Origin: an uncultured Christensenellaceae bacterium | Lineage (GTDB): Bacteria; Bacillota; Clostridia; Christensenellales; UBA3700 | NCBI GenBank assembly: GCA_944380305.1 | Contig: CALWHF010000003.1 | Coordinates: 66,317 to 130,316 of the forward strand | Length of the DNA stretch: 64,000 nt | Direction: 5' to 3' | Shown here: positions 1-64,000 of the stretch, in pieces | How the letters are laid out: every line of letters begins with the position of its first letter | How positions within the stretch are numbered: position 1 is the stretch's first letter | Made by a program: the position numbers and the translations under genes | Notes under the pieces: model-generated | The model's input: the letters and a program-made list of their open reading frames with translations, nothing else | What the model was told of the DNA's origin: nothing | Database searches by the model: none

Positions 1-2402
1 CCGCCCTTCTTGCACGCCTCTTTGAGGATATTGTTGCCTTTCTTCGTGCGGTCGGTTATCTCCACGTCCTCGGTATTGACCGCGAGACACTCTCCGTCCA
101 CGAGCTGCAATGCGAAGTCGTACGGCATCGTCACGAGGTCCACGAACACAATGTTGCCGTTCTTCTTCGCGTCGTTTATCGTTACGCCCTTGCGGTAGCG
201 TTTCATGGGTTCGACCGAAGATATGACCACGCGTTTCGCATAGCCGGAATCCGTTACGAGAACTATCTCTCCCTCGCAGTCGTGCTGCGCCGCGAAAATC
301 ACCTCGTCGCCTTCGGAAAGCTGTATGCCCTTTACGCCGCTTGCCTTCTTGCCCTGGCAGGGGATGTCGGCTTCGGCGTTGAGCACCATGCCGTCCTTAG
401 TGACAAAGAGCAGGTATTCGTCCTCGGGATCCACGATCTCGACGCCCACGATCTCGTCGCCATCCTTGAGCACGATAGACGGCGAAACCGTCTTTTTATC
501 GGTCGAATACTCTTTCGCCTCCGTCTTCTTGACCATGCCCTGTTTCGTATAGAAGTACAGTTCCTTGCCCTCGAGTTCGGCGGGCGTATAGACCGCGATG
601 ATCTTCTCGTCGCTGTCCGCGCGCGCTATCTTGTTGACCGCAGTACCGCGGGACTTCCACTTGTCCTCTCCCAGCGAGTCGATGTCGAACACGACCGCAT
701 TGCCCTTTTGAGTAAACGCTATCAGGTTGTAATCGTTGGTCACGTCCATCACTCTCTTGACAAGGTCGGTCGCGCCGCAGTTGACTATGCTCTTCTGCGC
801 CATCGAAAAGGACTTGGGTGCCATGAATTTTATATTGCCCGCCTGCGTCAGGATCAGTTTGCCCGCTCTCTCGAGCTTCGCGTTGACGTCTATCGTAGTG
901 ACCGTAGCGTGATCGGGCGACACTATCGAGGTGCGACGCTTGTCGGCGTATTTCTTCTTGATCTCCAGTATCTCCTTGCGCACGATTGCGAGCTGTCTGC
1001 GCTTGGAAGAAAGGATCTGATCCAGCTCCGCGATCTTCTCCTGAAGTTCGGCGATCTCCGCCTCGAGCTTTTTGGCGTCCACGCGTTTCAGATTCTTGAG
1101 TTTCATCTCGAGGATAGCGACCGCCTGACGCTCGGTAAGATTGAATTCCTGCTTGATCTGCTCTTTCGCCTCGACATCCGTCTCCGCGTTGAGGATTATG
1201 TCCACGACCCTTCTGATGTTGTTGACCGCGATCAGCTTGCCTTGCTGTATGTGCTCCTGCTTGCGCGCTATCGAAACGTCGTACTGACTGCGCTTGTATA
1301 TGACCTGACGCTGGAATTCGACGTAATGCGCTATTATCTCGAGAAGACCCATCAGCTTGGGCTTGCCGTCCGCTATCGCGACCATATTGACGCCGTACGA
1401 ACATTCGAGATTGGTGAATTTGAACAGCGTCGCCAACGCTTTTTCGGCGTTCGTGTCGCGACGCAGCCTTATCACGGCGCGCATGCCGTTTCTGTCAGAC
1501 TCGTCGTTTATCTCCTGTATAAATCCGAACCTGTCCTTTTTCTCCTCTCTCAGCTCGTTTATCTTGGAAAGGAGCATCGCCTTGTTTATCTGATACGGGA
1601 ACTCGGTGATGACGATCAGATCCCTGTCGCCGTCCTTTTCTATGAAAGCGTTGGCTCGCATGGTGATCTTGCCTTTGCCCGTTTCGTACGCCTCTCTTAT
1701 ACCCTCGTTGTTTATCACGATGCCGCCCGTCGGGAAGTCGGGCGCGGGTATGTATTTCATCATCTCGTCGAGCGTTATGCGGCTGTTGTCGATATAAGCG
1801 ACGATACCGTTTATCACCTCGCCGAGGTTATGCGGCGGGATATTGGTCGCGAGACCGACAGCAATGCCCGTGGTGCCGTTTACGAGAAGATTGGGGAATC
1901 TGCAAGGCAGTACGTCGGGTTCTTCGAGACTGTCGTCGAAGTTCAGCGAAAAGCTGACCGTGTCTTTGTCGAGATCTCTCAGCATTTCCATCGCTATCGG
2001 CGCGAGACGCGCCTCGGTATAACGCATCGCCGCCGCGCCGTCGCCGTCCACGCTGCCGAAGTTGCCGTGTCCGTCCACAAGCATCATGCGAGTGTTGAAC
2101 GGCTGCGCGAGCCTTACCATCGCGTCGTATACCGACGAATCGCCGTGCGGGTGGTATTTGCCGAGGCACTCGCCGACTATTCTCGCCGACTTCTTATGCG
2201 GCTTGTCGGGCGTCGTGCCCAGCTCGTTCATCGAGTACAGAATACGCCTCTGAACGGGTTTGAGACCGTCTTCCACCCTCGGCAGAGCACGGTCGAGAAT
2301 GACGTGCTCCGAATACTGCATCATCGACTGATGCATTATGTCCACGAGGTCGTTGTCGAGTATTACGGTCTTGTCCTCAATAGGTTTTCTCTTTTTTGCC
2401 AT
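1..2402 (-). CDS. parC: Type IIA DNA topoisomerase subunit A (ParC-like; 3' end runs off the window)
   Basis: The minus-strand frame is open from the window edge to the ATG at 2402-2400, and it is missing from the ORF track because no stop lies in the window. The N-terminus reads [11 protein letters not shown]...[19 protein letters not shown]...[20 protein letters not shown]...[10 protein letters not shown] (catalytic Tyr motif). PVQRR rather than PVHRR, no visible GyrA box (QRRGGKG) in the C-terminal domain, and a non-origin context favour topo IV over gyrase. The gene symbol is tentative. Confidence 0.85.
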
Positions 2403-2421
2403 ATCACGTTTTCCCTTTGCG

Positions 2422-4380
2422 TCAACCCGCTATCTCTTTGAAGCTGTCGACCTTGTTGAAGTTTGCGTTCTCGTTGATGTAACTCTTTCTCGCGTCGATA
2501 TTGTCTCCCATAAGGATCGAGATGAGACTTTCCGCCTCGGACGCGTCGTCTATCGTGACCTTTGTCAGCGTGCGGGTCTCGGGATTCATCGTCGTTTCCC
2601 ACAGCTGCTCGGGATTCATTTCGCCGAGACCTTTGTAGCGTTGCAGAGTGTATCCTCTCGCCGCCGTCTCGAGCATGCTCTTCAGCTCGTCGTCGTCATA
2701 GGCGTACCGCGTGCCGTTCTTGTCCGTTATCTTATACAGAGGCGGCATGCCTATATAGACGTGCCCGTCGGTGATCAGCTCTTTCATATAGCGGTAGAAG
2801 AAGGTCAGCAGTATACACCTTATGTGCGCGCCGTCCTGGTCTGCATCCGCGAGAATGATGACCTTGTTGTACTTGAGTCCTTTTATATCGAAATCCTTGT
2901 AAAATCCAGTGCCCAGAGCGTTTATTATAGACGCCATCTCCTCGTTTTCGAGGATCTGATTCACGCGCTTCTTTTCGGCGTTGAGCGGCTTGCCCTTGAG
3001 AGGCAATATCGCCTGGAAATACCTGTCTCTGCCCTGTTTCGCGCTGCCGCCCGCACTGTCGCCCTCGACGATGAACAGCTCGTTCATCTCCGCTTTCTTG
3101 CCGCTGCAATTGGACAGCTTGCCCACGAGCGCGCTCTGCGTCATGCTGTTGAGCTTGCGCGTCATATCCTTCGCCTGCGCCGCCTTCGTCCTCGCCTTTG
3201 CCGCGACGTCGGCTTTGGCGTATATCGCGTCTATGACCTCTTTCTTCGCCTTGTTGAGGTAATCTTTGAGTGCTTCGGTCAAGAGGTTCTCCACGAGTAT
3301 TTTGATTTCGGGATTGCCGAGCTTAGTTTTGGTCTGACCTTCGAACTGCACGTTCTGCATCTTGATAGCGAGAATAGCGGTCATGCCCTCTCTGAAATCC
3401 TCTCCGAGGAAGTTCTGATCTTTGTCCTTGAGAATGTTTTTCGCTCTCGCGAAGTCATTGAACACCTTTGTATACGCCGATTTGAAGCCCGTTTCGTGCG
3501 TGCCGCCTTCGGTCGTGGGGATATTGTTGACGAAACTGAAAATGCTCTCGTTGTAGCCGTCAGTATGCTGCACGGCAAGCATCACCATGAAATTCTTTGC
3601 CGAACGCTCGACGTATATCGGCTCCTGATACAGCACGACCTTGGAGCTGTTGATATACTTCGCGAAATCGCGCAGACCGCCGTCGTAGCAGTAACTCACC
3701 GACTTGTAATGCCCGTTCTCATCGGTATCTCTCAGGTCCGTCAGCGTAATGGTCATGCCGCCGTTGAGGAACGCAAGTTCTTTTATTCGCTTGGAAATGA
3801 CCTCGTAGGAGAATTTTTCGTTTGCGAACACGCGCGGATCGGGAAGAAACTGCACGAACGTGCCCTTTTCCTTTTTATCGCAGGGCTTTTCGGTGAGTTT
3901 CGTCTTGACCGCGCCGCTGATTATCTTGCCGTCCACCTCGTGGGAATGGAATTCCTGCGTATACTCCGTGCCGTTCTTGTACACCTTGACCGTCAGCCAT
4001 TCGCTGAGCGCGTTGGTGACCGACGCGCCGACGCCGTGCAGACCGCCCGAAAAACCGTAGTTGTTCGAGTCGAATTTGCCGCCCGCGTGCAGTTTCGTGA
4101 ACACGAGCTCGACGCCCGAAATGCCGTACTTCGGGTGTATATCGACGGGGATACCTCTGCCGTTGTCGCGCACGCTGACGCTATTGTCGGGATATACGAC
4201 TATGTCGATGCGGTCGCCGTAACCGTTGGCTACTTCGTCGATGCCGTTATCGACGATCTCCCAAAGGATATGGTGCATACCCTTGCTGCCCGTCGTACCG
4301 ATGTACATGCCCGGTCTGACGCGTACCGCCTCGAGACCTTCGAGTACTTGCAGATCTTTGGAATCGTAGGTGTTTTTCAT
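2422..4380 (-). CDS. parE: Type IIA DNA topoisomerase subunit B (ParE-like ATPase subunit)
   Basis: The 652-aa ORF reads [28 protein letters not shown]...[14 protein letters not shown]...DNGRGIPVD...LHAGGKF, with a TOPRIM segment [20 protein letters not shown] and a C-terminal YKGLGEM. An AAGGAGA Shine-Dalgarno site precedes the ATG, and the gene ends 19 nt upstream of the subunit A gene. The gyrB versus parE assignment is tentative. Confidence 0.85.
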
Positions 4381-4483
4381 CTTCTCTCCTTAGTTTGCGA
4401 CGCGCATGCGCGCGCCTGATGCCCGCGCCGTGACCGCGGGCGTCGCTTTCGTATCGTCTCTCCGCAGCCGACGCCGCGGAAGT

Positions 4484-5416
4484 TCATTTCGTATTCTCGT
4501 AAATCCTGAGACAGGTCTCCACGAAGTCGTTGACGTCGGAATAGACCTCTTCTTTGTTGATCTCGTTGAGTATCTCGTGACGCGCTTCGGGATACAGTTT
4601 CATCGACACCGCGCCCAGCCCCGCGTCGATGTACTTCTCGTACAATTTGCTGACGAGTTTGCCGTTTCCTCCGACGGGATCGCGGTCGCCGCTTATGATG
4701 AACACGGGAAGATCCTTGCGGATATTGCTGAGATTTTTAGAGCGGTATATCTTGCAAAGAGCCTTGAAGAAGGACTTGTAAAAACCGAGCGAAAGCGTGA
4801 AATTGCACATCGGATCGGCAAGATACTTCTCCCTCTCGGCGTCGTCGCGGTTGCCCCATGCGAATTTCTTGTTTTCGCCTATAAACTGTGCGTCGTACGC
4901 GCCGAAAGACATCTTGCGTATCAGTTTTGCCTCGGCGTCCTTGCCGTACAGAGCGTGCTGAAGAGCCGAAAGCACCTTTCCCGCCTTGACGTCCGCACCG
5001 TTCTGGCACGCGCTGCCGCACAGCACCGCTCCCGCTATCACGCCGCTGTTGCGCTGTATATACGCCTGCGCGAGAAAAGATCCGTAACTGTGTCCGAAGA
5101 TTATTATCGGCAGCCTGTAGGTGTCTTCGGCATACTTTGTGATCAGTATCTCGTCCTGAACGGTATCGAAAAAGCAGTCTCCGTCGGGAACTTTGCCCAG
5201 ATTGCTCGCTCCCGCCGTTTTGCCGTGTCCTCTGTGATCGTCGCCGAGCACTATGTATCCTTTTGAATTGAGATAACGGGCGAAATCGTCGTATCTTGCT
5301 ATATGTTCCGCCATGCCGTGAAGTATCTGAACGACCGCAACGGGATTTTCAGCCTCGTCCCATACCGCCAGATTGAGTTTATAATCTTTATATCCGTAGA
5401 AAATAATTTCCTTCAT
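4484..5416 (-). CDS. Alpha/beta hydrolase (lysophospholipase / monoacylglycerol lipase-like)
   Basis: HGMAEHIARYDDFARYLNSKGYIVLGDDHRGHGKT plus the nucleophile elbow GHSYGSF are present. The start is set at MKEIIFYG (ATG 5416) because GGTGAGGA lies just upstream. The longer track ORF extending to 5494 has no support. Confidence 0.75.
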   Translation of the reverse strand: MKEIIFYGYKDYKLNLAVWDEAENPVAVVQILHGMAEHIARYDDFARYLNSKGYIVLGDDHRGHGKTAGASNLGKVPDGDCFFDTVQDEILITKYAEDTYRLPIIIFGHSYGSFLAQAYIQRNSGVIAGAVLCGSACQNGADVKAGKVLSALQHALYGKDAEAKLIRKMSFGAYDAQFIGENKKFAWGNRDDAEREKYLADPMCNFTLSLGFYKSFFKALCKIYRSKNLSNIRKDLPVFIISGDRDPVGGNGKLVSKLYEKYIDAGLGAVSMKLYPEARHEILNEINKEEVYSDVNDFVETCLRIYENTK

Positions 5417-5699
5417 AATATCCTCACCACTATATATTGGGGGAATTCTCCCCTTTATACATGTAATTATACTATATATTGCGGTTTTAATCAAGCATAA
5501 TTTATAATATTATAATATTATTTCATATTATGCTTTCAAAACCGACGGGAAACCGCCTGATTTTCAGGTTTTAACCCCTGTTTTCCTACTGCCCGAAGAA
5601 AAATTCCCGGACGAAAACGCCTGCATCCGCTTTGCATATCGGGTATATTTTCGCGGTTTATGGACATATATTTGTTTGAATAATTTTGCGGAGAACACT

Positions 5700-6734
5700 A
5701 TGAAAATCGTACTTACGGGCGGCGGCACCGCGGGGCACGTCATGCCGAACATGGCTCTGCTCCCCTATCTTAAAAGAGATTTCGACGATATTATCTATAT
5801 CGGAAGCAAAGACGGTATCGAAAAGAAGATCTGTGCCGAACACGGCGTTACCTTCTACGACACGGATACGGTAAAGCTGAGACGCGACGCGTTGTTTTCA
5901 AACGCCGCCGTTCCGTTCAGGCTTGTAAATTGCGTGAAATCAGCGAAAAAACTTCTCAAAGATATTTCTCCCGACGTCGTGTTTTCCAAAGGCGGATACG
6001 TCGCACTGCCCGTCTGTCTTGCCGCGAGATCGCTGAAGATCCCTGTAGTCACGCACGAATCGGACATGACGCTCGGGCTTGCAAACAGGATAACTTCACG
6101 CTTTGCGGCACTGACGCTGACGTCGCACTCCTCGACCAAGGCGAAAAATGCTCTCTGCGTTGGAAATCCGATAAGAGACGAGTTGTTCGACGCGGACGGT
6201 GCGGGAGTAGCGAAAAAATACGGCTTGCCGTGCAAAAAACCGTTGCTGCTGGTCATAGGAGGCTCGGCGGGATCAACAGCCCTGAACGACCTGATATATT
6301 CGTGTCTCGACAGTCTTCTCGAGCGTTACGAAATAATACATCTGACGGGAAAGAATGCAGAAAACATCGAAAAAAAGGGATATTTTCACAAGCCGTACGC
6401 CGACGACGTATTCGATCTGTACGCCGCGGCAGCCGTGATAATTTCACGCGCGGGCGCAAACGCCGTCAGGGAGATCTCGGCTCTCGGCAAACGCGTTCTC
6501 TATATTCCCCTGCCCAAGGCCGCCTCGAGAGGAGACCAGATACTCAACGCGAAACAGGCGGTATCGAAAGGACAAGGCGCGATGCTCGAACAGGAAAACG
6601 CCTCCAAAGCAAAACTTCTGTCCGCACTCGACTACCTTTTCTCTTGCCCTCCCCCAAAACCTTCGGTCGACGCGGACGCAAACGCCAGGATCGCGGGGAT
6701 TCTCGCCAACGTCGTAAAAAGCAAAACGCCGTGA
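5700..6734 (+). CDS. murG: Undecaprenyldiphospho-muramoylpentapeptide beta-N-acetylglucosaminyltransferase
   Basis: MKIVLTGGGTAGHVMPNMALLP... is the typical MurG N-terminal G-loop, and the C-terminal half has SRAGANAVREI. The start at 5700 is preceded by GGAGA. Confidence 0.9.
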   Translation: MKIVLTGGGTAGHVMPNMALLPYLKRDFDDIIYIGSKDGIEKKICAEHGVTFYDTDTVKLRRDALFSNAAVPFRLVNCVKSAKKLLKDISPDVVFSKGGYVALPVCLAARSLKIPVVTHESDMTLGLANRITSRFAALTLTSHSSTKAKNALCVGNPIRDELFDADGAGVAKKYGLPCKKPLLLVIGGSAGSTALNDLIYSCLDSLLERYEIIHLTGKNAENIEKKGYFHKPYADDVFDLYAAAAVIISRAGANAVREISALGKRVLYIPLPKAASRGDQILNAKQAVSKGQGAMLEQENASKAKLLSALDYLFSCPPPKPSVDADANARIAGILANVVKSKTP

Positions 6735-6845
6735 CTTTTACGATCGCCAGACGACGGACTCTGTCGCCGTGACGGCGCAAATCGGAAACGCGTCAGGCAG
6801 AAAATCCGTCCGCAATATAATACTTTTCAAAAGGCATGCGAACAA

Positions 6846-6877
6846 TAAAAAAGGCGGCATCGGAAATGCCGCCTTTT
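6846..6877. terminator. Bidirectional rho-independent terminator between murG and the phage-like cassette
   Basis: The stem GGCGGCAT (6853-6860) pairs with ATGCCGCC (6866-6873). An A-run precedes it and a T-run follows, so it can terminate transcription on both strands. Confidence 0.8.
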
Positions 6878-6889
6878 CATTATTTATAA

Positions 6890-7171
6890 TTAGTTTTTAG
6901 TATTATCTATTATTTTATCGATAATATCGGCAAATTCACCCGCAGCGTTTTCTTCGCTTTTGCCAGCATTCGTTTCAGATTCCGCGCTGCTCTCGGTCTG
7001 CTTGTCGGGCGGCTTTACTATAAAACCGCTCACCGCGAGAAACCCGAGGAAAGCCGTGGTCAGCTCCTGCAGATAGGGTATCTCTCTCGTAAACCCTACC
7101 GCCTGCAATACGAGCATCAGTGCGCTCGCCACAGCCATCCAGAAATCGTAGGACTTTATCTTTTCTTTCAT
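6890..7171 (-). CDS. Phage holin (phi-LC3/LL-H-like, two TM helices)
   Basis: The 93-aa product MKEKIKSYDFWMAVASALMLVLQAVGF...AFLGFLAVSGFIVKPPDK has an acidic tail. GGAGG precedes the ATG at 7171. The start overlaps the upstream gene's stop by 4 nt. Confidence 0.65.
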   Translation of the reverse strand: MKEKIKSYDFWMAVASALMLVLQAVGFTREIPYLQELTTAFLGFLAVSGFIVKPPDKQTESSAESETNAGKSEENAAGEFADIIDKIIDNTKN

Positions 7172-7437
7172 ACTGCCTCCTTCAGTGATCCCGAGAGGAC
7201 GTCGTCGTCCTCGTCGGTAGTTTCGTCGGACAGAGCCGACCTCACGTCTCTTTTTATTTCTTCCACGTCTTTCGCCACTACCCTGATGCAGGTCAGGCTG
7301 TCGCCGAGAGACGCTATCGTATCCTGATATTTCCGTTCTCTCGTCCTGCTGTCCTTGAGTTCGAAGACGAGGAGCAGGCAAAAAAGTACCGCCCACGCGC
7401 CGTTGGCGATCACGGTCTCTATCGCACTCTCCCACAT
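7168..7437 (-). CDS. BhlA/UviB-family holin-like peptide
   Basis: MWESAIETVIANGAWAVLFCLLLVFELKDSRTRERKYQD...DVEEIKRDV matches the BhlA pattern of a single N-terminal TM helix followed by a charged helix. The start is set at ATG 7437, 8 nt after AGGAGG, rather than at the GTG at 7446. Confidence 0.65.
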   Translation of the reverse strand: MWESAIETVIANGAWAVLFCLLLVFELKDSRTRERKYQDTIASLGDSLTCIRVVAKDVEEIKRDVRSALSDETTDEDDDVLSGSLKEAV

Positions 7438-7449
7438 TGTCGTCACCTC

Positions 7450-8439
7450 CTATTTCGCGCCGCTTGACGCCTTGACGTATCTCGCGAGCAGATTCATGTA
7501 CTCGTAACCGAGATATGCCTGAAGATACTGGTTGTTATACACCATTTCCCTTGCCGTCGCGGGATCGAGCGTGTCGTAGAAATCTATCGCCAGGTTCAGC
7601 CTCTCGGAATAATCGTCGGCTTTCTCTCCTATGTATCCGTACAGCTTTTCGTATTCCGCCTGCTGATAGTCAGCCTCCATCTGTCTCTTCACGTCGTCCT
7701 GTATCGCCTTTTCGCGCCCGAGCTTGTAATCCGCGAGCTGTTTCTCGATCTTGTTGTTGTACTCCTGTATGGACTTTATCTCTTTGTCTCTCTTCGAGAT
7801 CAGATCTTCTATCTCGGTCGATATTTTCACAACGTATTCAGCGTTGAGGTCGTCGATCGCCGCCTGAAGTTCGTTGTTGAGCCCGTCTATCTGCGTCTGA
7901 TATTTTTTCGCGACCGCGTCTGCGTCCGCCTTTGCCTCGGCTATCATACTCTTTGCCTGCGCGTCAGCGTCCTCGCCGATAAGCATGCTTATGGAAGAAC
8001 GCGAAAGTCCGTTTTCGACTATCTTGTCTTCGTTCTGCTTTTTGGTCTTTTCGAGCGACGCGAGTATCTCTTTTTCAGTCTTTTCGTAATCGTCGTACGC
8101 CTGTTCGGTCTTGTTGCTAAGCTCTGCCGTCTTGTTCGCGGTATCCGCTTCGAGTACTTTTTTCTCCCCCTCGAGCTTGCCCGTATTTTCGGCTGTGACC
8201 CTGTTTCTTATCTCGTCCTCGCTCTCGCCTTCGTAGGTCTTGTATTCGTATTCGATCTCTTCGGGCAATGCGTCTTCTGCCGCCTGCTTTCTCTGTTCGA
8301 GCTCTTTCTGTCTGTACGCGGTGTGCATCTCCTTGAGTTTGGCGACAAGGTCTTCTTCGGTCTCGATTTTTGCAGGCTCTTTTCTGAACTCGGTCCCGGT
8401 ATCCAGCGCCAATTTGTGTGAAAATTTGTTGCTTACCAT
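7450..8439 (-). CDS. Phage coiled-coil protein (position of a tail plug/needle or ejection protein)
   Basis: The 329-aa protein is extremely E/K/D/A-rich and heptad-like over most of its length, with a short aromatic C-terminal domain. The function is inferred only from gene order. Confidence 0.4.
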   Translation of the reverse strand: MVSNKFSHKLALDTGTEFRKEPAKIETEEDLVAKLKEMHTAYRQKELEQRKQAAEDALPEEIEYEYKTYEGESEDEIRNRVTAENTGKLEGEKKVLEADTANKTAELSNKTEQAYDDYEKTEKEILASLEKTKKQNEDKIVENGLSRSSISMLIGEDADAQAKSMIAEAKADADAVAKKYQTQIDGLNNELQAAIDDLNAEYVVKISTEIEDLISKRDKEIKSIQEYNNKIEKQLADYKLGREKAIQDDVKRQMEADYQQAEYEKLYGYIGEKADDYSERLNLAIDFYDTLDPATAREMVYNNQYLQAYLGYEYMNLLARYVKASSGAK

Positions 8440-8515
8440 CTGCTTCCCCCCGATAAAATGTAGTAGTTGTATCTTGCGAAGATCTTTCTCAATCTCCTCT
8501 GTGCTCTCGTCAGTC

Positions 8516-8872
8516 TCATATCCTCAGCACTCCTTTCGCGGTAACGCGTATCCTGACGTCGGTCGCTCCGACGTCTGTCGAGAGAGACAGAACGTGTTTG
8601 CCCTTGCCGAGCCCTCCTATCTCTCTTATCCATATCCCGTTCTCGAACGAGTCGATCAGCTCCTCGTCCATAAACACCTTTATCCCGCCGTTGTCTCCGA
8701 AGACGTCTATCTCGACGCAAATCCTGCCGTTGCAACGGAGGGTTATCGCGTGCGGCGTATCCGCCCCGAGTTTTTGCAGCACGTCAACGAATTCGACGAC
8801 TTTCGTATCGCTCAGTTGCTGTGCGAGTTCGAGCGCGCTCCTCGCAGTTATTTCCAGTCTCTGATAGTTCAT
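8516..8872 (-). CDS. Hypothetical phage structural protein (118 aa)
   Basis: The product begins MNYQRLEITARSALELAQQL.... Its ATG overlaps the upstream stop as ATGA at 8870-8874. No family was recognised. Confidence 0.5.
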   Translation of the reverse strand: MNYQRLEITARSALELAQQLSDTKVVEFVDVLQKLGADTPHAITLRCNGRICVEIDVFGDNGGIKVFMDEELIDSFENGIWIREIGGLGKGKHVLSLSTDVGATDVRIRVTAKGVLRI

Positions 8873-10332
8873 CAACACCTCTCGTAAAACTCTACCGTAA
8901 CGCCTATCGGTCCTATCCTGACAGTATTGCCGGAAACCGCGATATAGAAATCGAAACGTCTGCCCGCGATACCGACAGGCACCACGTTGCTGCCTTTTTT
9001 GCATGCGATCTCTCTGACCCGTCCGTCCGCGACTATGCCCAGAATAAACGGATCGTCCGCATTCGAATCGACGTTGACGATAGTTTTGATCTCGGAATTG
9101 TCGCCGAAATCTATCCCGTTCACGCGCCAGTACCTTTGCGGTATCGCGCCGTCAAACGATATGTCCCTTTCTGCGCCGCAAACGTAACTGCCGTTTTTTA
9201 TCTTCAACACGAGCTTGTTGACGTAAGGCGTTTTCAGCGCGAGCATGTCGGTTATGCGGGTCCCTCTGTATATCTCGGTCACGCCGTTTTTCAGATCGGC
9301 TATCGCAAGCACGTTGTATTCCGATCCGTCTGCAACGTAGGCCCCTCTTCCGTCGTCGAACTTCTGCGCCATGAGCACATAGTATTTGTCCTCGAAGTAT
9401 ACCGCCTTGACCTTCTTCGCCTCCTTTATCACGTCATCGAACCTGTCCGTCAGACGCGTGACGTCGTATCCGTCAAACGAGAAAATACCGCTGCTCGACA
9501 CGAAAAATACGGACGAGCCGCATACGCTGACCGAATCTTTGCATATCATACCCGTATCCGAATAGACGCGTTTGAGCGAAAACTCGGTCTGATCCGAATA
9601 CGCGGTCAGTCTGTATATCCCGAATTCGCAGAAGATGTAGAGATTGTCGTTGAAGCTGACGACGCGGAGCACGTTGCCCGCAAGCCCGTCCGTCTCGATG
9701 TAGCCGCCTTCTTCGAGCGACACGTTCCAGTTGTACGGGTCGAACGCGTCCGAAAACCATACCGAAGGTCTCACCCCGTCCACGACGGCGTATACGCGCT
9801 CGTAGTGAGTACACAGGTCTGTCACGCGCAATGCGTCCGCGACGAACTCAAACTTGTCCGCCGACATGACGTATATCCCCGATCCGCCTCCCGCGAGCAT
9901 TGCGATATATTTTCCGTTATGGACGTAGTTGACCGCCGACGTGAATTGCCTGTCGCTGATGTCTTCCGACCACGATTTACCTCCGGGGATGACGAAAACG
10001 TAGCCCAGCTTGTCTTTCGACGAAAGTCCCAGACAGTAATATATGCCGTTTTCGTCGCTTAGCGTAAACGAAAGAAGAACGCCGTCCTCGTACCCTTCGG
10101 GGATCGGATCTATGCCCGTCGCGATATTTCCCGAAACGTCGGGCAGCAGCAATCTTTCATAGCCGAATCCCGTTGTCAGTTCTCCTTTTTCGAAACCGAA
10201 ATTATAAACCTCGTCGCAGTAGTCGCACGGCAATGTGTTCGGACTCGCCTTTTCGTCGAATCCCTTGAACGACGACAACAGAAATCTCCTTTTGGACGGT
10301 CTGTCGGTAGAAAACCTCTTCTCGTAGAACAT
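8872..10332 (-). CDS. Phage structural protein, beta-propeller-like repeats (position of a P22 gp10-like tail hub / DNA-stabilisation protein)
   Basis: The 486-aa protein has recurring blade-like segments (LYIFCEFGIYRL, VFFVSSSGIFSFDG, KYYVLMAQ). The start is set at ATG 10332, 8 nt after GGAGG, and it shares one base with the upstream TGA. The function is tentative. Confidence 0.45.
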   Translation of the reverse strand: MFYEKRFSTDRPSKRRFLLSSFKGFDEKASPNTLPCDYCDEVYNFGFEKGELTTGFGYERLLLPDVSGNIATGIDPIPEGYEDGVLLSFTLSDENGIYYCLGLSSKDKLGYVFVIPGGKSWSEDISDRQFTSAVNYVHNGKYIAMLAGGGSGIYVMSADKFEFVADALRVTDLCTHYERVYAVVDGVRPSVWFSDAFDPYNWNVSLEEGGYIETDGLAGNVLRVVSFNDNLYIFCEFGIYRLTAYSDQTEFSLKRVYSDTGMICKDSVSVCGSSVFFVSSSGIFSFDGYDVTRLTDRFDDVIKEAKKVKAVYFEDKYYVLMAQKFDDGRGAYVADGSEYNVLAIADLKNGVTEIYRGTRITDMLALKTPYVNKLVLKIKNGSYVCGAERDISFDGAIPQRYWRVNGIDFGDNSEIKTIVNVDSNADDPFILGIVADGRVREIACKKGSNVVPVGIAGRRFDFYIAVSGNTVRIGPIGVTVEFYERC

Positions 10333-10868
10333 CAGTACCACCTCCGCGCCTTGATCCCGACGGTCCTGACGGGTCTGGTCAGAGCGCGCATATCCTGTCT
10401 GAACCTCTCGGCAAAGCCTTCGCTCTGCTCGTACATGCCGTTTATCATGCAGTATTCGGCACAGGCGGCAAGCGCGACGGTCTTGGAGCTGACCGACGGA
10501 TCTACCTCGCAGTCACCGTCTGCCGTAACGGTTTCGGGAAGATAGCGGTATTCCACCGTGTAGTCGCCGTCTTTGCCCGTCTCGCAATAAAGCGTACGGG
10601 TCTTAAAGCGCACTTCGTTGCCTTCCTTATCCCTGACCGAAACTATCCTGCTTACCCTTTTGGGCATGTTTTCGAAGTAGAACTTGCCGCCCGTAGCACA
10701 CACTTCGCACTCTGCGGTCAGAGGCAGATATTCCTGTGCGATCTCGGAAAGCGCGAAATTGACGCAAAACTGCATCACCTGTAATTCATCGTCCGCAAAT
10801 CCCCCGTTTCCGTTCAGAGCCTTGCCGAGGAAAACGATCGTATTATCGATCACTTCCTGAAGTTTCAT
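10332..10868 (-). CDS. Phage head-tail adaptor-like protein (178 aa, tentative)
   Basis: It lies downstream of the capsid gene and a small ORF, and AGGAGG precedes the ATG at 10868. Its size and position match a podoviral gp4-type adaptor. No motif-level proof is available. Confidence 0.4.
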   Translation of the reverse strand: MKLQEVIDNTIVFLGKALNGNGGFADDELQVMQFCVNFALSEIAQEYLPLTAECEVCATGGKFYFENMPKRVSRIVSVRDKEGNEVRFKTRTLYCETGKDGDYTVEYRYLPETVTADGDCEVDPSVSSKTVALAACAEYCMINGMYEQSEGFAERFRQDMRALTRPVRTVGIKARRWY

Positions 10869-10909
10869 TATGCCTCCTTCGACAAAGGGGAGGACATGCC
10901 TCCCCCCGT

Positions 10910-11227
10910 CTATAATCTTAAATTCCCGACCGCTTGCGTCGCCGCCTTTTCGATCGCTTTTTTCTCAGCGACAGCGTTTTCGTGTTCAATCTCCGCGAGG
11001 ATCTCGTCTATCCTCTCAATCCTCGTCTTTCTGACGTAATCCACGGCGCGGGAGTCGAGCCGATCGTACGGTATAGTCGCCTGAAGGCTGTCGTCGTCCG
11101 CGCTCCTGACCTCGAATTTTCCCCTTCCCGTATTGTAAAACACTCTGTATCTGCCGTCTATGCTCCTTATTCTGTCCGCAACCGAGAACAGATCGTTTTC
11201 GACGGCGACGAGACGGTCTTTCGTCAC
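10910..11227 (-). CDS. Hypothetical phage protein (105 aa, GTG start coupled to the capsid stop)
   Basis: The frame reads VTKDRLVAVENDLFSVADRIRSIDGRYRVFYNTGRGKFEV... and has no internal Met. The only nearby start is GTG at 11227-11225, overlapping the capsid TGA as GTGA. Confidence 0.5.
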   Translation of the reverse strand: MTKDRLVAVENDLFSVADRIRSIDGRYRVFYNTGRGKFEVRSADDDSLQATIPYDRLDSRAVDYVRKTRIERIDEILAEIEHENAVAEKKAIEKAATQAVGNLRL

Positions 11228-12393
11228 GCTGTTATGCCCGACAGCTTGTACTGACCTATCGGCTTGTCGCAGATCAGGTCGGCGTACTTGACAAGCGTTG
11301 CGGAGTAGGTTGCGCTGCCCGCCTTCTGCTTGATGACTCTGCCGCCGTCGCCCTCGAGCCATCTCCAGTCGCACAGCTGGTGCAGCTTGAAATCGCCCGT
11401 ATTCAGCATATACATCGTGCCGTCCTCGACAAATTTGTCCGCAACGACGGGAATACCGTTGAAAGTGACCGCCTTGTAACCGCCGTCGAGATTCATGTAG
11501 TCGAGGTTCATTCTCGCGCTCATGCAGTTGTCGAGATAAAATCTTCTGACGTCGTACGCGCAGACTATCATGTCGATAGTGCCGCCCGCGACTTCCTCTA
11601 CTTCGTCGATCGCACTCTGCATTCCGACGAAAGAGATCGAGCCCACGTTGCTTTTTGAGCCGCTCTTCATCCATTCTCTGCCGCTTCTCGACAAGCCGTA
11701 AAGGTCTTTGTCGGAGAAGATCGCGGCAAGTCCCGTCAGCTCGTTATCTTTGGAACCCTGCACCGTCATATAGTCGCCGTTTTCCACGGCAGCACCAGAC
11801 GCACCGCCGAAAGTTACGGTCTTGTTCGCTCTGTCTATCGAAGTGATCCTGACTCCTCTCAGCCCGTCGCGTACGGTGTCGGTCGAGCCGTCGTAAACGT
11901 CTACGACCATGCCTTCCATAAGGTTCTTGACGCTCGCCGCTACGACCTTGTTGTTCGCTCCGCCCTGAGCGGTCACGGTCGCTATCTTGCCCGAGCCGTC
12001 ACCGTAAAGCATTCTTCCGAGATTGAACTTGGACGCCTTGAGCAGCCCTTCCATCTCTGCGTCGAGCAGATTCACGAACGCGCCTACGCTGTTCTGCGAC
12101 GCCCTGATCGCTTTATCCGAAAGCTCTATCGTGCCGTAAAGGTTCTTGAGCTCGAGTCTGAAACGGTCATAGTTGTTGGATGCCGCGGCGGGAAGATCTC
12201 CCGTCTCGGTTCCCGCACCGATACCGCCGTTGAGACCGTACGGCACAAGCTTGACTATTTCCTTGCCCCAGACGTCTGAGCTCGTCTGCTTGATCTTCGC
12301 GAGCAGCGGATTCACGCCCACGTTGAGCTGATTGGCTACCACGCCGAGATATACAGTTTTGAGTGCCTTCTCGGCAGTTTCCATTGTTACCAT
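11224..12393 (-). CDS. Phage major capsid protein (HK97-fold type)
   Basis: The 389-aa protein begins MVTMETAEKALKTVYLGVVANQLN...LELKNLYGTIELSDKAIRASQN... and follows the scaffold gene directly. AGGAGGA lies 8 nt upstream of the ATG. Confidence 0.8.
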   Translation of the reverse strand: MVTMETAEKALKTVYLGVVANQLNVGVNPLLAKIKQTSSDVWGKEIVKLVPYGLNGGIGAGTETGDLPAAASNNYDRFRLELKNLYGTIELSDKAIRASQNSVGAFVNLLDAEMEGLLKASKFNLGRMLYGDGSGKIATVTAQGGANNKVVAASVKNLMEGMVVDVYDGSTDTVRDGLRGVRITSIDRANKTVTFGGASGAAVENGDYMTVQGSKDNELTGLAAIFSDKDLYGLSRSGREWMKSGSKSNVGSISFVGMQSAIDEVEEVAGGTIDMIVCAYDVRRFYLDNCMSARMNLDYMNLDGGYKAVTFNGIPVVADKFVEDGTMYMLNTGDFKLHQLCDWRWLEGDGGRVIKQKAGSATYSATLVKYADLICDKPIGQYKLSGITA

Positions 12394-12396
12394 ATC

Positions 12397-13116
12397 TTAT
12401 ATCCTCCTGTTTTCGAGCATATTTTTCACTATACCGCCCGCTTCGCGTATGCTCTTCGGTCGCGAAGGCGGCGTGAGATGCGTTCTCCCGCTTGCGGCAA
12501 TGGTCGGCGGGACGCGCGTCTCTATCTTTTCGCGGAGATAATCCTCTATTATCCTCTCTCTGACCCTCTCGCTCGCATAGACGTATTTCTCGAGAAATCC
12601 GTCGTCTGCCGCGAGCTCTTCATAGGGTCTGTCGGCGGCTCTGAGCACGCGGAAATAGGCTTGTTCCAGGCAGTCGCTTTGCGTTGCCAGCTCTCTGTCC
12701 TTCGCAAGCTCTTTCGCGATTTCGTGCGCGTGTCTTGCCGCCGAGGGGTATTTTTGCATAAAACCGCTCACCCTGCCGTCCCAGTCTTCGGACTCGTAAA
12801 AGGGAGTTGGCGCACCGTCGCCGTTCTCTGCCGTCGGCAAATCCGTATGCTGCCCCTCCGGTCGCGACGTCTGCGGCTCCCTTTCTCCTTCGTCCTCTTT
12901 GCGCTCGCCCGATCTTGCCGTTTCGAGTTCGCGCACGAGGGCGGAATTCGCCTGACATTTTTTCGTGAATTCCCTCTGCAGGTTGTCGTATGCCTTTTCA
13001 AGTTCTTCCGCAGAAAAAAACTTGTTGCAAAAGGCGGGTCTCTCCTTGTCTTTGCCGTCCGCGTTCGCGGTATCGGCAAGGGGGAGCTGCTCCGTTTGTT
13101 TTTGCGTATCTTCCAT
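12397..13116 (-). CDS. Phage scaffolding protein
   Basis: The 239-aa acidic, helical protein sits between portal and capsid. It carries the typical FFSAEELEKAYDNLQREF segment, and GGAGGG precedes the ATG. Confidence 0.6.
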   Translation of the reverse strand: MEDTQKQTEQLPLADTANADGKDKERPAFCNKFFSAEELEKAYDNLQREFTKKCQANSALVRELETARSGERKEDEGEREPQTSRPEGQHTDLPTAENGDGAPTPFYESEDWDGRVSGFMQKYPSAARHAHEIAKELAKDRELATQSDCLEQAYFRVLRAADRPYEELAADDGFLEKYVYASERVRERIIEDYLREKIETRVPPTIAASGRTHLTPPSRPKSIREAGGIVKNMLENRRI

Positions 13117-13136
13117 ATATCCCTCCGCCGTAAGTC

Positions 13137-15017
13137 TTATTTATCGCCCGTGCTTTCGTCCGTATTCCGCGCCGCAGCCGACGAAAGCGCGTACATCTGA
13201 TGTTCTTTTATATGAGCGTCCATCTCGGCGTACAGCTTTGCGTCTTTCAGCACGCTGTCCTCGAGAAGGCACTTGATATGCTCGTCGATGTGTATCGAGT
13301 GATCGTCGTACGGACAAGCGGAGATCCTCTCCTTGCCGAGCGAAAGATTCTCTCTCATCGCGCGCTTTCTCTGCGTTTCGTCCACGTCCTTCGCGCTCTC
13401 CCAGTTGCCTATGCCGAGCATCTCGAGCACTTTGACTTTCGTTCGCGGACTCATCGTACCGTCCTGTTCTGCAAGCACTCCCATGCGTATCAGTTCTATC
13501 ACCATGTTGCGCTTTTCGGCAGTGGTCTGAGTCACGTCGTCGTTCGTGTCGAATACCAGATCCTCGCATTGCAGATCGTTGCCCGTGAAATAGGTCAGCT
13601 CGGGTTCTCCGTTCTCGCCGGTGATACGCTTGAGCCTCTTCTGCGTCGCGAACTGCTTATAGAGGTAAAGCAGCATTCTGCACACTCTCTTTATGCACAG
13701 CCTGAGCGACGCCGTGGACAGCGAAAGTCTGGTATCGTCCTGACTCACGAGCAGCGAGATAGCCTTGCCCGACATGTTGCCGTAGGTCTGCGAATACTTG
13801 CTCAGTTCGCTGACGCCGCTGACCGTGACGAATTCCGAAAGCAGTCTTTCTTCTTCGTATGTGAAGTCCGCGGGCACGCTTCCCGTCTCTATGAACCTGG
13901 GAATGTTCGACCCTTGTCTGTATATCAGCACTTTGCCGGGAGAGAGTCCCTCTTCCTCCAGATTATCCATATCCACGCTGCCGTCCTCGACAGCGAGTAT
14001 CCCCATCGAAATGCGGTTCAGATATTCGTGCTTTCTGTTCTTGACCGCGTTGTAACTGCGTTGCAGCGGGATCATTCTCTCGACGACGGAAGTGCCGAAG
14101 AAACTGCCGACCTTCTTTATGCAGTCTGTCTTTGCGAAAGGAAATCCCCTCCTCGACTGAACGTCGGTGATATACGGCAGCCCGCCGTAATACAGCAGTT
14201 TGTCTCCCGCTATTATCGCAAGCTCTCCTTCGGGCTTGTCTTTGGTGGGTCTCGTATATCTTTCTATCACTACCGCATAGCCGTCCACCTTTGAAGAGAT
14301 CACGTTGCCTACGCTCGCGTTGTACCCGAGTCCGCCCGCAACGGACGCGTTGTCGAGAGTGAACACGTTGACTTCTTCGCCGTCTGTCTTCACCCCCCAT
14401 ATATCCTCGATCTCGGATACGGGATATGCCTTCGCGTGTATGATGCTTGCACATTCCTCAAGCGAATTCGCACAGACGTTGTCGGGGAAAATCTCGAACG
14501 GCGGCACTACGCTTATACGCACGTCTCCTACACGGACATGATTTTTTTGCTTGTCTTCTCCTATGCTTTCGCCGAGATCCCTGTCCCACGTCACCTTGAA
14601 GAAACAAGTGCCTGCCACCTCGCTCCAAGCGACCGCGTCGTTGATGAGAGACGGCATGTCGTTCTGCTCTGCGACCGCATTTATCAGAGCGGTCGACAGC
14701 TTTGCGGACTGTATATCCGATTCGTCGTTCGAAAAAGGTCTGACGGTTACGCCCGTATTCACTCTCGTCAGCTTTGACATCCTCGTCTCGAGCACGGACG
14801 CGATGTGGTTGTAGACCTCTCTTTCCTGCCAGAAATACTGCTTGCCGAATTCTTCGACGTCGCCTGTCGGCATTATCTGCATATACTGGTTGCCGTTTAC
14901 GAAATTCATGTTGAGCTGCCATTGCAGTTCGAGCGGCTTTCTGTCCTCTCTCCGCTTTTCGTAATCCTTTCTGACGTCTGCGACGATGTCTTCGGCAAAT
15001 AACTTTTTGTCTTTCAT
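13137..15017 (-). CDS. Phage portal protein
   Basis: The 626-aa protein begins MKDKKLFAEDIVADVRKDYEKRREDRKPLELQWQLNMNFVNGNQY.... It lies downstream of the terminase module, and its ATG overlaps the upstream stop as ATGA. Confidence 0.8.
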   Translation of the reverse strand: MKDKKLFAEDIVADVRKDYEKRREDRKPLELQWQLNMNFVNGNQYMQIMPTGDVEEFGKQYFWQEREVYNHIASVLETRMSKLTRVNTGVTVRPFSNDESDIQSAKLSTALINAVAEQNDMPSLINDAVAWSEVAGTCFFKVTWDRDLGESIGEDKQKNHVRVGDVRISVVPPFEIFPDNVCANSLEECASIIHAKAYPVSEIEDIWGVKTDGEEVNVFTLDNASVAGGLGYNASVGNVISSKVDGYAVVIERYTRPTKDKPEGELAIIAGDKLLYYGGLPYITDVQSRRGFPFAKTDCIKKVGSFFGTSVVERMIPLQRSYNAVKNRKHEYLNRISMGILAVEDGSVDMDNLEEEGLSPGKVLIYRQGSNIPRFIETGSVPADFTYEEERLLSEFVTVSGVSELSKYSQTYGNMSGKAISLLVSQDDTRLSLSTASLRLCIKRVCRMLLYLYKQFATQKRLKRITGENGEPELTYFTGNDLQCEDLVFDTNDDVTQTTAEKRNMVIELIRMGVLAEQDGTMSPRTKVKVLEMLGIGNWESAKDVDETQRKRAMRENLSLGKERISACPYDDHSIHIDEHIKCLLEDSVLKDAKLYAEMDAHIKEHQMYALSSAAARNTDESTGDK

Positions 15018-15229
15018 ACGCCCTCTCCTCTTTTCTTGTTGAGCATGTTTTTAGGGCTTTTCGGTGTCAGTATTTTACCGATCTGTCCATAAAGCTCCCT
15101 GATGCAATCTTCGCAAAGATTGAGCGAATTGCGACTGTCGCCGTTTTCGGCGACGAATTGAAATGCCGCCGTGTTTTTACACGTCGGCATCTCGCACCTT
15201 GTCTTTACTCCGAGTTTTCGAACCTGCAT
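15014..15229 (-). CDS. Small zinc-ribbon-like phage protein (71 aa)
   Basis: Cys pairs CEMPTC...CEDC are present, and a strong AGGAGG lies 7 nt before the ATG at 15229. Its 5' end overlaps the preceding ORF out of frame by 53 nt. Confidence 0.55.
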   Translation of the reverse strand: MQVRKLGVKTRCEMPTCKNTAAFQFVAENGDSRNSLNLCEDCIRELYGQIGKILTPKSPKNMLNKKRGEGV

Positions 15230-15497
15230 TTTGTTCCTCCTTCTCTTTTATCTTTTCTAGCTCTTTGAGAAGTCTGATCCTCAGCTCCTCGAGCTGTTTG
15301 TCCGTATACCCCTTGAGAGGGTCTTCCTGCGTCCGCTCCAGCACCGCTTTGATCGCGGTCGTATCGGGCGGTATATACTTTTTGGATACCTTACATTTCG
15401 TAACTTCCTTGTCTCGGTCGTACTCCTCGACCGTTTCTTCGACGAAATATCCCGTCGCCTTTTTCATAAGAATGCTGTCTATATTCTTTCTTCTCAT
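15177..15497 (-). CDS. TerS-like C-terminal fragment protein (106 aa)
   Basis: VSKKYIPPDTTAIKAVLE resembles the conserved ...IPPD.TA.IFWLKNR segment of small terminase subunits, but no N-terminal HTH domain is present. The ATG overlaps the terL stop as ATGA. Its position downstream of terL is atypical. Confidence 0.45.
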   Translation of the reverse strand: MRRKNIDSILMKKATGYFVEETVEEYDRDKEVTKCKVSKKYIPPDTTAIKAVLERTQEDPLKGYTDKQLEELRIRLLKELEKIKEKEEQNAGSKTRSKDKVRDADV

Positions 15498-16921
15498 AGT
15501 CCTCTCCGACGAATTTTGCTTATCAGCCTGTCTTTATCCCGCTGTATGACCGTCTTTCGCTCTTTGGGAGTTTTTGCGGGTTCGGGCTTTGTCATGATAT
15601 AGTACCTCAGCGCGTCCAGAGCGTGATCGTCTTTCTTTACTGGTCTGTCTCCCGTTCCCCACCAGTACGACTTCAGCTCGCGTATCAGATTTACGCAACA
15701 CGGGAATATCTTTATCCTGTCCGTCGCGAAATAGGATTTTACGCGCGCTATACCGCTGAAAAGATCTTTGTCCACATGCGTGTTTACCAATATGTCTCTT
15801 TCGTAAAACAAGTCCGCCACGCTCTTCGCGCTCGCTAGCGTCTTCTGCGTCGCCGCGCTGTCTATAAGTGCCTCGAGCCGTCCTTTGCCGTCCCTGTGCC
15901 ATCCGAGAGAATTTGCAGTCTCGAAAATCTTTTTTGCGTGATAGTCTATATCTCTTCCCGCCTCGTACCACTCTCCGACGACGTAGACCGTGCCGTCGTG
16001 ATCGGTCGCGAAAAACAGACAGGCGAGCGGATTGTTCAGCCCGGGATCTATGCTTATCGTATCCTGCCAGTCGAAAGGCACTTCGAAGGGACTTTCGAGA
16101 ACGTGACGCGACGGATCGAACTCTCTGTATACTATCCCTTCCGCCGCGCTGAACTTGCCGTATCTTCTCGAGTTAAGCGTCTCTTCGTCCATGCACGCGC
16201 TGAGCGCGGCTATCTCGTCCTTATCGAGGAACGGATTGTCTGCCCACTCCATTTCTGTACACCAGACCTCTTTGTCTCCGCCGCTGTTCAGATATATCGC
16301 ATCGTACACCCACGTCAGACCTTTGAGCGGCGTCATTGTGCCCCACACTTCGCCTTTGCGATCGAGGACGCGCATACGACATTCCTGATATATATCTAAC
16401 GGCGGCTCCTCGTCGAACCAAACGAAATCGAGCGACGTGCCCTGAAACTTCTCTCTGCCCTGGTCGCAGCTCTTGAACGCGACTTTAGACAATCCGCCCG
16501 ACACGTTCTTTATCAGAATATAGTCGATTATACCGTACTGCGCGCTTTCCTTTCTGCCCGACGACATGACTATATCCTCTATCCAGTCGGGATTGAGGTA
16601 TGACAAAAACTTGCTTTGCGCGACGTCTCTCTGCACCTCGTAGGACAGCGAAACTATCCAGCCCTCAACCTCGCCCCTGTTCTTGCGGTACGGATGTATC
16701 CCTCTTGCCCACCATACCGCCTCGACCGCTCCGCACTCGGTCTTGCCGCTGCGATTGCCGCCGAATACCCAGCGGTTGCGCTTCTGACACCTGTGGAACG
16801 CCATCTGTTTTTCGTGCACTTTGTCGCCCGTATTGTAACGTGCCAGTCTGTCGTTGTCATAGCGGCGTTTCTGCTCGTTTTCTATCGCGATTATCCTCGA
16901 CAATATCTCTTTTTCTGTCAT
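15494..16921 (-). CDS. terL: Phage terminase large subunit
   Basis: Walker A is GGNRSGKTECG and the Walker B-like motif is LDFVWFDEEP, with a nuclease-half pattern in the C-terminus. The start is set at MTEKEILS (ATG 16921), directly after GGGAGGA. The longer track ORF reaching 17107 is unsupported. Confidence 0.85.
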   Translation of the reverse strand: MTEKEILSRIIAIENEQKRRYDNDRLARYNTGDKVHEKQMAFHRCQKRNRWVFGGNRSGKTECGAVEAVWWARGIHPYRKNRGEVEGWIVSLSYEVQRDVAQSKFLSYLNPDWIEDIVMSSGRKESAQYGIIDYILIKNVSGGLSKVAFKSCDQGREKFQGTSLDFVWFDEEPPLDIYQECRMRVLDRKGEVWGTMTPLKGLTWVYDAIYLNSGGDKEVWCTEMEWADNPFLDKDEIAALSACMDEETLNSRRYGKFSAAEGIVYREFDPSRHVLESPFEVPFDWQDTISIDPGLNNPLACLFFATDHDGTVYVVGEWYEAGRDIDYHAKKIFETANSLGWHRDGKGRLEALIDSAATQKTLASAKSVADLFYERDILVNTHVDKDLFSGIARVKSYFATDRIKIFPCCVNLIRELKSYWWGTGDRPVKKDDHALDALRYYIMTKPEPAKTPKERKTVIQRDKDRLISKIRRRGL

Positions 16922-17045
16922 AATCCTCCCCGAAACGCCATACTTTTTACAATAAATAACCGTTTTTCCTGTTGCGATATTTCTCGCATAGTGTATAATA
17001 TTAGTAACCCTGCGGGCGGTTTCCGCCTGCTTTACGGAGCGTAAA

Positions 17046-17888
17046 ATGAAAAAAATTGCTTTAGTCAGTCTGCTGATAATTGCCGTATGTCTGCTCTCTG
17101 CGAGCACGGCTTTTGCGGATACTCAAGCCTCGGGCGGACAGACTTTTTATATCGCAAACGAAAATCTGACCGTATACGTCGCATCGGGCGAAGGATACCA
17201 GGCGGCATTCGTGATCCCCAAGACGTATTACTTCCGCACGCTTTCCAACAACGGCAACTATACGTCGATAGTCTACAACAAGAATACCGACTACGGCATA
17301 AGCCTGTATGTCATGACAAGCGATTTAGAGAACAAAGCCGCCGTGACAAAGGACGCCGTGACCGACGAAAAAGCGTATTACAATATACCCGTCGCCGACG
17401 TCGTGCTGTCCGACAAGAATTCGACCAACTTCTACAAACCCGATAATCTCATCGAATACAACACCAAGGGTGAGAATATATCAGAGATCCGTCGTATCCT
17501 CGGCGTTTATCAGTACGGCAACGAGGTCTACTTCTCAGCTGTAGTCAACGTAAATTCAACCAACAAGCTGATGCTGTTCAAAGCGACGGAAACTAACCGC
17601 GCGGATTTCACGCTCGCGTCCATTCCTCTGCACGAGATAACGATAGACAAAAACAACGCGCAGAACGAAGGCGTGATCTCGACCCCCGGCGGCAGTAATA
17701 CAGACGTAACGGGCAACAACGTGATACGCAACGTGATGATTGCGGTCATCTGCATACTGTGCGTGCTTGTCGTCTTCCTTATATTCCGTCCGACAAAGAA
17801 CGCGAAAAACCGTTACGAAATGGACAATCGCGAAAACGCGGACAGAGGTTACGACGATTACGATCCCCGCTACGGCGACCGCCGCTAA
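17046..17888 (+). CDS. Secreted, C-terminally membrane-anchored protein of unknown function
   Basis: A signal peptide MKKIALVSLLIIAVCLLSASTAFA is followed by a domain of about 200 aa, a TM helix (VMIAVICILCVLVVFLIF) and an R/D/Y-rich tail. A TTGCGA-16-TATAAT promoter-like motif and a GGAG site lie upstream. The gene converges on the regulator gene with 4 nt of overlap. Confidence 0.7.
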   Translation: MKKIALVSLLIIAVCLLSASTAFADTQASGGQTFYIANENLTVYVASGEGYQAAFVIPKTYYFRTLSNNGNYTSIVYNKNTDYGISLYVMTSDLENKAAVTKDAVTDEKAYYNIPVADVVLSDKNSTNFYKPDNLIEYNTKGENISEIRRILGVYQYGNEVYFSAVVNVNSTNKLMLFKATETNRADFTLASIPLHEITIDKNNAQNEGVISTPGGSNTDVTGNNVIRNVMIAVICILCVLVVFLIFRPTKNAKNRYEMDNRENADRGYDDYDPRYGDRR

Positions 17889-18463
17889 TCCGAACAGCCT
17901 ATTGCCGCAGCTCTCTTATCCGGGAGCAACAGCCTCGCGGCGACGGCATCCTCTATCCTCAACATGAGTTTTTTGCTGTCAGACAGCTTACCCGCGCGGC
18001 CGAAAACGTCCGCGCCTTTTTTCGCCTGTTCGTAATAACCGCCTATCAGTACGTCGCCCGAATATCTCTTTTCGAACCACTTTGCGTCGTAACCTTCGGC
18101 AAGCAGCGCGCAAGCCGCCTTTTTCAAAGCCTCCCCGTACCAACGGAAAGCACTCCTCTTAGAATACTCAAGTTTGTCCGCGATCTCTTCCATCGTCAAC
18201 GGGTAATGCGCCCTTAAATAAAGTATCTGCGCATATCTGAGCGGCAGTTTTTCGAGAACTTTATCTACAAGTACTTTTGCGTTTATGTAGCTTTCCGACC
18301 TTGCGTTGCACTCTATCATTTTACCGACGAGTCCCATGGTGTCCTCACAGTAAAATCCGCTTTCCGCAAGCGAACGCGAAGTCTGCTTGCAAGCCGCAAC
18401 GGCTCTTGGCAAACGTCTGTACGCGGCTAATATTGCCGTGACCCAACAAATCAAATCATCCAT
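17885..18463 (-). CDS. Sigma-70 region-4-like / RinA-ArpU-Xpf-type phage late-gene activator (tentative)
   Basis: The 192-aa protein has an HTH segment LRAHYPLTMEEIADKLEYSKRSAFRWYGEALKKAA typical of sigma region 4 and phage late activators. GGAGGG precedes the ATG. Confidence 0.5.
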   Translation of the reverse strand: MDDLICWVTAILAAYRRLPRAVAACKQTSRSLAESGFYCEDTMGLVGKMIECNARSESYINAKVLVDKVLEKLPLRYAQILYLRAHYPLTMEEIADKLEYSKRSAFRWYGEALKKAACALLAEGYDAKWFEKRYSGDVLIGGYYEQAKKGADVFGRAGKLSDSKKLMLRIEDAVAARLLLPDKRAAAIGCSD

Positions 18464-18482
18464 ACCCTTCCCTCCGAAAAAC

Positions 18483-18511
18483 AGTATATTACCGCGGCTA
18501 CCTCAAATCAA
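18483..18511 (-). promoter_or_regulatory. Candidate sigma-A promoter of the regulator gene
   Basis: On the minus strand, TTGATT (18511-18506), a 17-nt spacer and TATACT (18488-18483) lie about 20 nt upstream of the RBS and ATG. Confidence 0.4.
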
Positions 18512-18530
18512 TCTTTAGTGCCAAATTTTA

Positions 18531-18544
18531 TGAACGTATGTTCG
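18531..18544. promoter_or_regulatory. Candidate LexA (Cheo/SOS) box
   Basis: The plus strand reads TGAACGTATGTTCG, and the reverse reads CGAACATACGTTCA. This matches the Gram-positive consensus CGAAC-RNRY-GTTC at 13 of 14 positions. It lies about 20 nt upstream of the candidate -35. Confidence 0.35.
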
Positions 18545-18827
18545 TATTTTTCTATATGATAATCTCCAAAATCCACCACAGTATGTCATATTAAACACAA
18601 TTTTCAGCCTTTTCGTAACAAATGCGGCGATAAAAATGCGAACATAACGTAAAATCCGACACGCGTAAAAAGCGTAGTCCGCGCGCGATACGCTCTCATC
18701 TCTTTCAAAATTAAGAAATAAATATTATTTTCAATAAATCCGATCATCTGCGGTCTCTTTCCCGACTTTTCTCGATAATCACAGTGCATGTCTCACCTGC
18801 CGTTTTCGATATTTTTACTGTTACGGC

Positions 18828-18853
18828 AAAAAAAATCCCCGCTGTCGCGGGGA
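18828..18853 (-). terminator. Rho-independent terminator of the ileS-methyltransferase-rluA transcription unit
   Basis: The minus strand reads TCCCCGC-gaca-GCGGGGA followed by T8, immediately downstream of the rluA-family stop. Confidence 0.8.
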
Positions 18854-18877
18854 TAGAATCGAATAGAAAAATTGCCG

Positions 18878-19654
18878 TCAATTCTGCGTCTTTGCAAAAT
18901 CGATATAGTTTTTCATGTTGCCGTACGGATCGGAGATGGCGGCGAAGTTGAGGTATCTTCCCAGCTCAAACGCCTTCCACGGAGACACGTCTTCGGGCGG
19001 ATATGCTATGAAAGCGAGCTTTTCGCCCGTGGTCGGATGCGTGAATCTGAGAACCGTCGCCCATAGTCCGAGATTGTGCTTGAGCGTGCGCTTGTCCGCA
19101 CCGTATTTTGCGTCGGCGAAAAGCGGCGTGCCGTTGAACGCCATCTGCGCGCGTATCTGATGCGATCTGCCCGTCAGCAATGTGACCTTGACGAGAGAAA
19201 AACCGTTCTTCGTCTCGAGCACGTTGTATTCGAGCTCAGCCTTCTTCGCGCCTTCGGTCATCATCGGGACGATCGAGACGGTGTTCGTCTTCTCGTTCTT
19301 CTTCAGATAATGAGTCAGAGAGCCGTTGAGCGGCTTGGGTTCTCCGCACGTCACGCAGAGATATTTTTTCTCGAAATCGCCGTTCTTGATCGCGTCGCAA
19401 AGTCTTTCTGCCGCCTTCGAAGTGCGTGCGAATACCATGACGCCGCCCGTAGGTCTGTCCAGTCTGTGAACGAGCCCGACGTAGACGTTACCCGGTTTGT
19501 CGTATTTGTTCTTTATGTATTCCTTGACGACGGAAAGCATATCCGCGTCGCCCGATTCGTCCGCCTGAGAGGGTACGTTCTGAGGCTTGAGCACTACGAT
19601 GATATGATTGTCCTCGTAAAGTACGTTCAGATCCTTATATCCGAAATCGGTCAT
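18878..19654 (-). CDS. RluA-family pseudouridine synthase
   Basis: The catalytic motif is VHRLDRPTGGVMVFART, and GRSHQIRAQ is also present. The start is at MTDFGYKD (ATG 19654), after GGAGGA, and overlaps the upstream stop as ATGA. Confidence 0.85.
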   Translation of the reverse strand: MTDFGYKDLNVLYEDNHIIVVLKPQNVPSQADESGDADMLSVVKEYIKNKYDKPGNVYVGLVHRLDRPTGGVMVFARTSKAAERLCDAIKNGDFEKKYLCVTCGEPKPLNGSLTHYLKKNEKTNTVSIVPMMTEGAKKAELEYNVLETKNGFSLVKVTLLTGRSHQIRAQMAFNGTPLFADAKYGADKRTLKHNLGLWATVLRFTHPTTGEKLAFIAYPPEDVSPWKAFELGRYLNFAAISDPYGNMKNYIDFAKTQN

Positions 19655-20514
19655 TTTATCCTCCAAAGCCCACTGCAACCGCAGGGCAAAACTATATTTT
19701 CGTCTGTCGGCAGTCCGAGCTCGTACGACTCGAATATGCCGCCCTTGTCTTTCAGGCACAGCCTGAGTATGTTTTCCGTTACCGTAGGTTGAAGACCCGT
19801 GGTATAGGAATTTATAAGCACGAACAAAGGCTTGTCCGACAGCAGTCTGACGCACTCGGTCACGAAGTCGAAAAGATTTTCTTCGAGCTTCCATACCTCG
19901 CCGTTGACTCCTCTGCCGTACGACGGCGGGTCCATCACGATCGCGTCGTAGACGTTGCCTCTTCTCTGTTCGCGCGCGACGAACTTCATACAGTCGTCCA
20001 CGATATAGCGTATCCTGTCTCCCGCTATCTCCGAAAGGCGTGCGTTTTCCTTTGCTCTGTCCACCATTGCTTTCGCCGCATCGACATGGGTAACGAACGC
20101 GCCCGCTTTTGCGCAGGCAACGGTCGCTCCTCCCGTGTACGCGAATAGGTTGAGGACTTTTATCTCTCTGTCCTCGCCCAAGATCAGCTGTTGCATTATA
20201 TCCCAGTTGACGGCTTGCTCGGGGAAAAGCCCCGTATGCTTGAACCCCATCAGCTTAAGCGAAAATTTCAAGCCCTTTCTCGACACGGTGAAGTTGTCGG
20301 GAACGCCCGACTTGTATTGCCAGCTACCGCCGCCGCTCGAAGATCTCTTGTAGACCGCGTTGATGCCTTTATGCGCCGCGAGTTCGGTCTGCTCGTGCCA
20401 TATTATCTGCGGGTCGGGGCGCAGGAGTACCAGCTTGCCCCAGCGTTCGAGCTTCATGCCGTCGCCGGTTGCAAGTATGCGGTAATCAGTCCAGCCCTCG
20501 GCTACTCTGATCAC
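19651..20514 (-). CDS. Class I SAM-dependent (rRNA-type) methyltransferase
   Basis: The SAM-binding stretch is VLNLFAYTGGATVACAKAGA and the catalytic-type motif is IVMDPPSYGRG, resembling the RlmI/RlmK/YwbD group. Confidence 0.7.
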   Translation of the reverse strand: MIRVAEGWTDYRILATGDGMKLERWGKLVLLRPDPQIIWHEQTELAAHKGINAVYKRSSSGGGSWQYKSGVPDNFTVSRKGLKFSLKLMGFKHTGLFPEQAVNWDIMQQLILGEDREIKVLNLFAYTGGATVACAKAGAFVTHVDAAKAMVDRAKENARLSEIAGDRIRYIVDDCMKFVAREQRRGNVYDAIVMDPPSYGRGVNGEVWKLEENLFDFVTECVRLLSDKPLFVLINSYTTGLQPTVTENILRLCLKDKGGIFESYELGLPTDENIVLPCGCSGLWRIK

Positions 20515-20515
20515 T

Positions 20516-23500
20516 TTACGCCTTCTTCACGACGAGAGTGACCTTTTCGCCGTTGATGTCCCACTCTTTGGTATAGCCGTCGAAGAGTCCGTTGACGAGC
20601 TTGTCGCAGAGCACGTCGCTCTGTATGCCCTTGTCGCTCGCGAGTACTCTCGCGCTGTCGCCCGTCGCCTCGTAGCCTACCTCGATGTGATCGACGACCT
20701 CGAATCCCGCTTCTTTTCTCATCGTCTGCAGCTTGGAAACAAGCTCTCTTGCGATACCTTCGTCGATAAGCTCGGGGGTCAGAGTCGTATCGATGACGAC
20801 GGTCATGCCGTTCTCGCTCTCGACGCTGTAACCGCTCTTGTTGACGGGATTTATCAGGAGGTCTTCCTCCGCAAGCTCCACTGTCGCACCGTCTGCCTCG
20901 AAAGAATATATCTTGCCCGCCCTTACGCGCTCGACTATCTCCGCCGCGTTGTCGCAGGTCGAAAGGAACTGCTTTATCGCGCCGAGGTGCTTGCCGTACT
21001 TGGGCCCCAGGGTCTTGAGCTGCGGTTTGAGTTCGTAGGTTATGAACTTGCTGCTGTCCTTTTCGAGAGCCACTTCCTTGACGTTGATCTCGTCTGCGAT
21101 ATACGCTACGACGGACTTATCCGCAAGCTCTTTGTCGGACAGCACGAACAGCTTTGAAAGCGGCTGTCTGTTCTTTATATTGACCTTGTTTCGGCACGCT
21201 CTGCCGAGTGCGACCGCGTGCAGTACGAAATCCATATCCGACTCGAGCGACTTGTCGATCGCGCTCTTGTCCGCCTCGGGGAACGCGCACAGGTGCACGC
21301 TCTCGGGCGCGTCCTTATAGAACGTGCGCACGAGGTTCTGATATATATTCTCGCTCATGAACGGAACGAACGGTGCGAGAACCTTGCTCATCGTGACGAG
21401 TATGTGATAAAGCGTCGTATAAGCCGCCGCCTTGTCGTCGGTCATCTCGCTGCCCCAGAAACGTTCGCGGCTTCTTCTGACGTACCAGTTCGACAGGTTG
21501 TCTGTGAACTCCTCTATCGCTCTCGCGGACTCGGTGATCTTATATTTTTCGAGATTTTCGTCTACTGCCGCGACGAGCGTGTTCAGGTTGGAAAGAGCCC
21601 ATCTGTCTATCTGCGACAGCTTGCACTTCTTCAGATCGTATTTTGTCGGGTCGTACTTGTCTATCTCCGCATACAGCACAAAGAAAGAATAGGTGTTCCA
21701 CAGCGTGCCCATGAACTTGCGCTGAGCCTCGGAGACGTTCTCCGCGCTGAAACGCGACGGGAGCCACGGTGCCGAAGAGCTGTAAAAATACCATCTGACC
21801 GCGTCCGCGCCCTGCTTGTCGAGCACGCTCCACGGATCGACGACGTTGCCCTTATGCTTGGACATCTTGATGCCGTTTTTATCGTTGACGTGACCGAGTA
21901 CTATACAGTTCTTGAACGGAGCGCGGTCGAATATCAGCGTAGATACCGCGAGCAGCGTATAGAACCAGCCTCTGGTCTGGTCGACAGCCTCGGATATGAA
22001 ATCCGCGGGGAACTGACTGTCGAAGATCTCTTTGTTCTCGAAAGGATAATGCCACTGAGCGAACGGCATGCTGCCGCTGTCGTACCAGCAGTCCATGACC
22101 TCGGGCGTGCGCTTCATCGTGCCGCCGCACTTGGGGCACTTGAAGGTTATCGGGTCGAGGTAGGGCTTGTGCAGTTCGATGTCTCCCTCGATACCCGCAA
22201 GCTCCTTGAGTTCCGCCTTGCTGCCGACGACGTGCATCTCGCCGCAGTCGGGGCATATCCATATCGGGAGCGGAGTGCCCCAGTATCTCTCTCTCGAGAC
22301 GCCCCAGTCGATGACGTTTTCGAGGAAGTTGCCCATTCTGCCCGTACCTATCGTGGGCGGCATCCAGTTGACGGTCGCGTTGTTCTTGAGAAGTCTGTCT
22401 CTGACCTCGGTCATCTTGATGAACCAGGTGCTTCTCGCATAATAAAGCAACGGAGTGTCGCAACGCCAGCAATACGGATAGCTGTGCTCGAACATCAGCT
22501 CTTTGAACAGCAGACCTTTTTCTTTGAGTTTCTCAATGACGAGCTTGTCGCCGTCCTTGACGAAAATACCTTCGAGATCGCCGGTCTCTTTCGTAAACTT
22601 GCCTCTGTCGTCTACCATCTGGACGAAAGGCAGATCGTAGTTTCTTCCCACGTTGGCGTCGTCTTCGCCGAATGCGGGAGCGATGTGTACGACGCCGCTG
22701 CCGTCGGTCAGGGTGACGTAGTTGTCGCAGGTGACGTAGAACGCCTTTTTATCGCCCTTATAGAAGTCGAAAAGCGGGATGTATTCTTCCCTCTCGTAAT
22801 CCTTTCCCTTCTTCGTTTCGAGGACTTCGTAGTTCTCGAACAGCGAAGGAGCGAGAGCCGCCGCGAGGACGTATATCTCGCCGTCTTCCGCCTTGATCCT
22901 GACGTAATCCTCGACGGGGTTCATACAGAGCGCGACGTTGGACGGGAGCGTCCACGGTGTCGTCGTCCATGCGAGGAAGTAACCGTCTGAATTCTTTATC
23001 TTGAACTTGACGAATATGGATTTTTCCTTGACAGTCTTGTAGCCCTGTGCAACCTCGTGAGAAGAAAGCGTGGTGCCGCAACGCGGGCAATACGGGACTA
23101 TCTTGTGTCCCTTGTAAAGCAGACCCGCCTCGGCAATCTTCTTGAGTGCCCACCACTCGGACTCGATATAGTTGTCGTCGTAGGTGATGTAGGGATGCTC
23201 CATATCCACCCAGTAACCGACGCGCTCGGACATTCTCTCCCACTCGCCTTTGTACTTCCAGACACTCTCTTTGCACTTCTGGATAAAAGGCTCGATGCCG
23301 TACTTCTCGATGTCCTGTTTGCCGTCCATGTTAAGGGACTTTTCGACCTCGAGCTCCACAGGCAGACCGTGAGTATCCCAGCCCGCCTTGCGGATGACGT
23401 AATAGCCTTTCATCGTCTTGTAACGCGGGATGATGTCTTTCATGACGCGCGTCAGGATATGTCCGATATGCGGCTTGCCGTTTGCCGTCGGGGGTCCGTC

Positions 23501-23632
23501 GTAGAACGAGAACGAAGGCTTACCTTCGTTCCGTTTTACGCTCTTTTCGAAAATCTTGTTTTCCTTCCAGAAATCGAGGACCTCTTTTTCTCTCGAACAG
23601 AAATCGAGGCTCGAGCTAACTTGTTTATACAT
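20516..23632 (-). CDS. ileS: Isoleucine--tRNA ligase, type 2 (long form)
   Basis: The 1038-aa protein has YDGPPTANGKPHIGH (HIGH motif) and KMSKHKGN (KMSKS motif). Its length and the PPTANG signature are typical of type 2 IleRS. Confidence 0.92.
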   Translation of the reverse strand: MYKQVSSSLDFCSREKEVLDFWKENKIFEKSVKRNEGKPSFSFYDGPPTANGKPHIGHILTRVMKDIIPRYKTMKGYYVIRKAGWDTHGLPVELEVEKSLNMDGKQDIEKYGIEPFIQKCKESVWKYKGEWERMSERVGYWVDMEHPYITYDDNYIESEWWALKKIAEAGLLYKGHKIVPYCPRCGTTLSSHEVAQGYKTVKEKSIFVKFKIKNSDGYFLAWTTTPWTLPSNVALCMNPVEDYVRIKAEDGEIYVLAAALAPSLFENYEVLETKKGKDYEREEYIPLFDFYKGDKKAFYVTCDNYVTLTDGSGVVHIAPAFGEDDANVGRNYDLPFVQMVDDRGKFTKETGDLEGIFVKDGDKLVIEKLKEKGLLFKELMFEHSYPYCWRCDTPLLYYARSTWFIKMTEVRDRLLKNNATVNWMPPTIGTGRMGNFLENVIDWGVSRERYWGTPLPIWICPDCGEMHVVGSKAELKELAGIEGDIELHKPYLDPITFKCPKCGGTMKRTPEVMDCWYDSGSMPFAQWHYPFENKEIFDSQFPADFISEAVDQTRGWFYTLLAVSTLIFDRAPFKNCIVLGHVNDKNGIKMSKHKGNVVDPWSVLDKQGADAVRWYFYSSSAPWLPSRFSAENVSEAQRKFMGTLWNTYSFFVLYAEIDKYDPTKYDLKKCKLSQIDRWALSNLNTLVAAVDENLEKYKITESARAIEEFTDNLSNWYVRRSRERFWGSEMTDDKAAAYTTLYHILVTMSKVLAPFVPFMSENIYQNLVRTFYKDAPESVHLCAFPEADKSAIDKSLESDMDFVLHAVALGRACRNKVNIKNRQPLSKLFVLSDKELADKSVVAYIADEINVKEVALEKDSSKFITYELKPQLKTLGPKYGKHLGAIKQFLSTCDNAAEIVERVRAGKIYSFEADGATVELAEEDLLINPVNKSGYSVESENGMTVVIDTTLTPELIDEGIARELVSKLQTMRKEAGFEVVDHIEVGYEATGDSARVLASDKGIQSDVLCDKLVNGLFDGYTKEWDINGEKVTLVVKKA

Positions 23633-23655
23633 TTTATCCTCCGTTTACGGAAAAT

Positions 23656-24927
23656 TTATTCCTCTTCCCGATCTTCCTCGCGAGGCGAAACGACGACTTC
23701 GCATTCGGAGATCTTCATGTGCTCCGTCTTCTTGACGGTGATCGTCAGGTTTTCGAACTGTATCGAATCGCCCATCTGCGGGACCTGACCCAGCTTGAGT
23801 ACGACGAAGCCCGAAAGACCCGTCGCATCGTATTTTTCGGCGTCGTCCTTGATCTCGAAGTAATCGAAGAAATCGATGAGATTGACGTCGCCCGCGACGA
23901 TATATTTGTTGTCTTCGACCTTTTTGAAAGACTCGACGACTCTGTCGTGCTCGTCCCATATATCTCCGACAAGCTCCTCGAGAATATCCTCGAGCGTGAC
24001 TATGCCCAGCGTGCCGCCGAACTCGTCGACGACAATCGCGATATGCGTCTTTGCCTTCTGAAGTTTTCTCAGAAGTCCCGAGATCTTCTCGAATGGCGTC
24101 GCATATATCAGGTTGTCGGATACGACTCCGTTTATCGATTTCGCGCCGCTGAGGTACGCGTTGTAGAAATCCTTTTCGTTGAGGACGCCTACGATATTGT
24201 CGATAGTGTCCTTATACACGGGCAGACGGCTGAAACCCGTCTCCTTGAAAATGCGGATCACGGTGTGCATGTCCGTGCCCTGCTTTACCGCCCTGACGTC
24301 CACTCTCGGGGTCAGGATGTCCACTACGGTCAGATCGTCGAATTCGATCGCGGAACGTATGAGGTCGCCCTCGTACTCGTCGATATTGCCGCCCGTCTGA
24401 GCCTCGTCCACTATCGTGATCAGCTCGTCGTCGGTGAAGTTTTCGTCGCTATTTTTCTTGAATATCTTGTTTATCAGTTTCTGCCACAAGCCGAACAGCC
24501 AGGTCAGTGGGAACAGGATATAACATACGAACTGCACCACACTTACCGTTGCCAGCGCGAAATATTCGGGACTTTTCTTTGCTATCGTCTTGGGCGATAT
24601 TTCGCCTAAGATCAGTATTCCTACCGTCATGACCACCGTCGAGACCGTGTTGGCTACGTTGGAATTTGCGATGAGAATGCCGAACAAGATGGTCGCAAGC
24701 GTGGTCGCCGTGATATTTACGATATTGTTACCGATCAGGATCGTGGATATAAAACGGTCGAAGTTGCTCTCCAGCTTCATGACGCGGGCAGCGCGCTTGT
24801 CTCCGTCGGCAGCCGCATTTTTCATTTTGATCTTGTTCAGAGAAGAAAACGCCGTCTCGGTCGCAGAAAAGAACGCGGACAGCATTATCAGGATAACGAT
24901 TGCTATAAGTAATAAAGGTACTTCCAT
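23656..24927 (-). CDS. CNNM/DUF21-CBS-CorC_HlyC family transporter (hemolysin-family protein)
   Basis: The N-terminus FFSATETAFSSLNKIKM marks DUF21, and tandem CBS and a CorC C-terminal domain follow. The stop lies only 23 nt upstream of ileS. Confidence 0.8.
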   Translation of the reverse strand: MEVPLLLIAIVILIMLSAFFSATETAFSSLNKIKMKNAAADGDKRAARVMKLESNFDRFISTILIGNNIVNITATTLATILFGILIANSNVANTVSTVVMTVGILILGEISPKTIAKKSPEYFALATVSVVQFVCYILFPLTWLFGLWQKLINKIFKKNSDENFTDDELITIVDEAQTGGNIDEYEGDLIRSAIEFDDLTVVDILTPRVDVRAVKQGTDMHTVIRIFKETGFSRLPVYKDTIDNIVGVLNEKDFYNAYLSGAKSINGVVSDNLIYATPFEKISGLLRKLQKAKTHIAIVVDEFGGTLGIVTLEDILEELVGDIWDEHDRVVESFKKVEDNKYIVAGDVNLIDFFDYFEIKDDAEKYDATGLSGFVVLKLGQVPQMGDSIQFENLTITVKKTEHMKISECEVVVSPREEDREEE

Positions 24928-24968
24928 ATTTACCCTAAAAAGGGTCTCCTTGATAAATTTTTTATTAT

Positions 24969-24997
24969 ATTATACATAAATTTGCGCGCATTGTAAA
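24969..24997 (-). promoter_or_regulatory. Sigma-A-type promoter for the CNNM-ileS unit
   Basis: The minus strand reads TTTACA, a 17-nt spacer, then TATAAT. Confidence 0.5.
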
Positions 24998-25035
24998 GGA
25001 AAAATCGCAAATATCTCAAAAGGGCGGGGTTTCCC

Positions 25036-25269
25036 TCACCCTATTTTTGTGTAACCGCTCCCGCGGATCTCGTATATCGTCGCGTCCGTCGGGCAAAGTG
25101 CCGACGCTACGCTTCTGGAAGACGCGCTCACCCTGACGCTCAGCCCGCAGCTCGCAGACAGCGCGCGCGGAGTGTTGACCACCTTGCCGTATACGCCGTA
25201 TTTCGCGAGCTTCGAATTGAAAGTCAGAGCGTCGTTTCTGGAGCGGAAGACGACTATAATATCGTTCAT
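25036..25269 (-). CDS. DUF3343-type small protein (putative Se/S carrier-like)
   Basis: The 77-aa product is MNDIIVVFRSRNDALTFNSKLAKYGVYGKVVNTPRALSASCGLSV.... It is divergently paired with a class V aminotransferase, which is the usual context for this family. Confidence 0.6.
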   Translation of the reverse strand: MNDIIVVFRSRNDALTFNSKLAKYGVYGKVVNTPRALSASCGLSVRVSASSRSVASALCPTDATIYEIRGSGYTKIG

Positions 25270-25347
25270 AGGCTTCTCCCGGGTAATAAAATGTACTCCG
25301 CTCCTAATACAATATATTGTCATCAAGGACTGAACGTGAGGTGTTTT

Positions 25348-26490
25348 ATGATTTATCTCGACAATGCCGCTACTTCAAAATTCAAACCCAAGTGTATGTT
25401 CGACGCGATGTTCTGCCAGCTCGGCGACAGCGCGAACCCGGGGCGCGGCGGACACAACGACAGCATCGACTGCGCGATCAAGATAGCCGACGCACGCGAA
25501 TATCTCGCGTCTGCGGCAGGTGCGGACGACGGTTACGAACTCGTATTCACGAGCGGCTGCACCGAGGCTCTGAACCTCGCGATATTCGGCTATCTTCAAT
25601 CGGAAAGAGGCGGCAACGCAGTGACTACGGTATTCGAGCACAATTCGGTGCTCCGCCCTCTCAACAAACTGCTCGGGGACGGCGTGATAGACGGGATCAG
25701 GTACGCCGAGCCGTCAGACCCGTCGCACCGTATCAGTGCCGGGGACATTGAAAAACTCGTGGACGGAAACACGAGACTAATCGTCATCAATCATGTCTCC
25801 AACGTAACGGGAGCGGCCGCGGACGTAGAAGGCATCGGCGCGTTCGCCGCAAGCAGAGGCATCCCCTTCCTCGTCGATTCGGCACAGTCGTTCGGGCACA
25901 AAAAGATAGACGTGAAAAAATGCAATATCTCCATGCTAGCCGCGGCGGGACACAAAGGTCTGCACGGCAGTCAGGGCACGGGATTTCTTATTTTCTCCAA
26001 GGATCTGAAGATAAAGCCTATACGTTTCGGCGGCACGGGGACTTTCAGCGAAAGTCTCGCTCAGCCCGAAGAACCGCCCGAGGGTCTCGAAAGCGGCACG
26101 CTCAATACGGCGGGCATAATAGGTACGGGAGCTGCGGCGAAATGGACAATGGAAAATTTTGCCGAAATAAACCGCCACGTCGCATATCTTTCCTCTCAGA
26201 TGCTGTACGGTCTCAGCAAGATACCCGGGATCGTAGTCTACACCAAGACGCTCTCCGACGTCATAGCCTTCAACGTAGGGAAAGTAGATTCGACAGACGT
26301 AGCGGACTATCTCAACGACAACGACGTCGCGGTCAGGAGCGGTCTTCATTGCGCTCCGCTCGCACACAGATTTTTAGGCACGGAAAAACAGGGCGCGGTC
26401 AGGATCTCGATAGGATACAACAACAATGCCTATCACGTTTCCCGCACTCTCGAAGTATTGCAAAAATTTTGCAAATTGTCGCGCCCGTGA
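25348..26490 (+). CDS. Class V aminotransferase / cysteine desulfurase family protein
   Basis: The product begins MIYLDNAATSKFKP, and the region MLAAAGHKGLHG carries the PLP-lysine context. GAGGTG precedes the ATG at 25348. Confidence 0.8.
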   Translation: MIYLDNAATSKFKPKCMFDAMFCQLGDSANPGRGGHNDSIDCAIKIADAREYLASAAGADDGYELVFTSGCTEALNLAIFGYLQSERGGNAVTTVFEHNSVLRPLNKLLGDGVIDGIRYAEPSDPSHRISAGDIEKLVDGNTRLIVINHVSNVTGAAADVEGIGAFAASRGIPFLVDSAQSFGHKKIDVKKCNISMLAAAGHKGLHGSQGTGFLIFSKDLKIKPIRFGGTGTFSESLAQPEEPPEGLESGTLNTAGIIGTGAAAKWTMENFAEINRHVAYLSSQMLYGLSKIPGIVVYTKTLSDVIAFNVGKVDSTDVADYLNDNDVAVRSGLHCAPLAHRFLGTEKQGAVRISIGYNNNAYHVSRTLEVLQKFCKLSRP

Positions 26491-26502
26491 TTGTTAAAGC
26501 AA

Positions 26503-26784
26503 TTATTTTTCTTTCAGCGCGCGGATAAGGGTCTCCAGTTTCGCGCGCTGTTTTTCATCGAGCATTCCTTTGACCGTATTGTAGAAACCGATCAGTTTTT
26601 CGTCAGAAAGCTCTCCTTTTCTCCTTGCTTCGGCCGCCGTGAAAAACAGCTCGTCGAGCAGCTCTTCCTGCGACATCGAGGAATAACTCTCCACCTTCTT
26701 TGCGATCTCATCTTCTCCCGAAAAGGTCGCGCCCGCGTTTACGTTTGAATATCCCCTGTAAAATCCCGCGCTTTTCTTTTTCAT
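26503..26784 (-). CDS. Hypothetical small protein (93 aa)
   Basis: The ORF is intact and encodes a helical, charged C-terminal half. No family was recognised. Confidence 0.4.
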   Translation of the reverse strand: MKKKSAGFYRGYSNVNAGATFSGEDEIAKKVESYSSMSQEELLDELFFTAAEARRKGELSDEKLIGFYNTVKGMLDEKQRAKLETLIRALKEK

Positions 26785-26867
26785 GTTCCACCTCTTTTTT
26801 TATTTTATGCCGCGTTTCTTTGAGGCGTGAAGGTAATTTTTTCCGCGGGTCGGGCATAATCTTCAGT

Positions 26868-27113
26868 ATGGATTACAGAGACATAATCAAAGCTCTTTCG
26901 TCGGGAAAATCCGCACCCGACCTGACCTCGGTCATTTCGTCGATAACGGGCAACGGCAGCGACATGAGTTCCCTCCTTCCCGTCATGCTGAAAGCAATGC
27001 AGAAAGGAGACGCAAACAAGGTGTTTACCGAAACGGCGTCCGAGATAAAACCGTCCGACGAAGACGTGAACGAGGCGTTGAAAAAGCTTTCAGAATCTGA
27101 AAAAACAGAATAG
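26868..27113 (+). CDS. Hypothetical small protein (81 aa)
   Basis: The product begins MDYRDIIKALSSGKS.... The start was chosen at the internal ATG at 26868. No family was recognised. Confidence 0.35.
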   Translation: MDYRDIIKALSSGKSAPDLTSVISSITGNGSDMSSLLPVMLKAMQKGDANKVFTETASEIKPSDEDVNEALKKLSESEKTE

Positions 27114-27174
27114 ATCCGATACCGTTGCGGGACTTACCTTATTGCGAGCAGGGAGATCTATGCGTTTTGCAGGT

Positions 27175-27211
27175 AAAAAAGCGCGCCCCGAAAGACGCGC
27201 GCTATTTTTTT
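27175..27211. terminator. Bidirectional terminator between convergent genes
   Basis: AGCGCGC pairs with GCGCGCT around a 10-nt loop. A6 lies upstream and T7 downstream. Confidence 0.7.
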
Positions 27212-27229
27212 GCAAAAACTCGTCGACGT

Positions 27230-27934
27230 TTAAGACGCGATTATCGCGGCTTTTATCTCGGCGGCTTTTTCCGCAAGATACGCAAGATCCTTCTCCCTCT
27301 CTCCCCTCGGTCTTTCTATCACCGTTTCGCGAAGTATTCTGCAAGGGCTGCCGCCGAGCACCACGGCTCTGTCGGCGAGAGAGACGGCTTCTTCGACACT
27401 GTGAGAGACTATTACCGCGCATTTTCCCGATCTCTCGAACAGCTTTACGAAATACTTTTCGAGAGCGTCCGCAGTCGCCACGTCCAGACTCTTGAACGGT
27501 TCGTCCGTGATGAGCAGTTCCGACGGATAACAAAACGCCCGAGCGAGCGAGACTCGCGCCGCCTGCCCTCCGCTGAGCGTGTGCGGATACCTGTCCGACA
27601 TCCCTTCGAGACCGACCGCCGCGAGAGCTTCTTCGGCAAGCCTTTCCGCCTCCTTCCTGTCCTTGTACAGATGCGACGTCGCAAACAATACGTTGCCTTT
27701 TGCCGTCAGCGACGGGATCAGCCTGTCTTCCTGAAACATATACGAAACGCTTTCCGCGCCCCGTATCTCTCCCCCGTGCTGTATCAGCCCCGCTATCGAG
27801 TTGAGGAGCGTAGTCTTTCCGCACCCCGATCTGCCCAACACGCAAAGTATTTCCCTGTCTCCGACTTCGAGAGAAAAATCGTCGAATACCATTTTATCCC
27901 CGTATTTCACGCAAAGGTTTTTTATCTCAAGCAT
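27230..27934 (-). CDS. ABC transporter ATP-binding protein (nitrate/sulfonate/bicarbonate, SsuB/TauB-like)
   Basis: Walker A is GRSGCGKTT, the signature is LSGGQAARV, and Walker B is LLITDEP. Confidence 0.85.
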   Translation of the reverse strand: MLEIKNLCVKYGDKMVFDDFSLEVGDREILCVLGRSGCGKTTLLNSIAGLIQHGGEIRGAESVSYMFQEDRLIPSLTAKGNVLFATSHLYKDRKEAERLAEEALAAVGLEGMSDRYPHTLSGGQAARVSLARAFCYPSELLITDEPFKSLDVATADALEKYFVKLFERSGKCAVIVSHSVEEAVSLADRAVVLGGSPCRILRETVIERPRGEREKDLAYLAEKAAEIKAAIIAS

Positions 27935-28706
27935 TTTTCCACCTCATACAGAGCTTTCCGAGAGCGAATACCGCAAGTTCGAGAACCGCTCCCAGCACTA
28001 TCGCGATCAGCGTCCATGCGATGAGCAGCGGCGTATCGAGATAGAGGTTGGCAAGCTGCATGTCCACACCCATGCTGTTTTTCGTCTGCGCGAGCACTTC
28101 GGCGGCTATCGTCAGTTTCACGGTCAGCGAAAGCGTCGAGCGCACCGACGAGAACACTGCGGGCATCGTTGACGGGATATAGAGTTTCAGAAGTCGCGTG
28201 GCGAACGGAACTTTGTACACTTTCGCCATTTCGACCAGTTTTTTATCCACGCCCGTTATCGCCGAATAAAACGCCGTGTAAAGCAACGGAAAGATGATCA
28301 GCACCGTCACGAATACGGGCGCGATCTGAGTATTCGTCCACAGCAGGCACAAAAGGATTACGCTCATTGTCGGCGTCGAACGCATTATCGCGACTATCGG
28401 CGCGAGTATCCTCGCAAAAGGCTTTGCGAACGCCGCGCCTACCGACAGCAGCAACGCTATCGCAAAACTCAGCACGAACCCTCTCGCCGCCCTGAGCAGC
28501 GTAGCCGCGACGTCAACGTAGGTGCTCTTCTGCCTAAGAAGGTCGAAAAGCCCCTCGAAAGTCGTCCCTATCGACGGAACGAGCAGATCGCTGCCCGTAG
28601 CCGCCGCGGTTATCGCCCACAGCGCGAAGATCAGCGCGAGCGAGAACAGCGGATAGACGAGCGAGACGATCGCGGTCTTCTGAGTCTGAGTGAGTTTTGC
28701 CTTCAT
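27927..28706 (-). CDS. ABC transporter permease (SsuC/TauC-like)
   Basis: The 259-aa protein is polytopic and belongs to the BPD-type permease family. It overlaps the ATPase gene by 8 nt. Confidence 0.8.
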   Translation of the reverse strand: MKAKLTQTQKTAIVSLVYPLFSLALIFALWAITAAATGSDLLVPSIGTTFEGLFDLLRQKSTYVDVAATLLRAARGFVLSFAIALLLSVGAAFAKPFARILAPIVAIMRSTPTMSVILLCLLWTNTQIAPVFVTVLIIFPLLYTAFYSAITGVDKKLVEMAKVYKVPFATRLLKLYIPSTMPAVFSSVRSTLSLTVKLTIAAEVLAQTKNSMGVDMQLANLYLDTPLLIAWTLIAIVLGAVLELAVFALGKLCMRWKNA

Positions 28707-28718
28707 ACTTCCGACCGT

Positions 28719-29738
28719 TTATCCTTCGTAGTAAAGTCCGTCTTCGGGCAGCTTTCCGCCTATCGCCGCGGGTTTGATCGCGTTGACGGCTTCGAGCATC
28801 GCGATATAGTCGTCTTTCGCGTCCGCGATCCCGATCAGCTTGCAGTTGCAGCGGGCAAGCGTCGTCGCGGAAAGGGTCGTATTCAGCGAGGTCTGCGGAT
28901 ACGCCGCGACGAGGATCTCGGATACTCTGTCGCTGTTTTCGACGATAAACTCCCCGTTTTCTTCCATTTTAGCGAGAAGTTTTGCTATAAATTCGGGGGC
29001 GTTTTTGCATATATCCGCTTTTGCGATCAGAACCGCCTGAGGATAGCCGAGAGTCTGACTGCCCGTATACTCCTTCCAGAGCTTCTGAAGATCGAACAAT
29101 TCGGTAATGCCGCTTTGCGCGAGTCCCTTGCTTGCGGCAGGCTCCGCTATCACTCCTATCGCCTCTTCTCCGTTCTTGTTCGCGCTGACGAGCTGACTCA
29201 TGACTCCGCTTCCGTCCGCGACGTAGGTTATCACGACCTTTCCGCCGACCGCGGCATCACCCTGTTCGTAGACGATGCCTTCGTTTGCAAGAAGTGTCTG
29301 AAAGATGAAGTCGGGCACGCTGCCCTGTCCTATCGAGAACACGCGTTTGCCGACAAGATCGGACAGGCTCTTTACTTCGCTGTTCGCGCCGAGAACGTAC
29401 AGGTTGCCCTGTGTCACGGTGGCGAGCAGTTTTATGTCGGTACCCTTGTTATACAGGTTCGCGGCGAGATTCGCGGGCACTATCGCGAGATCGGCGTCGA
29501 GCGCGCGGGTGGATATTGCCGAAGACTGGATTATCTCGACCTTGCCCAGCTTGTCGAACGAGCCGTTTTTCGCGATTTCGTCCACCAGATTGACCGCCGC
29601 GAGCGCGGGTGCGCCGTCTGGCACTACCATTGTGTACTTTTCGCCGTTTTCGTTATTTTTGCCGTCGCACGCCGCAAAAGAAAGCGCGAGCGCGACGATC
29701 AGCAAAACGCATACGATTGTCGCAGAAAACTTTTTCAT
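28719..29738 (-). CDS. ABC substrate-binding lipoprotein (NMT1/THI5-SsuA-like)
   Basis: It has a signal peptide with lipobox LSFAAC and the layout of a periplasmic-binding fold. Confidence 0.75.
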   Translation of the reverse strand: MKKFSATIVCVLLIVALALSFAACDGKNNENGEKYTMVVPDGAPALAAVNLVDEIAKNGSFDKLGKVEIIQSSAISTRALDADLAIVPANLAANLYNKGTDIKLLATVTQGNLYVLGANSEVKSLSDLVGKRVFSIGQGSVPDFIFQTLLANEGIVYEQGDAAVGGKVVITYVADGSGVMSQLVSANKNGEEAIGVIAEPAASKGLAQSGITELFDLQKLWKEYTGSQTLGYPQAVLIAKADICKNAPEFIAKLLAKMEENGEFIVENSDRVSEILVAAYPQTSLNTTLSATTLARCNCKLIGIADAKDDYIAMLEAVNAIKPAAIGGKLPEDGLYYEG

Positions 29739-29780
29739 TGTTATATCTCCTTAAAATCTGATACTATGTATGTTTCACCG

Positions 29781-30035
29781 TCATTCGTTGTCCACGGTCA
29801 TCACAGCCGACTTGACGTTGACGTCGTCGATCCTGCCGAGTTTGCCGCAGAGCGCGGAGATCTTCTCTGTATCCCCGTTGACGATAAGGCTTATCGTATT
29901 TATTCCCGTAGTTTTGTCGGGTATTCCCATTCTTCCGACGATTATCTCGCCGTAATCCGACAAAAGACTCTGCACCTTTTCCACTCTTTCCCTGCCCGCC
30001 TTGAGCACGATTCCGATAACTCCGACCTTTTTCAT
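29781..30035 (-). CDS. TM1266-family small ACT/NikR-C-like regulator (putative iron-only hydrogenase system regulator family)
   Basis: The 84-aa product is MKKVGVIGIVLKAGRERVEKVQSLLSDYGEIIVGRMGIP...ISALCGKLGRIDDVNVKSAV, which closely follows the TM1266 pattern. It is the first gene of the ABC operon. Confidence 0.6.
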   Translation of the reverse strand: MKKVGVIGIVLKAGRERVEKVQSLLSDYGEIIVGRMGIPDKTTGINTISLIVNGDTEKISALCGKLGRIDDVNVKSAVMTVDNE

Positions 30036-30280
30036 CTTTCTCCTTCCGCGTCCCCGACGTATGCTTTTGTCAGCGGCCGCGTTTTTCGTTCCGTACTCCG
30101 TTTTGCTGAAAAGCGATACGCGACGTAAAAAAATCCGTCCCTTTGCCCGAGAGCGTACGGAACGGATATGATGCCGTTATTTGTCACGCGATTCTTACTC
30201 TCGGAACGCATCTTCGATACGGAACACCGTAATTGTCTGATCTTTTCGAGCCTCGAAAGGATAAATCCTTCCTTCGGGTC
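30036..30280 (-). promoter_or_regulatory. Structured 5' leader with intrinsic terminator/antiterminator (unclassified riboswitch or attenuator candidate)
   Basis: On the minus-strand RNA, the terminator is ATCCGTTCC...GGGACGGAT followed by T7 (30167-30127). Upstream CCGAGAG can pair with CTCTCGG in the terminator loop. GGUGUUCCG and GUUCCGAGAG resemble the 5' half of ykkC-type aptamers. Confidence 0.5.
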
Positions 30281-30286
30281 GTCTAT

Positions 30287-30315
30287 ATTCTATATTATTC
30301 CGCTTTTCGTGTCAA
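30287..30315 (-). promoter_or_regulatory. Sigma-A-type promoter of the TM1266/ABC operon
   Basis: The minus strand reads TTGACA, a 17-nt spacer, then TAGAAT. Confidence 0.6.
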
Positions 30316-30341
30316 CGGTTTTCGACCGTCCAAGCAGCGGT

Positions 30342-31733
30342 TTAAGCCGCGAGAGGCGTGGTCTCTCCGCTTGCCGCCGTCAGAAGTTCCGCCGCCTTCA
30401 GGAAACACGGATCGAGATTCATATAATATACTCCCGTGGTGTCCGCCTCGTAGTCGGGAGCGATGCCCACGCCGTGAAAGTTGGTCTCGAATACCGTCTG
30501 ACCGTTTTTCGTTGACGGAACGTAATACATTCCGTTGGTGATATACAGCTCGTACTGCACTTTTTCGTAGGTTATCGAGATCTGCGCCACCCCTTTGCCG
30601 AACGTATTTGAGCCGACCGTCTTTACTCCGCAGTAATACGACAGCACCGAGGTCAGCAGTTCGGACGAAGACGCCGAAGAGCCGTTCACAAGTATCACGC
30701 AGTCGAATCCCTCCACCTCGTCGTACAGATTGACCGACTTGATCGTCTCTCCCGTCAGGTCGCTGACGTAGGTGTCCTGCGTATAGAAACAGGTCTCCTG
30801 CTTGTCTCCGCCGCCCGCATTATAGACGTATTTCGCCATAGGTATGCCGCTTGTCGTGCCGTTCTGACTGACGAAATAAGACGCAATGAATCCGCACATC
30901 GTGACTGCACCGCCGCCGTTGCCGCGAAGGTCGAGCACGAGTTTGTTGGGTCTGTTCTCGTCCGCGAGAAACTCTTTCACCGCCGCCGCGAAATCGTCGG
31001 GAGCGGTGTCGCTGAACTCGTTGAGCCTGATATAACCCACGTTGGAAGGAAGTCCCGTGACATCCGATCCGAGATAGTATGCAAGCGGAGAATGGAACAT
31101 CTCCTTGTCAATTTTATAGGTATAGTATCCCGACACGTTGCCGTCGGCGTTCCTTCTGACGACGTCGAGTCTGACCGTATTTCCGAGCGTGGAAAGCAGT
31201 TGCGAGAACGACGCGCTGTTGAGGTGCTGTATCGTATAGCCGTTCAACGCCACGACCTCGTCTCCGACCTTGAGTTTCACGTTGCCGCTCGTGCCGTTGT
31301 CGTACACGTTTACCGCTTTCGCTGCGGGAGATACCGGCGATATTTCGGATATATAATAGTTGCAATAATCGTTGTACCCGAAAGTAATTCCCATGCTCAT
31401 CGACTTCACGCCCGTAGGAGTCATTTCGACGAGCCCCGTAAACCTGTCCACGCTGCCCGCCACCGCCTCTGCGACCGCGTACTGGAACTGCTCCCAGTCA
31501 ATATCGTTGATATAGTATTTGTTAAGTGCGTCGAGGACGGTCTTCACCATAGGCATTTCGCTCTCAACGGTGCTGTTCGCAGAATAAAGAGTGCCGCCGA
31601 AAAACGCCATACCCGCCACGAGCGCGAGCACGAGCACCGAGATCACGACTATCGTGACGATCTTCTTTTTCGAAGGCTTTTCGTCCTGCTTGTAATCTTT
31701 GTAGATGTTGTTGTCCTGTTCGAACATATCCAT
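30342..31733 (-). CDS. S41 family C-terminal processing peptidase with N-terminal membrane anchor and PDZ domain
   Basis: The TM helix is IVTIVVISVLVLALVAGMAFF, the PDZ-like segment is KVGDEVVALNG, and the S41 motifs are LDLRGNGGG and GSSASSSELL. Confidence 0.8.
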   Translation of the reverse strand: MDMFEQDNNIYKDYKQDEKPSKKKIVTIVVISVLVLALVAGMAFFGGTLYSANSTVESEMPMVKTVLDALNKYYINDIDWEQFQYAVAEAVAGSVDRFTGLVEMTPTGVKSMSMGITFGYNDYCNYYISEISPVSPAAKAVNVYDNGTSGNVKLKVGDEVVALNGYTIQHLNSASFSQLLSTLGNTVRLDVVRRNADGNVSGYYTYKIDKEMFHSPLAYYLGSDVTGLPSNVGYIRLNEFSDTAPDDFAAAVKEFLADENRPNKLVLDLRGNGGGAVTMCGFIASYFVSQNGTTSGIPMAKYVYNAGGGDKQETCFYTQDTYVSDLTGETIKSVNLYDEVEGFDCVILVNGSSASSSELLTSVLSYYCGVKTVGSNTFGKGVAQISITYEKVQYELYITNGMYYVPSTKNGQTVFETNFHGVGIAPDYEADTTGVYYMNLDPCFLKAAELLTAASGETTPLAA

Positions 31734-31892
31734 GATGTTATTCTCCGTAACATCGGGTTTCCGCGCCTCCCGACGCGTATCCCCGTGCCAAAGTGTTTTT
31801 TATTCGTCGCATGCGATCGCGAGGTCTTTCGGAGCGCGACTCTTTAATCTGTTTACTTCATCAAAATTAAAAGGACGTTAAAATCGGGCTTT

Positions 31893-33056
31893 TCAGACTC
31901 TGTTGACCTTGTCCGCGACAGCCTGCTCGCGCACCGCTTTAGCGACCGCAACGCCTACTCTGTCGTCGAAGGCCTTGGGCAGAATGTAATCCGCATTCAG
32001 CTCTTCGTCGGATACGAGTCCCGCAAGAGCGTTGACCGCCGCGAGTTTCATGTTTTCGGTTATCGCGCTTGCTCTCGCGTCGAGCGCGCCGCGGAATATA
32101 CCTGGGAAAGCAAGCACGTTGTTGATCTGGTTCGCGTAGTCCGAACGTCCCGTACCGACTACCGCCGCGCCGCCCTTCTTCGCCTCGTCGGGGTATATCT
32201 CGGGCACGGGGTTGGACATTGCGAAAACTATCGGCTTGTCAGCCATGCCCTTCACCATATCCGCAGTCACGGTATCGGGTCCCGATACGCCTATCAGCAC
32301 GTCGCTGCCTTCTAGAGCTTCTTTTGCTCCGCCCTTCTTGCCCGCCTTGTTGGTAAGCTCCGCAAGCGCGGTCTTGGACCAGTCCATGCCCTCTCTGCCT
32401 TTATAGAGTATGCCCTTTCTGTCTACGAGTACAAGATCTTTGACTCCCGCAGCGAGAAGAAGTCTCGCTATCGCGCCGCCGGCGGCACCCGTGCCGAGAA
32501 TCGTAGCGGTGATTTCAGAGAGTTGCTTGCCGACGATCTTGAGCGCGTTTTTGAGTGCGGCGAGCACGACTATCGCCGTGCCGTGCTGATCGTCGTGGAA
32601 CACGGGAATATCGAGTTTGCTCTTCAGTGCCTCTTCGATCTCGAAGCATCTGGGAGCGGATATATCTTCAAGGTTTATGCCGCCGAACGTCGGCGCAATC
32701 GCTACGCAGGTATCGATGATCTCCTGAGTGTTCTGAGTGGACAGACATATCGGGAAAGCGTCAACGCCGCCGAACTTCTTGAACAGACAGCATTTGCCTT
32801 CCATTACGGGCATACCCGCAAGTCCGCCGATGTTGCCCAGTCCCAGCACCGCGCTGCCGTCGGTAACTACCGCTACGAGGTTGTGTTTTCCCGTATATGT
32901 ATATGCGAGCGACGGGTCTTTCGCGATCTCGACGCAGGGTTCGGCTACACCCGGGGTATACGCGACCGAAAGGTCGTGTGCGTTCTGTACGGGTGCTTTG
33001 CTTATTATTTCCAGTTTTCCGTGCCACTTTTTGTGCATATCCAATGCTTCGCTCAT
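31893..33056 (-). CDS. NAD(P)-dependent malic enzyme (short, non-PTA form)
   Basis: The product begins [17 protein letters not shown]...[13 protein letters not shown]...[11 protein letters not shown].... The start is at ATG 33056, after GGAGA. Confidence 0.88.
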
Positions 33057-33097
33057 AGTAAATCTCCAGTTCATTGTGTATTATTTAGTATTATCAA

Positions 33098-34189
33098 TTA
33101 TTTTTCGATATAATTTATGTCAGAGTTGATTTTTCTTTCGCTGAGTTTATCAAAACAGTTGCCCGTCTTTTCTATTCTGACGTCGGCATAGTCTCCCCTC
33201 TTCAGTTTGCCCGCCGCCGCACAGACCATGTTTTCGTCTCTCTTGAAAACGGCGATGTTTCCGTCTTTTGTGCTGACGATCGCAATGACCTTCCACAGCC
33301 CTGTTTCGGACGCGGTAGCTTTTACGTCAGACGGATAGACGCACGCCGAAACCATTTTGTTGACGTAATTTTCGGCGATCGGCGGAGAGCTGACTCTCAC
33401 CTCTTCGCCGTCGTACATCTTGACCGCATACCCGTCATTTCTCTGTTTCAGACAGCCGTGCACCAGCCCGATATTTTCGTCTATGCCTCTCAGCACCGCC
33501 ATGCTCCTCGGGTCTTTGTACAAGTGATAATAGTCGTCGATCTGTTCTATCCTGCCGCCCTGTATCACTGCGATCCTGTCGCCGAGAGTGCTTGCCTCTA
33601 TGATCCTGTCCGTCGCGTAAATCACGGCGGCGTCTATATCCGCAACCGCCTGATATAAGAGACCGAACAACATACGACGCACCGAATAATCTATTTTGCC
33701 GAATACGTTGTCGAGCAGATACAACTTGCTCTCCCTGACGAAAATGCGCGCAAGAAGTACTCTGCACGCCTGCACTTCGGTCAGCTCCCTCACTTTGACG
33801 TTGAGAAGATCGTCAATGCCGAACAGCTTTCCGACGTAACCAAGACGCGCCGCTATATAAGCGTCGTCGCAATCACGCAACACGAGTGGTCTGACGATAT
33901 TTTTGAGGACGGTCTGTCTGGGCATCAGCGAGCTGTCGTCGAAACTGTACGTTATAGGACGCTGTTCGACGGGAATGTCTCTCAGTTCTTTTCCGCAAAG
34001 CGTGATGCTGCCGCTGTAATCTTCAAGACCCGCAAGCGCACGCAAAAGCGATGTTTTACCCTGGTTCTGACCGCCGAAAACGCATAATTTCTCGCCTTCG
34101 CAAAGTTCGAAATCCACGTCTCCGACGACGTCGTAACCGCCGTAATAGGTCAGCCCCAGATCTTTGACCTGTAAAATAGTGTTTTCCAT
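33098..34189 (-). CDS. Orphan MalK/UgpC-like ABC ATPase homolog with degenerate catalytic motifs
   Basis: Walker A is retained (GGQNQGKT). The signature is LTEVQ instead of LSGGQ, Walker B is LYLLDN instead of ..DE, and the H-loop position reads ATD. A C-terminal OB/TOBE-like domain is present, and no permease or binding protein is adjacent. Confidence 0.65.
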
Positions 34190-34400
34190 ATCTAGATTAT
34201 TATAAAATATTTGCGCGCCTTATGCAACCGATTGAGAAATTTTTGCAACGCATACCGCAACCCTTGACGTCGTCTTTCGATAAAAAACGCGAAATTGTTT
34301 ACCGTCAGCCGTTTCGGACAGATCACGACGCGGTATACAGCCCGAATTATTCCGCGCATCGAGACGCTCTCGGTCTATCTCTCGTCGATATTGTGTTAGT

Positions 34401-34440
34401 ACTTAATATTAATTGATAATAATTGATACTAATTAATATT
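34401..34440. repeat. Four tandem 10-bp AT-rich units (helical-phase repeat)
   Basis: The units are ACTTAATATT, AATTGATAAT, AATTGATACT and AATTAATATT. They sit in a 540-nt intergenic region about 200 nt upstream of the symporter promoter. Confidence 0.6.
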
Positions 34441-34641
34441 ATTTTACAAAAAAATGGCGCATCGGTTCAGATTTTCAATATAAAAATCGGTCTTACAATC
34501 GTTTTGGTGACGGTCATACTATACTTTTTCGTTTTTCGAGTGTAAACAAGGGAAAAACGATACATCGCCGGTCGCGCTTCGCATTCGGGACGCACGGGCG
34601 TGCAATATTTCACCATGTTTATCTTTATCACGCGTACGCGT

Positions 34642-34671
34642 TTGCATACGGCGCGCGCATTGTGGTATACT
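34642..34671 (+). promoter_or_regulatory. Sigma-A promoter with extended -10 for the GPH symporter
   Basis: TTGCAT, an 18-nt spacer ending in TGG, then TATACT. Confidence 0.55.
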
Positions 34672-34731
34672 GATTAAGACGCATACAGAATAACTTTACC
34701 CGTCTCGGCGTCGGACGGCAGAGGGAACTTT

Positions 34732-36282
34732 ATGGCTAAACAAAAACTCACTCTAGAAGAACGCGCGGCGAAAGAAAACTGCGCCCCCAAAGATTACGTT
34801 TCTCTCAAAGAACAGATACTCTACGGTGCGGCAGATCTATTCGGCGGCGGTCAGGCGGCGTTTTTATCCGTCATACTGCTTGCGTTTTTCACCAACATAA
34901 TCGCCATCGAGGCAGCCATTGCGAGTACCATCATAATGGTATCCAAGATCTGGGACGCGGTTTCAGACCCCGCGATGGGTCTTATATCCGAAAACTCGCG
35001 TTTCAAACTGGGCAGAAGAAAGCCATTTATGATAATAGGCGGCATACTTATCCCGTTCGGACTTGCCTTCCTGTTCGCCCCGATCCAGAACATGCAGGAG
35101 CCTTCAAAAATCACATGGATGGTGTTCGCGTACATTATTTATTGCACCATCTCGACGATCTCGCAGGTGCCGTACATGTCGATGAGCTCCGACATCTCGA
35201 TGGACTACCGTCAGCGCAACAAGGCAAACACATGGAAACTCATATTCGATATAATAGCCGCAGGACTTTTGTATCTCATTCCCAGTCTTCTCTGGAATAA
35301 GGTTGTCGGCAAAGACGCGACCATACCGTACACGACTTTCTACTATATAATCGTCTTCGGCTTCGGTCTGCTGTTCGCGATCCCGCTTATCGTCGCGGGT
35401 CTCACGATAAAAGAACGCACCCCGTACGAAGAGGAAAAGAAAGTCAAATTCAATATCAAAGAATACTTCAAGGGTCTTTCCGTCAAGTCCTACATCTGGC
35501 ATATCCTGATGTACGTCACCGCATTCCTTACAATGGACCTCGTCAGCGCGGTAGCGATATATTATACCGATTATATAGGCGGCACGATAAACGGCGTCAA
35601 GGTCGATCTCGGATTCATGCAGATGAATATGGGTTCGATCATGATAATCGCACCGATGATGGTATGCGCGGCGATCGGCATCGTCATAGCGTACGTCATA
35701 AAAGCGAAATTCTCCAAGCAAGCCGCATTCCGCGCGGGGCTTCCGCTTTATATCATAGGCGCGATATTGCTCGCGTGCTACCAGCCCGACTGGAACCCGA
35801 TCCTGATCCCCGTTTTCTCGGCGATCATGGGGCTCGGATTTGCGGGCGCGCAGTCTATGCCGTGGCTGGTTTTTGCCGATACCGTCGACGTTGCGGAGCT
35901 CAAACTCGGCTACCGTCCCACAGCGAATATGTCGGGCGTCATGACGTTTACGAGAAAGATCGCAACGGCGGTCGGCACGGGAATGGTCGGCTGGGTGCTC
36001 AGTGCCGCTCACTACGTCAAACCCGTATACGACAGCGAAACGGGCAAAAACATACTCCAGCAGCAGCCCGACAGCGTACTTATCGCGATCAGACTGCTGA
36101 TAGCAGTATCCGTCACCGTACTTCTGACGATTGGTTTCATCGCGTCGATAAAATACAAAGTGACCAACAAGAGGCTCGAGCGCATAAGATATTTCGTCAA
36201 CAAGCGCAAAGAAAGCGGCGAAGAGAGTTTCACCGACGAAGAGATGACCGAGTATCTGGAGCTGAAGAAAAAACTGTGCTAA
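34732..36282 (+). CDS. GPH-family glycoside/pentoside/hexuronide:cation symporter (MelB-like MFS)
   Basis: The 516-aa protein has 12 TM helices and an N-terminal LYGAADLFGGGQAAFLS...KIWDAVSDPAMG motif typical of the GPH family. Confidence 0.8.
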   Translation: MAKQKLTLEERAAKENCAPKDYVSLKEQILYGAADLFGGGQAAFLSVILLAFFTNIIAIEAAIASTIIMVSKIWDAVSDPAMGLISENSRFKLGRRKPFMIIGGILIPFGLAFLFAPIQNMQEPSKITWMVFAYIIYCTISTISQVPYMSMSSDISMDYRQRNKANTWKLIFDIIAAGLLYLIPSLLWNKVVGKDATIPYTTFYYIIVFGFGLLFAIPLIVAGLTIKERTPYEEEKKVKFNIKEYFKGLSVKSYIWHILMYVTAFLTMDLVSAVAIYYTDYIGGTINGVKVDLGFMQMNMGSIMIIAPMMVCAAIGIVIAYVIKAKFSKQAAFRAGLPLYIIGAILLACYQPDWNPILIPVFSAIMGLGFAGAQSMPWLVFADTVDVAELKLGYRPTANMSGVMTFTRKIATAVGTGMVGWVLSAAHYVKPVYDSETGKNILQQQPDSVLIAIRLLIAVSVTVLLTIGFIASIKYKVTNKRLERIRYFVNKRKESGEESFTDEEMTEYLELKKKLC

Positions 36283-36308
36283 GCTTATCTCTGCAAATAT
36301 CAAATGTC

Positions 36309-36344
36309 ATCCCGCGTCGGACAGGCGCGGGATATTTTATTTTT
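36309..36344 (+). terminator. Rho-independent terminator of the symporter gene
   Basis: ATCCCGCG pairs with CGCGGGAT, followed by ATTTTATTTTT. Confidence 0.8.
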
Positions 36345-36692
36345 CAACGCTTTTTCGCATACGACAAAAGGCTTTCCGTAAAAAGCAACGCGCGCCTCAC
36401 CCCCTGTCGAAACCTAAAAAATAAAACATATTCAAAACGATGTAGTCGCAAAATATCAATCGACACATATATCTACAGCTCAGCATCAATAAAACGGTTC
36501 TCTTTCTCCTGCGTTATGCACGCGCAAGCAAATTAAATCAAACGCGTAAAATCGAAAACCGCATCTTAACTTTTCAACCATATCAAAACCCATCCAATTC
36601 TTTTGCAAGTCAAAACGATATTGCGATCGGCAATCAACGGTTTTCGAAATAATACCGACTGAAATTAGCGGATGTTTTCAGACTGCAAGTGC

Positions 36693-36720
36693 AAAAAAAT
36701 ATCGGACTTTCCTTCCGATA
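36693..36720 (-). terminator. Rho-independent terminator after ruvC
   Basis: The minus strand reads TATCGGA-aggaaag-TCCGATA followed by T7. Confidence 0.75.
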
Positions 36721-36785
36721 CTTCAAATCTGTCTTTATTTTATCGGTCAAAGCAGGCTTATCGCCCGATGACCGCGCAACCTTCT

Positions 36786-37277
36786 TCAAATCGAGAAAAG
36801 TCCTCCCAGTCTTGCCGACTGAGCGTGCGTAAGTGCGACTGCAAGTGCGTCCGCGGCGTCGTCGGGCTTTGGAACAGACCTAAGCCTCAAAAGCCTCGTG
36901 ACCATAAACTGCATCTGTTTTTTATCCGCTTTGCCGTACCCCGTGATAGCCTGTTTTATCTGCATGGGAGTATATTCGTACAGTCTGCCGCACCTGTCGG
37001 AACACGCAAGAAGAATGACTCCTCTTGCTTGCGCCACGTTGATACCCGTCGTGATGTTCTTTGTGAAAAACAGCTCTTCGAGCGCGACGCAGTCTGGTTT
37101 ATACTTGTCGAAAAGCGCGTTTATTCCGTCGTGTATCATATGAAGTCTCGCGGGCACGCTTTCGTTTTTCGGCGTCTCTATCACGCCGTAATCTATCGGC
37201 GTCACGTTGCCTTTTTCGCTGTTCACGATCCCGTAGCCGACTATCGCAAGCCCGGGGTCGATACCCATGATTATCAT
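36786..37277 (-). CDS. ruvC: Crossover junction endodeoxyribonuclease RuvC
   Basis: The product begins MIIMGIDPGLAIVGYGIV...ALEELFF.... The ATG overlaps the proA stop as ATGA. Confidence 0.9.
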   Translation of the reverse strand: MIIMGIDPGLAIVGYGIVNSEKGNVTPIDYGVIETPKNESVPARLHMIHDGINALFDKYKPDCVALEELFFTKNITTGINVAQARGVILLACSDRCGRLYEYTPMQIKQAITGYGKADKKQMQFMVTRLLRLRSVPKPDDAADALAVALTHAQSARLGGLFSI

Positions 37278-38518
37278 TTACGCACCTGACCGTTGCCGCG
37301 CACGACGTACTTTTCGCTGGTGAGCTGCTTGAGACCGAGAGGACCTCTTGCGTGCAGTTTCTGTGTCGAAATGCCTATCTCCGCGCCGAAACCGAATTCG
37401 AAGCCGTCGGTAAAACGCGTGCTCGCATTGACGTAAACGCATGCGCTGTCAACCTTTGCCACGAAATAATCAGCCGCTTTCTTATCGCTCGTCAGAATAC
37501 CGTCGCTGTGGTTGGTGCTGTGTGCGTTGACCCTTTCCGCCGCCTCGGCGACTCCGTCCACTATATACACGGTCAACACCTTGTCGCCGTGCTCTTTGTA
37601 GTATTCGTTTTCGTTGCAAGGCTCGATATAATCGCAATACGAGCGCGCCTCTTCGCTGCCGTTGACGACACAGCCGTTCTGTTTGAGAATGCCGCATACG
37701 AGCGGCAGAAACTCTTTTGCGACGCTCCTGTCCACGAGGAGCTGTTCGAGCGCGTTACAGGTCGAAGGACGGCTGAGTTTCGCGTTAGCGACCACTTCAG
37801 CCGCCATATTCAGATCCGCGGTCTTTTCGACGTACAGATGGCAGTTGCCGCCCGCGCTTGCGATGACAGGCATCAGAGCGTTTTCGAGCACGAATTTCTT
37901 GAGACCGTCGCCGCCTCTCGGGATCACGACGTCGATGTATTTGCTTTGTTTCAACATCGCGAGCGAGCCGTCTCTCGTCACGTCGTCGATGAAAGCGACG
38001 ATATTGCGGCTGATAACGCCGCTTTTTTCTATCGCGTCGCCGATTATCGACGCGAGAATACGATTGCTGTTTATAGCCTCTTTGCCGCCGCGAAGTATCA
38101 CGCAGTTGCCCGACTTTATGCAAAGAGCCGCAACGTCTGCGGTCACGTTGGGGCGCGACTCGTATATTACGCCGATAACGCCGAGCGGCACGCGTACTTT
38201 GCTTATTTCAAGCCCGTTGGGACGCACGAAAGTATCCGTTATCTCGCCTACGGGATCGTCGAGTTTCGCGACGTCGCGCACGCCTTCGCATATTGCCGCG
38301 ATGCGCTTGTCGTTCAGGCGCAACCTGTCTTTCATCGCTTCGCTGAGCGAAACAGCCGCCTCCAGATCTTTGGCGTTCTCCTCCAGAATCCTGCCCGCGT
38401 TCGCCTCTATCTCGTCCGCGATCGACTCCAGTATCCTGTTTTTGTCGTAAGCGTCCAGCGTCGCCAGGTCGTAACTCGCCTGTTTTGCGAGCGCGCAGAT
38501 CTTTTCTATATCAGCCAT
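37274..38518 (-). CDS. proA: Glutamate-5-semialdehyde dehydrogenase (gamma-glutamyl phosphate reductase)
   Basis: The ProA pattern runs throughout (VIYESRPNVT..., IPRGG, NASTRFTDG). The start is at MADIEK (ATG 38518), after GGAGGG. The track start at 38539 is a TTG. Confidence 0.9.
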   Translation of the reverse strand: MADIEKICALAKQASYDLATLDAYDKNRILESIADEIEANAGRILEENAKDLEAAVSLSEAMKDRLRLNDKRIAAICEGVRDVAKLDDPVGEITDTFVRPNGLEISKVRVPLGVIGVIYESRPNVTADVAALCIKSGNCVILRGGKEAINSNRILASIIGDAIEKSGVISRNIVAFIDDVTRDGSLAMLKQSKYIDVVIPRGGDGLKKFVLENALMPVIASAGGNCHLYVEKTADLNMAAEVVANAKLSRPSTCNALEQLLVDRSVAKEFLPLVCGILKQNGCVVNGSEEARSYCDYIEPCNENEYYKEHGDKVLTVYIVDGVAEAAERVNAHSTNHSDGILTSDKKAADYFVAKVDSACVYVNASTRFTDGFEFGFGAEIGISTQKLHARGPLGLKQLTSEKYVVRGNGQVRK

Positions 38519-38567
38519 ACAGCCCTCCGTATAAAACAAAAACGGGCTTGACCCGTCTTTGCAACGA

Positions 38568-39311
38568 TCATTCTTCTTCCTCTTCTTCGGAAAGTTCCGC
38601 GTTGTGATAGACGTCCTGAACGTCGTCGTTCTCTTCGAGCATATCGAGAAGTCTTCTGACTTTGGCCTCGGTCTCTTCGTCGACCTTGACCGTATTTGAC
38701 GGAACCATCGTCAGTTCAGCCGAAAGAACGGTCAACGACTTGTTTCCCTCGATCGCCTGTTTTACCGCGTCGAAGTCAGCGACCTGCGTATATATCTCGT
38801 AGACGTCCTCGTCGGTCACAACGTCGTCCGCGCCCGCCTCGAGAGCTATCTCCATCATCGTATCTTCGTCAATATCGCCTTTTTCTACGACGATTATGCC
38901 CTTTTTATCGAACATATAGCTGACGCAGCCGGTAGTGCCCAGATTGCCGCCGCACTTGTCGAAGTGGTGCCTGACGTCGCTTGCGGTACGGTTCTTGTTG
39001 TCGGTGAGCGTTCTGACTATGACCGCAACACCGCCCGCGCCGTATCCTTCGTAGGTGATCTCCTCGTAGTTGACCGCATTGAGGTCGCCGCTCGCCTTCT
39101 TGATGCCTCTGACTATATTGTCGTTGGGCATATTGTTGGCTTTTGCCTTCGCAATGACGTCTCGGAGTTTGGAGTTGATGTTGGGATCGGGACCGCCCGC
39201 CTTGACCGCGACAGCGATCTCTCTGCCTATCTTGGTAAACACGTTGGCGCGCTTAGCGTCCGCCGCGCCCTTTTTATTCTTGATGTTAGCCCATTTGCTA
39301 TGACCGGACAT
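38568..39311 (-). CDS. yebC: YebC/PmpR (TACO1) family transcriptional/translation regulator
   Basis: [32 protein letters not shown]... is the canonical family N-terminus. Confidence 0.9.
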
Positions 39312-39486
39312 TGGAATACCTCCGTAAAAACTGTGATTAACGCTATTATTTTATACCATACGCGCGATAAAAGCAAGAAAGCGCGCGCAAATATTGCAAA
39401 TATCGGCTCAGCCGATCCGTTTACGACAGTATCAAACGCTATCGACGTTGAAAAAACGCCGCGACGACTGCCGCGGCGTTAAGTCT

Positions 39487-42400
39487 TCAAGCCTGTTCTT
39501 CTGCAGTATATCCCCAGACGACCTGTTGCTCCGCATTCCAGCCTTCGCTCCAGCCTGAAGGTGCGGACTCCGTTTCGCAGTATATCGTCAATCCGTCGGT
39601 GCCGCTGAACGCGCCGCTTGCTATATCCGTCACGCTTGAGGGGATATAGGTCATCTTCAGCGAGCTGCCCGAGAACACCCCTGATCCTATGCTCTTAAGT
39701 CCGTCAGGCAGGATAATTTCCTCGATAACGGTATATGCGAACGCCGAATCACCTATAGACTGCAGATTGCCGTCTTCGGCAAAAACAACTTTCTTCAGAT
39801 TCCATGCGTTGTCGAACGCATTGTTGCCGATCGAGATGACCGATGACGGCAGAACGATTTTCCACAAAACATAACAGCGTGAAAACGCGCTATCCCCAAT
39901 GACCTCGAGACCTTCGGGCAACACTATCGACCTGAGGCTATAGCAGTTTGCAAAAGCATAGGATCTTATCTCTTTGATCGCGCTGTTCCCGGCAAATATC
40001 ACCTCTTCGACGGTACTTTCATAAAAAGCATACTCTCCGATGTATGTAACGCTTGCGGGGATCACTACTTTCTTGAGATACAGCGAATCTTCAAATGCGT
40101 GCTCCTGAATTTCGGTAACGTAATCGGGTATGACGAGCTCTCCGTCACAAGTGCCGATCAGTCCGACCAGAACTGTATCGTTTTTCAAGATAAAGTCATC
40201 TTTGATGCTGAAAAATTCGTTACCTTCGTTTATAGTGACGGACGCCACACCGTAAAACGCGTTTCCGCCTATACCGGTTACACTTGCGGGAATCTCCACG
40301 TTCAGGGACGAACAACCGTTGAAAGCGTTATCGCCGATAGTTTGCAGCGTGTCCGGGAGATTGACGCTTCTTAGAGACGTGCATCCTTCAAATGCAGAAT
40401 ACGGTATCTCTCTGATCGTGCTCGGAAGTACAACTTCTTCAAGCGAAGTACAATTATTAAAGCACAATCCTCCAAGCGATGCGTCCGCTTCGATAACGAC
40501 TTTGGTCAGCAATTTGCAATTCTCGAACGCTTTTGACCATATCGACGTCACCTTGTACACGGTTCCGCCGCTGTTTATCTCGGCAGGTACGGTGAGCTCT
40601 CCTTCGCATTCAGGGCTCTGACTTTCCAGATAAGCTGAAATGCCTTGTAACAAATAAAAACCTCCGTCATCACTCCAATAGTAATTTTCGTATATCGTTT
40701 CTTCTCTGCCGTCATACGACCAGATCACATAGCACTGAGGTCCGTGCACCGAATTCCAATACGGCGACCAGTTTTCGCCCGCAGACTCTCTTTCACAGAG
40801 AATCACGACCATCATATAAGTATCGATAAACAGATTGCCGCCGACTTTGTCTACGCTTTGAGGTATTGTCAGGGTTTTCAGATCAGTACAACCATTGAAG
40901 ACATTTTCTCCTATCACCTCGAGACCTTCGGGCAAAACGACGTTCACAATGTCTTTGCAGTTCAAGAACGCATAAGAGCCTATCTCTTTCAAAGAATAGG
41001 CTGTGCCGTCATACTCTACCGTCTCAGGCAATACGACGTCTCCCTGAGTGCTTTCGTCACACGCAATAAGCACTGCCGTGCCATCTTTAAGCAGATATGT
41101 AAAGCCGTCATCGGTCATGTAATACTGCTCTCCGTTTTCGCTCGTAGCGTTATTATTGCAATCCCATATTACCGCCGCGACGTCGCTGCCGATCGCGTCA
41201 GGATCCCATCCTTCGGGCATGGAGGCAGCCTCTATCATAACCACAAGTCCGTAGCACCCTCCGAATACGTTACTGCCCATATAGGCTACGTTTGACGGCA
41301 CGACGATCTTTTCGAGGCTTATGTCGTTGTAGAACACATCGTAAGACATTTCTTGCAGAGAAGACGGCAGTTCCACCTCTTTGAGTGCAGAATTGAACGA
41401 AAAAGCGTAATGATCAATGGTCTCAAGCGTTTCGGGCAATACTATTTTCTTCAGATTTCCGCAATCGCTAATCCCGTATGGCCCTATGTTTTTCACCCCG
41501 TCGGGCAGGATCACCTCTTCGAGAGATTCTCTGTCTTTAATGGCATAATCGAAAATTGTCTCCACTCCCGCGGGGACAGTGTACGATACATCGTTACCGA
41601 CATATTTAATAAGCGTTTTACCGTCGGCGGTAAGAAGTGATTTGCCGTCAAAAACGAAACTCTTATTGTTCTCGTCTATATCGAAAGCGGTCAGTTTCGG
41701 ACAATTATCGAAACACTGACCGCCAAAAGCGGTCAGGCTTGCGGGAATATAGAATCTTTCGATCGACGTATTGTCAAACGCATATCCGTATATCGTCTCG
41801 AGAACGGAACCTTCTTCAATCGTCACTTCCTTCAACTCGGTATCGTTACTGAACATACCCGACGGTATCGATTTCCAGTTTGCAGGGATTTCGAAATATT
41901 CAATACGAGTCGACGCAAAAATAGCATCCCCGAGCGATTCTATCGAGCTGTTTTCTCCTATCTCTACCGAAACCATTCCCGATTCGTAAAAAGCATTGTT
42001 TCCTATATTCTTTACGCTGCTCGGAATATAAACCTCGTTAAGAGACTTGCAGAAACCGAACGCATTGTCTTCTATAGATTCCAAAGCTTCAGCGACCGAG
42101 AGATCTATCACGGAGAGTTTTTCGCAGCCTTTGAACGCACTTCCTCCTATTACCTTAAGAGATGCGGGCAGAACAATTTCTTCCAGACTTTTGCTATTGT
42201 AGAACATATACGGGGATATTTCGGTCAGGCCTTCCTCAAAAATCACCTTGACAACATTGTCATTGCCGCAAAATGCTCCGATAAGGCTTTTTACCTTATA
42301 GCCGTCTATTTCGTCAGGAGCTGTCACTTGCCCCCCTTGTCCCTTATATCTTGTGATGTACGCCGACTCTCCATCTGTAACGTAATCGTATTCTTCGTTA

Positions 42401-43668
42401 GAAGTGACGTTGTTATAATAATTCGATACGGTGGCTCCGTCCGAATATTCGACGTCGGTAAACAGCTCACTATTGCTCTCGAAGAATATCTCAACGTCAT
42501 CCTTCATGCCATTGAATGCCGCATAATTAATTTCAAAAACGCTTGCAGGTATTGTGATTGACGACAATGAAGAACAACCATTGAAAACATTGTTATAAAT
42601 CTTTTTAAGACTGTGCGGCAACACAACCTCTTCAAGCGAAGTACAGCCTTCGAATAATCCGTATTCAAGACACTCTACTCCTTCCGGTATTACCAACGAA
42701 GTAAGAGACGTGCAGTCTTCAAAGCAATCGGATCCCATTTCCACAAAATCTGCAAATGTTCCCGTAAGGGTCAATTCAGAAAGAGATCCGCAATCCTTAA
42801 ACGCATAAGCTTCACATATTGACAGATTGTTGCAATTTATCGAGATCTTTTCGACATCGGAAAATCCATAAAAAGATGAATGCCCGATTTTATCGGCATT
42901 GGTAACACATATCTCTTTCAACGAAGACGGAACCTCCACATCAGACATGGACGAGCCGAATAACATATACATATTTCCGTCGTTGCTACTCGCTCCGACA
43001 TAAGGCACGGTGATCTTTGTCAGGTTTTCGCAGCCCTTTAGCATCGCGTTGCTTATACTTTTTACCGTGTCGGGAATAACTATCGAACGCAGATTTATCA
43101 ACGTCGTAAACCCTTCGATTGCCGTTACGGGGTATCCCTTATACTCGGATTCTATCACCAGATCTTCGGTATCGGACTCAAACAAAAGAGCCATACTTGT
43201 TTGGGTTTCGGGATCGGCATAGTATAACACACCATTTTCGTCAGGTAAAGTATATCCGCAAACCGAACATTTTCCTCTGCTGTTAATACTGTGGTAATCG
43301 TTGTCGTCTATGTAACCGCAAACCGAACACTCCCTCCAATGACCCGAGAGGTCGCTCTTCCATCCGTCGAAAACGTGTGCGGTAGGAGCAAGATAGGTTT
43401 CCTCCTCGGTAATGGTGTTTGTACATTCGGCATCGGTAAAAACCATACCGCAATCGTCGCATTTCCAATACTCGATGTTACCCGACTCCGTGCAAGAAGG
43501 TTCGACCGCATCGATATGCCTGATATTCGTGTGCTTGCATACTTCGTTATTGCCGTCCACGTCTCCGCCCCCGAGCAAGCCCGAGAGGTCGTCGCACGCG
43601 CTGAGCAGCGCGACTGTCGCAAAAACGGTTATTAAAACAAAAGTCAGAATGATCAAACGCTTTTTCAT
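39487..43668 (-). CDS. Giant BspA-type leucine-rich-repeat surface lipoprotein
   Basis: The lipoprotein signal is MKKRLIILTFVLITVFATVALLSAC, and Cys-rich zinc-ribbon-like modules follow at the N-terminus. Dozens of LRR_5-type repeats (I.IP.SV..IG..AF..C..L) make up the rest of the 1393 aa. Confidence 0.8.
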   Translation of the reverse strand: MKKRLIILTFVLITVFATVALLSACDDLSGLLGGGDVDGNNEVCKHTNIRHIDAVEPSCTESGNIEYWKCDDCGMVFTDAECTNTITEEETYLAPTAHVFDGWKSDLSGHWRECSVCGYIDDNDYHSINSRGKCSVCGYTLPDENGVLYYADPETQTSMALLFESDTEDLVIESEYKGYPVTAIEGFTTLINLRSIVIPDTVKSISNAMLKGCENLTKITVPYVGASSNDGNMYMLFGSSMSDVEVPSSLKEICVTNADKIGHSSFYGFSDVEKISINCNNLSICEAYAFKDCGSLSELTLTGTFADFVEMGSDCFEDCTSLTSLVIPEGVECLEYGLFEGCTSLEEVVLPHSLKKIYNNVFNGCSSLSSITIPASVFEINYAAFNGMKDDVEIFFESNSELFTDVEYSDGATVSNYYNNVTSNEEYDYVTDGESAYITRYKGQGGQVTAPDEIDGYKVKSLIGAFCGNDNVVKVIFEEGLTEISPYMFYNSKSLEEIVLPASLKVIGGSAFKGCEKLSVIDLSVAEALESIEDNAFGFCKSLNEVYIPSSVKNIGNNAFYESGMVSVEIGENSSIESLGDAIFASTRIEYFEIPANWKSIPSGMFSNDTELKEVTIEEGSVLETIYGYAFDNTSIERFYIPASLTAFGGQCFDNCPKLTAFDIDENNKSFVFDGKSLLTADGKTLIKYVGNDVSYTVPAGVETIFDYAIKDRESLEEVILPDGVKNIGPYGISDCGNLKKIVLPETLETIDHYAFSFNSALKEVELPSSLQEMSYDVFYNDISLEKIVVPSNVAYMGSNVFGGCYGLVVMIEAASMPEGWDPDAIGSDVAAVIWDCNNNATSENGEQYYMTDDGFTYLLKDGTAVLIACDESTQGDVVLPETVEYDGTAYSLKEIGSYAFLNCKDIVNVVLPEGLEVIGENVFNGCTDLKTLTIPQSVDKVGGNLFIDTYMMVVILCERESAGENWSPYWNSVHGPQCYVIWSYDGREETIYENYYWSDDGGFYLLQGISAYLESQSPECEGELTVPAEINSGGTVYKVTSIWSKAFENCKLLTKVVIEADASLGGLCFNNCTSLEEVVLPSTIREIPYSAFEGCTSLRSVNLPDTLQTIGDNAFNGCSSLNVEIPASVTGIGGNAFYGVASVTINEGNEFFSIKDDFILKNDTVLVGLIGTCDGELVIPDYVTEIQEHAFEDSLYLKKVVIPASVTYIGEYAFYESTVEEVIFAGNSAIKEIRSYAFANCYSLRSIVLPEGLEVIGDSAFSRCYVLWKIVLPSSVISIGNNAFDNAWNLKKVVFAEDGNLQSIGDSAFAYTVIEEIILPDGLKSIGSGVFSGSSLKMTYIPSSVTDIASGAFSGTDGLTIYCETESAPSGWSEGWNAEQQVVWGYTAEEQA

Positions 43669-43834
43669 AAACTCTACTCCTTGATCCTGTTATTGTGATC
43701 AATCTGTCGTCGATACACCTTTTCCGCCTCAAGATTAATCTCGGCTGACAATATATCACGCGTTATTATATAATTTTACTACCGTTTCGGATAAAACTCA
43801 AGATTTTTCAGTAATTTCACCTAATAAAGACGCA

Positions 43835-43866
43835 AATATAATAAAAGGAAGCCTTGCGACTTCCTT
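43835..43866 (-). terminator. Probable terminator after the TrmH-family gene
   Basis: On the minus strand, AAGGAAG pairs with CTTCCTT and is followed by a T-rich TTTATTATATTT. Confidence 0.5.
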
Positions 43867-43886
43867 TGTGTCATTTCGGCAGCGGA

Positions 43887-44654
43887 TCATTTCTGATACA
43901 CCAACGTGTAAAGCGCGATGCTCATCGCTACGGCGGCGTTAAGCGATTCCATTCCCTCTTTCATCGGGAGCGCGAGCACCTTCGTCGCCCTCTCTCTGAA
44001 GTACGGAGACACGCCGTGCGCCTCGTTTCCCGCGACGAGCGCGAAAGGCCTGTCTTTGTCGATATTTGCACCGTATATATTTTCGCCGCCCATATCGAGC
44101 GCGTAGACATTGTGTCCCGCAAGCAGTTTTCCTATCTCCTCTTTCGACGTCTCGGTCACTATGTTGACCGAAAACACGCCGCCCATGGACCCTCGTACCA
44201 CCTTGCCGGCCGTCCAGTCGGTACAGCCGACGGCGAGTATCTGACTTATGCCGCAGGCTACGCAGGTCCTGACTATCGTGCCGAAATTTCCGGGATCCGA
44301 GATCCCGTCGAGCACGGCGACGTCTTCTTTTATCACGCGTTTGGCGAGCGGCATAGCGACCACCGCGACTATCCCCGAAGGGGTCGTCGTATCGCTGATC
44401 TGCTGCATGCACTTTTCCGAGACCTCGTATATCTTCGTCCTCGTTCCGTCGTATTTTGCAAGCACGTCCGAAAACTGCTCGAGCTTGTCTTGCGCGACGA
44501 TGACGCTCTCGACGATGACTTCCTCGGGAAGGTCTCTGACGATATTGCCGCCCTCGGCAAGGAGCTTGCCTTCTTTGTAGCGGTTCTCCTTGAGCTTGAG
44601 CGATCTGAAATACTTGATCTTAGCGTTCGCAACGCTGGTAATGGTTTCTCTCAT
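43887..44654 (-). CDS. TrmH/SpoU-family RNA 2'-O-methyltransferase
   Basis: The SpoU motifs are LDGISDPGNFGTIVRT, ALVAGNEAHG and LNAAVAMSIALY. Confidence 0.85.
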   Translation of the reverse strand: MRETITSVANAKIKYFRSLKLKENRYKEGKLLAEGGNIVRDLPEEVIVESVIVAQDKLEQFSDVLAKYDGTRTKIYEVSEKCMQQISDTTTPSGIVAVVAMPLAKRVIKEDVAVLDGISDPGNFGTIVRTCVACGISQILAVGCTDWTAGKVVRGSMGGVFSVNIVTETSKEEIGKLLAGHNVYALDMGGENIYGANIDKDRPFALVAGNEAHGVSPYFRERATKVLALPMKEGMESLNAAVAMSIALYTLVYQK

Positions 44655-44698
44655 ACCGATATTTTACCACAGATACGCCAGTATTTCAATAGTGAATT

Positions 44699-46069
44699 TC
44701 AGCGGTACAGCAGACACTCACCCCAGCCTACGCCGCCCTGACCCGAATTGTCCGTGATCTCGAGTTTCAGCGACCTCGTTCCGTCGGGGATCGCGACGCA
44801 TATATAACTCATATCCGTCTTCCAGCCTATGCCGCTCATTTTGTACAGCTCGGTATCGTCGGCAAGGATCCTGACGCTTGCGTTTGCGTACACGCCCCAC
44901 GGGTCGTTGTCTCTTATGACTTTGTCAATGCCGACGTAAGCGGCAAAGAACCTGCACTCCTTACCCGACACGTCGAATGCGAGAGTAAGCGTGCCGTTTG
45001 CCTTGGTGTATATGCCGTCGGAAAACGTTTTTTCTTCTCCGTCGTATAACGATACCTCTCTGAAAGCGTAATTGCTGTTTCCGCTCTGAACGGGAACGAT
45101 CGAACTGAGTTTTTCGGTGGTATCGCATACGCTGATAAGACATTCTTTCACCGCTCTGTTGCCGAGAGAATTTATCGCGGTGACGGTTATCGGATAGCTG
45201 CCTGCCACGGACATATTTACCGTGCCCGTGTAGGTTACTGACGTTATAGGAGCTATATCCGCGACGTTGGAATTTGCCTTGGCGAGGCTGTACACGTCGA
45301 ATTTGTCGTTCACCGTAAGCAGCTTGCCGTCGTCGATACTCATCAACGGATACGCGGTCAGAGCGACGTCGTAACGCTCGGGAGATAACTTCGGCATTAC
45401 CGCATAGTTACCGTAATCGTATCTGTTATTCTGATCCATGTAGTCCTTTCCCTGCAAGCCGTATGCGCCCGCACCGCCCCAGGTAGTATCGCTCATATAC
45501 CATTTTCCGTCCGCAAAGAGGTAGTTCCACGCGTGCGCCCCTCCCGCCGTGCCGTTGGTGTAAAGTGCTCTTGCACCCGCTCTTTGCGCGAGATACAGAT
45601 AGCCCATCGAGTACCCCGAACAGATGCAGTTCTTCGTGATGAACGCGCCGTAGAATCCGTCGGCATAATTGACGTTTGCGTACTTCACGGAAGGACTGTA
45701 CGCATTGTGCAGCGATACGAGAGCCTGCGCCTCGCTCATATCGTCGGACAGTTTGGCAAGGAACGAGGACACTTCTTTCTCCGTCTGTCTGTAAACGGCG
45801 AGTTTGTCGTGTTTGTAATAGTATTCTCCTTCCCCGTTGTACGTCCTTATCGTGACGGTATCCACAAAGCCGTTTTTCAGCGTGGTCGTTACTCTGCCGC
45901 TCCAGTCGTTCCAGTAATATATGAAATAAAATCTCGGCTCGTCGTCGGCGAGATATTCTTTTATCCTGTTCACCTCGCTCCTCAGCAGATATATGCTGTT
46001 CTCCTGAAGATTTACTGTCAGAGAGGTTTTACTGCTGTCCGAGATGTCCGTCTCGAAGAGCTTTTGCAT
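44699..46069 (-). CDS. Transglutaminase-like cysteine protease domain protein with Ig-like and NPCBM-like C-terminal domains
   Basis: The core is CSGYSMGYLYLAQRAG...AHAWNYLFADGKWYMSDTTWG (Cys-His-Asp type). The C-terminus ...LKLEITDNSGQGGVGWGECLLYR is NPCBM-like. No signal peptide is visible at the annotated N-terminus. Confidence 0.7.
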   Translation of the reverse strand: MQKLFETDISDSSKTSLTVNLQENSIYLLRSEVNRIKEYLADDEPRFYFIYYWNDWSGRVTTTLKNGFVDTVTIRTYNGEGEYYYKHDKLAVYRQTEKEVSSFLAKLSDDMSEAQALVSLHNAYSPSVKYANVNYADGFYGAFITKNCICSGYSMGYLYLAQRAGARALYTNGTAGGAHAWNYLFADGKWYMSDTTWGGAGAYGLQGKDYMDQNNRYDYGNYAVMPKLSPERYDVALTAYPLMSIDDGKLLTVNDKFDVYSLAKANSNVADIAPITSVTYTGTVNMSVAGSYPITVTAINSLGNRAVKECLISVCDTTEKLSSIVPVQSGNSNYAFREVSLYDGEEKTFSDGIYTKANGTLTLAFDVSGKECRFFAAYVGIDKVIRDNDPWGVYANASVRILADDTELYKMSGIGWKTDMSYICVAIPDGTRSLKLEITDNSGQGGVGWGECLLYR

Positions 46070-46090
46070 GATAACGTCGTAGCCTTTGCG

Positions 46091-46210
46091 CTACTCTTCG
46101 CCCAGCACGTTTCTGCCAATTAATATTGCAATTTCTCTGAAACTTTTTCCTTCGTTGTAATATTTTCGTATACAACAGCGTTCTTCTATGGTAAGATGAT
46201 TATGGTTCAT
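46091..46210 (-). pseudogene. IS30-family transposase N-terminal remnant (39 codons)
   Basis: MNHNHLTIEERCCIRKYYNEGKSFREIAILIGRN matches the HTH N-terminus of IS30 transposases, then diverges and stops. GGAGA precedes the ATG. It is below the ORF-track length cutoff. Confidence 0.6.
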
Positions 46211-46321
46211 ATGATTTCTCCTGTTGTGTTTTTTGTTGCAATTTTAATTATACAACAGGTTCATATGAACTTCTTTTTTTTCTTCTCAAAGTGTTGCACT
46301 TGAAAGTATAATTCACCCCCT

Positions 46322-46353
46322 AAAAAAATCCGCCTTGCAAATGCAAGACGGAT
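46322..46353 (-). terminator. Rho-independent terminator of the infC-rpmI-rplT operon
   Basis: The minus strand reads ATCCGTCTTGCA-tt-TGCAAGGCGGAT followed by T7. Confidence 0.8.
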
Positions 46354-46374
46354 AAATATGTCTGTATTGCTGAA

Positions 46375-46719
46375 TTACGCTTTAGCCTTTTCGCAGAGAG
46401 TTGCAAATGCCGCGCTGTCGTTGACTGCGAGATCTGCGAGGACCTTTCTGTTGAGATTGATACCCTGCTTCTTGAGACCGTTCATGAATCTGCTGTAAGA
46501 AAGGCCGTTCATTCTTGCAGCCGCGTTGATACGAGCGATCCATAGCTGACGGAACTGCCTCTTCTTGTTCTTTCTGCCGACGTACGCATAATTCTGCGAC
46601 TTCATCACGGCTTCGCGAGCAACTCTGTAGAGCTTGGATTTAGAACCCCAGTAACCCTTTGCTGCCTTCAATATCTTTCTGCGTTTCTTAACTGCGTTTA
46701 CGCCTCTTTTGATTCTCAT
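46375..46719 (-). CDS. rplT: 50S ribosomal protein L20
   Basis: The product begins [34 protein letters not shown].... Confidence 0.95.
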
Positions 46720-46735
46720 ATTCCTTTACCTCCGA

Positions 46736-46924
46736 TTAGATCATGCCCTTTATCGTTTTAGCCTGGGTCTGGTCGACGAACGCCGCCTTTCTCAAACCGC
46801 GCTTTCTCTTGGGCGATTTTTTGCTAAGAATATGTCTGCGGTTCATCTTAGCTCTCTTGATTTTGCCGCTTCCGGTCAGCGAAAAACGCTTTTTCGCGCC
46901 GCTATGTGATTTTTGTTTTGGCAT
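46736..46924 (-). CDS. rpmI: 50S ribosomal protein L35
   Basis: The product begins [24 protein letters not shown].... The start at 46924 lies 7 nt after GGAGGA. Confidence 0.93.
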
Positions 46925-46953
46925 TTTCCTGTCCTCCAAAAATATTTCCTGTG

Positions 46954-47466
46954 TTATTTTTTCGCGATGGGTATGAGCAGCATCGCAACCACTCTGCCTT
47001 CCGTTGTCGGAGGCTTATCCATCTGCGCGTTTTCCTTTACCAATTCGAAGAAGTCGGTCATGACTTTGAGAGCGAGCTCGGGTCTTGCCTGCTGTCTGCC
47101 CTTGAGTCTGATCGAAACTCTGACTCTGTTGCCGTCGCTTATGAACTTGTTAGCCTGCTTCGCCTTCGTGTTGAGATCTCCGACGTCGATCGTCGCGCTG
47201 AGCCATACTTCTTTGACTTCGACGACTTTCTGATTTTTCTTGTTCTCCTTCTCGCGCTTGGTGGTCTCGTAGCGGTATTTGCCGTAATCCATGATCTTGC
47301 ATACGGGCGGTTTCGCCGTCGGCGAGATCATAACGAGGTCGAGATTTTTCTCGTCTGCGAGCGCGTTGGCTTCTCTCGACGACATTATGCCGAGCTGAGT
47401 GCCGTCCGAATCGAGAAGTCTGACTTCCTTTTCCCTGATGTCGGAATTAATAAGCAGTTCTTTGAT
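46954..47466 (-). CDS. infC: Translation initiation factor IF-3 (probable non-AUG start)
   Basis: (I)[28 protein letters not shown]...[15 protein letters not shown]... aligns with full-length IF3 from its first residues. GGAGGG lies 8 nt before an ATC at 47466. The upstream ATG and TTG fall inside the leader terminator hairpin. Confidence 0.85.
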
Positions 47467-47483
47467 AAGCTTGCCCTCCGGGT

Positions 47484-47596
47484 AAAAAATTAGTGGGTAA
47501 CAAAACATAGTCGTTACCCACAATAAAACCGATTTGTTTTATTAACCGCGTCTGACCAAAGGCGACGGGTGAGAACTAGTCTGCTTCGTTACGGTA
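47484..47596 (-). promoter_or_regulatory. L20 leader (ribosomal-protein autoregulatory attenuator)
   Basis: The 5' UTR between the promoter and infC is structured. It ends in the hairpin GTGGGTAAC...GTTACCCAC (47521-47493) followed by TAATTTTTT, just before the infC RBS. This is the Firmicutes-type arrangement. Confidence 0.65.
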
Positions 47597-47598
47597 CT

Positions 47599-47627
47599 AT
47601 ATTACCCTAACCGCCCCCGATTGTCAA
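47599..47627 (-). promoter_or_regulatory. Sigma-A promoter of infC-rpmI-rplT
   Basis: The minus strand reads TTGACA, a 17-nt spacer, then TAATAT. Confidence 0.7.
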
Positions 47628-47676
47628 CGGTTTTCATACTGTTTTTGCGAAAATTTTGCGTTTTCGCGCGAAAACC

Positions 47677-48666
47677 TCAGGCTTTCTGTTCCCCCTCGGT
47701 CTCCTGCGGCTTTGCGAGCTGTTTCTTTATGCCCGCTTCGTACGCGTTGATGACCGAATATATCTGTTTGCGGAAGTACGCGCTCGCCATGATCAGCACC
47801 GCGCCTACGACGCTTATCGCTCCGTCCGGGAAGACGTAAAGCGCGTTGTATGTGAAAGAGTACGTCCACGCGTCCGCAAAGCCGTAATCCGCCGCGTATT
47901 CTCCGAAATAAACCGCTCCCGAGATGACGTGGCAGAAGTATCTGAGCACCACTCCGACGAGTATGCCCGCGCCGAGCGCGAGACCGTCCCTTGCCTTATC
48001 GGGGATCTTGTCGAGCTTTGCAAACAGCTTTCTGAATACGCCGCCCGCCAAACCTACCATCGCGAACGCAAGCGGATAGTCTAGGATATACTGTATCGGA
48101 TGCACGACCCACGGATCCTGAACCGACTGCAACAGTCCGTAGATAAATCCGCACATGACGCCCTTTTTGATGCCGAACATATACGAATACAGCGCGATCG
48201 GCAGCAGCGAGAACAGCGTGATCGAGCCGCCGTACGGAGCCTTGAACAGACGTATGTACGACAGACCGAACGCAAGCGCGATGCACACCGCCGCATACAC
48301 TATCGAGGTCGTATGAGCGCGTCCCGTATGCTTTTTGGTGTCGATCAGCATGAATACTACGAAAAGTCCGATTATCAACACCGCGAACAACGCGATCAGC
48401 AATATCTGATACTTTTCCGTGTAGGTCTCTCCCGCCTCGAAATCGGCGACCACGTTTGCTATCGCAATGCCGAGCGCGTAACCGAATATCACTCCGAGAG
48501 AGATGATCGTCGCCTTCTTCATCAGGTCGCGCTTGAAGGCATAGACGAGTGCGAGAGCCACTATCGCGACTGCGAGAAGAATAAGTCCCACGCAAAGAGA
48601 TATTCCGCGCAGGTCGTTGAAGTTGAAGTAATTGGTATACTCCGCTCCCAACAAATAACTGAACAT
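47677..48666 (-). CDS. thiT: Energy-coupling-factor S component ThiT (thiamine) with an N-terminal extra membrane domain
   Basis: The C-terminal half, APYGGSITLFSLLPIALYSYMFGIKKGVMCGFIYGLLQSVQDPWVVHPIQYILDYPLAF, is ThiT-like. It is preceded by about 130 aa with additional TM helices. A TPP riboswitch lies directly upstream. Confidence 0.75.
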   Translation of the reverse strand: MFSYLLGAEYTNYFNFNDLRGISLCVGLILLAVAIVALALVYAFKRDLMKKATIISLGVIFGYALGIAIANVVADFEAGETYTEKYQILLIALFAVLIIGLFVVFMLIDTKKHTGRAHTTSIVYAAVCIALAFGLSYIRLFKAPYGGSITLFSLLPIALYSYMFGIKKGVMCGFIYGLLQSVQDPWVVHPIQYILDYPLAFAMVGLAGGVFRKLFAKLDKIPDKARDGLALGAGILVGVVLRYFCHVISGAVYFGEYAADYGFADAWTYSFTYNALYVFPDGAISVVGAVLIMASAYFRKQIYSVINAYEAGIKKQLAKPQETEGEQKA

Positions 48667-48795
48667 AAAAAAACTCCTTAAGCTAAGGAGAACTCGAAAA
48701 TACCTGAAAGATTTTTGCTTCCTTTCGCAAGTATTAACTTGACCAAGTTCAAAGGGTATTTCTCAGCCGACTTCCGCCAGCACCCCTAGCTTTGA
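48667..48795 (-). promoter_or_regulatory. TPP (THI-box) riboswitch with terminator / SD-sequestering expression platform
   Basis: The minus strand reads CTAGGGGTGC...GCTGAGAAATACCCTTTGAACTTGGTCAAGTTAATACTTGCGAAAGGAAGC, which is the THI-box core. It is followed by the hairpin CTCCTTA-gct-TAAGGAG, T7 and the ATG. Confidence 0.88.
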
Positions 48796-48799
48796 CTAT

Positions 48800-48828
48800 A
48801 TTATAGTTACGCGCGCGAAAAATGTCAA
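48800..48828 (-). promoter_or_regulatory. Consensus sigma-A promoter of the thiT riboswitch unit
   Basis: The minus strand reads TTGACA, a 17-nt spacer, then TATAAT. Confidence 0.75.
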
Positions 48829-49012
48829 ATATTTGACCGCACGAATGAAAATCAAATATCGATTTTTCGCAACGCGGTGGAGATAGAGGGTCTCCACCAT
48901 ACGTTTAGACATTCCCGTATGATTCATGTCGGTGAGGTTACCTGGACTTCACAAATTGCGAAAAGGCAAGAAAAAGACCCGCGGTAATACTCTTACAGTA
49001 AAGGTTTCAAAA

Positions 49013-49185
49013 ATTGCCGAAGCGACCGACGAAAACACGCTGCGATGTGTTTTGAGCGAGAGGATTTGCGGGTAAACGAGAAGAGCCTCGGTGGTAATAC
49101 TCTTGCGGTATTACCGTCGAGGCTCGACAATGTTTAATCGTAAATCAGCCGTTCAAAACCGTGTTTGAGTCGGTCGCTTCGGCAG
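49013..49185. repeat. Module of about 170 nt bracketed by long inverted repeats (MITE-like or structured 3' UTR)
   Basis: GCCGAAGCGACCGAC (49016-49030) is perfectly complementary to GTCGGTCGCTTCGGC (49169-49183). The pairing extends to about 23 nt with two mismatches. The module encloses the pgi terminator and an AAAACAC/GTGTTTT hairpin. Confidence 0.6.
49083..49125 (-). terminator. Probable pgi terminator hairpin
   Basis: GAGCCTCG..GGTAATAC pairs with GTATTACC..CGAGGCTC, giving 16 bp with a 2-nt internal mismatch. On the minus strand it is followed by TTCTCGTTT. Confidence 0.6.
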
Positions 49186-49186
49186 A

Positions 49187-50602
49187 TTATATAATATATT
49201 TGTTGAGTTTCTGCGGAGCGTTTGCAAGCTCTGCTCTCTTCTCGTCGTAACCGGGACGACCGAGGAGCGCGTAGGTCGCGTTCTTGCCCTCTTCAACGCC
49301 GGGCTGGTTGAAGGTATCGATGCCCATGAGCGCGCCAGCGTAAGCGGTCTTGAGCATGAAGAACATCAGAAGCTCGCCGAGCGTGAACTCGTTGAGTACG
49401 GGGAGCATGATAGTATGATTGAGTTTGCCCGCCTTGGTCAGCGCGTATTCGGTCGCCTTTCTCTCAGCGGTGATCAGCTCGTTCATCGTATGTCCGCACA
49501 GGAAATTGACGTTGGGGAAATCCTCGCAGCCCTGCGGTATTTTGACCTCTTCGCGGTAATTGTCCACGCCGATAAAGGTAATGACCTTGTCGAAAGGACC
49601 TTCGGCATACAGCTGGACCTGGCTGTGCTGGTCGGTAACGCCGAGGGACTTGACGGGGGTCTGACCCTTGTTGCACGCGGTACCGTCGAGGTTCTTGTTC
49701 TTGCCGAGGCTCTCTGCCCACAGCTGAGCGTACCAGTCTGCGACGTACTTGAGACCGTCGGCATACGGCATCATGACCGAGATATTCTTGCCTCTCTTCA
49801 TCGCCATGTACTGCATGAGCGCGGCGAGGAGTGCGGGGTTCTTCTTGACGTTGGGGTTATTGCACTGCTCGTCCATATAGCGTGCACCCTGGAGAAGTCC
49901 CTTGATGTCGATATTGACGACCGCCGCGGGAAGCAGACCTACGGGGCAAAGCTCGCTGAATCTGCCGCCGACTCCGTCGGGGATATAGAAAGTCTTGTAA
50001 CCTTCCTTCTGAGCTATCTTTATAAGATTGCCGCTGTTTGCGGAAGTGGTCGCGATGATGTGATCTTTCGCCTTGTCGCCGAGTTTGCTCTTCAGTATAT
50101 CGTTGATGATAAGATACTGGGTCATGGTCTCGGAAGTGCTGCCCGACTTGGTGATGACGTTGAACATCGTCTTTTCGACGTCGATCACGTCGAACAAAGC
50201 CGCCATTCTCTCTGGATCAACGTTGTCTTCGACGTAGAATTTGGGTCCCTTGCGCTTACGCTTGGGAAGGTCGTTGTAATGCAGGTGGCAGATAGCCTGA
50301 AAAGCCGCTATAGGACCGAGCGCGCTGCCGCCTATGCCGAGCACCACGAAGTACTCGAAATTCTTGCGGACGTGCTTTGCGGTAGCGAGAATGTCCTCGA
50401 CTACGGCGTCCTGATTATAGGGAAGTTCGGTCCACCCCATCATTCCCTTGCCTCTGCCTGCGTTGACCGCGGCGAAAGCAGCCTCGACCTCTTCCACATA
50501 GGAAGCTATCTGTCTTTCGGAAAAACCCTCGTGTCCGACGGACTTGCTCATCATATTGTTGAAGTCAACGCGGAGTCTGAGCTCTTTCTTGTTATAACGC
50601 AT
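49187..50602 (-). CDS. pgi: Glucose-6-phosphate isomerase
   Basis: The 471-aa protein has the PGI pattern, including VVLGIGGSALGP and ...GVTDQHSQVQLY.... Confidence 0.9.
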   Translation of the reverse strand: MRYNKKELRLRVDFNNMMSKSVGHEGFSERQIASYVEEVEAAFAAVNAGRGKGMMGWTELPYNQDAVVEDILATAKHVRKNFEYFVVLGIGGSALGPIAAFQAICHLHYNDLPKRKRKGPKFYVEDNVDPERMAALFDVIDVEKTMFNVITKSGSTSETMTQYLIINDILKSKLGDKAKDHIIATTSANSGNLIKIAQKEGYKTFYIPDGVGGRFSELCPVGLLPAAVVNIDIKGLLQGARYMDEQCNNPNVKKNPALLAALMQYMAMKRGKNISVMMPYADGLKYVADWYAQLWAESLGKNKNLDGTACNKGQTPVKSLGVTDQHSQVQLYAEGPFDKVITFIGVDNYREEVKIPQGCEDFPNVNFLCGHTMNELITAERKATEYALTKAGKLNHTIMLPVLNEFTLGELLMFFMLKTAYAGALMGIDTFNQPGVEEGKNATYALLGRPGYDEKRAELANAPQKLNKYII

Positions 50603-50735
50603 ATATTTCTCCTTTTTACACGCAGAAGTCGCGCGCTTGTATCTTTTCTGAAATTACGGTGCGAATAAAACCGTCTCAGTTTTGGACGAAAAACGTATTT
50701 TTTTCCGTTTTATCCCTTTTCGCACCCGAATTAAT

Positions 50736-50764
50736 ATTATAACTACCCCCGTATTAAAAGTCAA
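50736..50764 (-). promoter_or_regulatory. Sigma-A promoter of pgi
   Basis: The minus strand reads TTGACT, a 17-nt spacer, then TATAAT. The -35 overlaps the stop codon of the upstream gene. Confidence 0.6.
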
Positions 50765-51594
50765 CGGGTTGAGGCTTTGATTTCACACTCTTTCAAAAAT
50801 TCGAAAGCTCTTTTCAGCTCGTCTTCTTCGCGGTAACTCTTGGTATACACTTCCATCAGGCACGGTCCTTCGTAGCCCGCATCGGCGAGTTCGCGGTAGA
50901 GCTCTTCGAAATCGAAACTGCCTCTCCCGGGGAGACACAGATTGCCGCTCGGGTCGTAATCGCAAAGATGCACCGTTTTTAGTCTGCCCCTCATCGAGTC
51001 AAGGTATTCTTTCCAGCTTATCTCCGACTGCATCGCCTGTTTGACGTCGAGCGTCGCGCCCAGTTTCGGGCAGCGGTCCTTTATAGCGTCGAAGAATACG
51101 GGATTGCAGAAATACGCCCAGTGCACGTTCTCGTAACAGAGAGTGACGCCGTATTTCTCCGCAAGATCGCACAGCACGTTGACACGCTCTGAAATAAGAT
51201 CGTAATTAAAGCTGTATTTTACCGCTTTTTTCAGCATGGTCGCGCCGTGAAAAGTATAATAATGCGCTCCTATGCTCTTTGCGACGGCAAGCACCGACTC
51301 GTAGGTCTCGAGAGCGTCGGCATACGCACGCGAATTGAGGCTGTAGAGTTCGGGCTCGAACTGGTTTGTCAGCGCGTGCACCGAATGAACTTTCAGCCCG
51401 TCCGCTTTCGCTATCCGCTCATTGAGCACTTCGGCGAACTCTCTTTTGTATTCGCAACGCGACGCGAAGAACACTTCGCACGTCTTTGCGCCCAGTTTTG
51501 CTATCTCGCTCAAAGCGTCTTCGGTATAAAGTCTGGGAAAAAACGAAGCGGTAGAAATTCCGGTTTCCATATTAATTATTATATCATTATTCAT
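50761..51594 (-). CDS. Sugar phosphate isomerase/epimerase (xylose isomerase-like TIM barrel)
   Basis: The AP_endonuc_2-type pattern includes FHG, ENV and HLCD metal-ligand contexts. The start is uncertain: ATG 51594 or ATG 51570, and neither has a clear SD. Confidence 0.7.
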   Translation of the reverse strand: MNNDIIINMETGISTASFFPRLYTEDALSEIAKLGAKTCEVFFASRCEYKREFAEVLNERIAKADGLKVHSVHALTNQFEPELYSLNSRAYADALETYESVLAVAKSIGAHYYTFHGATMLKKAVKYSFNYDLISERVNVLCDLAEKYGVTLCYENVHWAYFCNPVFFDAIKDRCPKLGATLDVKQAMQSEISWKEYLDSMRGRLKTVHLCDYDPSGNLCLPGRGSFDFEELYRELADAGYEGPCLMEVYTKSYREEDELKRAFEFLKECEIKASTR

Positions 51595-51812
51595 AATTCT
51601 TGCAACAGATTTTTTGCGATGCTGCCGAAAATGCTCATCCCGTACGAAAGTGCGCTTTCGTCGCCAGAACGTATACCCTAGTGTACGCAACGCGTGCGCA
51701 CGCCTGTTTACAAAAATTTGACAAACAGGTTGATTTTTGAGTTATTCAACGATTGTGTATTTTGCGCGGGTATGATATACTCTATATGTTAAAATATTTT
51801 TAAGGAGAAATT

Positions 51813-54533
51813 ATGGCTAAGTTTACCAGATGGCTTTTGAAGTACCGGTACATAGTGCTTGGCGTGCTGATCCTTCTGCTTGCACTGTCCGTTGTAGGCA
51901 GTATGCTCGTAGATAAAGAAAGCGACGTTTTGTCCTACCTTGATAAAGACAGCGACACCGTTAGAGGAAAAGAGATCCTCAATCAGGAATTTTCGATAGT
52001 CGGCGATTGTACGATAGGACTTTCCTACCTGACAAAAGAAGAGGTTGGCGAGATCATCAGCGACTTCGAAAACAGCGGAGCGATCGGCAAAGCCACAGTC
52101 GAAGAAAACGGCAAAAAGGTCAAATTGCTGAGCAAACTCGTATGGATGGGCACTTTCGATGCGCTCGAACAGCTTGAAGGCGAAATAGATACCGCACCGA
52201 TGATGGAAATGCTTGCGAAAAAATTCCAACTCAATTCCGACGGCGTCGATACTTTCGTGGTCAATCTGTACTTCGTTCGTTCCGGATCGGACAACTCGAT
52301 CATAACGGCTCTGGATACTGCCGAAAAAATAATCAGAACGGCTTACGAGACGAAGATAAAAGCAGGCGAAATTAATGTCGAGGTAGACGACTGTTACTAC
52401 ATAGGCGGTATGGCGCAGAACGCGCGAGTGCTCGTAGACAGCTCCGTCAACGATATGCCCAAGTTCGTAGCTGCGGCGGTCGTCTGCGTATTCATCATCC
52501 TGTTCATCTCTACCAACAGCTATCTCGAGCCGATAATCTTCCTTGCGACGCTGGGTATTTCGATACTTCTCAATATGGGCACCAACCTGATCGCAGGCAA
52601 CCCGATGGGTACGATTTCGACGATAACGTCATCGTGCTCGTCCATACTCCAGCTCGCGATCTCGATGGACTACTCGATCTTCCTTATGCACACCTATTAC
52701 GAAGAAAGGCGAACGGGTAAAGACCCGAAAGAAGCTCTTATTTCCGCTATGCCGAAAACACTCAAGTCTATAATGGCGAGTGCTTTGACGACGATAGGCG
52801 GTTTCGTCGCACTGTTCTTCATGACCTACGGTATGGGCTACGACCTCGGTTTCGTTCTCGCGAAAGGCGTCTTGCTTTCTCTGCTCGCGGTCTTATTCGT
52901 GCAACCGATACTCATACTCTTCTGCCGCAAACTGATAGACAAGACTCACCACGACTGGATCATCACCCCGAGACTCAATTTCATAGGCAAAACCATCACT
53001 TCGAAGGGTGTAGCGATATTCGTACTCGTACTCTGCGTCGCGATAGCGATCCCGTCTTCCATACTGCAAAGCCAGGCTCCGCTCAACTATATCACGATGA
53101 CTCAGGAAACTCCTCCCGAAGAAATGTCGTTGGCGGAAAGAGAAATAACCTCTCTGAACAATCAGATAATAATGTGCGTGCCGATGACCTACGAAAATAC
53201 CGTCGAAGGTTCGCCCCAGTATAATCAGAAAGCGGCTTACAACATAGACCTCTCGACTCAATACGATTTTATAGAAAAGGTAAAACAGGTCGGCTCCGAA
53301 AACGATACTATGGCAAATTCGATCGAGGGATACGGAAGTGCCTCCGTCACTGACATATTCTCTCTCGGCACGATGCTCGACAGCGAGACAATGGACACTC
53401 TGAAGTCAAATGCGGCATGGTCGATAATCGCTTCTGAGCTCGAAAAACAGCTGTTCGGCAGCTTTATATCCAATATTTCGGCTACCGCACCCGGCTCACA
53501 GCACTATATGCTGTACACGATCAATCTGACGGGCGCGCCCGAAGACGTTGAAAGCTACAACGCGATGCTCAAGATCAGATCTATCGCAAACGACACGTTC
53601 GGAGCGGAAAACGTGTACATCACCGGTCTCGTGCAAGGCGCATACGAGCTCTACACCGTCACCCCCGACGACTTCACTCTCGTCAACGTACTCAGCGCGG
53701 TCATAGTCTTCGCGGTTCTGCTGATCACGTTCCGCAAGCCGATAATGAGCGTTATCCTGCTGCTTGTCATCGAAACGGGTATCTGGGCTAACCTTACGCT
53801 CGTTTACCTGATAGGAGACAAGATAAACTTTATCGCATACCTGATAGTCAGCGCGATACAGCTCGGTGCGACGGTCGACTATGCAATATTGTTCACAAGC
53901 AAGTATTACGAAGAAAAAGAGACCAGCACGGGTATCGTCGCGGTCAAAAACGCGGTGCACCGCTCCGCCCCGAGCGTTATTACGTCGGCGGCGATACTGA
54001 TATTCGCCTGCGTAGCGGTCAATACACTGACAACAAACGTGATAGTAGCGCAGATAACCCGTCTTATAGCGATAGGCACCGTCTTCAGCCTGATACTCGT
54101 GTTCACGCTGCTTCCGTCGATACTCTCTCTCAAAGAGCGCGCAACCCGCAAAATATATATCAAACGCGGCAAAGGCGATCCCGACGAAGCAAAGGATAAC
54201 GTACCTATCTACGACAAAAAAGCTCAGGCAAAAGGTCTTGCAAAGGCAGCCAAAGTCGGTCTCAAAGGCGTTATATTTGCAGGAGTCAGCGCGGCTGACA
54301 TAGAAAAAGCCGAAGAAATCGTATCTGCACCCGTGTCCGCCGTATATCCCGAAGACAACGCGTCTTCTGCGTCCGACAACAACTTAACCGCCGATACTAT
54401 GACCGTTGCGACGGAAGACGGGAACGCAAGCGAAAGCACTGAAAAAGACGTACCCGCAGAAGCAAAGAGCGAAACTTCATCCAAGAAAACGGGCGCGAAG
54501 AAAAAATCTCCGAAAAAGAGCTCCGATAAATAA
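51813..54533 (+). CDS. MMPL/RND-superfamily membrane transporter with low-complexity C-terminal tail
   Basis: The 906-aa protein has two 6-TM bundles separated by extracytoplasmic domains. AAGGAGA precedes the ATG. The C-terminal 130 aa or so are rich in K, A, S and E. Confidence 0.75.
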   Translation: MAKFTRWLLKYRYIVLGVLILLLALSVVGSMLVDKESDVLSYLDKDSDTVRGKEILNQEFSIVGDCTIGLSYLTKEEVGEIISDFENSGAIGKATVEENGKKVKLLSKLVWMGTFDALEQLEGEIDTAPMMEMLAKKFQLNSDGVDTFVVNLYFVRSGSDNSIITALDTAEKIIRTAYETKIKAGEINVEVDDCYYIGGMAQNARVLVDSSVNDMPKFVAAAVVCVFIILFISTNSYLEPIIFLATLGISILLNMGTNLIAGNPMGTISTITSSCSSILQLAISMDYSIFLMHTYYEERRTGKDPKEALISAMPKTLKSIMASALTTIGGFVALFFMTYGMGYDLGFVLAKGVLLSLLAVLFVQPILILFCRKLIDKTHHDWIITPRLNFIGKTITSKGVAIFVLVLCVAIAIPSSILQSQAPLNYITMTQETPPEEMSLAEREITSLNNQIIMCVPMTYENTVEGSPQYNQKAAYNIDLSTQYDFIEKVKQVGSENDTMANSIEGYGSASVTDIFSLGTMLDSETMDTLKSNAAWSIIASELEKQLFGSFISNISATAPGSQHYMLYTINLTGAPEDVESYNAMLKIRSIANDTFGAENVYITGLVQGAYELYTVTPDDFTLVNVLSAVIVFAVLLITFRKPIMSVILLLVIETGIWANLTLVYLIGDKINFIAYLIVSAIQLGATVDYAILFTSKYYEEKETSTGIVAVKNAVHRSAPSVITSAAILIFACVAVNTLTTNVIVAQITRLIAIGTVFSLILVFTLLPSILSLKERATRKIYIKRGKGDPDEAKDNVPIYDKKAQAKGLAKAAKVGLKGVIFAGVSAADIEKAEEIVSAPVSAVYPEDNASSASDNNLTADTMTVATEDGNASESTEKDVPAEAKSETSSKKTGAKKKSPKKSSDK

Positions 54534-54606
54534 TCGGCAGTTCCCTGACGGATAACGCGGCTGTCTCCTTCCCCGCAAGGACAATACCGAAAATCAAACA
54601 AACCAA

Positions 54607-54639
54607 ATATCCCCGCTTTTTCGGCGGGGATATTTTATT
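54607..54639 (+). terminator. Rho-independent terminator of the MMPL gene
   Basis: ATATCCCCGC pairs with GCGGGGATAT, followed by TTTATT. Confidence 0.8.
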
Positions 54640-54727
54640 GCCTCGATTAGGAATAGTCACGGTATTAAAAACACATTTATTCGGTTTCAAAAAAAAGCCC
54701 CTCTCTTTTGAGATGAACCCCAAAAGT

Positions 54728-54769
54728 GATGTGCACCCCAAAAGTTAGACACTTTTGGAGGTGCACATC
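54728..54769. repeat. Long imperfect palindrome downstream of ridA
   Basis: GATGTGCACCCCAAAAGT-tagac-ACTTTTGGAGGTGCACATC forms 18 bp with one bulge. The decamer CCCCAAAAGT also occurs as a direct repeat at 54717-54727. Confidence 0.6.
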
Positions 54770-54805
54770 ATTTCGGGAAGGGACTTTTTCGTTATTTGTG
54801 TTTTA

Positions 54806-55177
54806 TCAAAGCTCAGTCACGGTGTCTATCTCTACCAGCACGTTCTTTGGAAGTGTTTTTACCGCCACGCACGAACGCGCTGGCTTGGATACGAAGTGTT
54901 TTGCATAGACAGCGTTGAACGCAGCGAAATCGCTCATATCTGCGAGGAAACAGACTGTCTTTACGACCTTCGAAATATCCGTTCCCGCCGCCTTGAGCAG
55001 GTTTTCGATATTGGTGCAGACGAGTTCGGTCTGCTCCTCTATCGTTGCGCCTTCCACGTTGCCCGTCGCGGGATTGATAGCAATTTGCCCCGAAGTGTAG
55101 ACGGTATTTCCGCTCACTATCGCCTGAGAATACGGTCCTATCGCCTGAGGTGCGTCGTTTGTGCTAATATATTTCAT
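54806..55177 (-). CDS. ridA: RidA family reactive-intermediate (enamine/imine) deaminase
   Basis: The product begins MKYISTNDAPQAIGPYSQAIVSGNTVYTSGQIAINP.... Confidence 0.9.
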   Translation of the reverse strand: MKYISTNDAPQAIGPYSQAIVSGNTVYTSGQIAINPATGNVEGATIEEQTELVCTNIENLLKAAGTDISKVVKTVCFLADMSDFAAFNAVYAKHFVSKPARSCVAVKTLPKNVLVEIDTVTEL

Positions 55178-55196
55178 ATTTATGCCTCCGTGTTGA

Positions 55197-56390
55197 TTAT
55201 ACGAGTTTGAAGCCTCTGTCCGTCAGAGCCTTTCTTATCACTGCGATATGATCGAAATTCTTTGTCTCGACCTGTATGCGCAGAAAACATCCGTTTACGT
55301 CACTACCCTCGTTAGCTCTTTCGTGATGTACCGAAATAACGTTGCCGCCGAGATCCGCGATTATCGTCGCGACGTCCTTGAGCTGCCCCGGCTTATCGAG
55401 AAGTTCGATCATAAGCATCGTATTCCTGCCTGACATAAGCAGTCCTCTCTTGATGACTCTCGAAAGTATCGTAACGTCGATGTTACCGCCCGAAAGCAGG
55501 CAGCATACCTTCTTACCTTCTACGGGTATCTTGTTGAACAGTACCGCCGCGACCGAAACCGCGCCTGCGCCTTCGGTGACCAGTTTCTGCTGTTCGATAA
55601 GGCTGAGTATCGCCGCCGAGATCTCGTCGTCGCTTACGCTGACGATGCCGTCGACGTATTTGCTGCAGAACTCGAACGTGTTGACACCGGGCTCTTTCAC
55701 CGCTATACCGTCGGCTATCGTAGAGACATTGTCTAGCTTTTCTATCTTGTGATCGTGCACGCTGTTGAGCATGCTCGGAGCACCGCTCGCCTGTACGCCG
55801 TAGACCTTTACGCTGGGTTTCAGACATTTTATCGCATATGCCACGCCGCTAATAAGACCGCCGCCGCCGATAGGCACTACCACCGCGTCGACGTTTGGCA
55901 GCTGGTCGAGTATTTCGAGACCGATCGTACCCTGTCCCGCAATCACGTCGATGTCGTCGAACGGGTGAATGAAAGTATAGCCGAATTCGTCCTTGAGCTG
56001 AAGTGCCTTATTGTACGCATCGTCGTAGACGCCTTTCACCAAACAAATCTCGGCACCGAGATGTCTCGTTGCCTCCACTTTCGAAATAGGCGCGCCGTCA
56101 GGCAGGCATATCAGAGATTTTATCCCGTTCTTGGTAGCCGCAAGCGCGACGCCCTGAGCGTGATTGCCCGCAGAACAAGCGATTACGCCTTTTTTCTTTT
56201 CTTCCTCGCTGAGCTGCGAGATCTTGTAATACGCGCCTCTGACCTTAAACGAGCCTGTGACCTGCAGGTTTTCGGCCTTCAGGAACACTTCGCATTTCTT
56301 GCAAAGGTTGGGAGCGTAAATCATATCTGTCGGGCGGATCGCCTCTTTGAGCACGAACGCCGCGTGATATATCTTGTCTAACGTCAACAT
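55197..56390 (-). CDS. ilvA: Threonine ammonia-lyase (short form with one ACT-like domain)
   Basis: The PLP-lysine motif is ENLQVTGSFKVRGA, and SAGNHAQGVA and a glycine loop are also present. Confidence 0.88.
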   Translation of the reverse strand: MLTLDKIYHAAFVLKEAIRPTDMIYAPNLCKKCEVFLKAENLQVTGSFKVRGAYYKISQLSEEEKKKGVIACSAGNHAQGVALAATKNGIKSLICLPDGAPISKVEATRHLGAEICLVKGVYDDAYNKALQLKDEFGYTFIHPFDDIDVIAGQGTIGLEILDQLPNVDAVVVPIGGGGLISGVAYAIKCLKPSVKVYGVQASGAPSMLNSVHDHKIEKLDNVSTIADGIAVKEPGVNTFEFCSKYVDGIVSVSDDEISAAILSLIEQQKLVTEGAGAVSVAAVLFNKIPVEGKKVCCLLSGGNIDVTILSRVIKRGLLMSGRNTMLMIELLDKPGQLKDVATIIADLGGNVISVHHERANEGSDVNGCFLRIQVETKNFDHIAVIRKALTDRGFKLV

Positions 56391-56402
56391 ATTTGTACCT
56401 CT

Positions 56403-58067
56403 TTATTTGAGCACCGCGCCTTTATCCGCGCTGGAAACGAGCCTCGAATAACGGCTCAGCCAACCGGTCTTGAATTTGGGCTCGGGCATGACCTGAGTCT
56501 TTCTTCTCTTTTCGAATTCTTCGTCGCTCACGTCCGCGCTGATCTTATGCGCGGGAATGTCGATGGTTATCATATCGCCTTCTTTGAGAAGACCTATTTC
56601 TCCTCCGACGGCCGCCTCGGGACAGACGTGACCTATCGACGCACCTCTCGACGCACCGCTGAATCTGCCGTCGGTGATAAGAGCGACGCACTTGTCGAGT
56701 TTCATGCCGGCAAGCGCGGAAGTCGGATTGAGCATCTCTCTCATTCCGGGGCCGCCCTTGGGACCTTCGTATCTTATGACAACGACGTCGCCTTCATTGA
56801 TTTTCTTGCCGTATATAGCCTCGATTGCCTGTTCTTCGCCGTCGAACACTCTGGCAGGGCCGGTATGCACGAGCATTTCGGGAGCGACCGCGCTGCGCTT
56901 TACGACGCAACCGTCTTTTGCTATATTGCCCCACAGAATAGCGAGACCGCCCGTGGAAGAATACGGATTGTCGAGACTTCTGATGACATTGTAGTCGCGC
57001 ACTTTGACGCCCTTGATGTTCTCAGCAACGGTCTTACCCGTAACGGTCATGGCTTCGCCGTTTATTAATCCTCCCTTATTGAGCTCGCTGAGCACTGCCT
57101 GAACGCCGCCTGCCGCATAGAGATCCTGCATATGAGTAGGACCTGCGGGAGCGAGATGGCATAGATTGGGCACCTTATCGCTGTATTCGTTGAAGATATT
57201 GAGATCGAGTTCGACGCCCGCCTCGTTGGCTATCGCGAGCAGGTGCAGTACGCTGTTGGAAGAACAGCCGAGAGCCATGTCGCAGGTCAGCGCGTTCTGA
57301 ATAGAAGTCATATTGATTATGTCGCGCGCTTTTATGCCCTTTTCAATCATCTTCATGATAGCCATACCCGCATGCTTTGCAAGCACCGTACGCTCGCTCA
57401 TGACCGCGGGGATGGTTCCGTTGCCCGGCAACGCGATACCGATAGCCTCGCAAAGGCAGTTCATACTGTTCGCGGTATACATGCCGCTGCACGAACCGCA
57501 GGTAGGACATACCTTTCTCTCGTATTCGGTCAGACCTTCGTCATCGATAATGCCCGCCTTATACGCGCCTACCGCCTCGAACATCTTGGAGAGCGAAACC
57601 TCGCATTTGTCCACGACGCCCGCCATCATCGGACCGCCGCTGACGACGACCGCAGGGATATTCATTCTGACCGCCGCCATGACCATGCCGGGGACGATCT
57701 TGTCGCAGTTGGGCACGAGCACTACACCGTCGAGGCAATGCGCGTTGATCATCGTCTCAACGCTGTCTGCGATGAGTTCTCTCGAAGCGAGCGAATAGTG
57801 CATACCGACGTGTCCCATTGCTATGCCGTCGCATACACCTATCGAAGGGATCATGATCGGAGTACCGCCAGCCATTCTGACGCCCGCCATGACCGCGTCG
57901 GTCAGCTTGTCGAGGTGAATGTGTCCGGGCACAATATCGCTGTGTGCGGATACCACGCCGACGAGAGGCCTCTCGAGTTCTTCCTTGGTAAACCCGCATG
58001 CGTACAACAGCGATCTCTGAGGAGCGGTGTTCGCGCCGCTCGTAAGATATTTACTGCGAAGTTCCAT
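56403..58067 (-). CDS. ilvD: Dihydroxy-acid dehydratase
   Basis: The 554-aa protein has CDKIVPGM and TDGRFSG motifs. Confidence 0.92.
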
Positions 58068-58142
58068 ATTTTTCTCCTTTAAGACAAGTCGCTCTGCTCA
58101 CGCAAAGCGACTTGTCAGCGTTATGTCTTTGTTATTTACTTC

Positions 58143-60844
<2,702 letters not shown>

Positions 60845-61137
60845 AATCCCTCACAATTCACACTCCCGAGTCGTAATATTTATGCAACGCATAACGCCGT
60901 ACGCGCCCGGGAAGATTAGATTAACTAATATAATATTATAAAAACGGCTCAAAGTCAAGTGTATTCCGATTTTTTTTACTGTTGACGGAAAGCGTGCGAC
61001 ATATTTCGCGCGATAAACGCGCGCCCGATAATCAAAACTTGTATTTATGCAAAATTATCTGTGAATAATGAATAAAATTCAATAGCGTCCGCACTCTTTT
61101 TCACCCTCCGGACCGCCGTGAATATGCGCGGATATAT

Positions 61138-61158
61138 AAAAAAACGGGGTCTCCCCCG
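61138..61158 (-). terminator. Rho-independent terminator after icd
   Basis: The minus strand reads CGGGG-gaga-CCCCG followed by T7. Confidence 0.75.
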
Positions 61159-61193
61159 CTTTTTTGCAAAAGTCGTCGGTGTCGTCGCCGTAA

Positions 61194-62396
61194 TCACGCG
61201 AGATTTTCCGCTATTTTTCTGAGGAAGTCCTCTGTCTCCATAGTGACGGGCTCTTTGTCTCCTTTGAACAGAGCCGCGAGATCTCCCGTCATATAGCCTT
61301 CCTCGATGGTTTCGAGAGTGGCTTTTTCGAGCTTTACGGCAAATGCCTCCAGCTCCTTGTTTCCGTCCATTTGCGCGCGTTTTGCGAGCGCGCCGCTCCA
61401 CGCGAATATCGTCGCCACGGGGTTCGTGGACGTAGGCTTGCCGTCGCGGTATTTATAGTAATGACGCGTGACCGTGCCGTGCGCCGCCTCGTATTCGTAA
61501 TTGCCTTCGGGCGAAACGAGCACCGAAGTCATCATCGCGAGCGAGCCGAAAGCCGTCGCGACCATATCGCTCATGACGTCGCCGTCGTAGTTCTTGCACG
61601 CCCAGATCATGCCGCCCTCGGAGCGAATCACTCTCGCGACCGCGTCGTCGATAAGCGTATAAAAATACGATATGCCCGCGTCTTCGAATTTCTGTTTGTA
61701 TTCCTTGTCGTATATCTGCTGGAAGATGTCCTTGAATCTGTGGTCGTAGGTCTTGGAGATCGTGTCCTTCGTCGAGAACCAGATATCCTGCTTCGTGTCG
61801 AGAGCGTAGTTGAAACAGCTCTTTGCGAAACTGGTGATGCTGTTATCCGTATTGTGCATACCCAGCACGACGCCGCCAGTCCTCGAGAAATCGAAGATCT
61901 CGATTATGCGTTCGTTATCCGAGCCGTTGACGACGAGTTTCGCGCTCTCCCCCTTTTTGACGTAAGCCTCGACGTCCTTATATACGTCGCCGTAAGCGTG
62001 TCTTGCGATGGTTATCGGCTTTGTCCATGTGGGTATATACGGATTGATGCCCTTGACGAGTATCGGCGCGCGGAAGACGGTGCCGTCGAGGATCGCTCTT
62101 ATCGTACCGTTGGGGCTTTTCCACATCTGCGACAGATTGTATTCGGTCACTCTCTGCGCGTTGGGCGTGATCGTGGCGCACTTTACGCCTACGCCGTAGC
62201 GTTTGATCGCGTTCGCCGCGTCGTGCGTGACCTTGTCGCCCGTACGTTCGCGGTTTACGAGACCCAGATCGTAATATTCCGTGCGCAGGTTGACGTAAGG
62301 TTTCAGAAGAATATCTTTGATCCAACCCCAGATGATCCTTGTCATTTCGTCGCCGTCCATCTCGACGAGAGGCGTAGTCATTTTGATTTTATCCAT
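61194..62396 (-). CDS. icd: NADP-dependent isocitrate dehydrogenase (eukaryotic-like IDH1/2 type)
   Basis: The product begins MDKIKMTTPLVEMDGDEMTRIIWGWIKDILL...GVKCATITPN.... The start is ATG 62396, after GGAGA. Confidence 0.9.
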   Translation of the reverse strand: MDKIKMTTPLVEMDGDEMTRIIWGWIKDILLKPYVNLRTEYYDLGLVNRERTGDKVTHDAANAIKRYGVGVKCATITPNAQRVTEYNLSQMWKSPNGTIRAILDGTVFRAPILVKGINPYIPTWTKPITIARHAYGDVYKDVEAYVKKGESAKLVVNGSDNERIIEIFDFSRTGGVVLGMHNTDNSITSFAKSCFNYALDTKQDIWFSTKDTISKTYDHRFKDIFQQIYDKEYKQKFEDAGISYFYTLIDDAVARVIRSEGGMIWACKNYDGDVMSDMVATAFGSLAMMTSVLVSPEGNYEYEAAHGTVTRHYYKYRDGKPTSTNPVATIFAWSGALAKRAQMDGNKELEAFAVKLEKATLETIEEGYMTGDLAALFKGDKEPVTMETEDFLRKIAENLA

Positions 62397-62443
62397 TGAA
62401 TTTCTCCGAGCGGCAAAGCCGCAAAACTTTTCTTTTGAAATGA

Positions 62444-63598
62444 TTATAATATCTTGCCGTGCATTTTGCAAGCGTTTGCCGAACTTTTGCCGTAAATATC
62501 GAGCACGTTTGAGCCGAATTTTGCATTTTTGCGGCGTTTTGAGCGCGAAATCGCGTCGCTGACGACGCAATCGACGACGTCTGCAAAGCCCATTCCGTTT
62601 TTCTCGAACAGGTATGTCGCGAGACTCCCGGGGATCGTGTTCGCCTCGTTTATATACACGTCGCCCGTCTTGTTGTCGAGCAGAAAATCTATCCTGACCA
62701 CGCCTTTCATGCCCGTCCCTTCGTACGCCGCGATTGCCGCCGAGCGCACCTCTTCCCGCACCTTTTCTGATACGTCCGCGGGATAAATCCTCCCTCCTCC
62801 CGACATCTTGCCGCCTCCCGAGAGATACTTTTTCTCAAACGTCAAAAACTCTTCCCAGCCTACGGGTCTTTCCAGCTCGGACGCAAGCGTCCTGCCGTCC
62901 CTGACGAGCACCGCGCAGTTAAGCTCGGTGAAGTCGGTCAGCGCACGTTCGCACAGTACCCTGTCGTCGAAAAAGAACGCCGTCCCGAGGGCTTCCCGCA
63001 GCTGTTCTTTGTCTTTCGCCACGGTTATGCCTATCGACGAGCCTTGCGACACGGGTTTTACGATGACGGGAAATCCTATCTCCCTCTCCGCTCTTTCCGC
63101 CGCGTCCTTTTCCTCTTCGTTCACGAGAACGTACGGCGTGACTTTCAGCCCGAGAGCGTTGAACAGCGTTTTTGAAAGTGCCTTGTCCATGCCTATCGCG
63201 CTTGCTGAGACTCCCGCCGACGTATACGGTATGTCAGCGACGTCGAGTAATCCCTGAAGTCCGCCGTTTTCTCCGCTGCCGCCGTGCGTGCAAAGGAGAC
63301 AGCAATCGGGCACGAAAACCTTTTTCATGCCGAAGACTCCTTTGACGAATATCCCCTCTTTTTCTATATATACCCTCTTTTTTCTCTTCACTCCGCCTAT
63401 ATAAGTTTTGACATTATCCGCATCCCGCAGAGTATGAAACGCGCCGTCCCCGAGCAGTACGGGGAATATCTCGTATCTCCCGCTAAGATTTTTCATCGCC
63501 TGTATCGCGGTTATCACCGATATGTCTCTTTCGGTCGAATCCCCGCCGTAGATCACGGCGAGCCTTATTTTGCCATTCGCGTCTTTCTTTGCCGCCAT
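62444..63598 (-). CDS. ddl: D-alanine--D-alanine ligase
   Basis: The product begins MAAKKDANGKIRLAVIYGGDSTERDISV...HGGSGENGGLQGLL...EANTIPG.... The start is ATG 63598, after AGGAGGG. Confidence 0.88.
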   Translation of the reverse strand: MAAKKDANGKIRLAVIYGGDSTERDISVITAIQAMKNLSGRYEIFPVLLGDGAFHTLRDADNVKTYIGGVKRKKRVYIEKEGIFVKGVFGMKKVFVPDCCLLCTHGGSGENGGLQGLLDVADIPYTSAGVSASAIGMDKALSKTLFNALGLKVTPYVLVNEEEKDAAERAEREIGFPVIVKPVSQGSSIGITVAKDKEQLREALGTAFFFDDRVLCERALTDFTELNCAVLVRDGRTLASELERPVGWEEFLTFEKKYLSGGGKMSGGGRIYPADVSEKVREEVRSAAIAAYEGTGMKGVVRIDFLLDNKTGDVYINEANTIPGSLATYLFEKNGMGFADVVDCVVSDAISRSKRRKNAKFGSNVLDIYGKSSANACKMHGKIL

Positions 63599-63606
63599 AT
63601 TCCCTC

Positions 63607-64000
63607 CTAATAACAATCCGACAGATCGTTCTCGATAAGAAGCACGTCTCCGCGCCTCAGTATTTTCGCAAACAGTTCCTGCGCCTCGGACAGATTTTTT
63701 TCGACGAATATTTCGCTGTCTCTCATGCCGACAGACAACGCGCCCTCTCTCATATCGTCGGCGTATGGTCCGATAAGCACCGCGATCTCGGCAGACTTGG
63801 CAATTTCCGTCCCCAGCGCGAAGTTGGCGTCTCTTTCTCTGTCCCCCATTTCCGCGAGTCCCTGACAAGCGACGATCCTGCGTCCTTTGAAAGACGACAG
63901 CACGGCAAGAGCCGCTCTCGCGCCCTCTTCGTTAGAATTGTAACCGTCGTCAATGATCGTGATCCCCGATTGATTTTCAACGAGTTCGAGCCTGTGCGGA
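63607..64000 (-). CDS. murF: UDP-N-acetylmuramoyl-tripeptide--D-alanyl-D-alanine ligase (C-terminal part; 5' end outside the window)
   Basis: The frame is open to the window edge. It reads ...TIIDDGYNSNEEGARAALAVLSSFKGRRIVACQGLAEMGD..., which is the MurF C-terminal domain. Confidence 0.8.
   Translation of the reverse strand, partial: PHRLELVENQSGITIIDDGYNSNEEGARAALAVLSSFKGRRIVACQGLAEMGDRERDANFALGTEIAKSAEIAVLIGPYADDMREGALSVGMRDSEIFVEKNLSEAQELFAKILRRGDVLLIENDLSDCY

Follow-up and report, generated by a model that had tools for sequence, protein, structure and literature searches.

Known Phage-Derived Particle Systems

PBSX of Bacillus subtilis is a chromosomal defective phage that is inducible by DNA damage, possesses a sigma-like late activator (Xpf), and packages ~13 kb of host DNA. 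RcGTA-type GTAs of the Alphaproteobacteria are head–tail clusters that are passed on vertically, evolve under purifying selection, and answer to host regulators; RcGTA has a TerS without a DNA-binding domain and an activator, GafA, with a sigma-region-4-like domain. A podovirus-like GTA-like element, FpGTA, has been described in Faecalibacterium prausnitzii (Borodovich et al., Nat Commun 2026, PMC12946183); its particles have 40-nm heads containing ~8.5–9 kb of host DNA, and a second operon, located 125 kb away, encodes a holin, an endolysin, a fibre, and an RBP. In the same study, Christensenellales MAGs were reported to show GTA-like packaging of 4.1–6.3-kb fragments, for which no locus was identified (PMC12946183).

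Here, an 11.6-kb phage-derived cassette on the chromosome of a gut Clostridia member (Christensenellales) is described. With a probability of roughly 65%, it descends from a P22/SU10-like podovirus, has been domesticated so that it now belongs to the host and is passed on vertically, retains only the late module, and serves as a GTA-like or PBSX-like particle system.

Organization of the Cassette

The cassette occupies positions 6890–18463 of the window (the whole 64-kb stretch of DNA that was analysed). It consists of head, DNA-packaging, short-tail, and lysis genes with no other phage modules, and the minus-strand order is sigma-region-4-like regulator, TerL, truncated TerS-like protein, zinc-ribbon ORF, portal, scaffold, capsid, 105-aa ORF, adaptor, nozzle, 118-aa ORF, DUF7934, BhlA, and holin (Table 1). 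These ORFs and their coordinates agree with the initial annotation, as do the coupled gene junctions, where 4-nt and 1-nt overlaps are found, and the terminators closing both sides (6848–6878 and 18835–18854); the initial annotation, however, omitted the plus-strand gene encoding a 280-aa membrane protein. This gene belongs to the cassette: it is divergent from TerL, 52 loci have it at the same place and in the same orientation, and its dN/dS is 0.18. Six of the 28 members of the protein family match the bacterial domain SH3_3 (best 1.6e-7).

In profile searches against Pfam, PHROG, and NCBIfam, no cassette ORF matched integrase, repressor, replication, fibre, or lysin families, consistent with the absence of an integrase, a CI/Cro-type repressor, a replication gene, and an endolysin noted initially. 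No endolysin lies within or adjoining the cassette in any locus examined, and the 64-kb window holds neither a tRNA gene nor further phage-like genes elsewhere. As for att repeats, the boundary repeats are no longer than expected by chance, the longest being 10-mers.

Table 1. Features of the cassette and its borders (window coordinates).
Feature	Position	Strand	Evidence
Regulatory region upstream of sigma-like gene	18464..18834	-	LexA box (predicted), promoter-like element, conserved footprints
Sigma-70 region-4-only protein, 192 aa	17885..18463	-	Pfam Sigma70_r4_2 1.5e-5; phrog_36 "transcriptional regulator" 2.8e-9
Type-I membrane protein, 280 aa	17046..17888	+	Signal peptide, ectodomain, C-terminal TM, basic tail (read from sequence)
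Divergent intergenic region, membrane-protein gene/TerL	16922..17045	.	Conserved motif TTATACACTAT (alignment of 12 loci)
Large terminase TerL, 475 aa	15494..16921	-	Terminase_6N 1.9e-12; Terminase_6C 3.9e-7; phrog_2 5.6e-29
Truncated small-terminase-like (TerS-like) protein, 106 aa	15177..15497	-	phrog_309 TerS 4.5e-6
Cys-rich zinc-ribbon-like protein, 71 aa	15014..15229	-	CxxxxC...CxxC read from sequence
Portal, P22/SU10 type, 626 aa	13137..15017	-	P22_portal 1.9e-27; SU10_portal 2.3e-17; phrog_156 1.6e-38
Putative scaffolding protein, 239 aa	12397..13116	-	Position only
Major capsid protein, podovirus type, 389 aa	11224..12393	-	NCBIfam NF033394 capsid_maj_Podo 2.2e-75, 254 bits; phrog_14242 3.8e-58
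Conserved protein after capsid gene, 105 aa	10910..11227	-	Position only
Head-to-tail adaptor, 178 aa	10332..10868	-	SU10_adaptor 0.0038; phrog_2377 "adaptor Ad1" 0.007; between capsid and nozzle genes
Tail nozzle (hub), beta-propeller, 486 aa	8872..10332	-	AF2 model and Foldseek
Variable-slot protein after nozzle, 118 aa	8516..8872	-	Slot position; jackhmmer links
DUF7934 coiled-coil protein, 329 aa	7450..8439	-	Pfam DUF7934 4.6e-44
BhlA-family holin-like protein, 92 aa	7168..7446	-	Holin_BhlA 7.5e-12; phrog_2429 7.4e-11
Holin, 93 aa	6890..7171	-	phrog_297 2.6e-7; two hydrophobic segments read from sequence
Bidirectional intrinsic terminator	6848..6878	.	14-bp stem then T-run, both strands; closes cassette and murG

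Distribution and Selection

A scan for capsid relatives yielded at least 589 candidate stretches, and a collinear cassette is common to all of the best 80 species-representative genomes among them, placing it in at least 80 such genomes. In six congeneric species genomes the cassette is enclosed by rluA–methyltransferase–ileS and murG–hydrolase–gyrB, and the same flanks are found at four further loci (L017, L003, L020, and L021), in which gyrB, ileS, and rluA (where present) are only 61–75% identical. Capsid divergence follows housekeeping divergence. Orthologous ORFs are intact and conserved in length in 13 loci, and dN/dS, approximate because dS is saturated (0.9–2.3), is 0.04–0.06 for TerL, portal, and capsid, 0.04–0.07 for TerL and the TerS-like gene, and 0.12–0.30 for the remaining genes, with 0.03–0.18 for the flanking genes. 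The composition of the cassette equals that of its host (GC 52.4% versus 53.2%; RSCU r = 0.93). The initial annotation had proposed a domesticated particle cassette of podoviral design, rather than a prophage or a decaying remnant, and all of the computational tests it suggested point the same way: the proposal is supported by the constant neighbours at the murG/rluA locus among congeners and more divergent relatives, by the intact ORFs, by dN/dS well below 1 across the cassette, by the host-like composition, and by the lack of an integrase and att repeats.

Two observations weigh against this reading. Some lineages have a defence island after the capsid gene, at the place expected for the tail genes, suggesting that displacement or loss of the tail genes can occur; in a deeper lineage, the regulator, the membrane protein, and DUF7934 are missing from the locus.

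DNA-Packaging and Head Genes

TerL is 86–91% identical among congeners (dN/dS 0.04). The TerS-like protein aligns to the phrog_309 profile over a C-terminal stretch only (positions 202–268 of 319), and no DNA-binding domain is recognisable in it; the same profile is matched by 29 of its 35 orthologues. The 71-aa Cys-rich protein is conserved in 33 loci (cluster c11) and matches no Pfam or PHROG family. Between the portal gene (dN/dS 0.06) and the capsid gene, 76 loci carry the 239-aa putative scaffold (cluster 1), a fast-evolving protein (57–65% identity in congeners) that matches no family in Pfam, PHROG, or NCBIfam. The capsid protein itself is 90–94% identical in congeners (dN/dS 0.05). In ~50 loci, the position of the 105-aa ORF is filled by an ORF of ~100–130 aa (clusters c9/c44); the 105-aa protein, which has no significant family match, is a candidate head-completion or connector protein. 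The roles of the scaffold, 105-aa, and 71-aa ORFs are putative and assigned by position only.

Tail and Lysis Genes

The SU10_adaptor match of the adaptor is weak and is shared by 4 of 36 orthologues (best 5.3e-6). The 486-aa protein, initially called beta-propeller hub-like, is revealed to be a podovirus nozzle by its AF2 model (32-sequence alignment; pLDDT 86.4, pTM 0.88), for which Foldseek matched the PDB structures of the Pa223 tail (6.8e-21, TM 0.70) and VP1 (4e-19, TM 0.75), followed by SU10 (7z47_G), P22 gp10 (8eap_D/9jg6_a), Sf6 gp8, and T7 gp12; a sequence-profile match to SU10 7z47_G was also obtained (0.0024).

Evolution is much faster in the tail genes than in the head genes, a point not raised in the initial annotation. 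The nozzle is only 44–51% identical in congeners, and the 118-aa slot gene is the least conserved of all (38–45% identity, dN/dS 0.30). The slot protein is linked by jackhmmer to its 109–131-aa counterparts elsewhere and to the 370–374-aa slot proteins of L023 and L024, and the same slot holds 290–460-aa proteins in other loci. These long-form homologues, together with the fast evolution of the nozzle and slot genes, have the look of a receptor-binding module, and the 118-aa protein is a candidate distal tail or receptor-binding component. The earlier view that no receptor-binding protein is present is uncertain in light of this resemblance, although the search recognised neither a fibre nor a receptor-binding domain. 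The DUF7934 protein, encoded after the nozzle and the slot protein in 65 loci, returned only coiled-coil noise in a PDB profile search and is probably virion-associated, as a plug, needle, or internal protein.

Transcriptional Regulation

The 192-aa regulator is the first cassette gene in 38 loci (dN/dS 0.13), and its match to NCBIfam sigma70-ECF (4.8e-5) is below the cutoff; it is a candidate activator of the late operon. Upstream of this gene, a LexA (Cheo) box, CGAACATACGTTCA, is predicted from sequence at 18531–18544, a feature absent from the initial annotation, and a promoter scan identified a conserved promoter-like element, TTGATT-17-TATACT, at 18511–18483. Both are invariant or nearly so in an alignment of seven congeneric loci, and the region contains further conserved footprints, AATATGACA and TTGGCAC. 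Within the window alone, the statistics of the LexA box are not significant; across GTDB loci, a box with at most one mismatch lies just upstream of the orthologous regulator gene in 27 of 38 (expected ~0.03 per 430 nt) and is missing in 11. Of 13 IMG/VR loci, only 3 have such a box, and 10 lack it at the same threshold.

Proposed Mechanism and Alternative Explanations

On DNA damage, LexA would be inactivated at its predicted box preceding the sigma-region-4-like gene, whose product may then turn on the ~10-kb TerL-to-holin operon. A procapsid would be built from the portal, scaffold, and capsid proteins, and TerL may fill it by headful packaging of any available DNA, that is, host DNA, by analogy with RcGTA and FpGTA; the same analogy suggests that a TerS-like protein without a recognisable DNA-binding domain confers no sequence specificity on packaging. 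Head closure and a stubby tail would be provided by the adaptor and nozzle together with DUF7934 and the small variable slot protein, and the producer would be lysed by BhlA and the holin with a host or unlinked muralytic enzyme, yielding a GTA-like or PBSX-like particle. The initial argument from the length of the capsid protein (389 aa) to a large head, and hence to host DNA as its content, is unsupported because capsid size follows T-number, as illustrated by the small heads of FpGTA; a head capacity of 12 kb or more could let the whole cassette fit into one head.

It is possible, though unlikely, that particles or at least lysis are produced and that the selected function is not gene transfer, the product being a PBSX-like killing particle or the outcome an SOS-triggered altruistic lysis and DNA release, with packaged DNA incidental or not injected. 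The SOS-type control and sigma-like activator resemble PBSX with its Xpf, two holin-type genes have been kept, and the fast diversification of the tail genes would also fit a strain-specific weapon; however, no bacteriocin-type killing mechanism is known for a short non-contractile podovirus tail. The authors of the FpGTA study left the same question open (PMC12946183). Against a non-transfer function, few cassette genes are as well conserved as TerL and the TerS-like gene, which argues for selection acting on DNA packaging itself.

A self-packaging phage satellite (PICI or capsid-forming PICI-like), reliant on a helper phage to supply induction, replication, tail fibres, or lysis, is highly improbable. 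The size, the possession of its own capsid, portal, and terminase, and the lack of a fibre and an endolysin resemble capsid-forming PICIs, and relatives of the cassette occur on 45 IMG/VR contigs; these contigs, however, are short pieces that bear the same cassette or housekeeping flanks. Integrase, excisionase, replication, and primase genes and att repeats are lacking, the chromosomal site is the same across species and genera with divergence following that of the housekeeping genes, and a borrowed tail is not needed since the cassette has its own adaptor and nozzle. Even less credible is an inert prophage remnant, intact by chance in one genome: the genes are phage-derived and lack a complete life-cycle set, but they are intact in every compared genome, under purifying selection, collinear across species, ameliorated to host codon usage, and preceded by a conserved regulatory box. 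The least probable reading, part of an autonomous temperate phage with its integration, replication, and fibre genes elsewhere in the genome, draws on the second distant operon of FpGTA (PMC12946183), which makes unlinked partner genes plausible, but conserved housekeeping genes lie on both flanks, nothing else in the window is phage-like, and a split genome, not packageable as a unit, is by definition not an autonomous virus. A host-owned, DNA-damage-inducible GTA-like system is most likely because the cassette is kept intact at the same site across many species.

Comparison with Known Systems

P22/SU10-like podoviruses and the uncultured phage relatives L088–L090 share the portal, adaptor, and nozzle families of the cassette and the order TerL, portal, scaffold, capsid, adaptor, nozzle. 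These phages, however, continue with 700–2400-aa fibre or internal-virion proteins, which the cassette lacks, as well as the remaining genes of a phage. Capsid identity between the cassette and these phages is only 26–37%, and 30–37% for the true phage relatives. RcGTA and the cassette are alike in vertical inheritance and host regulatory control (both probable for the cassette), purifying selection, a TerS without a DNA-binding domain, and a sigma-region-4-like activator (a candidate in the cassette). In contrast, RcGTA has a siphovirus-type tail, an HK97-type protease–capsid module, and fibre and lysis genes at separate loci, and its control runs through CtrA and quorum sensing, not through a cis LexA box. 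PBSX is likewise a Firmicute chromosomal defective-phage cassette with SOS-type control, a sigma-like activator, and packaging of host DNA, all three predicted for the cassette, but it is myovirus-like, with a contractile tail, a tape measure, an Xre repressor, and endolysins, none of which is present here.

The initial annotation knew of no described podovirus-style equivalent; FpGTA, published in 2026 (PMC12946183), is one. Both are ~10-kb chromosomal phage-derived operons of gut Clostridia, podovirus-like in design and without replication or integration genes. The order in FpGTA (TerL, portal, one ORF, capsid, two ORFs, nozzle, one ORF, coiled-coil "TolA") closely parallels that of the cassette, the comparison being one of gene order and annotation. 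The two nozzles share the P22 gp10 template (8eap), and both TerS candidates lack a DNA-binding domain, although that of FpGTA lies upstream of TerL and that of the cassette downstream. The FpGTA capsid is annotated as N4-gp56 family, whereas the cassette capsid belongs to NF033394 capsid_maj_Podo without an N4-gp56 or N4-like phage match, and the Prp-like protein between portal and capsid in FpGTA is replaced by the unrelated 239-aa protein. The cassette carries two holin-type genes in cis with no known fibre or endolysin, whereas FpGTA carries such genes in its second operon. Unlike FpGTA, the cassette also possesses, in cis, a sigma-like regulator with a predicted LexA box and a divergent membrane protein.

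Gene Content of the Cassette

The 11.6-kb cassette (window 6890–18463) comprises 15 ORFs, 14 on the minus strand and one on the plus strand, all of which were scanned against Pfam, PHROGs, and NCBIfam. The plus-strand gene, which encodes a 280-aa membrane protein, had been overlooked in the initial annotation; of the 28 proteins in its family, 6 hit a bacterial SH3 domain. The small-terminase (TerS) profile is matched by 29 of 35 orthologues of the TerS-like protein and the SU10_adaptor profile by 4 of 36 adaptor orthologues. Four ORFs (scaffold, 71-aa Cys-rich, 105-aa, and 118-aa) found no family match in the profile searches, and their roles were assigned by position. Profile searches against the PDB returned nothing usable for the capsid protein, the TerS-like protein, or the adaptor, a single weak match for the portal, and only coiled-coil noise for the DUF7934 protein. 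A homologue search with the latter, made for a link to the 'TolA' protein of FpGTA, the gene transfer agent (GTA)-like element of Faecalibacterium prausnitzii, yielded only 26 unnamed proteins.

Features of the cassette and its surroundings, with positions in the window
Feature	Position	Strand	Basis or remark
Regulator, sigma-70 region-4-only protein	17885–18463	−	Profile search
Membrane protein, 280 aa	17046–17888	+	Signal peptide, ectodomain, C-terminal membrane anchor, short basic tail
TerL	15494–16921	−	Profile search
TerS-like protein, 106 aa	15177–15497	−	Matches only positions 202–268 of the 319-position small-terminase profile
Portal, P22/SU10 type	13137–15017	−	Profile search
Major capsid protein, podovirus type	11224–12393	−	NCBIfam NF033394, 254 bits
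Adaptor, SU10 type	10332–10868	−	Weak profile match
Nozzle, 486 aa	8872–10332	−	AlphaFold model and structural matches
Nozzle from alternative start, GTG 10341 (489 aa)	8872–10341	−	
DUF7934 protein	7450–8439	−	Profile search
BhlA-family holin-like protein	7168–7446	−	Profile search
Holin	6890–7171	−	Profile search
Predicted LexA box, CGAACATACGTTCA	18531–18544		Near-consensus for Firmicutes
Conserved footprints upstream of the regulator gene, AATATGACA and TTGGCAC	18550–18600		
TerL/membrane-protein divergent intergenic region, with conserved footprint TTATACACTAT	16922–17045		
murG	5676–6734		Adjoins the cassette
Leucine-rich-repeat surface protein, BspA type, 1393 aa	39487–43668		LRR_5, E 2.5e-206

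The nozzle was assigned by structure. A single-sequence AlphaFold run on the 489-aa form reached a pLDDT of only 33, and a 32-sequence alignment was used instead; with 31 homologues supplied, the model is confident (pLDDT 86, pTM 0.88), and the structures it resembles most are nozzle or hub proteins of the podoviruses Pa223, VP1, SU10, P22 (gp10), Sf6, GP4, and T7, with E values as low as 7e-21 and TM scores reaching 0.75. A 99%-identical database relative of 486 aa corresponds to a start at ATG 10332, from which the ORF overlaps the adaptor gene by 1 nt (TGATG).

None of the cassette ORFs matches an integrase, repressor, replication protein, tape measure, fibre, or endolysin in Pfam, PHROGs, or NCBIfam. 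The window contains no tRNA gene and no att repeats, the longest repeats common to both borders being 10-mers, which lie in the chance range. Strong terminators close the cassette region on both sides, and the rest of the window holds housekeeping and surface-protein genes. Because the expected phage modules are absent and the surroundings are of this kind, the initial description of a self-contained structural gene set is confirmed by the profile searches, the nozzle model, and the absence scans. In the other loci, no endolysin was found beside the holins, and the ORFs downstream resemble housekeeping genes. Among the surface proteins of the window is a BspA-type leucine-rich-repeat protein unrelated to the cassette; such proteins are typical of host-associated Clostridia.

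Distribution, Fixed Locus, and Selection

Public data contain thousands of relatives of the capsid protein. When a single genome from each species was scanned with a 14-sequence capsid alignment as the query (a first alignment of 51 sequences was too diverse and was discarded), at least 589 candidate stretches encoding a capsid relative were identified. The best 80 of these (58–94% capsid identity) all belong to Christensenellaceae, Christensenellales, or unnamed Clostridia MAGs, and ORF clustering revealed one collinear core across them: regulator and divergent membrane protein (each where present), TerL, TerS-like protein, Zn-ribbon ORF, portal, scaffold, capsid, an ORF of ~105 aa, adaptor, nozzle, a variable slot protein (the 118-aa ORF product in the window), DUF7934 protein, and holins (where present).

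The cassette lies between rluA–methyltransferase–ileS and murG–hydrolase–gyrB in the window and in the genomes of six congeneric species, whose gyrB and ileS are 95–96% and 91–95% identical to those of the window. The same flanks are found at four far more distant loci (L017, with ileS at 66%, L003, L020, and L021), where the flanking housekeeping proteins are 61–75% identical, and capsid divergence follows housekeeping divergence. Orthologous ORFs are intact and of near-equal length in all 13 loci compared. Pairwise dN/dS values, which are approximate since dS is saturated, are 0.04–0.06 for TerL, portal, and capsid, 0.12–0.30 for the other cassette genes, and 0.03–0.18 for the flanking genes. 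The GC content, GC3, and codon usage of the cassette are host-like. The adjoining murG is itself unusually rapid for a cell-wall housekeeping gene, with 64–72% identity among genomes in which gyrB and ileS are as conserved as stated here and a dN/dS of 0.18.

The domestication proposed in the initial annotation is borne out by these results: the murG/rluA site is kept in near and distant relatives, dN/dS stays well under 1, composition does not set the cassette apart from its host, the ORFs are intact, and signs of mobility are missing. As far as sequence comparison can tell, the spread, fixed locus, intact ORFs, low dN/dS, and host-like composition rule out a recent prophage, a mobile satellite, or a decaying remnant. 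A PBSX-like defective myophage would carry contractile tail genes; no sheath, tube, tape measure, or baseplate families were found, and the tail is of the adaptor–nozzle type. A phage-inducible chromosomal island (PICI), capsid-forming or otherwise, would bring an integrase, a replication module, and an insertion that duplicates att, none of which is seen at a chromosomal locus that is fixed across species. A temperate prophage would be recognized by an integrase or recombinase, a repressor, replication genes, and att sites, which are likewise missing, and the flanks are housekeeping genes at every locus. The combination that is found, namely a chromosomal cluster of phage structural genes without replication, integration, or immunity genes, inherited vertically with the host under purifying selection (fixed flanks, intact ORFs, dN/dS of 0.04–0.30 with dS saturated), agrees with the general definition of a GTA or viriform as regards gene content and inheritance. 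By that definition, a GTA would also be expressed under host control, fill heads too small for its own locus with essentially random host DNA, and deliver this DNA to recipient cells; the one indirect pointer to such packaging is the 4.1–6.3-kb GTA-like packaging reported for Christensenellales MAGs.

Origin and Variant Cassettes

The same head–tail gene order occurs in genuine phage-like contigs at 30–37% capsid identity. There the nozzle gene is followed by fibre or internal-virion proteins of 700–2400 aa with CBM_4_9 or ART-PolyVal domains, in place of which the cassette, by gene-order comparison, has the small slot protein and the DUF7934 protein. Among phages, a tblastn search with the capsid retrieved phages of Arthrobacter, Microbacterium, and Cellulosimicrobium together with two unclassified Caudoviricetes records, and nothing else. 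In three IMG/VR contigs with 56–60% capsid identity (L095, L096, and L106), ORFs of 790–805 aa and ~680 aa follow the nozzle gene, where the short slot protein and DUF7934 would be; these contigs may represent less reduced versions that still carry fibres.

A lineage with a 39%-identical capsid has a smaller chromosomal cassette of ~8 kb, extending from TerL to BhlA and located beside RNase J. Its order, as in locus L085 (2051–10152; also L086 and L087), is TerL, 81 aa, portal, 182 aa, capsid, 106 aa, 175 aa, a 497-aa nozzle, and BhlA, without the regulator, membrane protein, or DUF7934. Its neighbours, RNase J, an O-methyltransferase, and a peptidase U32, are those of one subclade of the closer family. 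Recurrent contigs of approximately 15.8–16 kb with a 39%-identical capsid were considered as a small complete phage genome bounding the head capacity; this idea was rejected because they are chromosomal fragments in which the minimal cassette stands next to RNase J.

In locus L136 (11595–21209), a defence island immediately follows the capsid gene, at the usual place of the tail genes, and L018 has the same organization; related genes also occur in L044 and L128. The island of L136 contains a WYL protein, an NYN nuclease, a metallophosphatase, and a type I restriction–modification system with two hsdS genes and an integrase, resembling a shufflon. In these lineages, the cassette is interrupted, or else the tail module has been displaced. 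Other clades have large membrane-anchored proteins on the flanks of the cassette. One is the product of ORF cluster c15 (L056: 1969–3840; ~18 loci), with a signal peptide, a GW/SH3_3 domain, and a C-terminal transmembrane segment; another, in L003 (16688–18085), has an N-terminal anchor and a large ectodomain. By BLAST, the 280-aa membrane protein shows no homology to the 623-aa protein of c15.

Variable Nozzle and Slot Proteins

Protein identity among congeners falls from 86–94% for capsid, portal, and TerL to 53–57% for the adaptor, 44–51% for the nozzle, and 38–45% for the 118-aa slot protein. Nozzle identity is 99% inside the species, and the next relative stands at 51%. Searches with jackhmmer linked the 118-aa protein to slot proteins of 370–374 aa in two other loci (L023 and L024), showing a family variable in length, and a Pfam search of the variable-slot proteins and their neighbours returned no informative domain. 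A recipient-specificity module would look like this, and the claim that the cassette encodes no receptor-binding protein is for this reason not established.

Predicted Regulation

A near-consensus LexA box is predicted ~75 nt upstream of the regulator gene and adjoins a conserved promoter-like TTGATT-17-TATACT. In the alignment of the congeneric loci, box and promoter are conserved in seven of seven, and the surrounding bases vary. When up to one mismatch is allowed, the box recurs immediately upstream of the regulator orthologue in 27 of 38 GTDB loci, where ~0.03 would be expected per 430 nt, and is less common in environmental IMG/VR loci (3 of 13). As the count within the window alone is not significant (two matches versus five expected), support for the box comes entirely from its positional conservation across loci, which suggests SOS control of the cassette in the clade of the window.

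Other non-coding footprints are conserved in the TerL/membrane-protein intergenic region and upstream of the regulator gene; the sigma-like protein, or some other regulator, may bind to these sequences (TTATACACTAT, AATATGACA, and TTGGCAC). TTGGCAC was also considered as a sigma-54 element and dropped upon inspection of the alignment by eye, the spacing being wrong and the GC element missing. At the c15 loci, a LexA-like box lies in the divergent intergenic region between c15 and the regulator, and c15 may be co-regulated with the cassette.

Significance and Comparison with Known Systems

The particle cassette is real and strongly conserved; it derives from a podovirus, is owned by the host, and is most likely GTA-like and inducible by the SOS response. 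Within the library that was searched, no paper describing it was found. GTA-like packaging of 4.1 kb and 6.3 kb has been detected in Christensenellales MAGs without the locus being identified (PMC12946183), and the cassette is an obvious candidate for that locus. The MAGs and scaffolds in question are QANA01 sp019420265 (scaffold 928T_NODE_10) and HGM11616 (928_concoct.122). FpGTA is the sole encoding element identified so far, and other taxa with the packaging signature, including Christensenellales, have no known locus. In the broadest reading, to which a probability of about one in three is assigned, the cassette would be an ancient, order-wide, SOS-triggered GTA of Christensenellales and neighbouring gut Clostridia, the missing basis of the 4–6-kb packaging seen by long-read viromics, with hypervariable nozzle and slot proteins setting the recipient range; its domestication would be independent of that of FpGTA because the capsid family differs by annotation.

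The cassette offers a concrete candidate that is widely conserved (the at least 589 stretches of the species-representative scan), a testable switch in which a predicted LexA box is followed by a sigma-like activator, and clear knockout targets in TerL, portal, and nozzle. An active cassette would open gene flow in a hard-to-culture, health-associated gut lineage to experiment and would add an independent case of podovirus domestication; for an inactive one, the strong conservation would itself call for explanation.

The closest described system is FpGTA, whose 10.5-kb operon encodes TerL, portal, one ORF, capsid, two ORFs, nozzle, one ORF, and the abundant coiled-coil 'TolA', and whose 40-nm particles carry 8.4–8.9 kb of host DNA (PMC12946183). 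The initial statement that no podovirus-style equivalent had been described is therefore outdated, and the cassette would be a new example of the recently established podovirus-like, GTA-like elements. The accompanying argument, that the capsid would hold several times the length of the cassette, is invalid, because the length of a capsid protein does not fix head size and known GTA heads are small. The gene order of FpGTA closely parallels that of the cassette, both have a podovirus-type portal–adaptor–nozzle tail core in a ~10-kb operon, and the FpGTA nozzle was modelled on the P22 gp10 entry 8eap (PMC12946183), which is also among the structural matches of the cassette nozzle. The capsids differ when compared indirectly, by annotation: that of FpGTA (RCH50849.1) is annotated as N4-gp56, whereas the only NCBIfam match of the cassette capsid is capsid_maj_Podo (NF033394). 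FpGTA has a Prp-like gene where the cassette has a scaffold-like gene and, unlike the cassette, a TerS candidate upstream of TerL. Its fibre (BppU-like), receptor-binding protein, holin, and endolysin genes reside in a second operon, which is a further difference, and no such operon was found within the 64-kb window.

Two other systems share features with the cassette and differ in tail type. PBSX is induced by DNA damage, as predicted for the cassette, and likewise has a sigma-like activator, but its particle is of the myovirus type. RcGTA resembles the cassette in a TerS without a DNA-binding domain and in a sigma-region-4-like activator, whereas its tail is of the siphovirus type.
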